Part shown: one piece after another, positions 1 to 52,387 of the stretch
Numbering within the stretch: position 1 is the first letter of the stretch
Layout of the letters: each line of letters begins with the position of its first letter
Assembly: GCA_011176635.1 (NCBI GenBank)
Contig: DUEC01000014.1
Location: 1 to 52,387, forward strand
Length of the DNA stretch: 52,387 nucleotides
Reading direction: 5' to 3'
Source: Dehalococcoidia bacterium
GTDB taxonomy: Bacteria > Chloroflexota > Dehalococcoidia > Dehalococcoidales > BS750m-G39
Made by a program: the position numbers and the translations under genes
Notes under the pieces: model-generated
Databases searched by the model: none
Told to the model about the DNA's origin: nothing
Seen by the model: only the letters and a program-made list of their open reading frames with translations

Positions 1-1200
1 CGGATGTATGCTACTAACCGCCCGGCAGCGATTTTCTATGCGATGGGCATTACCCAGCACTCTCACGGCACCGATAACGTCATCGCCACTGCCAACCTGG
101 CAATGCTCACCGGAAACGTGGGCAAGCCGGGCACGGGGGTAAACCCATTGAGGGGGCAGAATAACGTCCAGGGAGCCTGTGACGTGGGTGCCCTGCCTAA
201 CGTCTACCCTGGCTACCAAGCAGTGGCTGACGGCGATATCAGGAGCAAGTTTGAAGCCGCCTGGGGAGGCTCGTTGCCGCAAGAGCCCGGGCTGACCATC
301 ACCGAGATGATTGATGCCGCCTACGACAGGAAGATAAAGGCTATCTACCTTATGGGGGAGAACCCTCTGCTCAGCGAGCCCGATATCAGCCACGCCAGGG
401 AGGCTTTAGAAAAGCTTGATTTCCTGGTGGTCCAGGACATCTTCCTCTCCGAGACGGCCCAGCTGGCCGATGTCGTCCTGCCCGGGGCCAGCTTTGCCGA
501 GAAGGAGGGCACCTTCACCAACACCGAGCGGCGGGTACAGAGGGTAAGAAAGGCGATAGAGCCGATAGGCGACTCCAGGCCCGACTGGTGGATTACCTGC
601 CAGGTAGCTAAGAAAATGGGCAACGGCGGTTTTGATTTCGCCAGCCCGGCCAAGATTATGGACGAGATTGCCTCTCTCACCCCCAGCTACGGGGGAATCA
701 GCTATAAGCGCTTAGAGAAAGGCGGTTTGCAGTGGCCTTGTCCAACCAAAGAGCACCCCGGGACGCCCATTCTTCATACCAAGCAGTTTACCCGGGGCAA
801 GGGGCGCTTTATCCCCCTGGAGTACAAGCCGCCGATGGAGCTTCCCGATAGGAAATACCCGCTGGTCCTGACCACGGGACGCAGTCTCTACCACTTCCAC
901 ACCGGCACCATGACCAGAAGGGTAGAAGGGCTCAATATACTTAAAGGGGAGGCGGTGGAGATGAACCCTGAGGATGCCTCGGCTCTGGGCATCGCTGATG
1001 GCGAGAAGGTAAAGGTCATCTCAAGGCGGGGAGAGGTAACCGCCACTGCCAAAATAACCGGGGTTTCACCGCCGGGGGTGGTATTCATGGCCTTCCACTT
1101 CGCCGAAAGCCCGGCTAATATGCTGACCAACCCCGCTATCGACCCGGTGGCAAAGATACCCGAGTACAAGGTCTGCGCCGCCAGGGTCGAGAAGATATAG
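1..1200 (+). CDS. fdhA: Formate dehydrogenase alpha subunit (molybdopterin oxidoreductase), C-terminal ~400 aa; 5' end outside window
   Basis: The ORF is open to the window edge. The translation reads like the core and C-terminal molybdopterin-dinucleotide-binding domain of Fdh-type enzymes (GRSLYHFHTGTMTRR; VEMNPEDA..GIADGEKVKVISRRGEV; PGVVFMAFHF; DPVAKIPEYKVCAARVEK). Confidence 0.8.
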   Translation, partial: RMYATNRPAAIFYAMGITQHSHGTDNVIATANLAMLTGNVGKPGTGVNPLRGQNNVQGACDVGALPNVYPGYQAVADGDIRSKFEAAWGGSLPQEPGLTITEMIDAAYDRKIKAIYLMGENPLLSEPDISHAREALEKLDFLVVQDIFLSETAQLADVVLPGASFAEKEGTFTNTERRVQRVRKAIEPIGDSRPDWWITCQVAKKMGNGGFDFASPAKIMDEIASLTPSYGGISYKRLEKGGLQWPCPTKEHPGTPILHTKQFTRGKGRFIPLEYKPPMELPDRKYPLVLTTGRSLYHFHTGTMTRRVEGLNILKGEAVEMNPEDASALGIADGEKVKVISRRGEVTATAKITGVSPPGVVFMAFHFAESPANMLTNPAIDPVAKIPEYKVCAARVEKI

Positions 1201-1238
1201 CCGAAGCATGGCTCTGAGTCAGGCGTAAGGGGTAAAAA

Positions 1239-1892
1239 ATGAAAACAATCACGGCACAAAAACCATTTGAGGAGCTGAGCGAAGCTCTCAGCGGAGCGGA
1301 GAGGATATATGTGGTGGGCTGCGGCACCTGCGCCACCATGCTGCACACCGGCGGCAAATCCGAGGTTCTGGATATGAAAGAGAAGCTTGAGGCGGCAGGT
1401 AAAAAGGTTACCGGATGGATGGTCATCCCTACCGCCTGCGACGAACTCAGCAAAGACGCCCTGGGAGAGAGCATTCAGGAAATTGAGCAAGCCGATTGTA
1501 TCCTGGTCATGGCCTGCGCCTTCGGGGTCCAAACCGTTAGCCTTTATAGCGATAAGCCGGTCTATCCGGCACTAAACACCCTGTTCGTCGGCAAGGAAGA
1601 AACACCGGGGCACTTTATCGAGGTCTGCATGCAGTGCGGCAACTGCATTCTAGCCAGGACGGCGGGTATCTGCCCCCTGGTCAGATGCGCCAAGAGCCTG
1701 CTCAACGGGCCCTGCGGCGGCTCGGTAGACGGCAAGTGCGAGGTATCGCCCGATATACCCTGCGCCTGGCAAATAATCTATGACCGCCTGGCGGCTCTGG
1801 GGCAGTTAGACAAACTGGAGGAGATTGTGCCCATTCGGGACTGGAGCACCAGCCGCGAGGGAGGGCCCCGCACCATTATTATATCGGACTAA
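1239..1892 (+). CDS. metV: MetV-like zinc-finger partner of methylene-THF reductase (MTHFR_C-type domain)
   Basis: Cys-rich C-terminal half (CMQCGNC..CPLVRCAKSLLNGPCGG..GKCEV..CAW) is typical of acetogen-type MetV. It lies in the same strand cluster as metF. Confidence 0.65.
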   Translation: MKTITAQKPFEELSEALSGAERIYVVGCGTCATMLHTGGKSEVLDMKEKLEAAGKKVTGWMVIPTACDELSKDALGESIQEIEQADCILVMACAFGVQTVSLYSDKPVYPALNTLFVGKEETPGHFIEVCMQCGNCILARTAGICPLVRCAKSLLNGPCGGSVDGKCEVSPDIPCAWQIIYDRLAALGQLDKLEEIVPIRDWSTSREGGPRTIIISD

Positions 1893-1914
1893 ACCAGACT
1901 TTTAAAGGACGGCA

Positions 1915-3348
1915 ATGAATACCAGCGACAAGAGCGAGCGCTTCTTAAGCCAGGGGGACGAGCCGGAGCACAACCCTGAGGAAGCCGCCATCAGGATGTG
2001 GCTCAGGGTCTTCGTCACCATAAGGTGGATTACCATTCTGGGCATTATTTCAGCCACCCTGGTGGCGTCAAGGATATTCGACATTCAGTTCCCCATAGCC
2101 GCCGCTTTCGGAACATGTGGTTTTGTCGCCCTGTGTAACCTGGCGCTGTTATTCCAGGCTCGAAGAATAGAAAAGATGCCGGCCAGCCAGGTAGTCCGCA
2201 AGGCTAGAACTGTTGGTACCATCCACCTCTTGCTTGACCTGCTGGCATTCATCGTACTGCTTCATTTCACCGGAGGAATAGAGAACCCCTTCGTCTTCTA
2301 CTTTGTGCTCCACATCATCGGGGCTAGCATAATGCTCCACTATAGGGTAGTTTACATGTTAGCCATCTCGAAAATTGTTGCGGTTATGCTGCTGGTCGGC
2401 TTGGAATATAGTGAGGTGATACCTCACGTCAATCTAGCCGGATTTGCTCCCCCCACACTATACCAGCAAGAAAGCTATATTCTGGCTGTTCTTGTTGTTT
2501 TAGCCACCGCTCTCTTCGCCACTGCCTATATGGCCACCTCGGTCCAGGGCGAGCTAAGAAAGAGGCAGCGTGAGGTGGTGCGACTAACTCAGCGCCTGCT
2601 GAAGAAGAGGACCGGGGAGCTGAAGCAGGCTTCAAGGGAAGTAGCCAAGCTGGAAGAGGCCAGGGACCGCTTCCTCCGCTTTCTGGGGGTAACCGTTCAC
2701 GACCTGAAAGCGCCACTCACCGCCATTCAGAGTTACTTCTGGGTCATGCTGGGCGGATTTGCCGGGGAAATCACCGAAAAGCAGAGGAATATGCTGGAGA
2801 GAAGCAGCCAGAGGATTAAAGAACTGCTGACCCTGGTCAGCGACCTTTTGGATATTCCCCGCATTGATACCGGACAGATTACCCAGGAGATGAAAGACGT
2901 CTCTTTGAGCCAGCTAGTCAAGGCTTCTATAGCCGACTTGAGTGAACAGGCGAAGCAGAAGAAGGTAAAGCTAAAGGCAGAAATCCCTCAAGGTCTGCCC
3001 AAGATTCACGGCGCCGGTCCCAGGCTCCAGCAGGCGATAACCAACCTGATAGGCAACGCCATCAACTATACGCCCGAGGGGGTGGTGACCATCAGGGTAA
3101 AGGAAGGGGATAAGGCGATAGAGGTTGAAGTTATTGATACCGGCATTGGTATCCCCCCTGACGACCTGCCCCATGTCTTTGACGACTTCTTCCGCGCCAG
3201 CAATGTGGAGGTGAAGGGGACCGGTCTGGGGCTATCCATAACCAAGAGGATTGTGGAAACTCACGGGGGCAGGATAAGGGCTGAGAGCCCCTGCCCGGAG
3301 ACCAACAAGGGGAGCAGATTTAGTTTTACTCTGCCCAAGAAACGTTAA
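1915..3348 (+). CDS. Membrane sensor histidine kinase
   Basis: N-terminal half is multi-pass hydrophobic, followed by a coiled coil, the H-box VTVHDLKAPLTAI, and HATPase_c boxes (NLIGNAINYT, DTGIGI, GTGLGLS). Confidence 0.85.
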   Translation: MNTSDKSERFLSQGDEPEHNPEEAAIRMWLRVFVTIRWITILGIISATLVASRIFDIQFPIAAAFGTCGFVALCNLALLFQARRIEKMPASQVVRKARTVGTIHLLLDLLAFIVLLHFTGGIENPFVFYFVLHIIGASIMLHYRVVYMLAISKIVAVMLLVGLEYSEVIPHVNLAGFAPPTLYQQESYILAVLVVLATALFATAYMATSVQGELRKRQREVVRLTQRLLKKRTGELKQASREVAKLEEARDRFLRFLGVTVHDLKAPLTAIQSYFWVMLGGFAGEITEKQRNMLERSSQRIKELLTLVSDLLDIPRIDTGQITQEMKDVSLSQLVKASIADLSEQAKQKKVKLKAEIPQGLPKIHGAGPRLQQAITNLIGNAINYTPEGVVTIRVKEGDKAIEVEVIDTGIGIPPDDLPHVFDDFFRASNVEVKGTGLGLSITKRIVETHGGRIRAESPCPETNKGSRFSFTLPKKR

Positions 3349-3369
3349 ACTTAAAGGGAGGAGAGGACG

Positions 3370-4287
3370 ATGAAAGCGGGAACCAACCTGGAGAAGGTCC
3401 TGGAAAGTGGGATGTTTGCCGTCACCGCCGAGGCCGGCCCGCCCAAGGGTACCAGCGCCGCCGTAATGCAGCGGAAGGGAGAGGCGCTTCGTCACTGCTG
3501 TGACGCCGCCAATGTGACCGATAATCAGACAGCTATCGTGCGCATGTCCAGCCTGGCTGGCTGCGTTCTGCTCAAGCAGCAGGGCGTCGACCCGGTGATG
3601 CAGATAGTCTGCCGCGACCGCAACCGGATAGCCATTCAAAGCGACGTCCTGGGGGCTATAGCCCTGGGCATTGGCAATATCCTCTGTCTTTCCGGTGACC
3701 ACCAAAAGTTCGGCAACCACCCCACGGCCAAGAATGTCTTTGATATTGACTCCATTCAGTTGATTCAAGCCCTGAAAAACATGCGCGACGAGAAGAAGTT
3801 CCTCTGCGATGAAGAGGTCTCCGGGGAAGTGCCCATGTTCATCGGGGCCGCCGCCAATCCCTACGCCGACCCCTTTGAGTTCCGCTTAACCAGGCTGGCC
3901 AAGAAGGTCAAGGCGGGAGCCGACTTCATTCAGACCCAGGCGGTCTACGATATAGCCAAGTTCGCCAAGTGGATGAAGATGGTTACCGACCGCGGGCTGG
4001 ACAAAGAGACACACATTCTGGCCGGGGTGATACCCATAAAGTCGGCGGGAATGGCGCGCTACATGAGAGACTATGTTTCCGGGGTAAGCGTCCCCGACGA
4101 GATAGTTTCCAGGATGGAACAGGCCAAGGAGACCAAGGAAGAGGGAGTCAGATTAGCTGTTGAGATTATCGAACAGCTCAAAGAGATACCCGGAATCCAC
4201 GGCGTCCATATTATGGCCGTAGGCTGGGAAGACATCGTCCCTGAAATCGTAGAACAGGCTGGATTATTGCCCAGGCCTGTATTATAA
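3370..4287 (+). CDS. metF: Methylenetetrahydrofolate reductase (acetogen/anaerobe type)
   Basis: MTHFR-like sequence throughout (FAVTAEAGPPKG, ANVTDNQTAIVRMSS, DFIQTQAVYD). An SD-like GGAGGAGAGG lies upstream. Confidence 0.85.
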   Translation: MKAGTNLEKVLESGMFAVTAEAGPPKGTSAAVMQRKGEALRHCCDAANVTDNQTAIVRMSSLAGCVLLKQQGVDPVMQIVCRDRNRIAIQSDVLGAIALGIGNILCLSGDHQKFGNHPTAKNVFDIDSIQLIQALKNMRDEKKFLCDEEVSGEVPMFIGAAANPYADPFEFRLTRLAKKVKAGADFIQTQAVYDIAKFAKWMKMVTDRGLDKETHILAGVIPIKSAGMARYMRDYVSGVSVPDEIVSRMEQAKETKEEGVRLAVEIIEQLKEIPGIHGVHIMAVGWEDIVPEIVEQAGLLPRPVL

Positions 4288-4302
4288 TGGCAAGGAGGAG
4301 AT

Positions 4303-4698
4303 ATGCCTAAGAAGATATTGGCCGTTGATGATGACCCTGACATCCGGGATGCCTTAACCATGATTCTCGAATCTCAAGGTTACAAGGTGATCACCGCCCA
4401 GGACGGGATAGAGGCTTTAGCCAACCTCAAGGCGGAGAAGCCGGACCTGATGATTCTCGACCTGTTGATGCCCAAGATGGACGGCTGGGCGGTCTGCAAA
4501 GAGCTCCAAGACCCGAGGTGGTCAAAGTACCGGGGTATACCCATCCTGATTCTAACCTCGGTGAGGGAGGAAGCCAGCCGCCGGCGCTACGAGCTGGAGA
4601 CCGGCCTGGAGCTGGACGTGGATGACTACGTGGAGAAGCCCTTCAGCCCCGACGTCCTGCTGGAGAGGGTGAGTCGGCTCATTAAAAAGAAGGGCTGA
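4303..4698 (+). CDS. Single-domain response regulator (CheY-like receiver)
   Basis: Acidic pocket VDDDPD, acceptor context LMILDLLMP, conserved T (LTS) and K (EKPF). No output domain. Confidence 0.85.
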   Translation: MPKKILAVDDDPDIRDALTMILESQGYKVITAQDGIEALANLKAEKPDLMILDLLMPKMDGWAVCKELQDPRWSKYRGIPILILTSVREEASRRRYELETGLELDVDDYVEKPFSPDVLLERVSRLIKKKG

Positions 4699-4706
4699 TA
4701 TAAGAA

Positions 4707-5105
4707 ATGGAAAAGCGAGCTAAAATCCTCCTCGTTGACGATGACGCCGATTTCGTGGAGGCGACCCGGCTCGTCCTGGAGAGCCAGCGCTATGAGGTAA
4801 TCGTGGCCTCCGACGGCGATGAGGGACTGCGCAAGGCGAGGGAGGAAAACCCCGATTTAATTCTCCTGGATGTAATAATGCCGGTCAAAGACGGCTTTAC
4901 CGCCGCCGAGCAGCTTAAAAAAGACCCACACCTCAGCCAAATTCCGACCCTGATGCTGACCGGTTTCGCCGCCAAGGGAACGAAAACCTCAATACCGGTC
5001 AGCCGGGGCTTTGCCCTCGAAGCCGAGGACTACATCGATAAGCCGGTCACCCCCGAAGAGCTACTGGCCAGGGTGGAAAAGCACCTGAAGAAGGCGGGCT
5101 CCTAA
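4707..5105 (+). CDS. Single-domain response regulator (CheY-like receiver)
   Basis: VDDDAD, LILLDVIMP, LTG, DKPV. It starts 8 nt after the previous receiver gene. Confidence 0.85.
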   Translation: MEKRAKILLVDDDADFVEATRLVLESQRYEVIVASDGDEGLRKAREENPDLILLDVIMPVKDGFTAAEQLKKDPHLSQIPTLMLTGFAAKGTKTSIPVSRGFALEAEDYIDKPVTPEELLARVEKHLKKAGS

Positions 5106-5280
5106 AGGGTCTTTTAAGAAACGCTCCTCGTTTTTTGAACCAGCTTTTTGTCTAACTATTTTGCCCCCGACGCTCGTCATCCCGAAAGACGCCTTAAGCA
5201 AGGCATCAATCCGGAGCTAGAAGCTCCGTTAAAAAATGCGGCCTGACTCCAACAAAACGTAAGTCAAAGGGGGGATAAAA

Positions 5281-5919
5281 ATGGTGAAGACTGGTGACCA
5301 AGCACCCAGAGAGGGACTGGGTAAGAAACTGAGGAGGCAATTCATAGCCGGCATTCTTGTCGCCATACCCCTCGGCGCCACCATAATAATATTAGTTTGG
5401 ATTTTTAATGCCATCGATAACCTTTTACAGCCGATAATCACCGACATCTGGGGGCGCACCATTCCGGGGGTAGGCTTCGGGGTGACCGTAGTACTGATTT
5501 ACATTGCCGGCGTTATCGCCAGCAATATTCTGGGGAAAAGGCTCATTCGCTACAGCGACTCTCTTCTAGTCAGGATACCGATATTCAGACAGCTCTACAC
5601 CGGCATCAAGCAAATAGTGGACAGCTTCTCGATCCCGGATAAGAGCGGTTTCTTAAGGGTAGTCCTGGTAGAGTTCCCCAGAAAAGGCATGAGGGCGATA
5701 GGCTTTGTCACCAACGAGCTGACCGATAAGTCGGGGCATAAACTCCTCAATATTCTGATACCTAACTCCCCTAACCCGATGAGCGGCTTCCTGCAGATAG
5801 TTAAAGAGGAGGAAGTAGTCCAGACTAAAGTATCGGTGGATGAAGCCCTCAAGATGATCGTCTCGGCGGGTAAAGTGACCCCCACCGGGGTGAGCGATAG
5901 ACTGGCTACTGCCGATTAA
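5281..5919 (+). CDS. DUF502-family membrane protein
   Basis: Two N-terminal TM helices and a conserved-looking core (RIPIFRQLYTGIKQ, FPRKGMRAIGFVT, PNSPNPMSGF). The family assignment is from memory. Confidence 0.55.
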   Translation: MVKTGDQAPREGLGKKLRRQFIAGILVAIPLGATIIILVWIFNAIDNLLQPIITDIWGRTIPGVGFGVTVVLIYIAGVIASNILGKRLIRYSDSLLVRIPIFRQLYTGIKQIVDSFSIPDKSGFLRVVLVEFPRKGMRAIGFVTNELTDKSGHKLLNILIPNSPNPMSGFLQIVKEEEVVQTKVSVDEALKMIVSAGKVTPTGVSDRLATAD

Positions 5920-5946
5920 GCTCCTTGCCTTTATGCCGGAAACTGG

Positions 5947-6576
5947 CTAGCTTTTCGGTTCGGGCCTGAGGGGAGGCCTGACACCAGCCGGCCACGACTT
6001 GGTCTCCAACGGCTTGCAGATAATCTCGGTGACGTGGAGCTCGTTGAGCTTGGTCGAAGGCGCGGCAATAGCCACCACGGCGGTGTCGGAACCGCGGCCG
6101 GTGCCGGTCACGGCGATTACCTTCTCCCCGATAGCCACACAGCCGCCGTCGGTCGCCATCAGGATAATCTCGACGCCGACCTTCATTCCCTGGCACAGGG
6201 TGCGAAGCAGGATAGCCATGACGCTGGGCGTCGTCGCACCGTAGAAGCCGTCGGTGTGGAACAGCATGGTGCCGAAGTGAACGCGGTGCCCCTGCTGCTC
6301 CAGCTCGGAGACCAGCGCCATCGGAAACCTCTGTCTTCCGATGAAGCCGTATTGATGTGGCACCACCACCATCTTAATCCCGGTGCCGTCAAAACGCTCT
6401 GCAGCCAGGCGAGCAGTTTCCCCCGTCGTTGAGGCGAGGACGATTTTAGTTATCCCCCGGGCCTTGGCCCTCTCAGCGGCCAAGCGCAGTGTCTCCTCGG
6501 TGTTTTCCAGGCCTGCCGTCTCAAAGTAGGTTATCTTCTCTTCCAAGTTTTCTCTCCTTCCTTTAAACAGATTCAA
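5947..6576 (-). CDS. Pyruvate kinase C-terminal (alpha/beta) domain-like protein
   Basis: 209-aa ORF (ITKIVLASTTGETARLAAERF ...) resembles stand-alone PK_C-domain proteins. The antisense ORFs on + are judged spurious. Confidence 0.45.
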   Translation of the reverse strand: MNLFKGRRENLEEKITYFETAGLENTEETLRLAAERAKARGITKIVLASTTGETARLAAERFDGTGIKMVVVPHQYGFIGRQRFPMALVSELEQQGHRVHFGTMLFHTDGFYGATTPSVMAILLRTLCQGMKVGVEIILMATDGGCVAIGEKVIAVTGTGRGSDTAVVAIAAPSTKLNELHVTEIICKPLETKSWPAGVRPPLRPEPKS

Positions 6577-6619
6577 TCAAGCCTTAAATAATATTCTAAC
6601 ATACGCACTTATCCCACCG

Positions 6620-6964
6620 TTACCCTGATGGCGGCCGGGTATTGGAGGGCGGTGGGTCCTTCATGCCCAAGCGGAAATACTCCCCGGTGTCCTTGCGCTT
6701 CCAGTTGACCGATATTCTCTGGCTGGTCGGATGAAGCATGGTAATGGCTCCCGGTCGGGGGCACTCTTCAACACAGCCGCCGCAATACCAGCATTCCTCG
6801 GCGTAAAGGACTATGGGCGGTTTCTTCTTCTCCGGGTTGGGCATCATGACATCGGTCGGGCATACCTCCACACAGAGGTTGCAGCCGTTGCAAATATCGG
6901 GATTGAACTCCACCACCTTGTTCGGTGTCGGCGGATTGGATACCATATAAACCTTATCATTCAT
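6620..6964 (-). CDS. 2x[4Fe-4S] ferredoxin, AprB-like partner of the upstream flavoprotein
   Basis: Two cluster motifs, CNGCNLCVEVCP and CWYCGGCVEECP. I prefer the ATG at 6964 (preceded by GAAAGGGGA); the track start at 6994 abuts the upstream stop and is an alternative. Confidence 0.7.
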   Translation of the reverse strand: MNDKVYMVSNPPTPNKVVEFNPDICNGCNLCVEVCPTDVMMPNPEKKKPPIVLYAEECWYCGGCVEECPRPGAITMLHPTSQRISVNWKRKDTGEYFRLGMKDPPPSNTRPPSG

Positions 6965-6994
6965 TTTATTGTATCCCCTTTCTAAATCTTCCAT

Positions 6995-8989
6995 TCAAAG
7001 ACCGCAGTGAAGCTGGTAGTTCTCCTCGTAAGTAGGGGCGTAAGGCGGCTTGAGGTGGTGGTCGAAGGGCAGTTCCCCGACCTTAACCCTGTCGTCCTCA
7101 AGTTTGATGGGAAGCAGCTTTTGCCACTGGGGCGGGTCAAGCTCGGGATAATCAAGCCGGTAAAAGTCCAGATAGAGGCTGCTTGCCTTCCGCACCAGAG
7201 AGGCGTTCATGGTCATCTCGCCAACGGTAATCAGCGAGAAGCATTCCAGCAAGCGCCCCAGCTCATGGGGGTTGGAGGCAAAAGCTTTTGCCCCCTCCGT
7301 CTCTCTTAGTTCTTTGAGTAGTCTCAGGCCCAGATTCAGGGTTAACTCGTTCTTGTACTGGCCGCAGTAGTCTTGCATAACCCTGGCGATAGCGTAGTTT
7401 AACTCCTTCCAGCCGATGCCATCCTTACTCTGTTTCAGCGGCTCATAGGCGATAGCCTTTTCCGCTTCTATCTGCTGGCGGTCTACCACTGGCTCAGGCG
7501 CCATCCTGGCATAGGCGGCTGCCTTTCTGCCGGCATACCTGCCGGTGGTGTGCGATTCGCCATGACAGCCGCCGCCGAAGAGAGAAGAACCGCCGGCGGC
7601 ATACAGGCCTTCCAGAGAAGTCTTTAAGTCCCAGTCAACCAACAAGCCGCCGCCAGCCAAGCCCCGTAGGTAGGGCGGTGACATCCCCGACCAGAAATTG
7701 GAGACGCGGTATGCCTCAGGAAGCATCACCGGCGCCTGGAGCATGTCTTTGTCCGGGTCAAAGCCGGCCTTGGTGAAGGTATCGTATATCGGTATGCGGG
7801 TCTTGCCCTCATTGCCGACCATCATGCCGAATATCGCCCTCCGTTCCGGTTCCGGCAGCCGCGTCAGGTCGGCATAGAGCGGCAGTTTAAACTCCCCTTC
7901 AAGGATGCGCTTGGGCAGGTCGGGAGTAAGCTCATTCAGGACGTACTCCTTGAGGTAATAGTAGAGGCCTATCCCTATGCCCAGCTGGAACTTCTGCCCC
8001 GCTGACGGTAGAAAACGCTCCTCTACCGTTTCCAGCTGCCGTCCCTTAAAATCAACCCAGGGCACCTCTTTGCCCTCAGCATCCACTATGGGCGTGCCGT
8101 GATAGGTGTTGCTGGCATTAGCCATGCTGTAGGGCGCGTAGCCAAAGCCGTACATCCAGCCGGGGCCGGTCTGCTCCATCAGCACGAACTCGGCGCCAGC
8201 CTTCCAGCCCACGGCCTGACCGACACCGGCGCTATTGAGGTCACCCATGGTGCCCGAGGCGGTTAGCTCCGGGGCAAACGACCATAGTCGGCCAACGCCG
8301 CCGGTGGCGATTATGGTGGCTTTCGACCTGAAAACATAGAACTCACCGCTCCGCGTATTGACGCCGGTAGCCCCGACCACTTTTGTTCCTTGCCTGCCGC
8401 CCTCGGTGAGCAGGCTGGTTATGACGATTCTATTATAGACAGCCACACCCAGCCGCTTCATCTGGTTATAGAGGCAGGTCTTGATGTTATACCCCCAGAC
8501 GCGTATAACGTGCCTGTTCTTGTAGTCGTAGGCAAACATTAACTTGGTCTCTTCGTCCCTGAAGTCGGCTCCCTTGAACTCGTCTTCAACATCCCTGATC
8601 CGGACCCCCATTTTTTCACAATCAAGCAGGGTATCCCAGCCCTCCCGGGTGGAAATATAGCGGACAGGGATGCTGGTATAGCCGTGGGCGCTGTCAAATA
8701 CCGCCCTGGTATACATTTCTGGGGTAACCTTAGAGCAGGGATTGGTGCAGGCGCCGTGCCAGTGGTCGACTCCAGCGCCGCCAGCTCCGCTCCTCTTGGC
8801 CATGCCCCTCTCGGCGACGACGGTCTTAGCCCCATTATTAGCCGCGCTTATGGCGACGTGACAGCCAGCGACACCACCACCGATAATAAGGACATCGGCG
8901 GTAACCTCGTTCACCTTGCCGTAGCCTATGGGGTAGGGCCACTCGGGAAGAGTCCCCTCTTTTTGAATATATTCGTGCCAGGTAGCCAT
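6995..8989 (-). CDS. FAD-dependent oxidoreductase of the fumarate reductase / AprA superfamily
   Basis: Dinucleotide fold DVLIIGGGVAGC, RSGAGGAGVDHW, and a C-terminal LVRK..YRLDYPELD segment like AprA/Frd flavoproteins. Length 664 aa. Confidence 0.65.
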   Translation of the reverse strand: MATWHEYIQKEGTLPEWPYPIGYGKVNEVTADVLIIGGGVAGCHVAISAANNGAKTVVAERGMAKRSGAGGAGVDHWHGACTNPCSKVTPEMYTRAVFDSAHGYTSIPVRYISTREGWDTLLDCEKMGVRIRDVEDEFKGADFRDEETKLMFAYDYKNRHVIRVWGYNIKTCLYNQMKRLGVAVYNRIVITSLLTEGGRQGTKVVGATGVNTRSGEFYVFRSKATIIATGGVGRLWSFAPELTASGTMGDLNSAGVGQAVGWKAGAEFVLMEQTGPGWMYGFGYAPYSMANASNTYHGTPIVDAEGKEVPWVDFKGRQLETVEERFLPSAGQKFQLGIGIGLYYYLKEYVLNELTPDLPKRILEGEFKLPLYADLTRLPEPERRAIFGMMVGNEGKTRIPIYDTFTKAGFDPDKDMLQAPVMLPEAYRVSNFWSGMSPPYLRGLAGGGLLVDWDLKTSLEGLYAAGGSSLFGGGCHGESHTTGRYAGRKAAAYARMAPEPVVDRQQIEAEKAIAYEPLKQSKDGIGWKELNYAIARVMQDYCGQYKNELTLNLGLRLLKELRETEGAKAFASNPHELGRLLECFSLITVGEMTMNASLVRKASSLYLDFYRLDYPELDPPQWQKLLPIKLEDDRVKVGELPFDHHLKPPYAPTYEENYQLHCGL

Positions 8990-9117
8990 GCGCCTATCCT
9001 CCTTTTGACAAATATTCTTTCACCCTCGCCCACCGACTCGTTTTCCACTGGATGTTAATTCTTCATTAGCCGAATGTCAACGGTCTCTATGAGTTGGGCC
9101 AAAAAGGGAGGGGAACA

Positions 9118-9179
9118 GTTTTCCCCAGAGTATTGACAGGTAGTAAAAAAAGTGCTATACGGTTGGACAGTTGACAAAC
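9118..9179 (+). promoter_or_regulatory. Promoter plus conserved leader, copy A (-35 TTGACA 9133-9138, 17-nt spacer, -10 TATACG 9156-9161)
   Basis: It matches 53/62 nt, ungapped, to the reverse complement of 13521-13582. It sits just upstream of the 9192 ATG. Confidence 0.6.
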
Positions 9180-9191
9180 AAAGAGGGAATA

Positions 9192-10295
9192 ATGAAAGGG
9201 AAAGCCTCCGCCATTGTTGCCCTGCTAGCTCTTCTGGTGCTAATCGTCACCCTGGTGACCATAGCAAACACCGAGTCAGCCATGGCCCAACCTGTTCTGG
9301 ATACCTGGCAGGTAATTCCCACGCCACCTGATGTAATGTGGAGCCCGGCGCCAGCCACCACCGGTTCATTGATAGATGTAGCTCTTGAGGATAGCACCAC
9401 TCTATATTGTGCTATCGGTTCTAATGTATATACGAGCACCGATAATGGCGCGACTTGGTCATCTGCAGATGCCGGCGTTGACACCATCTTTATGATAGCT
9501 ATGGCACCCGCCTACCCCAATATTCCTGTGGCGGGGCATGTCCTCGTCGGTGGTACTGAAGGCCTTGCCTCCTATTCTACTGATGGCGGGGCTAACTTCA
9601 CGTCACTCCCGCCGCTGCCCGCTGGCGGTAATGTCCAGATGGCGGCTGACACAGACTATGCCACCAACAACACTATCTATGCCGGCAGCAGCAACGGCAA
9701 TGTCTACCGGTGGGTTATCGAGACGAGTACTGATTGGGAGGAGATTAACACCACCATAGCCAATGTCAGCGGGCTGGTTGTTTGCTGCGGGAACCTGTAT
9801 GCCGCCGACGCCACCCCCACTGGCGGCGTATACCGAACGTATAACCCCACAGCCGCCACGCCCGAATGGGAACACCTCACCAACGGCCTTTCCGGCGGAG
9901 AGACTTTTAACCGGGTACCAAGTGCCCTTAGATGCTCTGCTACCGGTGATGGTTATGTTACCCTGTTTGCCATCGATACCGCTAACAATGTTCTTTATGA
10001 ATATATTGAGGCGCCAACGGGTGTGCTATGGCCCCGGATAATTCCACCAATTATCATTATTGCAGGTGGTGTAGGGTTTCTCGTGAAAAAATTACTCGAC
10101 AACAGAGCTAAAAAAATCGTCAGGCAGAAAATCAAGACACGTCTCCGCAAGGGTGCCGGTACTCAGCAAATCAGAGCAGAGAAGCCCATCAAGATAGATT
10201 TTGAAATACGCTTGAGGCCGGTCTCAGACCCCGGCAAGCAAGACATTGAAACAGAAGGTCCTTTAATCACTGATGAAGAGGGGGAGAAACCATGA
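9192..10295 (+). CDS. Membrane-anchored extracytoplasmic Asp-box (BNR) beta-propeller-like protein with basic cytoplasmic tail
   Basis: N-terminal signal/anchor (ASAIVALLALLVLIVTLV), Asp-boxes STDNGATWS and STDGGANFT, a C-terminal TM (IIPPIIIIAGGVGFLV), then a K/R-rich tail. ATG 9192 is preferred over the TTG at 9171. Confidence 0.6.
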   Translation: MKGKASAIVALLALLVLIVTLVTIANTESAMAQPVLDTWQVIPTPPDVMWSPAPATTGSLIDVALEDSTTLYCAIGSNVYTSTDNGATWSSADAGVDTIFMIAMAPAYPNIPVAGHVLVGGTEGLASYSTDGGANFTSLPPLPAGGNVQMAADTDYATNNTIYAGSSNGNVYRWVIETSTDWEEINTTIANVSGLVVCCGNLYAADATPTGGVYRTYNPTAATPEWEHLTNGLSGGETFNRVPSALRCSATGDGYVTLFAIDTANNVLYEYIEAPTGVLWPRIIPPIIIIAGGVGFLVKKLLDNRAKKIVRQKIKTRLRKGAGTQQIRAEKPIKIDFEIRLRPVSDPGKQDIETEGPLITDEEGEKP

Positions 10296-10885
10296 GCGAC
10301 TCACAGATTACCCTAAACCAGTTCTTCTCTCCAGAAAAGAAATTATCGCCTGAACAATTGTCCTCTCTAGAATCGAATAAGAAAGTGTCCTCGCTGAAAG
10401 AGAAGATTTGGAAAGAGACCAAGGTCAAAGGGCCCCTGGTACTCGATTTAATCATCAAGAAGACCGCAGAAATATTAGACATCGGCATCCTGGATATCAT
10501 GGTGAAGGCCTGGAATAAATACAAAATTCTCCTCAAATATCTGGATAAGGAAAAGTATCCTCCGGGTGAAACCTTCTTAGTTCCTCTGGCTGAACATACC
10601 ATCAAATCAGAACACCGTCCTTCCATAGAGATACTGATAAACGACCAACCTGCCGGCAAGATTGAGTTCAGCATCTCTATTTCTATCATGCTCGAAGGTG
10701 TAATCTTGAAAATCCAGGACGGAAAGATTAAGGGGATAACCACGGGGACCTGTAAAGGGAAGGGGGCATTCGCGTGTGAAAATGTTGTACTCCTGGAGAA
10801 GAAAACGGCCTCAATTCCTTTGCCGGGCTCAATCGACCTCGGCGAAGGCATACCTATACCTTCTCCGACCAAGCAACGCGGCTAA
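10292..10885 (+). CDS. Hypothetical protein (197 aa), translationally coupled to the propeller protein
   Basis: ATGA stop/start overlap at 10292-10295. I recognise no motif. The gene is AT-rich. Confidence 0.5.
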   Translation: MSDSQITLNQFFSPEKKLSPEQLSSLESNKKVSSLKEKIWKETKVKGPLVLDLIIKKTAEILDIGILDIMVKAWNKYKILLKYLDKEKYPPGETFLVPLAEHTIKSEHRPSIEILINDQPAGKIEFSISISIMLEGVILKIQDGKIKGITTGTCKGKGAFACENVVLLEKKTASIPLPGSIDLGEGIPIPSPTKQRG

Positions 10886-11013
10886 TCCCAGTCCTTACAC
10901 TCAATAAGGATATCAAAACAAAAAAGTTAACCGACACAAAATAGAGATTGAAAAAAGAAACCAGGGGGGTACGACTTAAGAAATCTATCCCTTTATGCTC
11001 TTTTAGAAACGTG

Positions 11014-13161
11014 CTAATGACCTTGGACTAAAACAAATCCTCTGCTTACCAAGTCCTTTAAGAAATTTACACACCCTGCTTCGGTACCGTCGAGTGATAT
11101 GTGATAGCTTTTTGCTAACTTGGACGCAATTTGATGAACGTTAGCCTTGCCATTGCAAAGTTCAAGGATATCCTTTGCCGACGATGTTATTGAAATCATC
11201 TTACCATCATTAAAGTTATAAACTACATACGTTTCCTCTGGAAGAACCTCGGTATCAACTCCTCGATTTATATTCTCTTGAATTTCCAATAAGTCGAAGT
11301 GGACTGTATTATAAGTCACCCCGTCTTTTAACCTTGGTACTGTATCGAACCATATTCCTTCCTGAGTCGAAGTCATGGATTTGTCCCCATCGGGGCTCTT
11401 CTCACTGATGAGTGACAGATTATTGATTCCATACCGGGAGAGATATAGGAGTAGATGCTCACGGTACAAACTTCCCCAGACTTTGAAGTTGCCATACTCA
11501 TCAGCTATCCGTTCTAAGAAAGCTTTGTATATTTCGCTCGCTTTTTCGTTGTTCAGCCCCGTGTTTACATCATAGTTATACCAAAGTTGAAAATCCTTAT
11601 TTTCATCTATCTGAATGCGACTGATTCCATATTGCTCTGGATGCTTTCTCGCTGGCGAATATTTCCCCAGAGTGAAAACACTGACGCCAACAGAATGGAT
11701 AATGTCCTTGTTGGAAAGTGCGAAATCTATGGTCTCTTGAGCTTCCTCTTCTATCTCTGTTGGGAAGCCAAAAAACAAGAAAGCGTGGTTCCATATTCCA
11801 GCTTTAGAGCTGTTCTTACACACTTCTGTGATGGTCTGTTTATCTATCCCCTTTTTCATCAAAGCCAAAACTCTATCGCATCCAGATTCTAAGCCGAATA
11901 AAAGCATTTTGAACCCGGCTTCGGCAATTTTACAGCAAAGAGCTGGTGTAAACTGGCGTTCGAACCTCGCATCGGCAAGACATTGGATATCTAACTTCCT
12001 TTCGATGATTTTTTCTGAGAGACTTTTGAAAACATTCGGTGCTATTGCCTCGTCAGAAAATGCAAAGTGACTAGTTCTGTACTTTTTAGACAGCTCCTGT
12101 AAATCATCGACTACTCTTTCACTGTGTCTAGGAACATATCTTTTGCCATAAATATAGCTGTGATCACAAAATGCGCACTTTCCCCAATAACAGCCTCTAC
12201 AGGACATGATTGGCAGAATTGGCTCGGGCGAGAAGTATAGATTCAAAGGGAAATCATCAAAACATGGGGTAGGCAGGGAATTTATGTCCTCTGGAGAACC
12301 AGGCTCGTTGACACATACTTCTGTTCCGTCATAATAGATCAGGTTGGGGACGGTACTTAGACTTTTTCCATCAGCGAGACATTTTGCAAGTTCTGATAAT
12401 GGACGCTCTCCTTCATATACAATGACACTATCAAGAAATGTTGAAAATAATTTCTTCACTTGTGGCAAAATGTCAGTCAAACGGGTAAAAATGCTTCCAC
12501 CGACCACAACATGGGCTTTACAGTTTGAGCGCTTAAGCAAGCGTGCCAAGGTTAGTCCAGGAATAATTTGCGAAATACCAACGATAGAGAGTCCTATAAT
12601 ATCTGGATTTTCCCGAAAAATATACGGTAGCAAATTATTCTCATAAATTTCAATGAATGGATTTTTTGCCCTATCCAGTGTAGCTTTTATGACATCACTC
12701 GATGATTTGTAAGAGTAATTCATTTCAAACGAAGTAAAACCTAGTTTTGTGGGGTAATATGCCACTGAGACTAGGGCGAGGGCTTGATTTACGATGCTTT
12801 GACTTCCAGAAAGTTTGGGGAAATTGTAGAAATTTTGCTTACTTCGAAATACCTTCTTTGCTCCATCAATCTCTTTAATTACTTGCGGAGCAAATGCCAT
12901 GACACAAAACAGAGTCTCATAATATTTTTGTTCAGCAGCGGATAACTTTACTTTCGAATCTAGCTTATCGAAATTATGGGATACTCGCTTGTACATTCTC
13001 CTTAAGTATTGCTTCGTCAAAATGATGTCGTAAGCCTCAACATTGAAATCCTTTTGAATTACATTATGACCCTCAGATTGCAAATAACTTGTCAACGAAG
13101 GCAAACTTAGGTACGGCTGAGTTGGCAGCCACTGTGGTGGGAAAATAAGCAGAATTTTCAA
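11014..13161 (-). CDS. Cobalamin-binding-domain (class B-like) radical SAM enzyme with C-terminal PqqD-like peptide-recognition (RRE) domain
   Basis: N-terminus KILLIFPP..IIGLSIVG..VVVGG (B12-binding-like), cluster motif CRGCYWGKCAFC, C-terminus AKDILELCNGKANVHQIASKLAKSY..GCVNFLKDLVSRGFVL (PqqD-like). TTG 13161 sits 7 nt after AAGGAGG; GTG 13167 is an alternative start. Confidence 0.8.
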   Translation of the reverse strand: MKILLIFPPQWLPTQPYLSLPSLTSYLQSEGHNVIQKDFNVEAYDIILTKQYLRRMYKRVSHNFDKLDSKVKLSAAEQKYYETLFCVMAFAPQVIKEIDGAKKVFRSKQNFYNFPKLSGSQSIVNQALALVSVAYYPTKLGFTSFEMNYSYKSSSDVIKATLDRAKNPFIEIYENNLLPYIFRENPDIIGLSIVGISQIIPGLTLARLLKRSNCKAHVVVGGSIFTRLTDILPQVKKLFSTFLDSVIVYEGERPLSELAKCLADGKSLSTVPNLIYYDGTEVCVNEPGSPEDINSLPTPCFDDFPLNLYFSPEPILPIMSCRGCYWGKCAFCDHSYIYGKRYVPRHSERVVDDLQELSKKYRTSHFAFSDEAIAPNVFKSLSEKIIERKLDIQCLADARFERQFTPALCCKIAEAGFKMLLFGLESGCDRVLALMKKGIDKQTITEVCKNSSKAGIWNHAFLFFGFPTEIEEEAQETIDFALSNKDIIHSVGVSVFTLGKYSPARKHPEQYGISRIQIDENKDFQLWYNYDVNTGLNNEKASEIYKAFLERIADEYGNFKVWGSLYREHLLLYLSRYGINNLSLISEKSPDGDKSMTSTQEGIWFDTVPRLKDGVTYNTVHFDLLEIQENINRGVDTEVLPEETYVVYNFNDGKMISITSSAKDILELCNGKANVHQIASKLAKSYHISLDGTEAGCVNFLKDLVSRGFVLVQGH

Positions 13162-13221
13162 AGGCACCGCCTCCTTACCTTGCTGCTAAAAAAGAACAAT
13201 TATCAACTTAAACGGGAGAAA

Positions 13222-13253
13222 GGGCGCTCCGAACCTCTATCTTCGGAGCGCCC
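13222..13253 (-). terminator. Strong hairpin (12-bp perfect stem, 8-nt loop) between peptide gene and radical SAM gene; likely partial terminator/attenuator
   Basis: Minus strand reads GGGCGCTCCGAA-gatagagg-TTCGGAGCGCCC followed by TTTCTCCCGTTT. It lies ~50 nt after the peptide stop codon. Confidence 0.6.
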
Positions 13254-13303
13254 ACGAAGTTGGTCAAGAACTTATCATACTAGTATTGGTTGTGGTTCTT
13301 ACT

Positions 13304-13495
13304 TCACCCTTCTTTCTTTTCGGGTTGAAGAATGTTGTTCTGCCCGCCGTTGATGTTATTTGCGGCAGCTAGCATTGCTTCCATCCCAGGGATTGCTCCA
13401 ATAGCCTCTTTCAGCACCGCCGGTGCAAATACCTTTAAAGCTTCTACCGCCTTTCTAACTTCCGCACTGCCAACTCCTCTTTTTCTCATCACCAT
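13304..13495 (-). CDS. 63-aa candidate precursor peptide (MVMRKRGVGSAEVRKAVEALKVFAPAVLKEAIGAIPGMEAMLAAANNINGGQNNILQPEKKEG)
   Basis: AGGAGG lies 8 nt upstream of ATG 13495. The gene is directly upstream of, and co-directional with, the rSAM/RRE gene. The N-terminus looks helical and a GG motif sits 12 residues from the C-terminus. Confidence 0.55.
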   Translation of the reverse strand: MVMRKRGVGSAEVRKAVEALKVFAPAVLKEAIGAIPGMEAMLAAANNINGGQNNILQPEKKEG

Positions 13496-13520
13496 AATTA
13501 TCACCTCCTTTCTGTTTTTA

Positions 13521-13582
13521 GTTTGTCAGGTGTCCAAATATATAGCACTTTTATTGCTATCTGTCAACACTCTGGGGAAAAC
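13521..13582 (-). promoter_or_regulatory. Promoter plus conserved leader, copy B (-35 TTGACA 13562-13567, 17-nt spacer, -10 TATATA 13539-13544, minus strand)
   Basis: It is an inverted copy of 9118-9179 (53/62 identical) and sits upstream of the peptide gene. Confidence 0.6.
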
Positions 13583-13776
13583 GTTTGCCAGGCTAGGCAA
13601 TAAACGGGTAAGGCGAGACCGCTTCAGAAGGCTTTCAACAAAACATTGTTTTGTGGCCTGGAATCACATCGGTTGCTCTTAAGCCGTGTGGCAATGTCTT
13701 GGCTAGAATAGGCTTATCTAAAGCCGTGTTGGAGAGCGATAACGACTACTGGATGCGGGCGGACGCTCCCGGCTTA

Positions 13777-13795
13777 ATGGTGGGCGGTACTGGAC
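13777..13795. repeat. 19-bp direct repeat = orphan copy of the tRNA-Val 3' end (distal att-like site)
   Basis: ATGGTGGGCGGTACTGGAC is identical to 35288-35306. The flanks do not form a tRNA: the T-loop sequence is absent. Confidence 0.7.
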
Positions 13796-13852
13796 GATAG
13801 ACAGAACTTTTGAGTCGGCTTTTAGTCTTACTATAAGCACCGTCTTTCTACC

Positions 13853-13880
13853 TTGATATCAGGCTGGAAACTAGTATAAT
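13853..13880 (+). promoter_or_regulatory. Candidate sigma70-type promoter of the first AOR gene (TTGATA-16-TATAAT)
   Basis: -35 at 13853-13858 and -10 at 13875-13880, ~40 nt upstream of ATG 13920. Confidence 0.4.
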
Positions 13881-13919
13881 GCTAGTATGCTTAAGAATAG
13901 TGAGAAAGGGACCTAAGAA

Positions 13920-15728
13920 ATGACGGCAGGGTATATGGGAAAGCTATTATTCGTTGATCTTTCCACAGGGGAGATGAAAGAGGAAACACCTGACCAGAGC
14001 CTCTATCGAGATTTCATCGGTGGCTATGGCCTTGGGGCCAGGGTTCTTTACCGCCATCAGAAGGGTGGGGTAGACCCGCTGGGAGTGGAGAATACGCTTG
14101 GCCTGGTTACCGGCCCGCTCACCGGTACTCCGGCACCCTTTGGTTGCCGATACGCCGCTGTAGCCAAATCGCCACTCACTGGCGGGTGGGGAGATGCCAA
14201 TTGCGGGGGGGATTTCGGCCCCAACCTCAGGTTTGCCGGCTATGATGGCGTGTTTTTTAGCGGTATTTCGGAAAAGCCGGTTTACCTCTTTATTGATAAT
14301 GGCAAGGCCCGGTTAAGAGAGGCGGCCCACCTCTGGGGAAAGGTTACCTTTGAAACTGATGACAGGCTGCAGGATGAACACGGCAAAGCGGCCAAAGTTG
14401 TCAGCATCGGGCCGGCTGGGGAAAAACTGTCTCTTGTCTCCTGTCTTATGAACAACAGAGTAGATGCTGCCGGGCGCTCTGGTTTAGGGGCGGTAATGGG
14501 CTCCAAAAAGCTCAAGGCGGTGGTGGTGAAGGGAGAGGGGAAGGTCCCCGTAGCCGATATCAAGGCGGCCGATGATTTAAGAAAAGAGCATATAGCCGAG
14601 ATGAAGGCTCGCCCCTTCCTTGAGGATTTCCACAGGTACGGCACCAGCAGCCACACCGCCGAGTCAGCCCACAGCGGCGATACACCGGTTAAGAACTGGG
14701 GCGGCGTTGGCGTCATTGACCTGCCCGATGTCTCGGCTCTTGAAAAGGAAGTGACCGACGCCATGGTGGAGAGCAGAACCGGCTGCTGGCGTTGTCCGGC
14801 GGCTTGCAAGGGCAGACTAAAGGAGGGAGCCGGCGAGTATAAGTACCCGGCCGGTATTCACCGACCAGAATATGAGACCCAGGCCGCCTTCGGAACCATA
14901 TGCCTCAACAATAACAGCGAGGCAATAGCCATGGCCGGCTACATCTGCGACGGCTACGGGCTGGATACTATCTCCACCGGTACTATCATCGCCTTTGCCA
15001 TGGAATGCTATGAGCATGGTCTTATTACCAAGGCGGATACCGACGGACTAGAGCTAACCTGGGGCAATCACCAGGCTATGATCGCCATGCTCGAGAAGAT
15101 TGCCCGGCGGGAGGGCTTCGGTGACGTCCTCGCCGACGGGGTAAAGGTAGCCGCCGAGAAAATCGGCAAGGGAGCCGAGGAATACGCGGTTCATATCGGG
15201 GGGCAGGAACTGGGGATGCACGACCCCAGATTTGACTTCCCGCCCTTTGCTGGTATACCGGCAGCCGCCAGGTACCAGATGGATGCTACCCCCGGCCGAC
15301 ACACCGCTGGTTTTGGGCCCAGCCAATTTCAGGGTTACGTTGTCAATGCCAGTGGGCTTTGCCTGCACAGCAATCTGGCGGTGGCTGACCCCAACAAGTA
15401 CCTGGTGGCATTCATGAGCGCCGTGACCGGCTGGGACCGCTCCCTCAATGAACTGCTCGAGTGCGGTGAGAGGATTGGCAATATGAGGCACGTCTTTAAC
15501 CTCCGCGAAGGTATCAATCCTCTGGAGCTCAAGGTACACGGCAGAATAATCGGGCGGCCTCCTCAGAAAGAAGGGCCACTGGCCGGGGTATCAGCAGATA
15601 TCAAGGCCCAGGACTACTGGAACCTCGGCGCCCTTGATTGGGACCGGCAAACAACCAAACCTAGCCAGAGAAAGCTGCTGGAATTGGGTTTAGATGATAT
15701 AGCCCGTGAGCTCTGGCCGCCTAAATAA
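13920..15728 (+). CDS. aor: Aldehyde:ferredoxin oxidoreductase (tungsten/molybdopterin AOR family), copy 1
   Basis: AFOR_N-like N-terminus (GGYGLGARVLY, SPLTGGWGDANCGG), Fe-S motif CWRCPAAC, 602 aa. Confidence 0.85.
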   Translation: MTAGYMGKLLFVDLSTGEMKEETPDQSLYRDFIGGYGLGARVLYRHQKGGVDPLGVENTLGLVTGPLTGTPAPFGCRYAAVAKSPLTGGWGDANCGGDFGPNLRFAGYDGVFFSGISEKPVYLFIDNGKARLREAAHLWGKVTFETDDRLQDEHGKAAKVVSIGPAGEKLSLVSCLMNNRVDAAGRSGLGAVMGSKKLKAVVVKGEGKVPVADIKAADDLRKEHIAEMKARPFLEDFHRYGTSSHTAESAHSGDTPVKNWGGVGVIDLPDVSALEKEVTDAMVESRTGCWRCPAACKGRLKEGAGEYKYPAGIHRPEYETQAAFGTICLNNNSEAIAMAGYICDGYGLDTISTGTIIAFAMECYEHGLITKADTDGLELTWGNHQAMIAMLEKIARREGFGDVLADGVKVAAEKIGKGAEEYAVHIGGQELGMHDPRFDFPPFAGIPAAARYQMDATPGRHTAGFGPSQFQGYVVNASGLCLHSNLAVADPNKYLVAFMSAVTGWDRSLNELLECGERIGNMRHVFNLREGINPLELKVHGRIIGRPPQKEGPLAGVSADIKAQDYWNLGALDWDRQTTKPSQRKLLELGLDDIARELWPPK

Positions 15729-15759
15729 CATTAACCAGCATAAATGGGAGCATCAGGCT

Positions 15760-16041
15760 ATGTTTAGATGCGTCGTGGAGATGTTCGGCCTACCGGCTGA
15801 GATAACCGAGCTGCGGGAGGTGGAGGTCGAGTTAGAAAACGGGGCGACCTTAAGAGATGTTGTTGCCGCCATAAGAAGAAAAATCCCGGCGCTGGAGGGA
15901 ACGGCTATCCGTATCGGGGAAGACCAGCTGGTGGAGAATTACAAATTCAATGTCAACGGGCACTTTTACTATGACGACATGGGTCTTAAAATCAAGAGCG
16001 GCGACCGCATCGCCCTGCTTGTCCCCATTACCGGCGGCTGA
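15760..16041 (+). CDS. MoaD/ThiS-family small sulfur-carrier-like protein (C-terminal GG)
   Basis: 93 aa ending ...LLVPITGG. ATG 15760 has a GGGAG SD; the upstream part of the track ORF overlaps the AOR gene. Confidence 0.6.
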   Translation: MFRCVVEMFGLPAEITELREVEVELENGATLRDVVAAIRRKIPALEGTAIRIGEDQLVENYKFNVNGHFYYDDMGLKIKSGDRIALLVPITGG

Positions 16042-16098
16042 ACTGTCTTACCTCCACTGGCTATCTGGAGGCGTCTCTTCCCCAGCCGGTGGCGCTGT

Positions 16099-17544
16099 CT
16101 AAAGAACTTTGGAAAAGCCAGATCTTACCTGAAACGGCTCGGCTATACATAGGTACTGGTCTTTAGCCGCTTCCCAGGCCGGCCACTCTACCAGGCCCTC
16201 CACATTGGGGTCTCCCGTTTTAGCAAACTGTGCCCACATCGCCATCATCGCTTCGGAGACCTTTCTATCTATATGGGTAAGGCCTGGGTCTGGTGATTTA
16301 GCCCCGGACGGGCCGGCGAGAAAATATACTATAAGCCAGTTACCAGAGGTGTTATCCCAGTCGCCGAAAACGTAGCCAAGTTCCATGGCATGGGTAGAGA
16401 CACAACCTGCCTGCTTCCATTTGCTCGGAACATGGTCGAAGATGCAGGCATATCCTCTGGCACCAGCCTTGCTCACCGCGGAGAGCATATCAACATAATC
16501 CGAAATTAAAGAGGGGAACACCAATACCCCGGGGCCGGCCAACTCCCCGAGGTTGGCACACACGATGAGGGGGGCGGTATTCTGTTTGCCTGTCTTGAAG
16601 ATGATGGTTGGCGTATCAGGCAGGAACCAGCCGTCCACCGCTGCTTCCCAAAGACCGCCTGGCCCGAACATAGCCAACTCCCTCATCATGGTGTTATCAG
16701 CTTCTATAATTTCCTCCCAGGGTAGGGAGCGAGCCGCCGCCAGCGGGTCTTTCTCCTTATCGACGCCGAGTTTGGCGAAGAATTTCTCCCCCATAGCTTC
16801 CAGCTCTTTTAGGGGTTTACCGGGCATGAACAACCCCACCGATGTCCCGCTCTCGCAGACGGCGCGGTGGAAAAGCCCCTTGGCTAAGGGTGAAGCCATT
16901 AAATTAGCAACCTTAGCCCCGCCCCCGGACTCGCCAAAGATGGTGACATTTTTGGGATCGCCGCCAAAGGCGGCGATGTTCCTCTGCACCCAGTGGAGAG
17001 AAGCCAGTATATCCAGTAACATGTAGTTACCGGAAACACCCTGGGGTGATTCTTTGGAAAGTAGGGGGTGAGCCAGAAGACCTATGCTGTTAAGCCTCAT
17101 GTTAACGTTAACTATCACGACGCCGTAGCCGGGTAGGCGGGGGACATTGGTGAGCGGGTCACTGGCACTACCCAGCTGGTAGCCACCGCCATGCAGCCAG
17201 ACCATTACCGGTAATTTGTCCGTGGTCTTTTTCGCCGGCGTCAGGATGTTCAGGTAAAGGCAGTCTTCGCTTGACGGCAAGATTTGGGGAAAAGGAGGTA
17301 AATCACCCAGCGCGGCCTGCGGGGCTATTTTTTTGAATTCGGTGCATTGGCGAGTTCCCGACCAGTGAGCAACCGGTTGCGGTGGCCACCAGCGCAACTC
17401 TCCTAGCGGCGGGGCAGCATACGGGATGCCGCGATAGATACGTACCTCTTGGCCGGGCTCACCAATCACCGCCCCGGAAACATGTCCCGCCTCTGTCTTC
17501 ACCGGCTTACTTATCAAGTGATTTATAGAAATCCTCCTTCTCAT
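16099..17544 (-). CDS. Type-B carboxylesterase/lipase family hydrolase
   Basis: VMVWLHGGGY oxyanion region and nucleophile elbow GESGGG. The start is uncertain: ATG 17544 overlaps the crotonase gene by 38 nt, and TTG 17517 or GTG 17502 are alternatives. Confidence 0.75.
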   Translation of the reverse strand: MRRRISINHLISKPVKTEAGHVSGAVIGEPGQEVRIYRGIPYAAPPLGELRWWPPQPVAHWSGTRQCTEFKKIAPQAALGDLPPFPQILPSSEDCLYLNILTPAKKTTDKLPVMVWLHGGGYQLGSASDPLTNVPRLPGYGVVIVNVNMRLNSIGLLAHPLLSKESPQGVSGNYMLLDILASLHWVQRNIAAFGGDPKNVTIFGESGGGAKVANLMASPLAKGLFHRAVCESGTSVGLFMPGKPLKELEAMGEKFFAKLGVDKEKDPLAAARSLPWEEIIEADNTMMRELAMFGPGGLWEAAVDGWFLPDTPTIIFKTGKQNTAPLIVCANLGELAGPGVLVFPSLISDYVDMLSAVSKAGARGYACIFDHVPSKWKQAGCVSTHAMELGYVFGDWDNTSGNWLIVYFLAGPSGAKSPDPGLTHIDRKVSEAMMAMWAQFAKTGDPNVEGLVEWPAWEAAKDQYLCIAEPFQVRSGFSKVL

Positions 17545-18379
17545 GAGCCGCTTTCTTCACTCCTTTGTCCCTTCTCTCCTTGAAGAAATTAAACTCGTCC
17601 GGCTCAAAGCTCAGGTTTGTTCCCATAGTATGCTGTATATAAGAATGGGTAAGCCCCTGGGTTACCCCCATAATGTCGTAGAGGAAATGCCGTGACGCCT
17701 TACCAAGAGCGATGCCATCACGGGGGAACTGGGCTAACCCCTGGGCAAGTTCATTAACCTCGGCTTCCAGTTTGTCGGCGGGGACGGCCCTGTTTATCAG
17801 CCCGATTTCACTGGCTTCCTTGCCGTCAATCATTTTACCGGTGATACAGAGCTCCAGGGCCCGGGTCAACCCGCACCTTAGAACCAGCATTGGTGATATA
17901 GTGTTGCCGGCTAGCCCCAGCCTCTCCTCAACATGACCGAGCTTACAGTCTTCAGAGGCTATAAGGAGGTCGCAATTGAGGAACAGGTCTAATGAGGCAC
18001 CGAGCAGGTAACCATGCGCCTGGGCTATGGTCAACTTGTGGCAGAGCAACAACTCCTGGGACTGTTCCCAGAAGGTGCGCCTATCGAAGTGCAAGCGCAC
18101 TCTCAGACTGGGGCGGCGCCCTTTCTCTCCGGGCTTTGGCTCCTTCCAGCCGTAAACGAAACCGACCTTACTCAAGTCGGCCCCGGCGCTAAGGGCACGG
18201 CCGGCCCCTTTAAAAATCACCACCTTGACATCATCATCCTCGTTGACCTCTTTTATCGCCTTGCTTATATCGTCGCTGAGCTCCGGGCACATGGCATTCA
18301 GTGTTTTGGGGCGGTTCAAGGTCACGCGGGCGATATAATCACTCTTCTCATAGATAATATTCTTGTATTTCATTGGCAC
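17507..18379 (-). CDS. Enoyl-CoA hydratase/isomerase (crotonase) family protein
   Basis: VVIFKGAGRALSAGADL and overall crotonase-like sequence, 290 aa. Confidence 0.8.
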   Translation of the reverse strand: MPMKYKNIIYEKSDYIARVTLNRPKTLNAMCPELSDDISKAIKEVNEDDDVKVVIFKGAGRALSAGADLSKVGFVYGWKEPKPGEKGRRPSLRVRLHFDRRTFWEQSQELLLCHKLTIAQAHGYLLGASLDLFLNCDLLIASEDCKLGHVEERLGLAGNTISPMLVLRCGLTRALELCITGKMIDGKEASEIGLINRAVPADKLEAEVNELAQGLAQFPRDGIALGKASRHFLYDIMGVTQGLTHSYIQHTMGTNLSFEPDEFNFFKERRDKGVKKAAHEKEDFYKSLDK

Positions 18380-18482
18380 CCTCCGTTGTTGCCATATTGT
18401 AATCTATTTTAGGGACTCTTACAAATTGCCTCCAGCTGAAAAATCCTCTCATACTGTGGGCATCGGGCTCGGCTGTGCTATA

Positions 18483-20225
18483 ATGATGAACATGAGTGAT
18501 GCCAGCCATAAGCGGGAGCCCGAAAGCAAGCTTTTGCCCCTCAAGGAAGCGGTGAGACGCCACCTGAAACCGGGGATGAAGCTACATCTTGCCGGTGGCA
18601 TAGGGGGACCCAGCGCCGCCATTTGTGAGATTATCCGCCAATATCATGGTACCACCCCCAATTTCACGCTCATTCAAAGCACCCTGTCGGGCCATGCCCT
18701 GAACCTCCTCCACGGCAACCTGGTGAGTAAGCTGATTTTCTCCGCCGGCGCCGACATATCGACCTCAGGACGCCCCAGCAAGATAATGCAGAAAGTCTGG
18801 GCAGAAAAGAGCCTTGAACTGGAAAACTGGTCTCTCTGCTCCCTCCAGCAGGGGCTGATGGCGGGAGCGCTGGGCGTTAGCTTCATGCCGACCCGTTCTA
18901 TCGCCCGGAGTAGTATGGCGCAGGATAACAAAGATTCTTTTAAGGAGATTGATGACCCCTTCGGGGGTGGAGCCAAGACAGGCGTAGTCAAAGCCATTAA
19001 CCCTGATATCTCCATAGTTCACGGGTGCGTTGCCGATGAACAGGGCAATACCATTTTACCCGCCCCCTATGGCGACGACCTCTGGGGGCCCCTGGCCAGC
19101 ATTAACGGGGTGCTGGTTACCGTCGAGAAGATTGTGCCCGCTGATTCTATAAAGAAATATGCCGCCCTGGTAAAGATACCCAACCATATCGTTAAGGCGG
19201 TGTCGGTAGCGCCTTTGGGGCTTCACCCCTTTTCAATGGCAGACCCGGGGATAAGCGGCTTTAACGCCTATGAGACCGATACCGAGTTTCTAGAGGACTT
19301 GCACCAGGCATCTGCCGACAGCCGGAAACTTGATGCCTGGATAAAGGAGTGGGTAATAGACTGCGCCACGCCGAAAGATTACCTTAATAAATTGGGTAGT
19401 CAAAGGGTAAAGGCCCTCAAGCAGATAACTACCAGGGGCGCTGAGCCCCCCGATTTTTCGGTAAAACCCGCTCCCGAACCGGGGGCAGAATATAGCCCCG
19501 AAGAAATGATGCTGATGGTGGCGGCCAGGGAGATAGCCAGGAGTGTGCTCAAAGCCAAGCACAGGACTATTCTTATGGGCGCCGGCTCTAGAGCTGTTGC
19601 CGTGTTACTGGCCTATTATCAGCTCAGAGCTGAAGGCTATGAACTGGAGCTTATCACCGGTAATGGGCAGATTGGCTACGAGCCCCAACCGGCCGAGCTA
19701 GCCATACCAAGCGTCGCCGGGGTATACAGCTCAAAAATGCTGACCGATACCATAAACACCCAGGGAGTGTTTGTTGGCGGCAGGAACAATAAATGCCTCA
19801 GTGTGCTCGGTGCCGGACAGATTGACCGAAACGGAAACCTTAATTCCACCACAACCGCCGAAGGCCAGTTTCTGGTTGGCTCCGGGGGAGCTAACGATGC
19901 CGCCAATGCCCGGGAAGTGCTCGTAATCCTCAACCAATCAAAAGACCGCTTCCCGGAAACCCTGCCCTACACCACCTGCCCGGGGGACAGGGTAACCACA
20001 GTGGTATCGACTATGGGCGTTTTTACCAAACCAATCGGAAAAACGGAACTGCGCCTGGCGGCATGTCTGCCCGACCCAAAACTACCAGGCCTGGAAGACA
20101 GGATAAAACGGGTGCAGGACAACTGCGGCTGGCTCCTCAAGCTGTCCGATAAGGTTGAAGAGGTAGCCAAACCCACACCAGATGAGTTAAAATTGCTGCG
20201 CTGGCTGGTGCCTTTGCCCTCATGA
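18483..20225 (+). CDS. Fused family-I CoA-transferase-like protein (GctA/AtoD-like N half + GctB/AtoA-like C half)
   Basis: LKPGMKLHLAGGIGG in the A-like half; YSPEEMMLMVAAREIA and GSGGAND in the B-like half. I moved the start to ATG 18483 because the 5' extension in the track overlaps the divergent crotonase gene. Confidence 0.7.
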   Translation: MMNMSDASHKREPESKLLPLKEAVRRHLKPGMKLHLAGGIGGPSAAICEIIRQYHGTTPNFTLIQSTLSGHALNLLHGNLVSKLIFSAGADISTSGRPSKIMQKVWAEKSLELENWSLCSLQQGLMAGALGVSFMPTRSIARSSMAQDNKDSFKEIDDPFGGGAKTGVVKAINPDISIVHGCVADEQGNTILPAPYGDDLWGPLASINGVLVTVEKIVPADSIKKYAALVKIPNHIVKAVSVAPLGLHPFSMADPGISGFNAYETDTEFLEDLHQASADSRKLDAWIKEWVIDCATPKDYLNKLGSQRVKALKQITTRGAEPPDFSVKPAPEPGAEYSPEEMMLMVAAREIARSVLKAKHRTILMGAGSRAVAVLLAYYQLRAEGYELELITGNGQIGYEPQPAELAIPSVAGVYSSKMLTDTINTQGVFVGGRNNKCLSVLGAGQIDRNGNLNSTTTAEGQFLVGSGGANDAANAREVLVILNQSKDRFPETLPYTTCPGDRVTTVVSTMGVFTKPIGKTELRLAACLPDPKLPGLEDRIKRVQDNCGWLLKLSDKVEEVAKPTPDELKLLRWLVPLPS

Positions 20226-20269
20226 GCTTACAATAGCCATCTGGTGAGCTACTAACAAAGGAGGCTTCT

Positions 20270-21490
20270 ATGGCCGGGCCGCTGGAAGGTATCCGAGTTC
20301 TGGAGTGTGGCGGTTATCTCAGTGCTCCCTCGGCCGGCTATATGCTGGGTGACCTGGGGGCTGAGGTAATCAAGATAGAAGACAGGGTCAAAGGAGACCC
20401 GGTCCGGGGTATGTCATCCACCTTTGGTAGAGGCATGATTATGCCCGACGGCACCAACATCCTGTTTGAAACCGCCAATAGAAACAAGAAAAGCATAACG
20501 CTGGATTTAAAAAAGGAAAAGGGGAAAGAACTGCTATACCGTTTAGTCGGCGTATCAGACGTATTCTGCACTAACTTCTCCCGCTCCGCCATTGATAGCC
20601 TGGGTATAGATTACCAGACCCTTAAGAAGCATAATAAAAAGATTATTTACGGTTTGGCCACGGGCTACGGTTCACTGGGGCCCGAGAGCGAGAAACGCGC
20701 CTTCGATACCATCGCCCAGGCGCGCTCAGGGATAATGGGTACTATCGGTGAGCCGGATGGCCCCCCCTTGCAGATAGCCGGGGCGATATTTGACCAGGTG
20801 ACGGGGACACTCCTGGTAAACGGCATATTAGCCTCGCTGGTAGCTCGGGACAAACAGGGGGCCGGCCAGGAGGTTGAAGTATCTCTGCTCGGCTCGGGAA
20901 TACACATGCAGGCCTATAACATCAACGTGGCCCTGCTGCGCGGGCGCCCGATGCCAAAACCTTCCAGACAGACGCTTAAAAATCCCCTGGCCAATCACTA
21001 CCAATGCGCCGATGGCAAATGGCTGCTGTTGGCCGAGCCCCAGTCCGACCGGTTTTGGCACAACTTTTGCCTCGCCCTGGGCATCGGAAAACTGGAAAAG
21101 GATGCCAAATTCGCCACCGCCAAAGACAGGCGTGATAATTTCCTGGAGCTTGCCGCCACTCTGGAGAAGGTATTTAAAACCAAGACCAGAGACGAATGGA
21201 TAAGCATTCTGCAGACCAAGGGCGGTGGCATCGCCTTTTCCCCTGTCCTTGAGCTGACCGAACTGCCTTTAGACCCACAGGTACTGGCTAACGAGTATAT
21301 TACCGAAGTTGACCATCCTACACTGGGCAAGGTCAAAACGATAGGTATCCCCATCAAGTTCAGCCAGACGCCGGCCCAGATTAAAAGCTGTGCCCCCAAC
21401 TTCGGCCAGCACACCGAAGAGGTGCTGATGGATGTCCTCGGCTACAGCTGGGAAGAGATACAGACACTGAAAGACGAGGAAATAATCTAG
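20270..21490 (+). CDS. Family-III (CaiB/BaiF/Frc-type) CoA-transferase, copy 1
   Basis: GIRVLECGGYLSAPSAGYMLGDLGAEVIKIE and FDTIAQARSGIM motifs. Confidence 0.85.
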   Translation: MAGPLEGIRVLECGGYLSAPSAGYMLGDLGAEVIKIEDRVKGDPVRGMSSTFGRGMIMPDGTNILFETANRNKKSITLDLKKEKGKELLYRLVGVSDVFCTNFSRSAIDSLGIDYQTLKKHNKKIIYGLATGYGSLGPESEKRAFDTIAQARSGIMGTIGEPDGPPLQIAGAIFDQVTGTLLVNGILASLVARDKQGAGQEVEVSLLGSGIHMQAYNINVALLRGRPMPKPSRQTLKNPLANHYQCADGKWLLLAEPQSDRFWHNFCLALGIGKLEKDAKFATAKDRRDNFLELAATLEKVFKTKTRDEWISILQTKGGGIAFSPVLELTELPLDPQVLANEYITEVDHPTLGKVKTIGIPIKFSQTPAQIKSCAPNFGQHTEEVLMDVLGYSWEEIQTLKDEEII

Positions 21491-21527
21491 AGATTTAGAG
21501 CGTCCGGCCGGACTTTAGGAGAAAACG

Positions 21528-22988
21528 ATGGAAATTAGGGTTAAGCAAAAGCGCATAGACGAAGAGCGCTTCCTGGAAATGCGCAAGGAGGTGCTGGCCC
21601 AATGGCCGACGGGCAAGGAGGTTGACCTTGAGGAGGCGGTAGCCTACCAGCTGAGTCTGCCGGAAAGCAAGAACTTCATGAAAGTTACCGAAAAAGCGCG
21701 CCAGGAAGGGGAAACCCTTATCTGGCCCAGGGCCGGCACCCCGGTCCTCGAGGACGAGATTGCCCTGGTCAAGACCCTGGTAGATGCCGGCATACGCCAC
21801 ATTCCGGTGACCATTGATAGCTATACTCGTTTGCTGCAGTTTGAAAAAGCTCAGCAGGCCCTGGAGGAGTCAATTAAGACTGGCCGCCCCATGCTCAACG
21901 GCTACCCCATCGTTAACCACGGCGTTAAGAAGACCAGGAAGGTGGTGGAAAGCGTTGAGGCCGCCTTTGTCCCTAGAGGCGCCGGCAGACTGGCCATGGA
22001 AATTGCCCTTGCCTCGGGTATGACGGCGGCGGGGAAGAGTTCACTCTTTGAATTTGGTAGCTACGAGAAAAAAACCACCCTGGAAGAATGCTTTGAACAC
22101 AGCCAGTATACGGACAGGCTGGCCGGATATTACACCGAAAGAGGCGCCATAATATCCACGGATATCCATGGACTTGTACCATCCGGCGTTTTTCCCTTCA
22201 GTGTCAATATAGCCTGTATAATCATAGACTCTCTGGTCGCCGCCGAGCAGGGGGTTAAAAGCATAATGCCCCAGACCCACTGTTTGGGACACATGGCGCA
22301 GGATATAGCCTGGATGAGGTTGATACCAAGATTGATGAGGGAGTACCTGGAAAAATTCGGCTATAAGGACGTTGTGGTCCCAGGCATACTGGCCAATCAG
22401 ATTCCTCTTTTCCCGGTTCCGCAGGGAATGGGCGGGGCCTTCGCCTACCTAAACTATACGGCCATGGTGGCGGCATTAGCTGAAGCCGAAGCGGTGTTTG
22501 TCAGGACTATTGATGAAGGGGCCGGTGTGGCCACAAGGGAGAGCCACGCTCTCAGCTATGAGTCGGCAAACTGGATTTTGAATGTGGTGAGGACACAAAA
22601 GATTAAATGTGAGATTGACGGTGTGGAAACAGAAGAGAAGGTAACCGATGTGGAAGTGAGGGCAATACTTGATAAGGTCCTGGAGCTCGGCGATGGTGAT
22701 GTAGTCATTGGCTCAATAAAGGGGGTCGAAGCTGGGGTGATTGATTCACCATTCAGCCCTAATATCAACATCAAAGACAAGGTGCTCGGCGTCAAGGATG
22801 TTACCGGAGCCTGCCGCTACCTTGAGTTCGGCAATCTGCCCATACCGGATGAGATTAAGGAGTTCCACCGGGAAAAGATAGCCGAGAGGGAGCGAGCCGA
22901 GGGAAGAAAGCTGGACTACCAGGTGGCGGTTGAGGACCTTTGGGCCTTAAGCAAGGGAAGAATAGTCGGCGCCCCCTCGGCCAGCTGA
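21528..22988 (+). CDS. Glutamate mutase epsilon (E) subunit-like adenosylcobalamin mutase component
   Basis: 486 aa. EVLAQWPTGKEVDLEEAV, WPRAG, TIDSYTR, AAEQGVK, RYLEFGN and SKGRIVG match my recollection of clostridial GlmE. Confidence 0.8.
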   Translation: MEIRVKQKRIDEERFLEMRKEVLAQWPTGKEVDLEEAVAYQLSLPESKNFMKVTEKARQEGETLIWPRAGTPVLEDEIALVKTLVDAGIRHIPVTIDSYTRLLQFEKAQQALEESIKTGRPMLNGYPIVNHGVKKTRKVVESVEAAFVPRGAGRLAMEIALASGMTAAGKSSLFEFGSYEKKTTLEECFEHSQYTDRLAGYYTERGAIISTDIHGLVPSGVFPFSVNIACIIIDSLVAAEQGVKSIMPQTHCLGHMAQDIAWMRLIPRLMREYLEKFGYKDVVVPGILANQIPLFPVPQGMGGAFAYLNYTAMVAALAEAEAVFVRTIDEGAGVATRESHALSYESANWILNVVRTQKIKCEIDGVETEEKVTDVEVRAILDKVLELGDGDVVIGSIKGVEAGVIDSPFSPNINIKDKVLGVKDVTGACRYLEFGNLPIPDEIKEFHREKIAERERAEGRKLDYQVAVEDLWALSKGRIVGAPSAS

Positions 22989-23012
22989 GAGTTCTTAAGA
23001 CAAGGAGAGGTA

Positions 23013-23438
23013 ATGAAAAAACAAGCCACGGTGATAACCGGAACGGTAGGGATGGATGCCCATGTCATCGGCACTAAAATCCTATCTCGCGCCCTGAAGG
23101 ATGCCGGGTTCAATGTTGTTGAACTGGGCATTCAGGTATCACCGGAGGAGTTCACTGAAGTGGCTAAAAAAACAAAAGCCGATGCCATCTTAATGACTTC
23201 ACTCTATGGTATGGCTGAGCTGGACTTAAGAGGATTCAAAGAGAAGTGTAAACAAGCCGGCCTTGAAGACTTGATTCTCTATATTGGCGGTGTCCTCGGG
23301 GTGGGCAGACAGGACTTCAAAGAAGTGGAGAAGAGATTCAAGAAGCTGGGATTTGAAAGAGTCTACCCACCCGAAGCCAATTTGGAATCAGTTATCGAAG
23401 ACCTCTGGAATGACCTGAGAGCAAAAGGGAAGACTTAA
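23013..23438 (+). CDS. Glutamate mutase sigma (S) subunit-like B12-binding protein
   Basis: 141 aa. DxHxxG motif (MDAHVIG), plus AGFNVVELG, KADAILMTSLYG, YIGG and VEKRFKKLGFERVY. Confidence 0.85.
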   Translation: MKKQATVITGTVGMDAHVIGTKILSRALKDAGFNVVELGIQVSPEEFTEVAKKTKADAILMTSLYGMAELDLRGFKEKCKQAGLEDLILYIGGVLGVGRQDFKEVEKRFKKLGFERVYPPEANLESVIEDLWNDLRAKGKT

Positions 23439-23448
23439 AAAGGAGCTT

Positions 23449-24675
23449 GTGCTAAACGGTTGTCGGGCATTAGACCTAACTGGTGAAAACGGCTTTCTCT
23501 GCGGCAAAATCCTGGCTGACCTCGGCGTTGACGTAATCAAGGTTGAGAAGCCCGGGGGCGACCCTGCCCGCCGAAGGGGGCCTTTCTGGGCTGACGCTCC
23601 GCACCCGGAGAAAAGCCTGTACTGGTTTGCTTACAACTCAAACAAAAGAGGTATCACCCTCAATATTGAAGCCGATAAAGGCAAAGAGATACTGAAAAAG
23701 CTAGTCAAGACGGCGGACTTCATAATTGAGTCATTCCCCCCCGGATTTATGGACAGCCTGGGACTGGGCTATTCCGCGCTCAACAGTATCAAGAAGGGAA
23801 TAATCCTGACCTCCATTACGCCGTTTGGTCAAGCTGGACCCTATAAGGACTACCAGGCCTCAGATATCGTGATTATGGGTATGGCCGGAATTCTTTACCA
23901 GACTGGCGACCCCGACCGTCCCCCGGTACAGATAAGCCTGCCGCAGGCCTGCCTTCACGCTGGAGCCGATGCCGCCGTGGCAACGATGATTGCCTATTAC
24001 CACCGGGAAATGAGCGGAGAAGGGCAGCAGGTAGATATATCAATGCAACAGAGCGCTGCCTGGTTTCTGGCCAATGCCATACCGCTCTGGGAGCTGAGCG
24101 GGGTGGCCTTGAAAAGGGCGGGGGCTTTTCGCTGGACTGTCAACTCCACGCAGCGGCAGGTCTGGCAGTGCCAGGACGGCTATGTCTTCTTCTTCATGGT
24201 AGGTGGCCGAGCCGGCGCTAAGAGCTTTCACGAGCTGGTGAGCTGGATGGACAGCCAAGGCATGACTAACGAATACCTGCGTTCCGTTGACTGGGAGAAC
24301 CTGGACATGTTCAAAGTCAGCCAGGATGTAGTCGACCAGATTTCCCAACCGATAGAAAAGTTCTTTCTGGCGCACACCAAGAAAGAGATTGCCCAGGGGG
24401 CAGCCGAGAGAAGTATATCAATCTGCCCCCTATCCAGCATGGCTGACCTGATGAATGACGGCCAGCTTGAATCCCGAAACTTCTGGATGGAAATAGAGCA
24501 CCCCGAATTTAATACCCAAATCACCTATCCCAGAGAATTTGTTAAGTCATCTCAAGAAACCTGCGCTACCCGATTCAGGGCTCCGCTTACCGGCGAGCAT
24601 AACGGGGAAATCTATGGCCAGATAGGGCTCTCTAAAAAAGAGCTGGTTGCCTTAAAACAGGCTTGGATTATCTAG
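23449..24675 (+). CDS. Family-III CoA-transferase, copy 2 (GTG start)
   Basis: CRALDLTGENGFLCGKILADLGVDVIKVEKPGGDP. 408 aa. Confidence 0.8.
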   Translation: MLNGCRALDLTGENGFLCGKILADLGVDVIKVEKPGGDPARRRGPFWADAPHPEKSLYWFAYNSNKRGITLNIEADKGKEILKKLVKTADFIIESFPPGFMDSLGLGYSALNSIKKGIILTSITPFGQAGPYKDYQASDIVIMGMAGILYQTGDPDRPPVQISLPQACLHAGADAAVATMIAYYHREMSGEGQQVDISMQQSAAWFLANAIPLWELSGVALKRAGAFRWTVNSTQRQVWQCQDGYVFFFMVGGRAGAKSFHELVSWMDSQGMTNEYLRSVDWENLDMFKVSQDVVDQISQPIEKFFLAHTKKEIAQGAAERSISICPLSSMADLMNDGQLESRNFWMEIEHPEFNTQITYPREFVKSSQETCATRFRAPLTGEHNGEIYGQIGLSKKELVALKQAWII

Positions 24676-24696
24676 AAAGGGGTATAACATTAGGAA

Positions 24697-25920
24697 ATGG
24701 AGGCTAGAAACGGCGTATTCAGCGGCATAAAAATAGCCGGCTTCGGCTGGGCCATAGTCGGCCCGCTAACCATGAAATACTTCGCCGACTACGGGGCAAC
24801 CGTGATTCGCGTGGAGAGCAGCCAACGCCCCTGCACCCTGAGGATATCAGCCCCCTATAAGGATGACAAGCCCGGCTTAGACCGCAGCGGCTACTTCAAT
24901 CATTTCAGCGCCAACATGTTCAGCCTGGCGCTTAACATGGAGCACCCTCAAGCCCGGCAGGTAGCCAGAAGGCTGGTGGCCGAGTCTGACGTGGTCATGG
25001 ATAACTTCACCCCCGGGGTGATGGAGAGCTGGGGGTTGGATTATGAGGAACTAAAAAAGGTCAAGCCCGACATCATTATGCTGCGGCAGAGCGGCTTTGG
25101 TTCCTGGGGTCCCTATGCCCAACAACCAGCCTTTGGCATGATACTGGCGGCTATGGCCGGCTTACCCAATTTCATAGGCTGGCCGGACAGAGGGCCACTA
25201 CCGGTTGGTGTCTCAGCCTATACCGACTGTATCTCCCCCCGTTTTGCCTCGGCCGCCCTGATTGCCGCCCTCGATTACCGCAATAAGACCGGAAAAGGCC
25301 AGCTGCTCGATTTATCACAGTTTGAAACGACGCTCTACTTTATAATGCCGGCTATCCTGGAATACATTTCAAGCGGCAGAGAACCATCAAGGTTAGGCAA
25401 CCGCCACCCCCACGCCGCCCCCCACGGCGTCTATCCCTGCAAGGGCGATGACCGCTGGTGCACTATAGCCGTATTCAGCGATGAGCAGTGGGCTAGCCTG
25501 TGCCGGGTGATGGGTAAGACCGAGTACATAGACGACCCCCGCTTCAGTACCCTGCCCAGCAGAAAGCAGAACGAGGATGAAATCAACCAACTGATAAGCG
25601 GCTGGACGGTTGACTTCACGCCGGAAGAGGTGATGGCCGAGATGCAGTCGGTCGGTGTGCCCGCCGGGGTGGTCAAGAATGCCGCTGACATATATAATGA
25701 CCCTCAACTGAGACAGCGCAACCTCTTCTGGCCCATAAATCACCCCGATATGGGGTTATTTACCCATCTGGGGCAGGGCTTTGAGCTGTCAAGAACGCCG
25801 GCGAAAGCCCAAACGCCCAGCCCCCGGCTGGGTGAACATACCGAGTATGTCTGTAATAAGATACTGGGCATGACTAGCGAAGAGTTTGCTAAGCTCTTCG
25901 GCGCCGGGGTGTTTGTTTGA
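24697..25920 (+). CDS. Family-III CoA-transferase, copy 3
   Basis: GIKIAGFGWAIVGPLTMKYFADYGATVIRVES. 407 aa. Confidence 0.8.
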   Translation: MEARNGVFSGIKIAGFGWAIVGPLTMKYFADYGATVIRVESSQRPCTLRISAPYKDDKPGLDRSGYFNHFSANMFSLALNMEHPQARQVARRLVAESDVVMDNFTPGVMESWGLDYEELKKVKPDIIMLRQSGFGSWGPYAQQPAFGMILAAMAGLPNFIGWPDRGPLPVGVSAYTDCISPRFASAALIAALDYRNKTGKGQLLDLSQFETTLYFIMPAILEYISSGREPSRLGNRHPHAAPHGVYPCKGDDRWCTIAVFSDEQWASLCRVMGKTEYIDDPRFSTLPSRKQNEDEINQLISGWTVDFTPEEVMAEMQSVGVPAGVVKNAADIYNDPQLRQRNLFWPINHPDMGLFTHLGQGFELSRTPAKAQTPSPRLGEHTEYVCNKILGMTSEEFAKLFGAGVFV

Positions 25921-25949
25921 ATTTACTTTAAAGAAAACAGGGGGCGATT

Positions 25950-26735
25950 ATGGACTTAAAACTAACCGACAAGGTAGCCTTGATAACCGGTACCGGCAGC
26001 CAGATAGGCTTCGGTAAGGGTATAGCCCTGGCTCTAGCCAGGGAAGGGTGCCACATAATTAGCGTCGATGTAGACCTTGAAGGAGCCCAAAAAACAGCGG
26101 CTGAGGTCAGGGCTTTAGGGCGTAAGGCTATTGCCATCAAGGCAGATATAACTAAAAAGGCCCAAGTTGACAAGGCAGTTAAGGAAGCCCTGGCTGAATT
26201 TGGTAAAATAGACATACTGGTAAATAATGCCGGCCGTGCCAGCGGCGTGCGGCCCTTCGTCACCACCACCGAAGCGCAGTGGGACATAGATATAGATGTT
26301 AACCTCAAGGGCACGCTATATTTCACCCAGGCCGTTCTCCCTCACATGCTTGAGCGCAAATACGGCAAGATTGTCAATTTCTCGACACATGCCGCCCACC
26401 AGCCAACAGGTCTGGCTGGTGCCGGTCCCTACATCGCGGCTAAGGCAGGAGTGGTGATGTTCAGTAAAACGCTTGCCGGCGAGGTGGGGCCTTCGGGAAT
26501 AAATATAAACATAATCGCCCCCGGCCCAGGGGCTACCAATTTCCACCGTACCAGCGGGGCTCCTCCTCAAATGGTAGAACTCGTCGAATCAATGGCCAAG
26601 GAAGGCCTGGCTGCCACGCCCCAGGATATTGCCAATACGGTAGCTTTTCTGGTCTCGGACGTAGCCAAGAAACTCTCAGGGCAGGTTATTGAGGTCTTTG
26701 CCCCCGCCGGGAGTCCTGGTGGCGGGGCCAATTAA
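25950..26735 (+). CDS. Short-chain dehydrogenase/reductase (SDR)
   Basis: TGTGSQIGFG, NNAG, and Y..AAKAG (YxxxK). Confidence 0.85.
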   Translation: MDLKLTDKVALITGTGSQIGFGKGIALALAREGCHIISVDVDLEGAQKTAAEVRALGRKAIAIKADITKKAQVDKAVKEALAEFGKIDILVNNAGRASGVRPFVTTTEAQWDIDIDVNLKGTLYFTQAVLPHMLERKYGKIVNFSTHAAHQPTGLAGAGPYIAAKAGVVMFSKTLAGEVGPSGININIIAPGPGATNFHRTSGAPPQMVELVESMAKEGLAATPQDIANTVAFLVSDVAKKLSGQVIEVFAPAGSPGGGAN

Positions 26736-26749
26736 ATTGGAGGTTTACC

Positions 26750-27607
26750 ATGAGCTTTACTCAAGAAGTAAAGAAATTTGCCGCTGAAGAACTGGATATG
26801 GACTATACCGGCATAGCCAGCGTGGACAGGCTCTCGGGAGCCCCTGAAGGCCACCGGCCCACCGACCTCCTTCCCGGTGCCAGAGCCGTAATCGCGATGG
26901 CGGTCCGACTATCACAAGGGGCGGTACAGACAATTTTTAGGGCCTATGAGGATGGATTAAGGCATGCCCAGTGCATCTACGGGACACACGGCTATGCCCT
27001 CACCCCAAACCTCCATTTGAAGTTTGCCGCCTATAGAATGGCCAGATTTCTGGAGAAGAAAGGCCATATAACGACACCATTACCATCCGGGCCTGGCGCT
27101 GGCGGCGCTCCTTTTAGCCACCGACATGCCGCCGTAGCCGCCGGACTTGGTGAGTTCGGCTGGTTGGGCATCATCATAACACCTGATTGCGGACCGAGGC
27201 TCAGGCTGGTCAGCGTCATAACCAGGGCTGAGCTTGAGCCCGACCCCCTCTACCAGGGGCCGAGGCTATGCGACCCGACCAAGTGCGACATATGCGTAAA
27301 AATCTGCCCGACAAATGCCATAAGTGAAAAGGAGTCAAAAAGCGTGGTCATGGCTGGCCGAACCTTTGAATACGGGAAAGTGGATTTCGCCAAATGCCGT
27401 GTCGGTTCGGAGGGCCTCCTTAAAAAGAGCCTCGGTTTCAAGGATTTACCCATCCCGGAGAATCCTACCTGGGAAGATGTCGATAAGGCCCGCCAGAGCA
27501 TAGACCCCAGGCAGTTGCAGGAGGCTATCCTACCCGCCGACCGAGCCACATGGTACTGCGGCAAATGCCTGGCCTATTGCCCTGTCGGGCAAAAAATAGC
27601 CGAATAA
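26750..27607 (+). CDS. QueG/RdhA-related 2x[4Fe-4S] protein without an obvious corrinoid domain
   Basis: The N-terminus resembles epoxyqueuosine-reductase-like proteins. Cluster motifs CDICVKICPTNAI and CGKCLAYCPVG. Confidence 0.55.
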   Translation: MSFTQEVKKFAAEELDMDYTGIASVDRLSGAPEGHRPTDLLPGARAVIAMAVRLSQGAVQTIFRAYEDGLRHAQCIYGTHGYALTPNLHLKFAAYRMARFLEKKGHITTPLPSGPGAGGAPFSHRHAAVAAGLGEFGWLGIIITPDCGPRLRLVSVITRAELEPDPLYQGPRLCDPTKCDICVKICPTNAISEKESKSVVMAGRTFEYGKVDFAKCRVGSEGLLKKSLGFKDLPIPENPTWEDVDKARQSIDPRQLQEAILPADRATWYCGKCLAYCPVGQKIAE

Positions 27608-27617
27608 AGGAGGAAAA

Positions 27618-29087
27618 ATGAAGACAGGAAAGGCTGAGAACAGCAATTACGATGTCGCTATCATTGGTGGTGGGGCTTCCGGGTTGGCCGCCGCCCTGAC
27701 TGCGGCCGAAGGGGGCGCCAGAGTCGTCCTTCTGGAGAAGAGGAACCACATGGGAGGAAGCTCTAATTTCGCTGAAGGGCTGTTCGCCGTGGAGAGCGAA
27801 ATGCAGCGCCCGATGTACATGAACTACTCCCGCGCCCAGGCCTTCAGGAACGTGATGGAGTATAACCACTGGAAGGCCAACGCGCGCCTGGTTCGGGCCT
27901 TTATCGACGAATCGGCGGCCACTATCAGCTGGTTGCTGAACCGCGGGGTCGAATTTACCGAGGCGATAACCAATATACCGGACGGTTGGCGGACACTGCA
28001 TTGCCTGAAAGGGCCCTTCGGGGCGATGGGGTCGCCCATGATAAAGACCCTGACCCGCCGGGCCAGAGAAAAAGGCGTTGATATCAGGCTGGCAACGCCG
28101 GCTAAAAAGATTCTAAGAAAAGGAGACAATATCAACGGCGTCATCGCCGAAAGAGAGGGCGAACCGGAGCCAATCGAGGCCAAAACGGTTGTTATCGCCA
28201 GCGGTGGTTATGCCAACAACAAGGAGTGGATTAAGAAGTATACCGGTTATGACCTGGGGGTCAACGCCATTCCAATCCGCAACTATGATAAGGTCGGGGA
28301 CGGCATCCGCCTGGGTTGGGAAGTCGGCGCCGCCGAAGAAGGCATGGGCGTTCTGCATTTCTTCCGCGTCGGCCCCATGGGGCCGGGAGTCCGCATGCTG
28401 TGCCACGTCGAGTGCGCCTGCCTCCAGCCCTTCCTCTGGGTCAACCAGCAGGGAGAGCGTTTCTGCGATGAGTCCATCGCCTTTAACGATACCTTCGAGG
28501 GTAATGCCAGCGCCCGCTTAAAAGAGGGCTACAGCTACACCATATTCGACGATGCCACCAAGGAGCTCATGGTAGAACACGGCATTGAAAAGAGCGTCTC
28601 CAACAAGAACCTGACTGGCACCCGGCTTACCAACTTTGATAGAGACCTGAAGAAGGCCTTGGACAAAAAGAACACTGAGATAGCCGTTGCCGGCACTATA
28701 GAAGAGCTGGCCCGGAAAATAAAGGTGGAGCCTTCCGTACTCAAGGCAACCGTTGACGAGTATAACCGCTTCTGTGACACCGGCTGCGATGAGGTCTTTG
28801 CCAAGGAGCCGAAGTACCTCCTGCCGGTGAAGAAGCCGAAATTCTACGCCATGAAGGGCCATACCGTTTTCCTGGGAACCTTGGGCGGCATCAAGATTAA
28901 CCACCGCATGGAGGTAGTTGACGAGAAGGAAAAAGCTATCCCCGGCCTCTACACCGTGGGCACGGATGCCGGCGGGCTCTACGGGGACAGTTACTGCTTC
29001 CTGCCGGCTTCGGGGACGACGCTCGGCTTTGCCGTCAATTCGGGGCGGATTGCCGGTAGAAATGCCTTAAGGTACATCGGAAAGTAG
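27618..29087 (+). CDS. FAD-dependent oxidoreductase (FAD_binding_2; soluble fumarate reductase / KstD-like)
   Basis: YDVAIIGGGASGLAAALTAAEGGARVVLLEK, and C-terminal GLYTVGTDAGG. Confidence 0.8.
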   Translation: MKTGKAENSNYDVAIIGGGASGLAAALTAAEGGARVVLLEKRNHMGGSSNFAEGLFAVESEMQRPMYMNYSRAQAFRNVMEYNHWKANARLVRAFIDESAATISWLLNRGVEFTEAITNIPDGWRTLHCLKGPFGAMGSPMIKTLTRRAREKGVDIRLATPAKKILRKGDNINGVIAEREGEPEPIEAKTVVIASGGYANNKEWIKKYTGYDLGVNAIPIRNYDKVGDGIRLGWEVGAAEEGMGVLHFFRVGPMGPGVRMLCHVECACLQPFLWVNQQGERFCDESIAFNDTFEGNASARLKEGYSYTIFDDATKELMVEHGIEKSVSNKNLTGTRLTNFDRDLKKALDKKNTEIAVAGTIEELARKIKVEPSVLKATVDEYNRFCDTGCDEVFAKEPKYLLPVKKPKFYAMKGHTVFLGTLGGIKINHRMEVVDEKEKAIPGLYTVGTDAGGLYGDSYCFLPASGTTLGFAVNSGRIAGRNALRYIGK

Positions 29088-29101
29088 CTGGATAGTTCGC
29101 C

Positions 29102-30484
29102 CTATCCCAGCAGCCGGATGATTTCGGTGGCATCATCCAGTTTCTCAAGCCGCCCGATAAGCTCTATAACCATAGCCACCTCATTATCGGCCAGCGGCTT
29201 GATAGAGCCGGCGGCGCACTGGCGGAACTTGGCCGCACAATCGGCGAAGGTCATCGGCCTTTCAACACTGCCCAGGCAGTGCTCCACTTCCTCAGTGTAC
29301 TCCGTGCCGTCTGCCATGACTATCTTTACCCGTCCCGGACCGACCCCATGGCGGCTCATCGCCTTGTCCAGTACGCCGGTTACCTTGCCGGAGATTCTTA
29401 AGACATCCTCTCTTCTGATGGCTTCCTCGGTGAAGTCTTCCCCGCCGACCCTGCCTTTAACGATGGCGGTAGCTATCGCCCAGGGTAGACTGAACTGGGC
29501 ATCGACGATATTCCTGGGAATGCGCTTTACCTCCGGGGGCACCACGCATATTTCGTAGACTGACTCGCCGCCGTAGGCGGTAATGCTTTTTACCTGGTCA
29601 GCCTTGATATCGTGTTTTGACTTTAGCAGGAGCACGGCATCAATAAAGGGATGGCTAAACCCGCAGCAGGGATAGGGCTTATCGCCTATGTTGACTCCCT
29701 CAAACCTCTTGCCCAGGTCTGCGGTCAGGACTTTAGCGTCATAATCTCCTCCGTGGTACTGGTAAAACATGCCGTATTCACCCTCCAGGATGTTCCTGGC
29801 ACCGGTAATCCCCCTCTCAGCCATGAGGGCAGCGGTAATGCCTCCCTTCGCCGCCAGTCCCGGCCCCATCCTCTTGGTTAGAGCGCCGTCATTAACACAT
29901 TGAGAATTACCGGCACACTGGTGATAGGCAATGCCTATGGCGTTAACCATTCTTTCCTGGTCAAGCCCCATTATCCTTCCCGCCATAGCGGCGGCGCCCA
30001 GGTAGCCGTAAAGGGCGGTGGGGTGCCAGCCGGATTTCACCAGGTTAGACCCCGGGCGGCTGGCCAGTCCCAGCCTGGCCAGGAAATCGGCTCCCAGCGC
30101 CAGAGCCGTGATGAACTCCTGGCCGCTTATCCCTCCCATCCGCTCGGCCACGGCAAAACAGGTGGGCACGGCCACACAGCCGATGTGCACCTGGGCCACC
30201 GGGTGACCGTCATCATAGTCCAGGGCGTGTGTCATGGTAGCGTTGACCTGGGCGGCATTCGGGGCCGGGCACCTGAGCCCATAGGCGATGATGGTGCTCT
30301 GCTCATTACCTCCCCACTCCTTAGCCATAGCCACCAGCTCACCAACGCCCGCCTGTGACGAACCGCCCAGGGAAGCAGCCAGGCTATCCAGGACTTCCTT
30401 CTTAGCCGCCTCTACGGCCGGGCCGGGGATATCCTCATACCTGGTTCGGGTAAAGTTTTTCACGAAGTCAAATATCGCATCCAT
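29102..30484 (-). CDS. MmgE/PrpD-family protein (2-methylcitrate dehydratase-like)
   Basis: The N-terminus FVKNFTRTRYEDIPGPAVEAAKKEVLDSLAASLGG is typical of the family. 460 aa. Confidence 0.8.
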   Translation of the reverse strand: MDAIFDFVKNFTRTRYEDIPGPAVEAAKKEVLDSLAASLGGSSQAGVGELVAMAKEWGGNEQSTIIAYGLRCPAPNAAQVNATMTHALDYDDGHPVAQVHIGCVAVPTCFAVAERMGGISGQEFITALALGADFLARLGLASRPGSNLVKSGWHPTALYGYLGAAAMAGRIMGLDQERMVNAIGIAYHQCAGNSQCVNDGALTKRMGPGLAAKGGITAALMAERGITGARNILEGEYGMFYQYHGGDYDAKVLTADLGKRFEGVNIGDKPYPCCGFSHPFIDAVLLLKSKHDIKADQVKSITAYGGESVYEICVVPPEVKRIPRNIVDAQFSLPWAIATAIVKGRVGGEDFTEEAIRREDVLRISGKVTGVLDKAMSRHGVGPGRVKIVMADGTEYTEEVEHCLGSVERPMTFADCAAKFRQCAAGSIKPLADNEVAMVIELIGRLEKLDDATEIIRLLG

Positions 30485-30508
30485 AAAACTACCCTTGATA
30501 GAGTTACT

Positions 30509-31345
30509 TTAGGTAAGACCGCCGCTGATGCCGATGGCTTCTCCGGTGATATAGGTGGACATGTCAGAAACCAGGAAATAGGCCAGGTCGGCGACTTCGT
30601 CAGTGGTACCGAGCCGACCCAGCGGTATGAGAGCGCCCATCTTCTGGTAGTCCTTTTCCCTAGCCTCATCCCAGGTGATGCCCTCCGCCTTGCTCATTTT
30701 AGCAAAGGCTTCGTCCCTCAGGTTAGTGATGACGGCGCCGGGATTAATGGCGTTGACGTTTATCTTATGCGGCCCCAACTCCAGAGCCAGCGTTTTTACC
30801 AGGCTGATGACTCCGTACTTAGAGACACTATAAGCAACGCTCCCGGCGACGCCGTGCGTCCCCGCCATTGAGGCTATAAGCACAATCCGGCCGCCTTCGC
30901 CGCGGGCAATCATGCTTTTAGCCACCGCTTTTGAAATGAGAAAGGAGCCGGTGGTATTGACATCAAGAATATCCCGCCAGTCTTTCTCAGAAAGCTCGAC
31001 GGCCGGCTTTCCCACCGGGCCGCGAATGGCGGCGCAATGCACCAGGATATCAATCCTGCCGAATTTTCCCAGCGTTTTGTTTACCATTTCATCGACGTTT
31101 TTACTATTGCTTATATCCAGCACCAGGGCCATGGCTTGCCTGCCCAGGGCTTCTATTTCGGCGACCTCGGCCTCAAGACCACCCCACTCCTCGTCACCGG
31201 GGAAAAGGCTCTGGGGGGCTGGATACTTATCGGTAATGACCAGGTCAGCCCCTTCCCTGGCCAGGCGCAGGGCGATGGCATGCCCCATGCCTCTCTTGCT
31301 GGCAGTGCCGGTAACTATGGCCACCTTACCCTCAAGGCTACTCAT
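30509..31345 (-). CDS. Short-chain dehydrogenase/reductase (SDR)
   Basis: TGTASKRGMG and YSVSK (YxxxK). Confidence 0.85.
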   Translation of the reverse strand: MSSLEGKVAIVTGTASKRGMGHAIALRLAREGADLVITDKYPAPQSLFPGDEEWGGLEAEVAEIEALGRQAMALVLDISNSKNVDEMVNKTLGKFGRIDILVHCAAIRGPVGKPAVELSEKDWRDILDVNTTGSFLISKAVAKSMIARGEGGRIVLIASMAGTHGVAGSVAYSVSKYGVISLVKTLALELGPHKINVNAINPGAVITNLRDEAFAKMSKAEGITWDEAREKDYQKMGALIPLGRLGTTDEVADLAYFLVSDMSTYITGEAIGISGGLT

Positions 31346-31387
31346 TAATGATGTTACCTCCTTTCACCGATATGCTTAAGTCTGTTA

Positions 31388-33232
31388 TTAGCCGAGTTCT
31401 TGAGCAACATCCTCCAGCCCAAGTTCTTTTAGTTTCTTATTGCTGGGTCTGGCTGTTTTCTGGTCCCAATCCATGGCGGCCAGGTATTCCCTGACCAGGG
31501 TATCTTCGTCGACGGTAACCCCGGCCAGGGGTCCCGCTTTTAGCGGCGGCTTGCCCACTAACCGACCTGAGATCTGGTAGGGCAGGGGACTAATCCCTTC
31601 GCGAATGTTAAAGGCCTGCCGGATATTGCCGATTCTCTCCCCGGTTAATACCAGCTCGTCGGTGGTTACGTCCCAGCCGGTAACGGCCCTCATAAACTCG
31701 ATGACGGCATCAACATTAGGCAGGGCGTTGTAGACAAAGAGACAGAACCCGGAAGCCATCAAGAAGTGCTGGAAGTTGCTGCCTTTTCTATATACTTGCC
31801 CCCGGCCGCTGAATGACTGCTTGTTGAATTTGGGTAATAGTCCATCAATATGATGCTCCTCAGAGCCTTGAGTATGGCGGGCGGGGGTGGCGTTGGTGAT
31901 ATAGGTGGTGGCTAAAGCAAAACCGGCGATGGGGTTGTGGGCGGGAATCTCCTGCCCCCGAACATGTATGGCATACTGGTCGGCGCCCTTGCCGATTTTC
32001 TGGGCGGCTGACTTCACTCCGTCAGCTAATATGTCGCCGAAACCTTCTCTCCTGGCCATTTTTTCGGTCATGGCCACTATGGCTTTATGGTTTCCCCAGG
32101 TCATTTCAATGCCATCGGTGTCCTTTTTATTGATGAGCCCTTTCTCATAGCATTCCATGGCGAAGGCAATGATGGCTCCGGCAGAGATGGTATCAACCCC
32201 GTAGCGGTTACAGATATCGTTTACCTTAATTATTGATTCAACATTGTCGTTGAGACAATCGCTGCCAAACATAGCCGATGTCTCGTACTCAGGTCTATGA
32301 CAGCCTGCCTGATATTTATATTCTCCCGTCCCTTCCTTCATAATTGCTTCACAGCCGATAGGACATAGATAGCAGCTAGCCCTCTTCAACCAGTGGCCTC
32401 TCACGGCCTCGGCGCCGATGGGTTTGGCATCGGGAAAATCAACCACGGCTACCCCTCCCCAGTTTTTTACCGGCGAATCCCCGCTCTCTATGGAGGAAAC
32501 AGTAACGAAGGTCGTCCCGAACTTCTTCAGCTGGTCAAGAGGCCCCTGCAGTTCACCGAGGTACTTTTTTCTTAATTGCTTAGTTCTTTCTTCATCGGCA
32601 ACCGGCACTTTCATCTTGCCTCTTACCGCCACTGCTTTGAGCTTCTTGGCCCCCATCACGGCGCCTAAACCCGAGCGGGCCGCAGCATGACCGTGGTCGT
32701 GGATAATGCTAGCGACGCGGGATAGTTTTTCTCCCGACTGGCCGATGCAGGCCACGGCTGCATCCTTGCCCAATTCAGATTTTAGCGTGTCTTCGGTCTG
32801 GTAGGTATCCTTACCCCATAGCTGCGCGGCATCCCTGAGCTCAGGCCTGCCGTTATCAATAAAGAGGTAAACCGGCTTTTCTGATATGCCGGTGAAGAAC
32901 AGGCCGTCATAGCCGGCGAATTTCAGGTAAGCGCCGAAATAACCGCCTGAATTAGCGTCACCCCAGCACCCGGTCAACGGCGATTTCCCGACCACGGTGA
33001 ATCTTGTACCGGAAATGGCCTGGGTGCCGGTAAAGGGACCGGTCAGAATACCCAGGATATTATCCGGCCCCAGGGGTTCGACGCCAGCCTTCTGCTCACT
33101 GAAGATAGTCCTGGCGCCAATGCCATAACCGCCGATGAACTGACGTCCCAGTTTTTCATCGAGCGGCTCGTCCTTGAGCTCATTTTTGGATAAATCCACT
33201 CTAAGTATCTTGCCCATGTAACCGCAAGCCAT
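31388..33232 (-). CDS. aor: Aldehyde:ferredoxin oxidoreductase (AOR family), copy 2
   Basis: Paralog of 13920-15728 (SPLTGCWGDANSGG, CYLCPIGC). ATG 33232 lies 7 nt after GGGAGG; the track start at 33265 is unlikely. Confidence 0.85.
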   Translation of the reverse strand: MACGYMGKILRVDLSKNELKDEPLDEKLGRQFIGGYGIGARTIFSEQKAGVEPLGPDNILGILTGPFTGTQAISGTRFTVVGKSPLTGCWGDANSGGYFGAYLKFAGYDGLFFTGISEKPVYLFIDNGRPELRDAAQLWGKDTYQTEDTLKSELGKDAAVACIGQSGEKLSRVASIIHDHGHAAARSGLGAVMGAKKLKAVAVRGKMKVPVADEERTKQLRKKYLGELQGPLDQLKKFGTTFVTVSSIESGDSPVKNWGGVAVVDFPDAKPIGAEAVRGHWLKRASCYLCPIGCEAIMKEGTGEYKYQAGCHRPEYETSAMFGSDCLNDNVESIIKVNDICNRYGVDTISAGAIIAFAMECYEKGLINKKDTDGIEMTWGNHKAIVAMTEKMARREGFGDILADGVKSAAQKIGKGADQYAIHVRGQEIPAHNPIAGFALATTYITNATPARHTQGSEEHHIDGLLPKFNKQSFSGRGQVYRKGSNFQHFLMASGFCLFVYNALPNVDAVIEFMRAVTGWDVTTDELVLTGERIGNIRQAFNIREGISPLPYQISGRLVGKPPLKAGPLAGVTVDEDTLVREYLAAMDWDQKTARPSNKKLKELGLEDVAQELG

Positions 33233-33261
33233 AGCTTTTCCTCCCTGTATATTTGATGGTG

Positions 33262-34215
33262 TCAAGAGGCGAGGAGATGCCGATAACTTTCAGGGTGTTT
33301 TTCCAGGTACTCAGCCAGCGACTGCGCCAGGTGTCCGGCAAGCTTGGGTACGGTGTCGCTGACGGTGTCCAGTTCGCCGGTGGCTATCTGCAGGAAGTGG
33401 CTAACCCAGACCTCGACACCATAGTCATCCAGCCCGCTACCCGTCAACCTTATTTGCTCAGCCTCGAACTTGTCCAGGCCACTCGTCGTATGCGTAGTCC
33501 TTGCCTGGTGGGGAGTCTGCGCTTGGTAGGTTATCTTCCGGCCGGTGGCGTAAGACAACCGCTCGGCGGTCTCTACCATGGTAAGTGCCTCCGGGCCGGT
33601 GACATCGTAGGTGCACCCTTCGTGTCCACTCCCCGTCATAACGGCCACAGCTACATCGGCAAGGTCATCACGAGTCAGCCAGCAGGCGCGCCCTTCGCCG
33701 GCGGGCGCCCGTATAACTCCGCCGTCTGAGACATGTAGCGGCACATTTTCGGTATAAAGGCTCATCCGCAGAAAGGTGAATGGCATACCAAGGGCGCGTA
33801 TGTGCTCCTCGGTATGGAAGTGGTCACGGGCCAGGACGAATGTTGAGTCCGCCGCCGCGTTTAGAAACGACAGGTAAATAATATGCCGGACGCCTGCCGC
33901 CGCGGCAGCATCAACCGCCGTTACCTGCTGCGTGGTGCGGTCGTAGGTCGGGTTCGGAGCTTTCTCGGCGGCGCTACGCTGAACGGCCCCCATACGGTCC
34001 TGTGCCGAAACCAGGAACAGCGTGTCCACACCAGATAAAGCCCTGCCCATGGCCACCGCATCGCCATATGAGGAAGCCGGCACGACCTCGGCATCGGGCA
34101 GGTCCGGTGCGCGTGCCGGGTCGCGGACGATAAGCCGTTGTTTCCGTCCCAGCTCTGCCAGACGGGCGGCAACCCTGCCCCCGACTTGACCAGTAGCCCC
34201 GGTAACCGCTAACAT
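33262..34215 (-). CDS. NmrA-like / atypical SDR NAD(P)-binding protein
   Basis: VTGATGQVGGRV Rossmann motif. 317 aa. Confidence 0.7.
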   Translation of the reverse strand: MLAVTGATGQVGGRVAARLAELGRKQRLIVRDPARAPDLPDAEVVPASSYGDAVAMGRALSGVDTLFLVSAQDRMGAVQRSAAEKAPNPTYDRTTQQVTAVDAAAAAGVRHIIYLSFLNAAADSTFVLARDHFHTEEHIRALGMPFTFLRMSLYTENVPLHVSDGGVIRAPAGEGRACWLTRDDLADVAVAVMTGSGHEGCTYDVTGPEALTMVETAERLSYATGRKITYQAQTPHQARTTHTTSGLDKFEAEQIRLTGSGLDDYGVEVWVSHFLQIATGELDTVSDTVPKLAGHLAQSLAEYLEKHPESYRHLLAS

Positions 34216-34299
34216 AGTCTACACCCCTTTGCAGTGAGATAGTATAACATATAAATTGACCAAACCGATAGAGAGAAAATACCCTTTAGGAGGCAGAAG

Positions 34300-35094
34300 G
34301 TGTTACTTGAGAATAGAGTCGCCATTATTACCGGTGGTGCCATGGGAATCGGTAGAGGCATCGCCCTCAAATTCGCCGCCGAGGGTTGCTCGGTGGTTAT
34401 CGCCGATGTTGCCGCGGCCGAAGGGAAGAAAACAGCCGAGGAGGTCTCCCAAAAAGGCGGTGAGGGGATTTTCCTCCCCTGTGACGTCACCGCCAGCCGC
34501 CAGGTAAAGGATATGGTGGGCAAGGCTATCAGCAAATTTAGGAAAATTGATATCCTGGTCAATAATGCCGGAGGAGTCCCCGACCCAAAGGGCTCTCTTG
34601 ATGAGGTGAGTGAAGAGCAGTGGGATAAGTCCTTAAACCTGAATCTAAAGAGCGTCTTTTTATGCTGCCAGGCGGTTGTGCCCCACATGAAAAAGAATAA
34701 ATACGGCAAGATTATAAACGTCTCTTCTTTAGGAGCGGTCCACCCGGCCGTTTCCGTTGTCCATTATCACGCGGCTAAGGCCGGGGTCCTGGGGTTAACC
34801 TATAACCTGGCCTTTGAATTGGCCCCTTTCAATATCACGGTGAATGTTATTCTACCGGGGCCCATCCGCACCCCATTCTGGGAGCCCGTAACCAAAGACG
34901 TCCCGGATAAAGATGCCTATTTTGCCGAGATAGCCAAAAAAGAGGTACCCATGCAGAGAGTAGGTACGCCGGAGGATATCGCCGGAGCCGCCTTATTCCT
35001 GGCATCAGAGCTTTCAGCATTTGTTAGCGGTGAAACCATAAATGTTGCCGGCGGACTACCCCAGTTGCCACACGATGCTACCATTGGTGGTTAG
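34300..35094 (+). CDS. Short-chain dehydrogenase/reductase (SDR), GTG start
   Basis: ITGGAMGIGRG, NNAG, YHAAK. Confidence 0.85.
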   Translation: MLLENRVAIITGGAMGIGRGIALKFAAEGCSVVIADVAAAEGKKTAEEVSQKGGEGIFLPCDVTASRQVKDMVGKAISKFRKIDILVNNAGGVPDPKGSLDEVSEEQWDKSLNLNLKSVFLCCQAVVPHMKKNKYGKIINVSSLGAVHPAVSVVHYHAAKAGVLGLTYNLAFELAPFNITVNVILPGPIRTPFWEPVTKDVPDKDAYFAEIAKKEVPMQRVGTPEDIAGAALFLASELSAFVSGETINVAGGLPQLPHDATIGG

Positions 35095-35287
35095 GGATGC
35101 CGAGTCAGCAAATTTGGTGGGGCTTGTATCCTCTACCCTTTTTCGTAAATACGAGTTTACGGTAGGGTCTATTTAATGTTGAGAGAGGTCAAGGTAACTG
35201 GCAACGAAGCAGTCCTGAGTTACTCAATACCTCTCCTACCTGAGAAGATAGCTATTGAAAAAGAGGGAGTTCTACCTACCGTACAGT

Positions 35288-35306
35288 ATGGTGGGCGGTA
35301 CTGGAC
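35288..35306. repeat. 19-bp direct repeat, tRNA-proximal copy (att-like)
   Basis: Identical to 13777-13795. It covers CCA, the discriminator base, the 3' acceptor strand and part of the T-stem of tRNA-Val, plus 1 nt beyond. Confidence 0.7.
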
Positions 35307-35364
35307 TTGAACCAGTGACCTCTTGCGTGTGAAGCAAGCGCTCTAACCACTGAGCTAACCGCCC
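35289..35364 (-). tRNA. tRNA-Val (anticodon CAC), CCA encoded
   Basis: Minus strand reads GGGCGGTTAGCTCAGTGGTTAGAGCGCTTGCTTCACACGCAAGAGGTCACTGGTTCAAGTCCAGTACCGCCCACCA. It has a 7-bp acceptor stem, anticodon loop TTCACAC and T-loop TTCAAGT. Confidence 0.9.
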
Positions 35365-35427
35365 CAAATCAGCACTATTTTAGCCTCAAAAGACAACTTT
35401 GTAAAGATAAACCCCCAATTTTGGTGA

Positions 35428-35456
35428 TTGACACGGCTTACACGTAAGCCTATTAT
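35428..35456 (+). promoter_or_regulatory. Near-consensus promoter (TTGACA-17-TATTAT) only 6 nt upstream of the ATG; likely leaderless transcript
   Basis: -35 at 35428-35433 and -10 at 35451-35456, with the ATG at 35463. The spacer contains the palindrome GGCTTAC-AC-GTAAGCC. There is no SD. Confidence 0.5.
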
Positions 35457-35462
35457 TAAATA

Positions 35463-37115
35463 ATGAAACACGGCAAGATTTATTACCTGCTGGCACTGAG
35501 CATTGTCCTTGCCCTGCTGTTACCGGTATCGGCTACCCCTGCTCACGCCGCCGCCGGGGCTTTTCGGCTTGACCCCACCGAAGGCGAAATCGGCACCCTG
35601 ATTATAGTTGAAGGCTTCGCTTTCAATGTCGACACGATAGTCCATGTCTACTTCTCCAGCAATGAGGCCGTTTTCGGTGATGCCATTGACGTTAACGTTA
35701 CCGCCTACGAAAGGTTAGCGGCAACCTCGATTAACATTGACGGTGAGTTCACCACTCCCTACGCTTTCGCCGTGCCCGATGAGCTCAACGACGGCCCAGT
35801 TATCGAAGATGTGCACGGCGGCGACTATTATTTCTATGCCACTTACCTGGGCAGCCCGAACATAATAGCCCTGGCCAAATTTACCGTCATCGATGGTGAG
35901 ATTGTGCTATCCCATGCCGAGGGCGCGGTGGGCACCGAGGTCCAGATTAACGGTGAAGGTCTCCGTCCTAGCCAGAACATCACCGTCCAATATGATGGCG
36001 ACAACATCCCCATAGACAGCGGCGACACTACCACCGACGAAGACGGCTCGTTTACCTGCGCCATTACCATCCCGGAGAGCGTTAGCGGCAGCCATGTCAT
36101 CACCGTCATTGATGAGTCCGGCGACAGACCCGAGGCCGAGTTCAACGTGGTAGCGGAAATAGGCATAGAGCCAACCGAGCAGACAGCCGGGGAAGTGGTG
36201 ATAATCAGCGGCACCGGCTTTGGGCAGAGAGAGGATATAGCCATCACCCTGGCCAGCGAGGAGGTTGACACCACGCCAACAAGCATAAGCACCGATTTCT
36301 CTGGTAGCTTCTATGGCAGCTTTCTGGTACCTTTCCAGGGTGTCTCTGGTCCAATGGAAGTGGCCGCCATTGATGAGAGCCTCAACAGGGCTGAAGTCCA
36401 GTTGACTGTCTGGGGCGGCATTGTTTTAAACCCGACCACCAGCCTGGTTGCGCCCGGTCACGCCGGCATGGAGCTTGCCGTCCGCGGTGCCGGTTTTACC
36501 GTCGGGGCTACGGTTACCGTCAGCTACGGCAATAACGATGAGAGCACACCGATGGCTACGGTCCCCGTGGCTATTAATGGAGGTTTCCTGATAGAGTTTA
36601 TCGTCCCTTCAAGTCCGGCGGGGAGCTATATCATAACCGCCACCGACGGCACCAGCACGGCAACAGCCACCTTTATCATGGAATCACAGCCGCCGCCGAT
36701 GCCGGTGGCGCTACAGCCGAATGTTGGCGGTACCGCCGCGACCAGGGCATACTTTGACTGGCAAGATGCCGACGACGACAGCCAACCGGTAACCTATACC
36801 CTCCAGATTGCCTCCGATGCCGATTTCAACAACGTATTGCTGGAGCGGGAAGGCCTGCTCCTCTCGGCATACACCCTGTCTGAGGACGAGCGGCTGGAGC
36901 CAACCGAAGAGCGAGACCCCTACTACTGGAGGGTAAGGGCGGTAGACGGCGCTTTCAATGAGGGCGAGTGGACCTATCCCGTACTATTCTACGTTGGCTT
37001 TTCCTGGGCTGCAATACCCGCCTGGGCATGGTATATCTTCGGCGGGCTCATTATAGCCTTGGTCGGTATCTTCGGCTTGCGGGGGCGGAAAAAGGCGACA
37101 GGCGAAAAGAAATAG
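35463..37115 (+). CDS. Cell-surface protein with signal peptide, repeated IPT/TIG-like Ig domains, FN3-like domain and C-terminal membrane anchor
   Basis: Signal LALSIVLALLLPVSATPAHA. Recurrent G..I.V.G.GF strands (EGEIGTLIIVEGFAF, GTEVQINGEGL, GEVVIISGTGFG, MELAVRGAGF). YYWRVRAVD. C-terminal TM plus RGRKK. Confidence 0.65.
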   Translation: MKHGKIYYLLALSIVLALLLPVSATPAHAAAGAFRLDPTEGEIGTLIIVEGFAFNVDTIVHVYFSSNEAVFGDAIDVNVTAYERLAATSINIDGEFTTPYAFAVPDELNDGPVIEDVHGGDYYFYATYLGSPNIIALAKFTVIDGEIVLSHAEGAVGTEVQINGEGLRPSQNITVQYDGDNIPIDSGDTTTDEDGSFTCAITIPESVSGSHVITVIDESGDRPEAEFNVVAEIGIEPTEQTAGEVVIISGTGFGQREDIAITLASEEVDTTPTSISTDFSGSFYGSFLVPFQGVSGPMEVAAIDESLNRAEVQLTVWGGIVLNPTTSLVAPGHAGMELAVRGAGFTVGATVTVSYGNNDESTPMATVPVAINGGFLIEFIVPSSPAGSYIITATDGTSTATATFIMESQPPPMPVALQPNVGGTAATRAYFDWQDADDDSQPVTYTLQIASDADFNNVLLEREGLLLSAYTLSEDERLEPTEERDPYYWRVRAVDGAFNEGEWTYPVLFYVGFSWAAIPAWAWYIFGGLIIALVGIFGLRGRKKATGEKK

Positions 37116-38072
37116 CTATCTGACTTTAAGCGTAACCTGAATTTCGCCGCCTTTCCTGACCACCTGTTCCACAACCGGAATCTCTCTCAGGATGCCGAGC
37201 AGAGGAATCGGCTCCTCGGCGGAGACGACAATTCGGCTGCCCTTATCCACCGAACCCCCGACCAATACCAGGCGCAGGTTTTCCACCTGGCCCAGCTCTT
37301 TCCCCAGATTCTCCAGCTGAGCTAAGTCTATCGGCGGCATTATGACCAGTTCCACCATCCCCTCATAGGGCCTGGCCATTACCGCCGCCTCCGCTTCCTC
37401 CCCACCTGCCTCCTCAGCTTGTTTGGCCTCTTTGGCTTCCCGCTTAGCCTTATCCTTGGCCTCTTTAGCCTCTTTTTTGGCCTTCTCCTTGGCTTCTTTG
37501 GCCTCCTGCTTCGCCTTCTCTTCAACTTCTTTGGCTGCCTTTTGAGCTTGCTCTGCGGTCGTTTCCTCGGCTGACTCTTTGGTTTGCTCTTCAGCCTCTT
37601 TAGGTTCTTCCTTAGCTATTTCCTCAGCTTCTTTGGCTTCCTCTTCGGCCGCCTTGGCCTCTTTAGCCTCTTTTTTGACTTCTTCTTTTGCCTTCTCCCC
37701 GGCCTCTTTCTCAACTTCCTTAGCTTCTTCCTTAGCCTTCTCCTCAGCCTCTTTCTCGGCTTCCTGCTTCGCCTTTTCCTCGGCTGCCTGTTTAGCCTGC
37801 TCCTCGGCTTCCTTTCGAGCTTGCTCTTCAGCCTCTCTTTGAGCTTCTTCTTCAGCTTCCCTTTGAGCCTTCTCTTCGGCCGCCTTAGCTTCCTCCCTGG
37901 CCCTCTCCTCAGCCTCCTGAGCTTCCCTCTCGGCCCTCTCCTGGGCTTCCTTAGCCTCCCCACCCCCCTTCCTTATCTTGGGCTTATTGCCCGGGCTGCT
38001 CCTCATCACGGGGTAGCCGCACCACTGGCAATAGTCACCGGTAGTCTCTCGGCCGCAATTAGGACAAATCAT
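37116..38072 (-). CDS. Zinc-ribbon protein with long Lys/Glu/Ala-rich coiled-coil-like repeat and small C-terminal globular domain
   Basis: N-terminus MICPNCGRETTGDYCQWCGYP, then ~200 aa of EEKA/KEAE repeats, then a C-terminal ~90 aa non-repetitive domain. A promoter lies upstream. Confidence 0.7.
   Translation of the reverse strand: MICPNCGRETTGDYCQWCGYPVMRSSPGNKPKIRKGGGEAKEAQERAEREAQEAEERAREEAKAAEEKAQREAEEEAQREAEEQARKEAEEQAKQAAEEKAKQEAEKEAEEKAKEEAKEVEKEAGEKAKEEVKKEAKEAKAAEEEAKEAEEIAKEEPKEAEEQTKESAEETTAEQAQKAAKEVEEKAKQEAKEAKEKAKKEAKEAKDKAKREAKEAKQAEEAGGEEAEAAVMARPYEGMVELVIMPPIDLAQLENLGKELGQVENLRLVLVGGSVDKGSRIVVSAEEPIPLLGILREIPVVEQVVRKGGEIQVTLKVR
37390..37960. repeat. Degenerate coding tandem repeat (GCCTC/TTCCTT-rich on +; encodes the KE-rich segment on -)
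   Basis: The low complexity is visible in the sequence and produces long spurious ORFs in other frames. Confidence 0.7.
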
Positions 38073-38106
38073 TTTGCACCCAGCCTGCTTTTAAACGCTG
38101 GTCTAA

Positions 38107-38135
38107 AGTATAGAGACTGATAAAAGCCTTGTCAA
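38107..38135 (-). promoter_or_regulatory. Promoter of the KE-rich zinc-ribbon gene (TTGACA-17-TATACT)
   Basis: On the minus strand, -35 is at 38130-38135 and -10 at 38107-38112, ~35 nt upstream of ATG 38072. Confidence 0.5.
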
Positions 38136-38143
38136 TCACTTTT

Positions 38144-38159
38144 TAGGACTTTAGTCCTA
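38144..38159. promoter_or_regulatory. Palindrome TAGGACT-TT-AGTCCTA in the divergent intergenic region (candidate operator)
   Basis: 7-bp perfect arms located 9 nt upstream of the -35 above. The GGACTA half-site recurs in the region upstream of the pilin gene. Confidence 0.4.
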
Positions 38160-38266
38160 TGACCATTGGCTATTCAATTTGACCCATTTGGGTGATTGCG
38201 CCTCGAAATGAGATAAGTTATATTAGTTAGTGTGAGTTTAAGGTAGCCTGAGGGAGGAAGCTAGCC

Positions 38267-38539
38267 ATGGTAAATTCAAAAAAAATCGACCCCATGCTGA
38301 CGACGAGCGATGTCGCTCGCCTTCTCAACATACACATAAACACGGTAAGGCGATGGAGCAACCAGGGGATACTAAAGACATACCGCATCGGCTCCCGAGG
38401 TGACCGCAGGTTCCGCCAGGAGGATATTACCAGCTTCCTCTCACAAGAATTAAAAAGGGCGGAAGTGGGGGGAGGGGAAAACTTTGAAAAACCACCCGCT
38501 GGAGACGTCAATAAGTTATTAGTCAATTCCAAGGTATAA
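38267..38539 (+). CDS. Excisionase/MerR-type helix-turn-helix DNA-binding protein
   Basis: MLTTSDVARLLNIHINTVRRWSNQGILKTYRIGSRGDRRFRQEDI is a classic HTH_17-like sequence. GGGAGG SD upstream. Confidence 0.75.
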   Translation: MVNSKKIDPMLTTSDVARLLNIHINTVRRWSNQGILKTYRIGSRGDRRFRQEDITSFLSQELKRAEVGGGENFEKPPAGDVNKLLVNSKV

Positions 38540-38561
38540 AACTTAAATCAGGAGGTGACTG

Positions 38562-39257
38562 GTGGACAAAATCACGGTGATGATAATCGACGAGCAAGAA
38601 TTTTTTCGGACCGGTGTACGCCAGGTACTATCGCAGCAACAGGACTTCAAAATAATAGACTGCGACCCAGCCCAGAAGCCATTGGAGCTAATTGAAGCCA
38701 ACCTCCCTGATGTCGCCCTGTTGGGCTCCGACCTGGCTACCTTCAGCGGTCTGGAACTGGGCAGAACAATCGCCCGGCTCTACCCCAATACCAAAGTGAT
38801 AATGCTGAGCCCCAATCCCAACGACGAGGAGCTCTTCGAGGTTATTAAGACCGCCGCCGTAGCCTGCTTAAATAAGAAGGCTTCCGCCGAAGAGCTGGTC
38901 AGCACTATCAGACGGGCCTCAAACGGGGAATACCCCATCAATGAAAGCCTTACCACCAGACCCACCATTGCCAAGCAGGTCTTAAAGCAATTTCAGGATA
39001 TAGCATCAATAGGAAAAGCCATGGAGGCGGTATCCGCCCCCCTCACCAAAAGGGAGGCGCAGATTCTGAACTATATCGCCGCCGGCAACTCAAATAAACA
39101 AATCGCCTACATCCTGAGTATCAGTGAGCAGACAATCAAGAACCATGTCAGTTCCATTCTACGCAAACTAAACGCCAATGATAGAGCCCATGCTGTTGCC
39201 CTGGCCATGCGCAACGGCTGGCTTTTAGGTGAGCAAAAACCAGGGGAGGCGTCCTAA
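38562..39257 (+). CDS. NarL/LuxR-family response regulator (receiver + GerE-type HTH), GTG start
   Basis: Receiver-like N-terminus, and C-terminal LTKREAQILNYIAAGNSNKQIAYILSISEQTIKNHVSSILRKL. Confidence 0.8.
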   Translation: MDKITVMIIDEQEFFRTGVRQVLSQQQDFKIIDCDPAQKPLELIEANLPDVALLGSDLATFSGLELGRTIARLYPNTKVIMLSPNPNDEELFEVIKTAAVACLNKKASAEELVSTIRRASNGEYPINESLTTRPTIAKQVLKQFQDIASIGKAMEAVSAPLTKREAQILNYIAAGNSNKQIAYILSISEQTIKNHVSSILRKLNANDRAHAVALAMRNGWLLGEQKPGEAS

Positions 39258-39268
39258 TAAGCTCTGGA

Positions 39269-41710
39269 ATGAAAGCCGAACATCGGTTTCAGGTCCGGGA
39301 TTTTAAGGATGGAGAGAATAAAGTGCCGCAATTAGGAATTAAACAAGACGCAAAGTCCCAGGTCATAGAACACCTGGAAGAACAGGGTTACAAAGTAACC
39401 GAAGGGGCTAAACTCCTGGGGAAGTCAGGGGTTGAGCATACCTTTGACATACTGGCGCAGAGGGATAACGGCTCTACCCCTCACACCATTGCTATCTGTA
39501 TTACCGCCGGAAGCGATAGCGAGACCGAGGGGGGCTCTGTCTTTAGCTTTGCCACCAGAGCCTACGACGCCAGCGTTGAGGAAAAGATTCTTATCGCCAT
39601 CCCTGAGCTTGGCCAGGAAGCCAAGGAACTGGCCAAAAAGCAACGGATAAAGGTCATCGATGAGGAAGAAATAGGTTCGTTGCTTGACTTCAAGCCCCTA
39701 TCGCCATTCAAGCTGGAGGAGCTCAGCTTTGAAAGCAAGAAGCAACTGACGGAATCCCTGGCCGAGATGGGCTACCAGATTGAGGAAAAATCCAAGGTTA
39801 GAGGCCGGTCAGGGGTTGAACATACCTTTGATATATTGGCTTATGCCGACATAGAGGGAGTTGGTCACAGCCTGGGCATAGATTTCCTGGAGGGGGAAAG
39901 GGAGATAACCCTGGAACAGTTAGCCATATTTGATACCAAAGCCTACGAGGTGGGCATTGACGACAAGGTCATCGCCACCTCACTGCCGCTAAGCCCCCAG
40001 GCCCAGCAATTTACCCAGCAACAGCGGATAAGGGTCATTAAGTCAAAGAAGGGGAAGGGAAGCGCCGCTCAAGCCACCTCGGGCAAAGAAAAGCCGGCCC
40101 TAACAGATGAGAAGCCGACCATGATGGAGGAGAAACCGGCATCAGCAGAGGAGAAGCCGACCATGATAGAGGAGAGGCCGGCCAAAGAAGAGAAGCCAGC
40201 GGCTCCAGTGGCTGGACCCGAGTTCAAACAGTTGAGGCACGCGCCTCAGCCTGAAGCACTGCAGTTAATCCCCGAGGTGATAGCCAGAAGGTACAATGCC
40301 ATGCCCCTGGCTATATCCGGTCACACATTACAGGTAGCTATGGCCGACCCCAGCGATATATTCGCCCTGGAGGCTTTCTCCGCCTTAAGCCGGATGAGGA
40401 TTAAACCTATAGCCGCCGGCGCCAACGAGGTCAGGGAGGCTATCGACTTTAACTATAAAGGCTACGGCGAGATTGAAAAACAGCTTTCCCGTATCTCTTC
40501 CCCCGATGAGACCAACGCCGAGAGACTAGCCATTACCGCCGATACCGATGCCCCCTTAGCTCAGGCCCTTAACCTTATTATTGAAGAGGCGGTCAAAGCC
40601 CGCTCATCTGATATCCACATCGAGCCGGAAGAGGACCGCTTAAGGGTGCGCTACCGCATCGACGGCACCCTCCAGGACATGATGTCCCTGCCGCTGAACA
40701 TACACCTGGCCCTCGTTTCCCGAATCAAAATCCTGGCCGATTTGAACATCGCCGACCGCCACCGCCCCCAGGACGGCCAGTTCTCCACCGAGGCTAAAGG
40801 GCGGCAAATAGATATCAGGGTGGCTACTGCCCCCACGGTCAGTGGCGAGATGGCGTCGCTGCGCCTGTTGGACAAGTCGGTGGCTACTATAGGCATACCC
40901 GAGCTTGGCATGCTACCTGATAGCCTGGAAAAGTATGAAAATATGCTAAAAGTGCCCTACGGCATGATTCTGATTAGCGGTCCTACCGGCGCTGGTAAGA
41001 CTACCACCCTTTATGCCTCAATCAACTCCCTTGACTGCCTGGGGAGAAACATCATCACCATTGAAGACCCCGCCGAGTATCGGTTTAAGGATATCAACCA
41101 GATTCAGGTCAACCCTCAAGCCGGCATCACCTTTGCCACTGGCTTGAGGAGCATACTCCGCCTTGACCCCGACGTGATAATGGTCGGTGAGATACGTGAC
41201 GGCGAAACAGCTAACATAGCGGTTCAAGCCGCCCTGACCGGCCACCTGATGCTATCTTCTGTCCATGCCAGCGATTCAGCCGGCGTGCTATCCCGTCTAC
41301 TTGACCTGGACATAGAGCCCTTCCTAATCGCCTCAGCCGTTATCGGGGTTGTGGCCCAGCGGATGGTGCGCCGCGTTTGTCCTGATTGTGGCCATCCTAT
41401 TGAGGCCCCAATGGTAGAGCAGATGGCTTACCAAAAGGAAATCGGGGAGAAGCGGGCTGAATTCGTATACGGCACCGGCTGCAAGTCATGTGCTTACACC
41501 GGTTATCTGGGGCGAACCGGAATCTTCGAGATTCTAGCCATGAGCGACACCATAAGGGCGATGATTACCAGCCAGACGAACAGTAGTGATATCCATGCCC
41601 AGGCAATTAAGGAGGGCATGGTAACCATGATGAACGATGGTATGCGTAAAGTTAAGGAAGGCATCACCACACCCTCCGAGGTGTTGCGCAATGCCTACTC
41701 TGCAGACTAG
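39269..41710 (+). CDS. pilB: PilB/GspE-family pilus assembly ATPase with an unusual N-terminal extension (two Mrr-like modules + EKP repeat)
   Basis: T2SSE_N-like region (LIPEVIARRYNAMPLA..), Walker A GPTGAGKTTT, Asp/His boxes, and a tetracysteine motif (CPDC..CKSC). An alternative start is GTG 39323. Confidence 0.85.
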   Translation: MKAEHRFQVRDFKDGENKVPQLGIKQDAKSQVIEHLEEQGYKVTEGAKLLGKSGVEHTFDILAQRDNGSTPHTIAICITAGSDSETEGGSVFSFATRAYDASVEEKILIAIPELGQEAKELAKKQRIKVIDEEEIGSLLDFKPLSPFKLEELSFESKKQLTESLAEMGYQIEEKSKVRGRSGVEHTFDILAYADIEGVGHSLGIDFLEGEREITLEQLAIFDTKAYEVGIDDKVIATSLPLSPQAQQFTQQQRIRVIKSKKGKGSAAQATSGKEKPALTDEKPTMMEEKPASAEEKPTMIEERPAKEEKPAAPVAGPEFKQLRHAPQPEALQLIPEVIARRYNAMPLAISGHTLQVAMADPSDIFALEAFSALSRMRIKPIAAGANEVREAIDFNYKGYGEIEKQLSRISSPDETNAERLAITADTDAPLAQALNLIIEEAVKARSSDIHIEPEEDRLRVRYRIDGTLQDMMSLPLNIHLALVSRIKILADLNIADRHRPQDGQFSTEAKGRQIDIRVATAPTVSGEMASLRLLDKSVATIGIPELGMLPDSLEKYENMLKVPYGMILISGPTGAGKTTTLYASINSLDCLGRNIITIEDPAEYRFKDINQIQVNPQAGITFATGLRSILRLDPDVIMVGEIRDGETANIAVQAALTGHLMLSSVHASDSAGVLSRLLDLDIEPFLIASAVIGVVAQRMVRRVCPDCGHPIEAPMVEQMAYQKEIGEKRAEFVYGTGCKSCAYTGYLGRTGIFEILAMSDTIRAMITSQTNSSDIHAQAIKEGMVTMMNDGMRKVKEGITTPSEVLRNAYSAD

Positions 41711-41731
41711 AGGACTGGGGAGAGCTAAAAA

Positions 41732-42943
41732 ATGGATTATCAATATGTAGCCTATACCGAAGATAGAACGCTGGTCAAAGGCAGGCTTTCGGCTACCAAC
41801 GAAGAAGCCGCCATAAATCTGCTCAGCTACGGCGGCTATCAAACAGTCAGCCTGAAGGAGATAACTCCCTTTTTCAATAGAGAAAAGCTGGCCGCCCGCT
41901 TTACCCGGGTAAAGTCAAGAGAAATTATAATGTTTGCCCGCCAGCTAGCTTTGCTGCTTGAATCGGGCACTGATATCGTTACCTCTCTAGAGCTACTACA
42001 GAGCCAGGTAACCAACAAAACCCTGCAGCGGGTAATTGGCGCGGTAGCCGCCGACATTCGCGGCGGTAGCTCGTTATCCAACGCCCTGAGCAAGCACCCC
42101 CGGGCTTTCCCTGAACTCTTCCACCGGACAATAGCCGCCGGCGAGCAGAGCGGCAACCTGGAGATAGTCTTAAGACAGATTGCCGATTATATGGAGAGAG
42201 GGGCCAACACCGAAAAGAGGATTAAAAGCGCCTTGACCTACCCCATTATCATTGTCGTTGTCGCCGTGTTGGTGATAAGCGTACTGGTCATCTTTGTTCT
42301 GCCCGCCTTTACCAGCCTGTACTCCAGCCTCGGCGCCGAACTACCCCTGATCACCAGGATGCTTATTGGCATATCCGACTTTCTCATCAGTTACGGGCTC
42401 TTTATTCTGCTGGCGCTGGTAGCGGCCGTTGTCGTTGGCTACCTTTATGCCAGAACGCCAGCCGGGAAATACCAGCTTGATAAACTATTACTCCGTGCCC
42501 CCGTAATCGGGCGGATTACCCAGCTCAGCGAGCTTTCCCGTTGTTGCCGGACGATGTCACTCCTGTTCAGAGTCGGCTTACCCTTACCCGACGTCATGAC
42601 TCAGGCTATCCACGGCACCAAGAATAAGATTGTGCGCCAGTCTCTGAGCGAGGTCCAGCAGGAGCTGATTAGAGGCGAAGGCTTATCCAAGCCTATGGCC
42701 AAGAGGAAGCTCTTCCTGCCCTTGATGGTGCAGATGGCCGGAGTCGGCGAGGAAACCGGTAACCTTGATAACACGCTGGCTACAGTAGCCCAGACCTACG
42801 AGGTTGAGGCTGATGACAGGACCAGCTCGGCGGTAGGGCTTATTCAGCCAGCCATAACCGTAGCCATAGGCTTAGCCGTTGCTTTCCTGGCCGTAGCCCT
42901 GGTCTCATCCATGTATTCTATCTACGGGCAGACGACTTTCTAG
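41732..42943 (+). CDS. pilC: PilC/GspF-family pilus platform membrane protein
   Basis: Two T2SSF-like repeats, three TM segments, 403 aa. Confidence 0.85.
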   Translation: MDYQYVAYTEDRTLVKGRLSATNEEAAINLLSYGGYQTVSLKEITPFFNREKLAARFTRVKSREIIMFARQLALLLESGTDIVTSLELLQSQVTNKTLQRVIGAVAADIRGGSSLSNALSKHPRAFPELFHRTIAAGEQSGNLEIVLRQIADYMERGANTEKRIKSALTYPIIIVVVAVLVISVLVIFVLPAFTSLYSSLGAELPLITRMLIGISDFLISYGLFILLALVAAVVVGYLYARTPAGKYQLDKLLLRAPVIGRITQLSELSRCCRTMSLLFRVGLPLPDVMTQAIHGTKNKIVRQSLSEVQQELIRGEGLSKPMAKRKLFLPLMVQMAGVGEETGNLDNTLATVAQTYEVEADDRTSSAVGLIQPAITVAIGLAVAFLAVALVSSMYSIYGQTTF

Positions 42944-42955
42944 AGGTAAAGATAG

Positions 42956-43414
42956 ATGAAAAACGAAAAAGGCTTTACCTTAATCGGAGTGATGATAGCC
43001 CTGGCCCTGCTGGGCGTAATTGCCGTCGCCTTCCTCGGCGCTCTGGCTACGGCATCCCACGCTATCATTGTCGCCGATGAGCATGCCACTGCCGAGAGCA
43101 TAGCCAGAAGCCAGATGGAATACGTTAAAAACCAGCCCTACATCCCCGCCACTGATTATGACCCTGACGTACCTGGAAGCGGCCAGGTAACCTATGAAAT
43201 ACTTACCGTACTTACCGACATCCCCGATGGCTATGTTATCTGCAGTATCGACCGTAACGGTTATACCGTCCCCAACGCCGTATTTGGCGTTCCCTGGGAC
43301 AGCCAGAATAACCAGCCGGCGGACACCGATTCCGGGATACAGAGAATAAGTTTGATTATCATGCACTACGATAAGGAAATAATGACATTAGAGAACTACA
43401 AGGTGAACCGATGA
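42956..43414 (+). CDS. Prepilin-type minor pilin/pseudopilin
   Basis: N-terminus MKNEKG/FTLIGVMIALALLGVIAV, a class III signal peptide. Confidence 0.75.
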   Translation: MKNEKGFTLIGVMIALALLGVIAVAFLGALATASHAIIVADEHATAESIARSQMEYVKNQPYIPATDYDPDVPGSGQVTYEILTVLTDIPDGYVICSIDRNGYTVPNAVFGVPWDSQNNQPADTDSGIQRISLIIMHYDKEIMTLENYKVNR

Positions 43415-43941
43415 AACTAGCTAAACTTGGCTTAAATCAGAACCAGAGGGGTTTTGCTCTGCTGACTATGATGATAGCTCTGGCCATATCAGGCATTATC
43501 GTGACGGCGGCTACCATGACCACCTTCCAGGTGATGAACGGGAGTAACCGCACCTCCAATCACATGGTCGCCATCAGACAGGTGCAGAATGCCGGTTACT
43601 GGATAAGCTATGACGTCCAGATGTCTCAAACCGTGGAACCAGCCGCCGCACCGGACCAGGACGGGCTTCCCCTGACCCTGACCTGGAACGAGTACGCCAG
43701 CGGCATCGAGCACCAGATTGTCTACGAGCTGGTAGGCGACGAGCTCAGGCGCAGCTACTCCATCAACGGCGGGGCGCCGACGGAGTCCACCGTGGCTGAA
43801 TTCATTGTCTCCGGCACCAATTGTGAATATAGCGGCGGTGTGCTCACCTTCACCGTAGTCGCCACTGTGGGCGCCGGCTCACAGGAAATAACCGAGACCG
43901 GGATATATGAGATTATTCCCCGGCCAAGCGGGCAGAGCTAA
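43411..43941 (+). CDS. Prepilin-type minor pilin/pseudopilin
   Basis: NQRG/FALLTMMIALAISGIIV. ATGA overlap with the previous gene. Confidence 0.7.
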   Translation: MKLAKLGLNQNQRGFALLTMMIALAISGIIVTAATMTTFQVMNGSNRTSNHMVAIRQVQNAGYWISYDVQMSQTVEPAAAPDQDGLPLTLTWNEYASGIEHQIVYELVGDELRRSYSINGGAPTESTVAEFIVSGTNCEYSGGVLTFTVVATVGAGSQEITETGIYEIIPRPSGQS

Positions 43942-43963
43942 TAATTGAGCAGAGGGGAGGCTG

Positions 43964-45085
43964 ATGAAGATGAAAAGAATAATAAAGAAGATAATAAGGG
44001 GAGAGAAGGGTCAAGCGCTGATGATAACCTTGATTCTGCTCCTTCTGGGCAGTCTAATCACCGTTCCTCTTCTGGGTTTTGTGGGCACCGGGGTGGAAAC
44101 GGGTGCCGTCTATGAGGAGGACATGCTTGAGCTTTATGCCGCCGATTCCGGTATAGAGGATGCCATACAGCAGATAATAATCGGCGCCGAGGGCTTGCCC
44201 AGCGAGACCGACCCGATATGGTCATACCAGATAGCCGACGTGAACGGCAAAGAGGTATACGTTACCATAACCTATCTAGATAACGCCGCTTATAAAATCA
44301 CCTCCACAGCCGGCAACACTCAAATTACTGTCTTCATTGCCCCGTTGTACGGTGACTATGGCGGCATACTTGATAACGTCATCACCAGTCAGGGCGATTA
44401 TACATTGCAAGGTCCGACTACTGTTGAGCCCCCAGAGGGAGAAGAGCACGGACCTGTAGACAACTATGAAGGAGACTGGCCTACGCCTGAGCAACTTATC
44501 TTATTTTACTCTGAGGATGTAGAAGGTGTAGACCCCTACCCTAGCGGTACTCTGGATGTGGCCGACTATGCTGCTACTGGAATTGGGCCGCTTTATAGAG
44601 ATGGCACACTATCAATTGTAAACAGTGGGTCTGCGGGGCTAACAGTTTCACTTAATGACACTCTCTATATTACCGGCAACACCCAGATTGGGGCGACAGG
44701 ACATGATTTCACCCTCAACCTCAACGGGCAGACAATATTCGTCGAGAGTGACGAGACAGGCGGATATGCTCTTCAAATCGGGGGTAAATGCAACCTCACC
44801 GGTTCGGGAGTCATTATTGCCATTGGTAGTATTCAATTTAAACCTAATATGAGCTCCGGTCCCTCCGATTACATTCTTGTCATGTCGGTAATAGGTACGA
44901 CTTATATGCAGCCCAATGGCGATTTTTACGGCACTTTAGCCGGCTCCTCTGAAGTCTATATACAAAATGGTAGTGTCCACTGGTCACAGCCAGGCGAAGG
45001 TGGAATAAACTTCCCCGGCGAGGGTGGCAGCGGCAGCGAAGGTACTCAATACCTGATTCACTCTTGGGAGATTGGCCAACCATAG
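43964..45085 (+). CDS. PilX_N-like pilus-associated protein, paralog 1
   Basis: N-terminus MKMKRIIKKIIRGEKGQALMITLILLLLG and LYAADSGIEDAI (PilX_N-like). The second ATG (43970) is better spaced from the SD. Confidence 0.6.
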   Translation: MKMKRIIKKIIRGEKGQALMITLILLLLGSLITVPLLGFVGTGVETGAVYEEDMLELYAADSGIEDAIQQIIIGAEGLPSETDPIWSYQIADVNGKEVYVTITYLDNAAYKITSTAGNTQITVFIAPLYGDYGGILDNVITSQGDYTLQGPTTVEPPEGEEHGPVDNYEGDWPTPEQLILFYSEDVEGVDPYPSGTLDVADYAATGIGPLYRDGTLSIVNSGSAGLTVSLNDTLYITGNTQIGATGHDFTLNLNGQTIFVESDETGGYALQIGGKCNLTGSGVIIAIGSIQFKPNMSSGPSDYILVMSVIGTTYMQPNGDFYGTLAGSSEVYIQNGSVHWSQPGEGGINFPGEGGSGSEGTQYLIHSWEIGQP

Positions 45086-45106
45086 AAAGGCCGAGGGGAG
45101 GAGGCG

Positions 45107-46288
45107 ATGAAGATGAAAAGAATAGCCAAGAAGATAATAAGGGGGGAGAAGGGGCAATCACTGATTGCGGTCCTGATTCTGCTCCTCCTGGGCGGTCTGG
45201 TCACCGCTCCGGTTCTGAGTTTGGTGACCACCGGTGTGGATACGAATGCCGTCTATGAGGATGACATGAACGAGCTTTACGCCGCCGATGGCGGCATTGA
45301 GGACGCCATAAGGAATATAATAGCCGGCGCCGAGGGCTTGCCTAGCGAGAGTGACCCAATAGTGTCATACCAAATAGATGTGAATGACAAAAATGTAGAC
45401 GTTACCATAACCTACATAGATGACACCACCTATAGAATCACCTCCACCGCCACCACCGATGAAGAATCCAGCACCACCATTGAATCTTACCTTACCTCAA
45501 GCGGCGGTTCTGGCATCTTTGACAATGCCATTACCGCCCTCAACGGCGATATAACCCTTGGCGGCAACGCCCGGGTTATCTCATCGCCAACCAGCGGCGA
45601 GGGCGATATCTTCGCCAACGGTGACATTAACCTGAGTGGTAACGCCAGAGTAGAAGGCGACGGTACCGCCACCGGAGAAATCGATTTAAGCGGTAACTCC
45701 CAAATCGAGGGTGATGAGACCGAAGGCGCGACACCGGTAACTCCGCCCGATATAGACAGCGCCCCATACCTGCAGGAGGCGGAGATGGGCGGCGTCCATG
45801 AAGGTAACCTGAGCCTCAGTGGTAACGGCACTTACGACTTAGGGCCGCTGCATATTACCGGAAACCTTTCCATTTCCGGCAACCGCACGGTAACACTGGA
45901 AGGAACGGTTTATGTTGATGGCACCATCAGTATGAGCGGTAACACCCGCATCGAGGGCGGGTTTACCATTGTGGCCGATGGCAATATTGGTCTAACGGGA
46001 AATAGTAAACTCGACCTTGAGGACATCCCCTTCGTCTTTTCCACCAACGGCAACATTTCAACTACCGGCAATAACTGGACATCAGCCATAGTATACGCCC
46101 CTAACGGTCACGTCAACTTGACAGGAAACAGTAGGATATACGGGACTGTGCTCGGGCTTAGCGTTACCGGCTCGGGCAACAACAAGATTGAGTACCCCAT
46201 AGGGCTGAGCGACAGCGAGAGCCTGCCCGGCACCGGAGATGGCACCTACCAGATTCGCACCTGGGATATCAGTCACCAGCAGGAGTAG
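45107..46288 (+). CDS. PilX_N-like pilus-associated protein, paralog 2, with beta-helix-like (L/I)x(S/T)GN repeats
   Basis: Its N-terminal ~110 aa align to paralog 1. About ten copies of LSGN/LTGN/ISGN occur at ~20-aa spacing. Confidence 0.6.
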   Translation: MKMKRIAKKIIRGEKGQSLIAVLILLLLGGLVTAPVLSLVTTGVDTNAVYEDDMNELYAADGGIEDAIRNIIAGAEGLPSESDPIVSYQIDVNDKNVDVTITYIDDTTYRITSTATTDEESSTTIESYLTSSGGSGIFDNAITALNGDITLGGNARVISSPTSGEGDIFANGDINLSGNARVEGDGTATGEIDLSGNSQIEGDETEGATPVTPPDIDSAPYLQEAEMGGVHEGNLSLSGNGTYDLGPLHITGNLSISGNRTVTLEGTVYVDGTISMSGNTRIEGGFTIVADGNIGLTGNSKLDLEDIPFVFSTNGNISTTGNNWTSAIVYAPNGHVNLTGNSRIYGTVLGLSVTGSGNNKIEYPIGLSDSESLPGTGDGTYQIRTWDISHQQE

Positions 46289-46291
46289 TCG

Positions 46292-46921
46292 ATGAGGTTA
46301 AGGTTAAGTAGAACAGCTTGGTTAATTCTAGGGGGTGGTATTTTCGTTATCGTCCTGGGTATCCTTCTCTTAGGCTACGGCCGCCTCTCCGGTGAGCACG
46401 CCAATGTGGAGGGTGACCTGTCTGCAGCTCAGAATCTCCTGCCCACTGTTGTCTCTGAGAGGGAGTATTGGGAAAACCAACTGGCCCAGTTGGAAGACCA
46501 ACTGGCTGAAGGCACGTCATCGCTCAACGCCAGCAAGGCGAGATTCCCCCGAAGCGTGGATAGCATTGAATACGATGAGGAGTTATTTATCATTGCTCAC
46601 GCCCACGACCTGGAAATAGCCAGCATCACCGCCTCAGAGCCTTACCAGGAAGATATACTGGGTATTATCTACACTACCACCATTTTTGAGGTAGAGGTAA
46701 TGGCAGGGGAGCACTCCTATGTAACCTGGACCCAGGGGCACATCGACCAGGTCGTTGACAATATAGTCGGCTTCCTCAACGCTTTAGTCACCAGCGATTA
46801 CTTCGATACGGCTTCCATAGACCTGGTAAGTATAATTGCCCCGGCTGATGAAGAAGGGGAGGAAGTAACAGAGCCTTCAGCCATCATCACCCTGGTTATC
46901 TACAGTTACCAAGAGGAATAA
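46292..46921 (+). CDS. PilO-like bitopic pilus alignment protein
   Basis: N-terminal TM (AWLILGGGIFVIVLGILLLG), a coiled coil, position between the minor pilins and pilM/N. Confidence 0.5.
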   Translation: MRLRLSRTAWLILGGGIFVIVLGILLLGYGRLSGEHANVEGDLSAAQNLLPTVVSEREYWENQLAQLEDQLAEGTSSLNASKARFPRSVDSIEYDEELFIIAHAHDLEIASITASEPYQEDILGIIYTTTIFEVEVMAGEHSYVTWTQGHIDQVVDNIVGFLNALVTSDYFDTASIDLVSIIAPADEEGEEVTEPSAIITLVIYSYQEE

Positions 46922-46923
46922 TC

Positions 46924-48393
46924 ATGGCCAAGAAAGTTGTTACCTTATTTATTAGAGATGATTCCGTTAACCTGCTGATAATGGCGGGTAAACGAGTGGA
47001 AAAGTGGGCCAGCCTGCCGCTGGAGCCGGGGCTGGTCAGCCAAGGGCTCGTCGTTGAGGAAGCCCAGGTAGCTAACAAGCTTAAGGAGCTATTTAAGCTG
47101 GAAAAGATAGCCGCGGGGAGGATTATTGCCGGCTTAAGCGGCCATAACTCCGTATACCGCATAATAAACCTGCCCGAGTTGCCCGAAGCGGTACTGCCTG
47201 AGGCGGTCAAGCGTGAGGCCAAAAGGGTGATACCAGTGCCTCTGGAGGAGGTCTACCTTTCCTACCAGCCTCTTCCCCCCACCGAGGGAGAAACACGCCT
47301 TTTCCTGGCCGCTTTCCCGCGCAATGCGGCTGACGCCCTGCACCGGACGCTACACCAGGCCGGGCTTCAGCCCTACATCATGGATTTAGCTCCCCTGGCC
47401 CTGTGCCGAGCGGTGAATGAACCCAGGTCCATAATCGTAAACACCAAGTCAGACAACACCGACATTATAGTGATGACGGAGAGAATACCCCAGGTAATCC
47501 ACAGGCTATCCCTACCTGGTGAGGCTGAATCGTCAGCGGAAAGGTTATCAGCCATAGCCGAAGAGATTGACCGGACGATTACCTTCTACAATTCCAGCCA
47601 CCAGGATGCGCCCTTAGATTCAACGGTGCCCATGCTGGTCTGCGGCGACCTGGCCGGGGAACCGGAGAGTTGGGAATCGCTGGCTGGCAAGTCGGGGTGC
47701 ACCGTCTCAGTACTGCCCTCGCCCGTGGAAACCCCCGATGGCTTTAACCCCAACGGGTTTATGGTCAACATAGGGCTGGCCCTTAAGGAGCTGCTGGCCG
47801 AAAGAGGAGAGTCTAACTTTTCCCTGGTCAACCTCAACACCATGCCCGAGGTTTACCGGCCCAAGCCCGTCCGCTTACCGAACATCTTTGCCCCCGTTGC
47901 CCTAGCCGTCGGTATCAGCATACTCCTCGGCGTGGGATTCCTCGTCTTCAACACGGCTTCTCACACCGGCGTATTGCGCTCCGAACTGGAGTCCCTGGAG
48001 AGCCTTATCGCCCAGGAGACGGCGACAACAGGCTTACTGCAGAGCCAGGTTACGCTCATAGAGCCGCAGATTACGGAGGTAGAGGCTACCAGAGATATCT
48101 TTGACGGCACCTTCAACACCCTGGCCGATATTCGCATAGAGGTTAACGCCGATGTGAGCCAGATTGTAACCTCCTGCCCCACGGAGATAGGCCTGACCGG
48201 GGTTGACCACGTGATTAATAGCGCCACCGTAGGCGGCGTGTCCCCGACCGAGCACAGCATCTTCGTATACGCCAGAAGTCTAAGAGCCAGCGGACGGTTT
48301 TCCACGGTGACTATCTCCTCCATAGAAGCTATAGAGGAAGAGGGGGAGGTCACCGGCTTTGAATTTGAGATTCTCCTGGGACCCAAGGAATAA
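46924..48393 (+). CDS. pilM: PilM (actin-like ATPase fold) fused to a PilN-like TM + periplasmic domain
   Basis: PilM-like N-terminal ~310 aa, TM IFAPVALAVGISILLGVGFLVF, then a coiled coil and a PilN-like C-terminus. Confidence 0.7.
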   Translation: MAKKVVTLFIRDDSVNLLIMAGKRVEKWASLPLEPGLVSQGLVVEEAQVANKLKELFKLEKIAAGRIIAGLSGHNSVYRIINLPELPEAVLPEAVKREAKRVIPVPLEEVYLSYQPLPPTEGETRLFLAAFPRNAADALHRTLHQAGLQPYIMDLAPLALCRAVNEPRSIIVNTKSDNTDIIVMTERIPQVIHRLSLPGEAESSAERLSAIAEEIDRTITFYNSSHQDAPLDSTVPMLVCGDLAGEPESWESLAGKSGCTVSVLPSPVETPDGFNPNGFMVNIGLALKELLAERGESNFSLVNLNTMPEVYRPKPVRLPNIFAPVALAVGISILLGVGFLVFNTASHTGVLRSELESLESLIAQETATTGLLQSQVTLIEPQITEVEATRDIFDGTFNTLADIRIEVNADVSQIVTSCPTEIGLTGVDHVINSATVGGVSPTEHSIFVYARSLRASGRFSTVTISSIEAIEEEGEVTGFEFEILLGPKE

Positions 48394-48398
48394 GAGAA

Positions 48399-49469
48399 GT
48401 GGATATTTTGGCTTTACTTCATACAGCCAAGTCAAAGGCGGCCTCGGACGTGCACCTGGTTGTCTCCAGTCCGCCGCTGCTGCGCATTGACGGCTCGCTA
48501 ACGCCGGTGGACAGCACCGCGCCGCTCAGTGAGGACGATATAAGCCAGGCTTTCAACCAGATAACCACCGCCGAGCAAAGGGAGGACTTCAACAAGAACC
48601 TGGAGCTCGATTTTAGCTACGTCCTGCCCGATATCGGTCACGTGCGCTGCAACGCCGCTCAACAGCGCGGGGCTATCAGCCTTGCCCTGCGCCTTTTGCC
48701 CCCGGAAGTCCCCACCATAGATGAGATGGAGCTGCCGGCGATATGCAAGGAGCTGGCCATGAAGCCGAGGGGGCTGGTAATAGTTACCGGACCTACCGGC
48801 AGCGGTAAGAGCACCACCCTGGCGGCTATGATTAACCACCTGAATACCAATGAAAGCCGCCATATAGTCACTATTGAAGACCCCATAGAATACGTATACA
48901 CCAGTAAAAAGTGCGCAATAACCCAGCGCCAGTTAGGCAGCGATACCGTATCCTTTGCCGCCGCCTTAAAGCACGTCCTGAGGCAGGACCCCGATGTGAT
49001 TCTGGTGGGAGAGATGAGGGACCTGGATACGGCAGCGGCGGCGCTTACCATAGCCGAGACCGGCCACCTGGTATTAACCACCGGTCATGCCCCCAGCGCC
49101 ACTCAAGCCATGGAGAGAGTAATAGACCTGTTCCCCCCCGATGAGCGTCACCTGGCCCAGACGCGGTTAGCTTCTCTGCTGATTGCTGTGCTATGTCAGG
49201 TGCTCGTCCCCCGGGCTAACGGCTCGGGCAGGACAGTCGCCGTTGAGATTATGCTGGCTAATCCACCGGTGAGAAACCTCATCCGTGAGGGCAAAATCTA
49301 CCAGCTGCCCAATGTAATCCGCACTCACCGGGAAATAGGCATGATCTCACTGGATGAAGCCCTGGTCAACCTCTATCTTAAAAAGACCATCACCGGTGAA
49401 GTCCTGCTCGCTACCTGCAACGACCGCCAGGAAGTAGAAAAGCTCATCGGCAAGGTCGAGGTCAAATAA
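48399..49469 (+). CDS. pilT: PilT-type retraction ATPase (GTG start)
   Basis: DILALLHTAKSKAASDVHL, Walker A GPTGSGKSTT, AALKHVLRQDPDVILVGEMRD, GHLVLTTGH. Confidence 0.9.
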   Translation: MDILALLHTAKSKAASDVHLVVSSPPLLRIDGSLTPVDSTAPLSEDDISQAFNQITTAEQREDFNKNLELDFSYVLPDIGHVRCNAAQQRGAISLALRLLPPEVPTIDEMELPAICKELAMKPRGLVIVTGPTGSGKSTTLAAMINHLNTNESRHIVTIEDPIEYVYTSKKCAITQRQLGSDTVSFAAALKHVLRQDPDVILVGEMRDLDTAAAALTIAETGHLVLTTGHAPSATQAMERVIDLFPPDERHLAQTRLASLLIAVLCQVLVPRANGSGRTVAVEIMLANPPVRNLIREGKIYQLPNVIRTHREIGMISLDEALVNLYLKKTITGEVLLATCNDRQEVEKLIGKVEVK

Positions 49470-49694
49470 CCTCTTAAATCTTTAAAAGCCCTCCCCCTAA
49501 TAATTACCCCCCGCTAAACGGCCTTCTTCCCCCATGGCGACAAGCCGATAATAACAGAAAAGCTCATTGGCAAGGCCTTAAAAGATAACCTCACCAATAA
49601 GCTTTTCTAACTTGCTTTTGCTATCAGCCAGGGCTTCGAAGCCCTCTAGCTATGATTACAAATGAGTGCCTTGGCTAGTTCAGATGGCTAGGAT

Positions 49695-50057
49695 TTACTC
49701 AGCTACTGCTGGACAAGGTGAAGACTGCGTTACGGTGCAGTTAGGATAAGTGCCACCAAAGGTGTAGCCGCCCATTAACTCGCTCATGGGGCTCTCAAAG
49801 TAAACAGCCAGCTGAGTTAAATAGTCAGCAGTAGTGGGGCAGGCTTGATTCTCGGCAACATAGGCCATGGTAGCAGTTGCCATCATTCGGTCTTCAATGT
49901 CACACGCCTCATCTTGGCCCTGACCGAAGAAACGGCCAAAGTTAGGCACCACTATTGCCGCCAGGATACCGAGGATAGCAATCACCACCAGCAACTCAAT
50001 CAGGGTGAACCCCTTCTCGCCATAGCGAAAGCTCTTGAATAACCGCTTTAGTCTCAT
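49695..50057 (-). CDS. pilA: Type IV major pilin (prepilin with 16-aa leader)
   Basis: MRLKRLFKSFRYGEKG/FTLIELLVVIAILGILAAIV is a canonical G/FTLIE site. Four Cys in the C-terminal half. Strong SD GGGAGGTG. Confidence 0.85.
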   Translation of the reverse strand: MRLKRLFKSFRYGEKGFTLIELLVVIAILGILAAIVVPNFGRFFGQGQDEACDIEDRMMATATMAYVAENQACPTTADYLTQLAVYFESPMSELMGGYTFGGTYPNCTVTQSSPCPAVAE

Positions 50058-50120
50058 TTGTCACCTCCCTTCTCTTGGTTATTTAGACTCAATTTAGCCT
50101 AACTATTGTTAGGTATGTTC

Positions 50121-50149
50121 ATGATATAATCTGCCCCTTTTAGGGTCAA
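50121..50149 (-). promoter_or_regulatory. Candidate pilin promoter (TTGACC-17-TATCAT)
   Basis: On the minus strand, -35 is at 50144-50149 and -10 at 50121-50126. It is overlapped and flanked by the repeat motif below. Confidence 0.4.
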
Positions 50150-50250
50150 TAGTCCGTTAGTAACGGTTAGCGGCGATAACGTATAGTCATATGGGGCTAA
50201 TAATGGGAGGCTTTTGCTGTCAGTAGTCCGATAGTAATGGTTGGAGGGCG
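50146..50250. repeat. Two ~30-bp imperfect direct repeats 74 bp apart (TCARTAGTCCGWTAGTAAYGGTT..)
   Basis: 50146-50175 versus 50220-50250 match at 21 of the first 25 positions. The core CCGATAGTAA recurs at 51720-51729. Confidence 0.5.
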
Positions 50251-50298
50251 TTAAAAAGGGCTGAAAATAGCGTTTTAAGGAGGGGCTAGCCAGAGGGC

Positions 50299-51672
50299 TT
50301 ATAATTCCTTGGCTTCAAAGACCTTGATTCTCTGCCTCTGGGCGAACTGGTTGGCTTCCTTGGCCAGGCCGGGAACGGCGATGAAGACCTTGTCCATGAT
50401 GCCTATATCATAGGCCTTATTATCAAAAGCGAATACCTTGTCCAGTCCCACCGCTCCCCTGGCCGCCTCGGTGCCGATGGCGATATCATGGACAACAATG
50501 CCGTCATCCCTGGTAGCCAGTATATCTATTTCATGAGTCGCCCCGGAGCGGCCGCTAACCTTAGCCTTCTCCTTCACCTCGTAGCCGCACCGCTTCAAGT
50601 ATTCTATGAGCTGGGCTTTGGACTTAACGGCAAAGGGCTCTTTGGGCGCTTCCACGGCGGGCTTGGCGGCACTGCTGGCCAGCACTGTCTCCAGGCTCTT
50701 AATCTCGAGCACCTTTATCCTCTGCTGGCTGGCAAACTTCTCGGCTTCCTTGGTCAACCCGGGGAGGACGACCAGGACTTTATCATGAATGCCGATATCA
50801 TAGACCTTATCATCAAAGTCACACACCTCCCCCAGCTCTATCGCCTCGCCGGCTACCTTAATGCCGATGGCAATATCATGGACAACGATGCCGTCGTCCT
50901 TGGTAGCCATTATATCTATGCTGTGCTCCGCCCCGGAACGGCCCTTGACGACGGCGTCTTCCTTTACTTCGTAGCCGAGCCGCTTCAGAGATTGTATGAG
51001 CTGTGCTTTGGGCTTGGCCTCAAACTCCAGCCAGCCCCTCTTTGCCTCGTTAAAACTATAAGAATAGATAATTACCTCTTCAATTCTATCCTGGGGGGTG
51101 AGGGCATCGCACTTCAGGCAGCGCCATTGTATCTCCGGCTGGCTGAATATCTCGGAGCAATCGTAGCACTTGCACATCAAGCCCAGGCTCTGGTAGTCAC
51201 CGCCGCCGATGCGCAGTTCCACACCGCACCGTGGGCAGATATAGCCCTCACCGGAAACAAACTCGTCCTCCAGCCCGCCGAACTTGCAGGAGAGGTGCTC
51301 AAAGACGCGGCCCCGGGCAAAGTTCCCCGAGCCGCATTGGGGACAACAGCTGTAGGGTCTTATATTCACCGAGCGGCACTGGGGGCAGCGGAGCAGTCTA
51401 TCAAAGAAGTTTCTTACCAGCGTGTCCTTAGAAACTAAGGATTCCAGAATCGATAATACTTCCCTGCCCTTGACCTTTAAGGCTTGCTCCACCACCGGGT
51501 AGCTGAAGCCCAGCTCGCTGGTGAAATCAAGCTCCGGTCTAATGTCAACAATCCTCCCCGCCAGCAGCTCGGCCACCAGTTTCTTCACCCCTTCATTCCC
51601 TACCCCGCTGGCGGCTGGTGGGATTTCGGCTGCCCTGGGATTATCGCCTGTCGGCTGGCTCACTTCTGCCAT
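50299..51672 (-). CDS. Multi-zinc-ribbon protein carrying two copies of the same ~105-aa Mrr-like module found in PilB
   Basis: CxxC pairs at residues 96/99, 110/113, 146/149, 169/172 and 185/188. Modules at residues ~221-328 and ~350-457 (KGRSGAEHSIDIMA.. / SGRSGATHEIDILA..). Confidence 0.7.
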   Translation of the reverse strand: MAEVSQPTGDNPRAAEIPPAASGVGNEGVKKLVAELLAGRIVDIRPELDFTSELGFSYPVVEQALKVKGREVLSILESLVSKDTLVRNFFDRLLRCPQCRSVNIRPYSCCPQCGSGNFARGRVFEHLSCKFGGLEDEFVSGEGYICPRCGVELRIGGGDYQSLGLMCKCYDCSEIFSQPEIQWRCLKCDALTPQDRIEEVIIYSYSFNEAKRGWLEFEAKPKAQLIQSLKRLGYEVKEDAVVKGRSGAEHSIDIMATKDDGIVVHDIAIGIKVAGEAIELGEVCDFDDKVYDIGIHDKVLVVLPGLTKEAEKFASQQRIKVLEIKSLETVLASSAAKPAVEAPKEPFAVKSKAQLIEYLKRCGYEVKEKAKVSGRSGATHEIDILATRDDGIVVHDIAIGTEAARGAVGLDKVFAFDNKAYDIGIMDKVFIAVPGLAKEANQFAQRQRIKVFEAKEL

Positions 51673-51707
51673 TTTACGGCTCCAAACAACTTAAGCAGTT
51701 AAAGCCC

Positions 51708-51736
51708 AGTATAGTTTGACCGATAGTAAAAGTCAA
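51708..51736 (-). promoter_or_regulatory. Promoter of the zinc-ribbon/module gene (TTGACT-17-TATACT)
   Basis: On the minus strand, -35 is at 51731-51736 and -10 at 51708-51713. The spacer contains TTACTATCGG, the reverse complement of the CCGATAGTAA motif. Confidence 0.5.
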
Positions 51737-51801
51737 TATTACTTTCCTACTGCCTGGCTGTATTGACTTTAGCCGCCGAAGCGTAGAAAATAGAGAGCGT
51801 A

Positions 51802-52387
51802 ATGGAAGCCGCTCTTATAGTTATCTTCATCCTCGTCGGGATGACCATAGCCAGCTTCCTCAATGTCTGCATCGACCGCCTGCCCGCCAACGAGTCGCTG
51901 ATTTTCCCCGCCTCTCACTGCGCCTCCTGCCAGCGCCGCCTGACGGTAAAAGACCTGATTCCCGTTTTCAGCTACCTGTGGCTGCGCGGCCGCTGCCGCT
52001 ACTGCCAGGCCCAAATCCCCAGGCGCATACTCTGGGTGGAGCTCGGCACCGGCCTCCTTTTCGGCTACCTCTACTGGCACTACGGCTTGAGCGCCGAGCT
52101 GACTATCGCCGCCTTCTACAGCTGTCTTTTCATCGTGCTTATGGTCATCGACCTGGAGCGGGGGCTTATCCTGAATAAGATAGTCTACCCGGCTATGGGG
52201 GTGGCTCTGCTCCTCAGCACCTTCTTCAGCATCTTCCTGCCCGATATAGAGATTGTCCCCTTCATCGGCAGGGCGGCTATCGGCGGCGGCATGGGGCTGG
52301 TGGTTTTCTTTCTCATAGTCATTATCTCCCGGGGGGGGATGGGCTGGGGAGACGTTAAGCTGGCGGCGCTAATCGGCCTGGTCACCG
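51802..52387 (+). CDS. pilD: Prepilin peptidase (A24 family, PilD), 3' end outside window; not in the supplied ORF track
   Basis: My manual translation from ATG 51802 gives MEAALIVIFILVGMTIASFLNVCIDRLP..HCASCQRRL..IPVFSYLWLRGRCRYCQAQI..LMVIDLERG..GMGWGDVKLAA. The frame stays open to the window end. Confidence 0.85.
   Translation, partial: MEAALIVIFILVGMTIASFLNVCIDRLPANESLIFPASHCASCQRRLTVKDLIPVFSYLWLRGRCRYCQAQIPRRILWVELGTGLLFGYLYWHYGLSAELTIAAFYSCLFIVLMVIDLERGLILNKIVYPAMGVALLLSTFFSIFLPDIEIVPFIGRAAIGGGMGLVVFFLIVIISRGGMGWGDVKLAALIGLVT

Follow-up and report, generated by a model that had tools for sequence, protein, structure and literature searches.

A tandem of predicted inactive nuclease-fold modules shared by a PilB-type pilus ATPase and a TackOD1 zinc-ribbon protein in Dehalococcoidia

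Introduction

The ATPases of the PilB/MshE/GspE family carry N-terminal domains in front of the motor core, among them the c-di-GMP-binding MshEN domain, the multiple GSPII domains of Thermus PilF and the N1 domain of GspE, which binds GspL. Most knowledge of how type IV pilus motors are switched comes from Proteobacteria, where c-di-GMP, PilZ/FimX and Chp are involved; for Chloroflexota and archaea the switching is to our knowledge essentially unknown. Receptors for c-di-GMP classically act on two kinds of target, pilus motors and GT2 polysaccharide synthases.

TackOD1 is found widely in archaea and bacteria as an output domain of response regulators. It was originally defined as such an output domain, the family is already known from thaumarchaeal type IV pilus loci, and the architectures described were TackOD1 alone, REC-TackOD1 and REC-wHTH-TackOD1, with a function termed "obscure" (PMC4858521, PMC5847659). 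A C-terminal inactive-nuclease module, and its sharing with PilB, are unmentioned in these thaumarchaeal papers (PMC4858521, PMC5847659). Literature searches on PilB with a restriction-endonuclease-like N-terminus, on Dehalococcoidia pili and on NA-iREase1 found nothing relevant. An earlier note on the DNA analysed here knew of no such PilB in described pilus systems, and the literature search indeed found no paper describing this architecture.

Here, the pilus locus of a DNA stretch of 52,387 nucleotides (the window) was analysed, in which PilB and a TackOD1 protein each carry two copies of a module with the fold of restriction endonucleases.

Results

The pilB gene of the window was accompanied by its operon partners PilC, PilM/N, PilT and prepilins at 41732-50057 (Table 1). 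PilB had the core composition of the PilB/GspE family, with the ATPase core (PF00437, T2SSE) at 419.7 bits and PF05157 (MshEN) at 59.3 bits. Nevertheless, it stayed below the NCBIfam equivalog cut-offs, with 505 versus 675.65 for TIGR02538 (PilB) and 522.3 versus 630.25 for TIGR02533 (GspE), and its alignment to the NCBIfam PilB model began at model position 68. By these profile comparisons, PilB is judged to be a divergent subfamily in which the canonical N-terminus has been replaced. A regular expression for the 24-residue c-di-GMP-binding MshEN motif, a weak test, gave no match in PilB with up to 4 substitutions. The tandem at the N-terminus was joined to the ATPase by a flexible linker, which was K/P/E/A-rich and 13-81 aa long (median 25) in 75 orthologues, and the model pLDDT of residues 261-275 dropped to about 50 (AF2). 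This position, N-terminal to the ATPase, is the usual site of regulatory domains in the PilB family.

Table 1. Features of the pilus locus in the window
Feature	Coordinates	Strand	Basis
HTH_17/MerR-type small DNA-binding protein, first gene of locus	38267..38539	+	Pfam HTH_17, 47.6 bits
REC + LuxR/GerE response regulator, directly upstream of pilB	38562..39257	+	Response_reg 59.7 bits, GerE 79.7 bits
PilB-type type IV pilus extension ATPase with N-terminal tandem of predicted inactive nuclease-fold modules	39269..41710	+	ORF, 813 aa; Pfam
Module B1, PilB residues 18-142, predicted inactive PD-(D/E)xK (Mrr_cat-like)	39320..39694	+	HMM envelope
Module B2, PilB residues 146-270, predicted inactive PD-(D/E)xK	39704..40078	+	HMM envelope
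K/P/E/A-rich flexible linker from tandem to ATPase	40079..40228	+	Sequence; degenerate EEKP repeats
MshEN/T2SSE_N domain, PilB residues 324-396	40238..40456	+	Pfam PF05157, 59.3 bits
T2SSE ATPase core, PilB residues 425-807	40541..41689	+	Pfam PF00437, E 1e-125
PilC platform protein	41732..42943	+	Conserved directly downstream of PilB across loci
PilM-PilN fusion protein	46924..48393	+	Pfam PilM_2 59.1 bits, PilN 18.9 bits
PilT-type retraction ATPase, 356 aa	48399..49469	+	Pfam T2SSE, 152.5 bits
Prepilin (N_methyl motif) between pilT and TackOD1-iRE2x gene	49695..50057	-	Pfam N_methyl, 39 bits
TackOD1-iRE2x protein, 457 aa: Cys-rich TackOD1 domain, then two predicted inactive nuclease-fold modules	50299..51672	-	Pfam, AF2
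TackOD1 domain, residues 30-206	51055..51585	-	Pfam PF18551
Module Z1, about residues 215-335	50668..51030	-	blastp to B1, B2 and Z2
Module Z2, about residues 345-457	50302..50640	-	64.9% identity to Z1

The two N-terminal repeats that had been proposed for PilB were recovered by pairwise blastp, in which modules B1 and B2 were 36.5% identical (E 4e-18). They had been placed at 39347-40054 (residues 27-262); this location was right, whereas the size fell short, the envelopes of an HMM trained on all four modules (Table 1) being slightly larger. The earlier note had also seen the same module twice more in the protein at 50299-51672. Modules Z1 and Z2 of this protein matched B1 with E 6e-27 and 7e-30 and B2 with E 8e-27 and 2e-28, respectively, and were 64.9% identical to each other (E 1e-49). 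Based on these alignments, the four modules of about 120 aa, two in PilB and two in the TackOD1 protein, are considered homologous, far beyond chance.

Both PilB and the TackOD1 protein matched the Mrr_cat profile (PF04471, cut-off 21) in two stretches each, with 34.8 and 49.6 bits, respectively. When the PilB modules were scanned alone, B1 reached 27.9 bits and B2 was below Pfam detection. The AF2 models had a pLDDT of 84.8 and a pTM of 0.70 for PilB, and 85.8 and 0.69 for the TackOD1 protein; such pTM values of multi-domain models hint that the paired modules may be packed in a defined way. The AF2 secondary structure followed the order alpha-beta-beta-beta-alpha-beta in all four modules, as seen in B1 (H19-38, E42-50, E56-66, E71-79, H84-100, E105-110, H116-124, E127-131), B2 (H157-166, E170-178, E184-195, E198-206, H215-228, E232-237, H243-251, E254-259), Z1 (H221-231, E235-243, E249-259, E264-273, H280-293, E297-303, H308-316, E319-322) and Z2 (H352-361, E365-373, E379-389, E394-403, H410-423, E427-433, H438-446, E450-453). 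The best PDB matches found by Foldseek were AF1548, Can2, Cdn1, the R2 endonuclease and MspJI, all with probability 1.00, together with EcoT38I and FokI. All of them are PD-(D/E)xK nucleases, and AF1548 (1y88) was the top structural match. The Pfam match, the AF2 models and this Foldseek check all agreed with the Mrr_cat-like fold suggested before. By sequence alone, the module profile gave only marginal matches to PDB (AF1548, E 0.23); these served for the register of catalytic residues, and the case for homology needed Foldseek.

Compared with endonuclease domains of the Mrr_cat and AF1548 type, the modules kept the core fold and the G-K/R-S-G...D motif leading into beta-2, including the first catalytic Asp ("FDILA"). 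In contrast, the modules and their orthologues lacked the part of the active site formed by (D/E/Q)xK. In the HMMER register, the E-x-K of AF1548, which has D...ExK, was aligned onto A-I-G/C/D of the modules, and none of the six module groups (320 modules) had the pair of acid and Lys in its consensus. The beta-3 strand of B1, "TIAICITAG", was without ExK, and that of B2, "LGIDFLEG", kept the Asp with Leu in place of Lys. The single Lys that had been noticed among the four copies was that of Z1 ("IGIKVA"), which was not kept in the orthologues, where the group consensus is Glu. Given this lack of conservation and the register of AF1548, none of the copies has a real (D/E)xK. Since the fold is present but the pair of acid and Lys is missing, the modules are not expected to be active enzymes of the family, as the earlier note had held, and on the evidence of sequences and models the module is an Mrr-type PD-(D/E)xK domain that has lost its catalytic activity (iRE).

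Active nucleases with a rearranged active site, in which the Lys has migrated, might instead process DNA in pilus-mediated uptake or defence. Lys migration is known for some PD-(D/E)xK enzymes, and the Asp of beta-2 and the D-[KR] at the start of beta-4 ("GIHDK"), which is the candidate site, were conserved in all groups. Even so, B1, Z1 and Z2 were without both the acid and the Lys of (D/E)xK while B2 retained the Asp alone, relatives matched an inactive-REase Pfam family, and the conserved partners were signalling domains (REC, TackOD1) rather than methyltransferases or helicases. A PADLOC scan for defence systems gave no match, for which reason the defence reading was dropped. Active nucleases are thus a very improbable explanation.

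The inactive-REase family in question, NA-iREase1 (PF22722, gathering score 27), was matched by the relatives P0013 (30.1 bits), P0065 (35.3 bits) and P0121 (33.4 bits), while P0005, P0014 and P0002 were just below; the proteins of the window itself gave no match to it at E<=1. NA-iREase1, the NACHT-associated inactive REase, is likewise an inactivated REase fold serving as a non-catalytic accessory domain, but it partners NACHT/STAND NTPases in conflict systems, whereas the partners of the module here were PilB, TackOD1 and REC. Conserved polar residues were found around the former active site of the modules, namely G[KR]SG, H, D, DxKxYD, D[KR] and QR. The mean identity among orthologues was 54-56% for the modules versus 75% for the ATPase core, which points to constraint on the PilB modules, looser than that on the core.

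The 457-aa zinc-ribbon protein scored 122.9 bits with the TackOD1 profile (gathering score 32). Among 39 homologues, the residues C96/C99, C110/C113, H126/C129, C146/C149, C169/C172 and C185/C188 were invariant, a set of eleven Cys in 5 CXXC and one HXXC that equals the published signature (PMC5847659). The protein is accordingly classified, by profile and signature, as a TackOD1 family member (PF18551, arCOG06883). It resembled the thaumarchaeal TackOD1/arCOG06883 proteins in this 5 CXXC + HXXC domain as well as in its setting in a pilus locus. The TackOD1 identity of the zinc-ribbon protein was absent from the earlier note. Among relatives, the response-regulator architectures REC-TackOD1-iRE2x and REC-TackOD1-iRE3x occurred; TackOD1 was followed by one copy of the module in Nitrososphaerales (archaea) and in the candidate division WOR-3, and by a tandem in Dehalococcoidia.

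A search of genome contigs, from which the best 80 of 223 loci were taken, a set biased towards the PilB type, revealed how widely the N-terminal extension is distributed. A continuous iRE2x-PilB ORF was present in about 73 of these 80 loci, which came from species-representative genomes of different GTDB species, and the fused-PilB loci were nearly all labelled Dehalococcoidia. The synteny HTH17-LuxR_RR-PilB-PilC...PilMN-PilT was conserved in the same best 80 of 223; the HTH_17 gene was kept upstream of the fused PilB in most loci and the LuxR-type response regulator in about 60. The L001 equivalent of the PilC gene matched T2SSF. Genes for Roadblock-like proteins of about 141 aa lie between pilB and the TackOD1-iRE2x gene in related operons, and none was found in the window. 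The fused ORF might be taken for an artefact of assembly or gene calling, or the repeats for chance similarity, and in some related loci (L048, L055, L064) the tandem and the PilB core were indeed in separate overlapping ORFs or interrupted by runs of N. However, these split cases stem from assemblies with evident frameshifts or masking, the ORF was continuous in the window and about 70 independent assemblies, and the E-values of the repeats were 1e-18 to 1e-49. The artefact or chance reading, of negligible probability, is already refuted.

The suggestion that the module links PilB to a dedicated regulator was supported by genomic co-location. The fused PilB and TackOD1-iRE2x shared one pilus locus in the window and seven further loci (L015, L079, L081, L086, L163, L164, L165), and were in one operon in five of them (L079, L081, L163, L164, L165). 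In three sister loci (L001, L073, L077), the TackOD1-iRE2x gene was located 3-20 bp upstream of an unfused PilB. PilT-PilMN adjoined the TackOD1-iRE2x gene, in the convergent arrangement of the window, in 19 of the 20 metagenome loci whose downstream flank extended over 5.5 kb or more, and PilB of such convergent loci bore the tandem wherever its N-terminus was visible (window, L015, L086). The TackOD1 gene was absent from the retrieved DNA of many fused-PilB loci, most of which ended soon after pilT, and the tandem may therefore work without a TackOD1 partner. TackOD1-iRE genes were also located beside GT2 synthases (L162, L166, L167), or beside neither GT2 nor pilus genes (L168), indicating that the module is not PilB-specific.

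Regarding the origin of the PilB tandem, B2 was 44.1% identical to Z2 and 35.8% to Z1 of the type-A/C TackOD1 proteins, and it was sister to the Z2 modules of these proteins in an NJ tree built without bootstrap support. B1 was 39.1% alike to Z1 versus 38.2% to Z2, and B1 and B2 agreed at only 30.5%. The close affinity of PilB module 2 to TackOD1 module 2 fits fusion or domain transfer, and we infer that the PilB tandem derives from that of the TackOD1-iRE2x gene in one of these ways. An independent internal duplication within PilB was rejected, because the similarity of B1 and B2 to each other (30.5%) was below that of either to the modules of TackOD1 proteins (35-44%). Simple fusion of the adjacent genes by read-through was disfavoured, as no TackOD1-iRE2x-PilB triple fusion was found among the best 150 representatives, and a partial duplication or domain transfer is more likely.

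Discussion

The module lies behind TackOD1 and on PilB, and their genes are adjacent in some lineages, which leads to a testable hypothesis that TackOD1 regulators act on PilB. We propose, with about even confidence, that the iRE tandem, derived from TackOD1-iRE2x, is a non-catalytic regulatory or adaptor module coupling TackOD1 regulators to the PilB motor. The tandem on PilB would then be no enzyme. Nuclease-fold units characteristically pair, so the two pairs, that of PilB and that of the TackOD1 protein, would bind each other, or would vie for a single ligand or docking site. In this way the TackOD1 regulator, which in some relatives is itself driven by a phospho-receiver (REC) domain, would reach the PilB hexamer and tune pilus extension. 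Where PilB is unfused, the TackOD1 protein would use its tandem to dock in trans on PilB. Under this hypothesis, the contact is most likely mediated by the dead-nuclease module. The regulatory domains known from PilB/MshE/GspE are alike in place, N-terminal to T2SSE_N and the ATPase core, and, like the tandem, presumably control the activity of the motor or the binding of partners. The difference is that the domain here has another fold (PD-(D/E)xK), is a tandem on a long flexible linker, and is common to a separate regulator protein.

Domains of the Mrr_cat type have DNA-recognition or modification-sensing partners, whereas the modules occur in tandem on a pilus ATPase or a zinc-ribbon regulator. 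The tandem might still bind DNA in a sequence- or structure-specific way, as a former nuclease that no longer cuts its substrate. In that case, TackOD1-iRE proteins would act as transcription factors on the pilus or GT2 operons that begin with their genes, and the motor would be anchored to DNA through the copy on PilB, for example in autoregulation or in the DNA uptake of a competence-type pilus. The fold is that of DNA-binding nucleases, a tandem pair mimics an REase homodimer on a palindrome, and in the former active site the Asp of beta-2 and the polar motifs next to it were conserved. TackOD1-iRE was often the first gene of its operon (L001, L163-L167), and the architecture REC-TackOD1-iRE2x is similar to that of response regulators whose output domain binds DNA. 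We nevertheless regard this explanation as unlikely. The modules were mildly acidic on average (mean pI 5.5-6.8, net charge -1 to -4), which is atypical of DNA binders, the loci already contain dedicated DNA-binding regulators (HTH_17, LuxR-type response regulator), and it is not obvious why a hexameric motor associated with the membrane should carry a domain for DNA binding in about 73 species. Additionally, in competence systems the DNA imported by the pilus and the N-terminus of PilB sit in different compartments.

The conserved polar residues would suit a pocket for a ligand no less than an interface with a protein. The module could be a small-molecule sensor of a nucleotide second messenger or metabolite, developed from the old active-site pocket and serving as input domain for PilB and TackOD1, in analogy to the c-di-GMP-binding MshEN and PilZ domains which control pili and polysaccharide synthases. 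The polar residues were invariant across all module groups despite the lost catalysis, and the module occupies the N-terminal regulatory position of a PilB in which the weak motif test detected no canonical MshEN c-di-GMP motif; its family is tied to pilus motors and GT2 synthases in bacteria and archaea. On the other hand, we know of no PD-(D/E)xK domain established as a dedicated second-messenger receptor, and cyclase or phosphodiesterase genes were not seen in the loci examined. A sensor is an unlikely reading to us as well.

With the adaptor reading preferred, three observations are added to the picture of TackOD1: a dead nuclease-fold module regularly follows it, a whole bacterial class has moved this module onto PilB itself, and the TackOD1-iRE2x and pilB genes are adjacent in sister lineages. 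The module would represent another inactivated restriction-endonuclease fold reused as an adaptor or sensor domain, here outside immunity.

A wider and more tentative proposal, which we favour less than the adaptor reading for PilB itself, is that TackOD1-iRE proteins form an unrecognised family of post-translational regulators for machines of surface polymers, namely type IV pilus motors and GT2 exopolysaccharide synthases, in archaea and bacteria, in which the dead-nuclease module would dock on these machines or serve as sensor of a nucleotide signal, and the PilB fusion acts as a "Rosetta stone" revealing the target. Such a family would be the functional counterpart of the PilZ/MshEN c-di-GMP receptors. 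The analogy to PilZ/FimX-type regulators is one of role only, based on the genomic tie to the pilus motor and GT2 synthases, and there is no relationship in sequence or fold. Some of the single-module TackOD1 genes of Nitrososphaerales and WOR-3 adjoined a GT2 polysaccharide synthase, and two GT2 proteins compared, from beside bacterial and archaeal TackOD1-iRE genes, were 39% identical.

Results

Two proteins with four related modules

Two stretches of Mrr_cat were matched by Pfam within the N-terminal 270 residues of PilB (34.8 bits against a cut-off of 21), and two more after the TackOD1 domain of the 457-aa protein (49.6 bits). The PilB modules (B1 and B2) and those of the TackOD1 protein (Z1 and Z2) were alignable end to end by pairwise blastp (E 4e-18 to 1e-49); the lowest similarity was found for B1/B2 (36.5% identity, E 4e-18) and the highest for Z1/Z2 (64.9%, E 1e-49). 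The repeated modules that the earlier note had described in the PilB N-terminus, and their further two copies in the zinc-ribbon protein, were confirmed in this way, and an HMM of the four copies placed the PilB bounds at residues 18-142 and 146-270, slightly wider than the 27-135 and 155-262 first read. Below, iRE denotes one inactive nuclease-fold module, iRE2x a tandem pair, iRE3x three, and L-numbers related loci from other genomes or metagenomes.

Positions of the proteins, domains and neighbouring genes (nucleotide positions are those of the window unless a locus is named)
Feature	Position	Strand	Evidence or remark
PilB, 813 aa	39269-41710	+	ORF; Pfam domains
PilB MshEN/T2SSE_N domain	residues 324-396	+	Pfam
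PilB T2SSE ATPase core	residues 425-807	+	Pfam, E 1e-125
PilB linker	40079-40228	+	degenerate tandem repeats
TackOD1-iRE2x protein, 457 aa	50299-51672	-	ORF; Pfam domains
TackOD1 domain (PF18551)	residues 30-206	-	Pfam, 122.9 bits
Z1/Z2	50302-51030	-	65% identity
Tandem ~131-142-aa paralogues	L079:5031-7183; L081:5740-7768; L163:8246-10499; L164:7526-7954; L165:7625-9756		
Secreted protein, ~1130-1240 aa	L001:6120-9563; L073:5585-8980; L077:5212-8664; L163:1298-4981; L164:1937-5380; L165:1788-5501		
REC-TackOD1-iRE2x and GT2	L162:10001-13786		metagenome contig
TackOD1-iRE and GT2	L166:8001-10452; L167:3603-6054		Nitrososphaerales
Low-GC island	9171-13167		GC 0.42-0.43
Two ORFs of the island	9171-10295; 10292-10885		no Pfam match
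B12-binding radical SAM protein, 717 aa	11014-13167	-	C-terminal PqqD/RiPP-recognition domain
AFOR paralogues	13920-15728; 31388-33265	+; -	
318-aa protein	37116-38072	-	just upstream of pilus locus
Pilin-like proteins, 373 and 393 aa	43964-45085; 45107-46288	+	adjacent

The definition of TackOD1, an output domain in response regulators of archaea, is due to Galperin and colleagues; its signature is eleven conserved Cys in five CXXC and one HXXC, and its function was termed obscure (PMC5847659; PMC4858521). In an alignment with 39 homologues, C96/C99, C110/C113, H126/C129, C146/C149, C169/C172 and C185/C188 of the window protein were invariant, and this set matches the published signature exactly.

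Nuclease fold and missing catalytic residues

AlphaFold2 models were built from homologue alignments for PilB residues 1-275 (pLDDT 84.8, pTM 0.70) and the full 457-aa protein (pLDDT 85.8, pTM 0.69), and the order alpha-beta-beta-beta-alpha-beta-alpha-beta was predicted in each of the four modules. The top Foldseek matches in the PDB were all PD-(D/E)xK nucleases, including AF1548 (1y88), the nuclease domains of Can2 and Cdn1, R2 retrotransposon endonuclease, MspJI, EcoT38I, FokI and NucC. In a profile-to-sequence alignment with AF1548, whose D...ExK is intact, the Asp corresponded to the invariant Asp of the module motif 'FDILA', and the E-x-K position was occupied by A-I-G/C/D. Then 320 modules from 160 proteins were sorted into six groups, B1 and B2 of PilB, ZA1 and ZA2 of TackOD1 proteins from operon types A and C (defined below), and ZW1 and ZW2 of window-like TackOD1 proteins. 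The pair of an acid and a Lys on beta-3 was absent from all six; in B2 the beta-3 Asp was retained, with Phe-Leu next. The Lys noticed earlier in one of the four copies does occur in Z1, but it is not a conserved residue, the consensus of Z1 orthologues having Glu. A nuclease kept active by a migrated Lys is improbable. The modules thus share the fold and family match of Mrr_cat and PD-(D/E)xK enzymes but lack their catalytic motif, in keeping with the Mrr_cat-like, non-catalytic module first proposed, and alignments and models together show that they are inactive nuclease folds.

Several polar motifs were kept in all six groups: G-[KR]-S-G before beta-2, a His, the beta-2 Asp, F-D-x-K-x-Y-D in helix 2, D-[KR] at the start of beta-4 and Q-R-I-K-V in the last strand. 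Some close homologues of the module, and none of the window copies, pass the gathering threshold for NA-iREase1 (NACHT-associated inactive restriction endonuclease 1) in Pfam; the likeness to that family is one of concept, an inactive REase as accessory domain, while the context of the module is different. The PADLOC defence models gave no match.

Gene arrangements of the tandem and PilB

One genome per GTDB species was scanned for relatives of the tandem, which gave 223 loci, and all ORFs of the best 80 were translated and compared with the window domains. Nearly all of these 80 were labelled Dehalococcoidia, Dehalococcoidales or Chloroflexota; tandem and PilB core lay in a single ORF in about 73, and the order HTH_17, LuxR-type response regulator, iRE2x-PilB, PilC, pilins, PilM/N and PilT was conserved. 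Apparent splits between tandem and PilB at L048, L055 and L064 were not accepted as real, being frameshifts or masked stretches. Therefore, iRE2x-PilB is a feature of the whole lineage and no artefact. Mean identity within the B1 and B2 groups was 54-56%, compared with 75% for the ATPase core, and the PilB tandem is conserved under constraint. A K/P/E/A-rich linker, 13-81 residues long among orthologues, joins it to the rest of PilB; in the window this linker contains degenerate repeats of the EEKP(A/T)xx type ('EKPALTDEKPTMMEEKPASAEEKPTMIEERPAKEEKPAAP').

The position of TackOD1-iRE genes, often at the head of their operons, together with the nuclease fold and tandem symmetry of the modules, supports a DNA-binding domain as an alternative reading. 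The modules are mildly acidic, however (mean pI 5.5-6.8), and the locus already has dedicated HTH regulators, which weakens the case for this less likely role of iRE2x.

The TackOD1-iRE2x gene was found with PilB in three arrangements. In type A (L001, L073, L077) it lies 3-20 bp upstream of a PilB of ~520 aa without the tandem, and in type C (L079, L081, L163, L164, L165) it is followed by one to four paralogues of ~141 aa and then by iRE2x-PilB. In the window type it lies past pilT, at the distal end of the locus and in convergent orientation. This type was sampled in 80 metagenome loci that encode close relatives of the window TackOD1 protein; where the downstream flank extended for 5.5 kb or more, PilT and PilM/N were found beside it in 19 of 20, at gaps of 0.7 to 5.2 kb. 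PilB carries the tandem in every window-type locus with its N-terminus in range (the window, L015 and L086). The co-occurrence of fused PilB and zinc-ribbon protein that had been put forward as a check is therefore present at the level of the locus.

The tandem paralogues between the TackOD1-iRE2x gene and fused pilB in type C (~131-142 aa) may be an extra regulatory layer; one of them gave a weak, sub-threshold Pfam match to MAPKK1_Int of the Roadblock/LC7 superfamily (E 0.004), and no homologue was found in the window. Types A and C also share a conserved secreted protein of ~1130-1240 aa, its N-terminus resembling a signal peptide, whose gene lies upstream of that for TackOD1-iRE2x in divergent orientation, accompanied by a small HTH_17 gene; the one Pfam match recorded among its copies is a faint DUF6242_C hit in L001.

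Origin of the PilB tandem

The mean identity of B1 and B2 was 30.5%. B2 reached 44.1% with Z2 and 35.8% with Z1 of type-A/C TackOD1 proteins, and B1 reached 39.1% with Z1 and 38.2% with Z2. In a neighbour-joining tree without bootstrap, the B2 clade and the Z2 modules of type-A/C proteins were sister groups. Both group identities and tree oppose a duplication inside PilB, and favour acquisition of the tandem, already duplicated, from a gene for TackOD1-iRE2x, the direct upstream neighbour of PilB in type A. No TackOD1-iRE2x-PilB triple fusion was found among the top representatives; therefore, simple read-through is a less likely route than partial duplication or domain transfer. Z1 and Z2 of the window-like clade grouped with each other and not with the modules at the matching positions of other TackOD1 proteins, which suggests either homogenisation, as by gene conversion, or a second duplication inside the gene.

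The module in other proteins and lineages

A search of 1.84 billion representative proteins with a profile built from 18 modules gave 1051 matches at E<=1e-3, of which 71 had E<=1e-30, and the long hits were scanned with Pfam. Response regulators REC-TackOD1-iRE2x and REC-TackOD1-iRE3x were found, at least one from Dehalococcoidia, besides REC-iRE, a PilB fragment with four modules and a PilB of 1111 aa whose linker is very long, with a far longer spacer from the modules to MshEN. TackOD1 with a single module occurred in many proteins of ~316-334 aa, whose clusters include Nitrososphaerales/Thaumarchaeota archaea and members of candidate division WOR-3; an archaeal module matched the HMM of the window's four with E 2e-20. 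Therefore, the TackOD1-iRE unit is old and crosses domains of life. A nuclease-like domain is unmentioned in PMC5847659 and PMC4858521, supplements included, and this half of the unit is previously unremarked.

At L162, a REC-TackOD1-iRE2x gene, preceded by a histidine kinase and an OmpR-type regulator, has a chitin/cellulose-synthase-like GT2 directly downstream; a related REC-TackOD1-iRE2x cluster includes a Dehalococcoidia member. A GT2 (Glyco_transf_21/chitin-synthase-like) likewise directly follows the archaeal TackOD1-iRE genes of L166 and L167 (39% identity to that of L162 over 412 residues), and neither pilus genes nor GT2 were found among the WOR-3 neighbours. These results suggest GT2 as a second conserved target of TackOD1-iRE besides pili.

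Discussion

PilB-family ATPases have known N-terminal regulatory domains, namely MshEN, GSPII repeats and GspE N1. In the same place, the window PilB carries a nuclease-fold tandem that it shares with TackOD1 regulators. The claim that such an architecture is not known from described pilus systems was borne out, as no description was found in the literature searched; database auto-labels of the fragments read merely 'restriction endonuclease' or 'general secretion pathway protein E'.

The PilB tandem is shared with a regulator family encoded beside PilB or in its pilus locus. Because this pattern of fusion and fission is a classic indicator, we infer that tandem and PilB act together physically. 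An adaptor model for iRE2x is favoured. Nuclease-fold units pair, and for this reason the PilB and TackOD1 tandems might associate, or compete for one site; either way, the TackOD1 regulator would be recruited to the pilus motor, and in relatives this regulator is under control of a REC domain. A ligand-sensing input domain is a less likely alternative. It is supported by the invariant polar pocket residues, the N-terminal regulatory position on PilB and the dual linkage of the module family to pili and GT2 synthases, and in a weak pattern test the c-di-GMP motif of MshEN was undetected in the window PilB. The finding makes directly testable what TackOD1 regulators do and how the pilus motor is controlled in Chloroflexota, possibly also in archaea.

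Other genes in the window

At its N-terminus the 318-aa protein carries a Cys4 zinc ribbon (weak DUF7575 match), followed by about 200 extremely E/K/A-rich low-complexity residues and a short C-terminal globular part. The two large pilin-like proteins share a near-identical N-terminus (MKMKRI.KKIIRGEKGQ...) and diverge beyond it; the protein at the corresponding place in L001 carries the annotation DUF7305. The window also has a paralogous pair of genes for aldehyde:ferredoxin oxidoreductase (AFOR). The low-GC island, against a GC of about 0.55 elsewhere in the window, contains the B12-binding radical SAM protein and is possibly a peptide-modification cluster gained by horizontal transfer.

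Follow-up and report, generated by a model that had tools for sequence, protein, structure and literature searches.

The gene at positions 50299 to 51672 (minus strand) of the window, by which we mean the whole 52,387-nt stretch of Dehalococcoidia DNA analysed here, encodes a 457-aa protein in which a TackOD1 zinc domain is followed by two modules of the Mrr-type restriction endonuclease fold that are missing the (D/E)xK motif. A tandem of the same modules is fused to the PilB assembly ATPase encoded in the neighboring type IV pilus locus. We propose that the 457-aa protein works as a signalling adaptor, acting through these modules on the PilB protein itself, a reading to which we assign a probability of roughly 0.45.

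Domain organization of the 457-aa protein

An earlier note on this DNA had identified the 457-aa open reading frame and had guessed that its cysteines follow a TackOD1-type pattern. Both points were borne out. Pfam TackOD1 (PF18551) matches with E=1.6e-35 and 122.9 bits against a cut-off of 32, with residues 30-206 aligning to positions 11-187 of the 188 in the profile, so that the whole profile is covered. Judged by its sequence, the protein is cytoplasmic and represents the stand-alone form of TackOD1, with a predicted zinc-binding array. The AlphaFold2 model of the protein has a pLDDT of 90.4.

The N-terminal tail, residues 1-24 (51601..51672, minus strand, as are all features of this gene), is predicted to be disordered (pLDDT <50) and shows low conservation. 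Residues 25-95 (51388..51600) make up a winged-helix-like subdomain lying within the Pfam TackOD1 model, whose match begins at residue 30. In the predicted structure, this subdomain consists of helices at 25-38, 59-65, and 70-81 and a strand at 85-95. The suggestion that the N-terminal ~95 residues form a winged helix therefore holds only in part: the order of helices and strand in 25-95 resembles one, but residues 1-24 are disordered and no solved structure matched. Searches with the subdomain (pI 6.5) gave neither a Pfam HTH match nor a PDB match.

Ligand positions and conservation place the zinc-ribbon array at residues 96-207 (51052..51387). The five CxxC pairs were located exactly as listed previously, starting at C96, C110, C146, C169, and C185, and are joined by an additional H126xxC129. 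The resulting 12 ligands (11 Cys and 1 His) are enough for three 4-ligand zinc sites. They are conserved across 55-103 homologues and vary little or not at all in alignments A2, A4, and A6. From the order of the ligands, the likely groupings are C96/C99/C110/C113, H126/C129/C146/C149, and C169/C172/C185/C188, each of which would presumably be occupied by zinc. Foldseek with the TackOD1 domain alone returned nothing significant (best E=0.06), the sub-threshold likenesses being local ones to zinc ribbons and rubredoxin and a weak one to TFIIE-alpha; searching PDB sequences with the full-length protein likewise gave nothing significant. With pI values of 5.1-6.5, the protein and its domains range from acidic to neutral, module 2 alone being basic.

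The repeated module lacks the nuclease motif

The C-terminal half of the protein is an internal duplication. Module 1, residues 216-330 (50683..51027), was delimited by Mrr_cat and fold matches and by conservation, and module 2, residues 346-457 (50302..50637), which is 64% identical to it, by alignment and HMM. A gap-free alignment of residues ~216-327 with ~346-457 (~112 aa each; local score 352) gave 64-65% identity, in agreement with the two-thirds estimated by eye in the earlier note. The DNA-level period of ~390 nt described there was also recovered. Self-comparison at an offset of 390 nt gave 63% identity, as against 29% at 387 and 393 nt; 56 of 70 positions are identical between 50486-50555 and 50876-50945; and a repeat search found a 300-nt direct repeat of 73% identity with 390-nt spacing.

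Mrr_cat (PF04471) matched the 457-aa protein twice (E=5e-13, 49.6 bits), and single modules scored 29.6-31.3 bits each (31.3 for module 1), against a cut-off of 21. Foldseek matched the modules to restriction-endonuclease folds, including 1y88 (E=6e-7), EndoMS, Can2/Cdn1, MspJI, and FokI. When a profile of the module was run against PDB sequences, the sole match was AF1548, a weak one, and a profile search with alignment A2 returned the same two-module family again and nothing further. The restriction-endonuclease fold of the repeated module, in its probably nuclease-dead form, is a feature that the earlier note had missed.

The aspartate at the PD position is retained in both modules (D253 and D383). 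At the expected (D/E)xK position, whose register was set from HMM coordinates and predicted strands rather than from structural superposition, module 1 reads G270-I-K272 and module 2 reads G400-T-E402. This position is unconserved across the family, and the PilB copies read C-I-T and D-F-L. In place of the catalytic motif, GxSGxxHxxD is conserved (GRSGAEHSID in module 1); G244, S246, G247, H250, and D253 show little or no variation among distant homologues and are kept in the window's PilB modules, while in PilB modules at other loci the motif is degraded (D to A, H to Y). Because (D/E)xK is missing, we take the duplicated module to be a probable nuclease-dead version of the Mrr-type fold (iREase).

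The gene is a fixed part of the Dehalococcoidia pilus cluster

The location of the gene between a pilin gene and a divergent pilD was confirmed. The prepilin peptidase gene pilD (51802..52387, plus strand; A24_N_bact, E=1.7e-33, and Peptidase_A24) runs past the end of the window and lies at the equivalent position in 35 related loci. The pilin gene directly downstream (49695..50057, minus strand), recognized by its N_methyl motif, has a counterpart downstream of the TackOD1 gene in 45 related loci. The remaining pilus operon (41732..49469, plus strand; T2SSF, N_methyl, PilM_2, T2SSE, and DUF7305 matches) encodes PilC, two minor pilins, two large pilin-like proteins, a 209-aa protein, a PilM-N fusion, and PilT. 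It is preceded by pilB, just upstream of which Pfam identifies a response regulator with REC and LuxR/GerE domains (38562..39257, plus strand).

A genome scan with the close-family alignment A5, which sampled Dehalococcoidia, yielded 80 related species-level loci, 72 of which have pilus genes beside the TackOD1 gene. Six of the other eight end at a contig edge, and two (L033 and L058) have ample flank and no pilus genes nearby. No methyltransferase or defence context was seen at any locus inspected; a GGDEF/HD-GYP protein is encoded nearby in loci L001 and L002. By synteny, the TackOD1 gene is a fixed, dedicated accessory part of the Dehalococcoidia type IVa pilus cluster.

The module pair occurs separate from and fused to PilB

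As the earlier note had stated, PilB shares the module of the 457-aa protein, and it carries two copies at its N-terminus. This 813-aa assembly ATPase (39269..41710, plus strand), as resolved by Pfam, sequence, and the module HMM, consists of the two modules, a low-complexity linker, MshEN, and T2SSE. Its module 1 is at residues 27-134 (39347..39670; Mrr_cat, 29.5 bits; alignment A1) and its module 2 at residues 152-260 (39722..40048; alignment A1 and an HMM match), the latter being 37% identical to module 1 of the 457-aa protein (alignment A1).

In 18 related loci, a short PilB of 518-535 aa without modules is encoded 20-36 nt downstream of the TackOD1 gene on the same strand, and locus L091, found in a separate look-up, has the same arrangement. 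A long PilB of ~790-826 aa with the N-terminal tandem is present in five loci as well as in the window, L001, L002, and L039. Between them, the two kinds of loci connect the modules to PilB by fission/fusion. In a rough neighbor-joining tree, PilB module 2 clusters with TackOD1 module 2. Of the four PilB module 1 copies, three cluster with TackOD1 module 1, and the fourth, that of the window, stands apart. This module-by-module grouping fits copying of the whole tandem.

Promoters and a palindromic motif flank the gene

The near-consensus promoter reported previously was found: TTGACT-17-TATACT (51708..51736, minus strand; scan and alignment) has 10 of 12 consensus matches, and both of its hexamers are invariant in six aligned loci (five related ones among them). 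Its spacer contains a copy of a palindromic motif, TTACTATCGG, which is retained only in the closest relatives. The pilin promoter-like site, TTGACC-17-TATCAT, identified by scan and motif search together with the palindrome CCGTTACTAACGG, occupies 50121..50166 (minus strand). This 6-1-6 palindrome lies 4 nt ahead of the -35 hexamer of the pilin promoter and is conserved with the promoter in six loci. Motif and repeat searches located a second, distal copy, CCATTACTATCGG (50228..50240, minus strand), within a 48-nt direct repeat spaced 74 nt.

The 52 kb contain 3 copies of the motif CCGNTAGTAA, all of them in the two intergenic regions on either side of the gene, compared to an expected count of 0.31, and none of 100 shuffles reached 3. 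With a relaxed motif, 18 of 57 matches fell within 400 nt on the downstream side of the gene, a stretch making up ~3% of the sequence searched. A search of related loci with the strict palindrome pattern gave no match; conservation there was seen by alignment and with the relaxed pattern.

Relatives outside Dehalococcoidia

In lineages outside Dehalococcoidia, the basic form of the protein has one module. Contexts for these distant homologues were drawn from cluster look-ups and 12 contig look-ups. In seven of nine independent contexts, the single-module gene is beside a gene for a PgaC-like GT2 polysaccharide synthase, and one of the nine (L090) is an archaeal pilus locus. The distribution check against pilus genes that the earlier note had proposed thus gives a divided answer, with a tie to pili in 72 of 80 Dehalococcoidia loci, but with the distant homologues in archaea and other bacteria mostly adjoining a PgaC-like glycosyltransferase instead. 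This suggests that the role of the family is broader than pili. We found no dead-nuclease module in the adjacent glycosyltransferases, and ten of the larger ORFs that precede the pilus locus in the window included no such glycosyltransferase.

Some relatives are response regulators, REC-TackOD1-module proteins of 500-983 aa; an N-terminal REC is present in P0122-P0125, P0133, P0134, P0144, P0154, P0155, P0162, and P0203. A small HTH_45 gene recurs beside TackOD1 genes. When the thaumarchaeal member P0161 was used as query, only 3 proteins were found. Four 141-aa paralogues at L074 were considered as Roadblock/LC7 proteins, an assignment that had no Pfam support.

How the protein might act

In the adaptor model, coupling to PilB would fall to the tandem of dead-nuclease modules. 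With the tandem encoded immediately upstream of a short PilB, or, as in the window, with a second copy fused to the PilB N-terminus, the 457-aa protein and PilB could pair module to module, and docking would tether or gate the PilB hexamer, thereby controlling pilus extension through either activation or inhibition. The TackOD1 zinc domain may serve as the input or partner-binding part, whatever the type of input, since in relatives it is wired to REC. The fission/fusion of the module pair with PilB, the REC-fused relatives, and the pilus synteny all support such an adaptor, as does the acidity of the modules (pI ~5; module 2 basic), which is atypical for DNA binders. Module-to-module pairing cannot be the family's general mechanism, because single-module relatives adjoin module-free glycosyltransferases. 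Two loci with ample flank and no pilus genes also count against an adaptor dedicated to PilB. The idea of a sensor or regulator of pilus assembly, voiced in the earlier note, fits the context and the existence of REC-fused relatives, and stands as a proposal rather than a demonstration.

DNA-binding proteins often contain winged-helix-like subdomains, zinc ribbons, or the nuclease fold, the output of most receiver domains is DNA binding, and palindromic motif copies that flank a gene and are conserved upstream of the pilin promoter are a classic transcription-factor layout. These points weigh against the adaptor model. Its main rival, conceivable if on balance unlikely, is that the 457-aa protein is a DNA-binding transcription factor that binds the flanking palindromes, activates the pilin promoter, and autoregulates, and that in relatives it controls the adjacent glycosyltransferase operon. 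The winged-helix-like subdomain, the zinc ribbons, and/or the dead-nuclease modules would be its DNA-binding parts. We keep this reading open because of the conserved palindrome upstream of the pilin promoter; the confinement of CCGNTAGTAA to the flanking regions, the concentration of relaxed matches downstream of the gene, the REC-fused relatives, and the position of the gene, always directly upstream of the presumed target (pilin, the PilB operon, or a glycosyltransferase), are in its favor. However, PilB, to which the same pair of modules is fused, is no transcription factor, only module 2 of the otherwise acidic to neutral protein is basic, and the TackOD1 domain matched no solved DNA-binding fold. 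Furthermore, the motif copy in the gene's own promoter is confined to the closest relatives, and the motif could belong to the REC-LuxR regulator of the locus, an alternative candidate binder of the pilin motif, or to the recurrent HTH_45 gene.

Conservation of G244, S246, G247, H250, and D253 in distant homologues despite loss of the catalytic motif, together with the conserved 11 Cys and 1 His, might instead reflect a small-molecule or metal/redox sensor, in which the GxSGxxHxxD pocket or the Cys-rich zinc array binds a ligand and the 457-aa protein and PilB each sense the same signal independently, without contact. Parts related to c-di-GMP are present in the loci (MshEN in PilB, and the GGDEF/HD-GYP protein near the L001 and L002 genes). 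Nevertheless, no ligand-binding family matched the 457-aa protein, and GxSGxxHxxD is degraded in PilB modules of other loci. The TackOD1 family is found in strict anaerobes as well as in aerobic ammonia oxidisers, a spread that speaks against any simple role in oxygen or redox sensing, and we consider a sensor of this kind improbable. Database names such as 'restriction endonuclease' and 'Holliday junction resolvase', the Mrr_cat match above cut-off, and the retained D253 and D383 would suit an active restriction-type endonuclease whose proximity to pilus genes is accidental or serves DNA uptake. We rejected this reading, whose chance of being correct we judge to be minimal, because the (D/E)xK motif is missing; it is absent from both modules and unconserved in them and in the PilB copies, and the pilus synteny in 72 of 80 loci, with no methyltransferase or defence context, speaks against it as well.

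Implications

To our knowledge, essentially nothing is known of how type IV pili are controlled in Chloroflexota, or of how pili and exopolysaccharide are controlled in Thaumarchaeota and Asgard archaea, and since 2018 TackOD1 has counted as an 'obscure' output domain. The 457-aa protein is a testable candidate controller of pilus assembly, and the PilB fission/fusion pattern leads to a concrete hypothesis testable in vitro, that the module pair binds PilB. The analysis also corrects a common database label, as proteins named 'restriction endonuclease' are without the catalytic motif. More speculatively, and with considerable doubt on our part, TackOD1 plus the dead-nuclease module may be a widespread signalling output in archaea and some bacteria that gates, at the protein level, the cytoplasmic machines behind the export of surface polymers, namely PilB and PgaC-like synthases. 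If so, the Dehalococcoidia PilB fusions would be a 'Rosetta stone' for its physical partner. Since the family is repeatedly paired with PgaC-like synthases, attachment and biofilm functions across domains of life may be served by a single family of regulators.

Comparison with known systems

The TackOD1 family and its archaeal pilus link are already published. TackOD1 was defined by eleven conserved cysteines forming five CXXC plus an HXXC, and was described as a stand-alone domain or REC output of unknown function in Thaumarchaeota, arCOG06883 (Galperin et al. 2018, PMC5847659); arCOG06883 has also been placed within type IV pilus loci (Makarova et al. 2016, PMC4858521). The window protein resembles the family as presented there in its full-length HMM match, its five CXXC and HXXC, and its pilus-locus setting. 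It differs from thaumarchaeal TackOD1 in being bacterial and in having two C-terminal dead-nuclease modules instead of one, and its locus is a bacterial type IVa one (PilB/PilC/PilM-N/PilT/PilD) with a module-bearing PilB. The passages of PMC5847659 and PMC4858521 that deal with the domain speak of a double zinc ribbon or an 'output' domain, and contain no nuclease-fold module, PilB fusion, or glycosyltransferase link. In the literature searched, we found neither the bacterial variant, the PilB fusion, and the synthase link, nor anything relevant on PilB-nuclease fusions or Dehalococcoidia pilus regulators.

By HMM and Foldseek, the modules have the same fold as Mrr_cat (PF04471), NA-iREase1 (PF22722), and AF1548 (PDB 1y88). 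Unlike Mrr_cat and NA-iREase1, they have GxSGxxHxxD and no (D/E)xK, and they are found with pilus or polysaccharide machinery rather than in restriction or NACHT conflict systems.

Archaellum regulators of the ArnA/ArnB type are cytoplasmic proteins with zinc-ribbon and FHA or vWA domains that act downstream of signalling. Neither homology to ArnA/ArnB nor an FHA or vWA domain was detected in the 457-aa protein, and the likeness is that of a zinc-ribbon cytoplasmic protein tied to a type IV filament machine. MshEN, PilZ c-di-GMP receptors, and FimX-PilZ-PilB are cytoplasmic gates of pilus ATPases and processive GT2 synthases, and such c-di-GMP receptor gates are sometimes separate proteins and sometimes fused to the enzyme. 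The 457-aa protein has no Pfam or NCBIfam match to PilZ, MshEN, or FimX-type domains. It has no sequence or fold relationship to these gates, but shows the same pattern of presumed targets and of fusion/fission, so that any likeness would be one of mechanism and not of family, and, if the broader proposal is true, the TackOD1 family would do for lineages mostly devoid of c-di-GMP receptor modules what those modules do elsewhere.

Results

The TackOD1 gene (50299-51672, minus strand) encodes a protein of 457 aa. The five CxxC pairs described in an earlier note are present at C96, C110, C146, C169 and C185, and an H126xxC129 brings the potential ligands to twelve. The internal duplication it described is also evident: an ungapped alignment of residues ~216-327 with ~346-457 gives 64-65% identity, the two DNA stretches it compared (50486-50555 and 50876-50945) are identical at 56 of 70 positions, and DNA identity is 63% at an offset of 390 nt versus 29% at 387 and 393, in agreement with the proposed period of ~390 nt. 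A repeat search of the DNA returned a 300-nt repeat of 73% identity within the gene. The putative near-consensus promoter is TTGACT-17-TATACT, 36 nt upstream of the ATG, with both hexamers invariant across five related loci. The neighbours are likewise as described, with a pilin gene (49695-50057) next after the TackOD1 gene and a divergent prepilin peptidase gene, pilD (start 51802; A24_N_bact and Peptidase_A24 domains). The observation as a whole is confirmed.

Pfam matched TackOD1 (PF18551, E=1.6e-35, profile positions 11-187 of 188), so the resemblance to this domain suggested earlier was right, as well as Mrr_cat (PF04471, E=5e-13, two stretches), whose cut-off each repeated module passed on its own. 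An AlphaFold2 model built from an alignment of 103 sequences was confident (pLDDT 90.4, pTM 0.71), with residues 1-24 disordered. When Foldseek was run against the PDB, the modules were the sole part matched, always to restriction-endonuclease folds, with AF1548 (1y88, E=6e-7) best, followed by EndoMS, Can2/Cdn1, MspJI, AspBHI, Bax1 and FokI. A separate model of the TackOD1 domain (pLDDT 94.6) gave no significant solved relative. Thus, the proposed N-terminal winged helix stays plausible but unconfirmed: the predicted helix and strand order of residues 25-95 fits, but no solved structure matched.

Both modules retain the 'PD'-position aspartate (D253, D383). With the register set by HMM coordinates and predicted strands rather than by superposition, the residues at the third-strand (D/E)xK position are G-I-K and G-T-E here, versus C-I-T and D-F-L in the modules of PilB. 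This position is unconserved among 120 close homologues and likewise among distant ones; in its place, a GxSGxxHxxD motif is invariant or nearly so. Judged by these residues, the modules are nuclease-dead. Because the (D/E)xK motif is lost, the labels 'restriction endonuclease' and 'Holliday junction resolvase' that such proteins bear in databases probably misstate the function.

As the earlier note had proposed, the module is shared with the pilus assembly ATPase PilB (39269-41710, plus strand, 813 aa), which carries two copies (residues 27-134 and 152-260), a Pro/Glu/Lys-rich linker, MshEN and T2SSE. A scan at one genome per GTDB species gave 80 loci (42-94% identity), labelled Dehalococcoidia, Dehalococcoidales, Chloroflexota or Chloroflexia save for one MAG binned as Brocadiaceae. 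By tblastn with the window's pilus proteins as queries, 72 of the 80 contain pilus genes; six of the other eight have a contig edge right beside the TackOD1 gene, and only L033 and L058 have a real flank yet no pilus genes.

Analysis of the ORFs distinguished three arrangements. In type A loci (18 of the 80, plus L091 by separate look-up), the TackOD1 gene lies on the same strand, 20-36 nt upstream of a gene for a 518-535-aa PilB consisting of MshEN and T2SSE without modules; PilC and the remaining locus follow. In the five type B loci, 0.6-3.4 kb of other genes come after it, and then a 787-826-aa PilB with an N-terminal tandem. Type C, comprising the window and its closer relatives, has the gene between pilD and the pilin gene, with a long PilB (813 aa in the window, 807 and 802 aa in related loci L001 and L002). 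The tandem is thus encoded either beside PilB or both beside and on it. In one type B locus (L074, 3124-5458), the interval from the TackOD1 gene to the long PilB contains four tandem 141-aa paralogues (MPDxxMxDxLSEMA...) without a match in Pfam.

A rough neighbour-joining tree placed module 2 of PilB with TackOD1 module 2, and three of four copies of PilB module 1 with TackOD1 module 1, the window's own copy standing apart. This grouping fits PilB having gained a copy of the entire tandem. Identity between modules 1 and 2 is 51-69% in most type C loci and has a median of 43.5% in type A; the window's modules (50302-51027) are 64% alike versus 44-49% to their own orthologues in type A loci. 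These values suggest concerted evolution (gene conversion) between the repeats in the window's clade, which would account for the repeat being recognisable at the DNA level.

The window also encodes two adjacent paralogous pilin-like proteins (43964-45085, 373 aa; 45107-46288, 393 aa) with near-identical N-termini (MKMKRIxKKIIRGEKGQ and a hydrophobic helix) and DUF7305 in the second; a role as tip or adhesin pilins is possible. A histidine kinase encoded at 1915-3348, 35 kb away from the pilus locus, has a weak PilS-like 6TM domain, and the rest of the window contains genes of anaerobic metabolism (aldehyde:ferredoxin oxidoreductases, glutamate mutase, a radical SAM protein).

Searched exhaustively, 1.84 billion cluster representatives yielded 2312 proteins at E<=1e-3. 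Custom HMMs mapped onto the best 150 of these distinguished four architectures: most commonly TackOD1 with one module (~320-330 aa, 25-33% identity to the query); TackOD1 with two modules, as in the window protein; response regulators (REC-linker-TackOD1-one to three modules, 500-983 aa); and PilB (module pair, MshEN, T2SSE). Named one-module members come from Nitrososphaerales, Freyarchaeota, Kariarchaeaceae, Methanofastidiosa and candidate division WOR-3.

Nine independent contexts were obtained outside Dehalococcoidia. In seven, the TackOD1 gene is next to, or a few genes from, a GT2 processive glycosyltransferase gene: L003/L004 (Nitrososphaerales), L005/L006 (Freyarchaeota, overlapping reading frames), L007, the REC-fused P0133, L089 (Methanofastidiosa), L092 and L093. 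The archaeal pairs, with single-module and REC-fused TackOD1 forms, lie at L003 10986-12422, L005 680-2095, L007 11621-13183, L092 9545-10951, L089 9770-11683 and L093 4985-7114. Full sequences of three of the glycosyltransferases (L003, L005, L007) share a QxxRW motif and 37-40% identity, and contain no dead-nuclease module; for five compared with NCBIfam, PgaC/IcaA scored highest, yet below its cut-off. V4R-domain genes adjoin the TackOD1 gene in two of these loci (L089 8941-9768, L093 3713-4231). Of the remaining contexts, one (L088, WOR-3) has neither pilus genes nor a glycosyltransferase, and the other (L090) is an archaeal pilus locus, in which, at 9008-10065, a pair of small Arf/Ras-like GTPase genes and a gene for a KaiC-like ATPase come after the TackOD1 gene. 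A distribution independent of pili, which the earlier note held would refute its proposal, is seen in part: the Dehalococcoidia loci keep the pilus link, but among the distant homologues the glycosyltransferase link prevails. Given these neighbours, the family theme is surface filaments and exopolysaccharide, wider than pili.

Discussion

We favour, at a probability of about 0.45, the reading that the window protein is a signalling adaptor that works on PilB at the protein level. The dead-nuclease tandem would be the part through which it acts, and the TackOD1 zinc domain would serve for input or partner binding, because REC domains are wired to TackOD1 in relatives. Consistent with this are the fission/fusion pattern of tandem and PilB, the tight coupling of the TackOD1 gene to PilB in lineages whose proteins are 34-52% identical to that of the window, and the acidic modules (pI ~5). 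By the classical fission/fusion argument, the module pair and PilB are linked functionally, and probably also physically. A 7TM-GAF-GGDEF-HD-GYP protein is kept a few genes past pilD (L001 2848-5382, L002 2459-4963); together with the MshEN kept in PilB, it suggests that c-di-GMP may be an input to this pilus system.

The main rival, a transcription factor, we consider less likely, with a conserved motif in its favour. The 52 kb contain three copies of CCGNTAGTAA (0.31 expected), all within the two intergenic regions on either side of the TackOD1 gene. The copies of this 13-nt palindrome-like motif (minus strand, CCGTTACTAACGG / CCATTACTATCGG; 50126-50247 and 51720-51732) comprise two upstream of the pilin promoter, inside a 48-nt direct repeat spaced 74 nt, and a third between the two hexamers of the TackOD1 gene's promoter, with none elsewhere in the window. 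The proximal copy, the palindrome CCGTTACTAACGG, precedes the pilin -35 hexamer by 4 nt, and six loci conserve it together with the promoter and the distal copy, 74 nt from it; a relaxed pattern places 18 of 57 matches in the 400 nt downstream of the TackOD1 gene. However, the motif could instead belong to a REC-LuxR regulator encoded in the same locus, or to a small winged-helix (HTH_45) gene that recurs near TackOD1 genes in archaea and, beside pilD, in Dehalococcoidia (L001 8611-8880, L002 8332-8601, L003 12873-13190, L093 2210-2656); the window ends inside pilD. That the protein is a ligand sensor seems improbable, and an active nuclease, with the aspartates kept and the (D/E)xK motif lost, is scarcely credible.

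In the literature searched, we did not find the near-constant dead-nuclease partner domain of TackOD1, the Dehalococcoidia-wide two-module variant, the PilB fusion with the tandem, or the pairing of TackOD1 genes with a PgaC-like synthase. Pfam annotations already flag both domains on such proteins. Earlier publications cover the domain family and its link to archaeal pili: Galperin et al. 2018 (PMC5847659) define the TackOD1 domain, with eleven conserved Cys in five CXXC pairs and an HXXC, and Makarova et al. 2016 (PMC4858521) tie the double-zinc-ribbon proteins of arCOG06883 to thaumarchaeal pilus loci.
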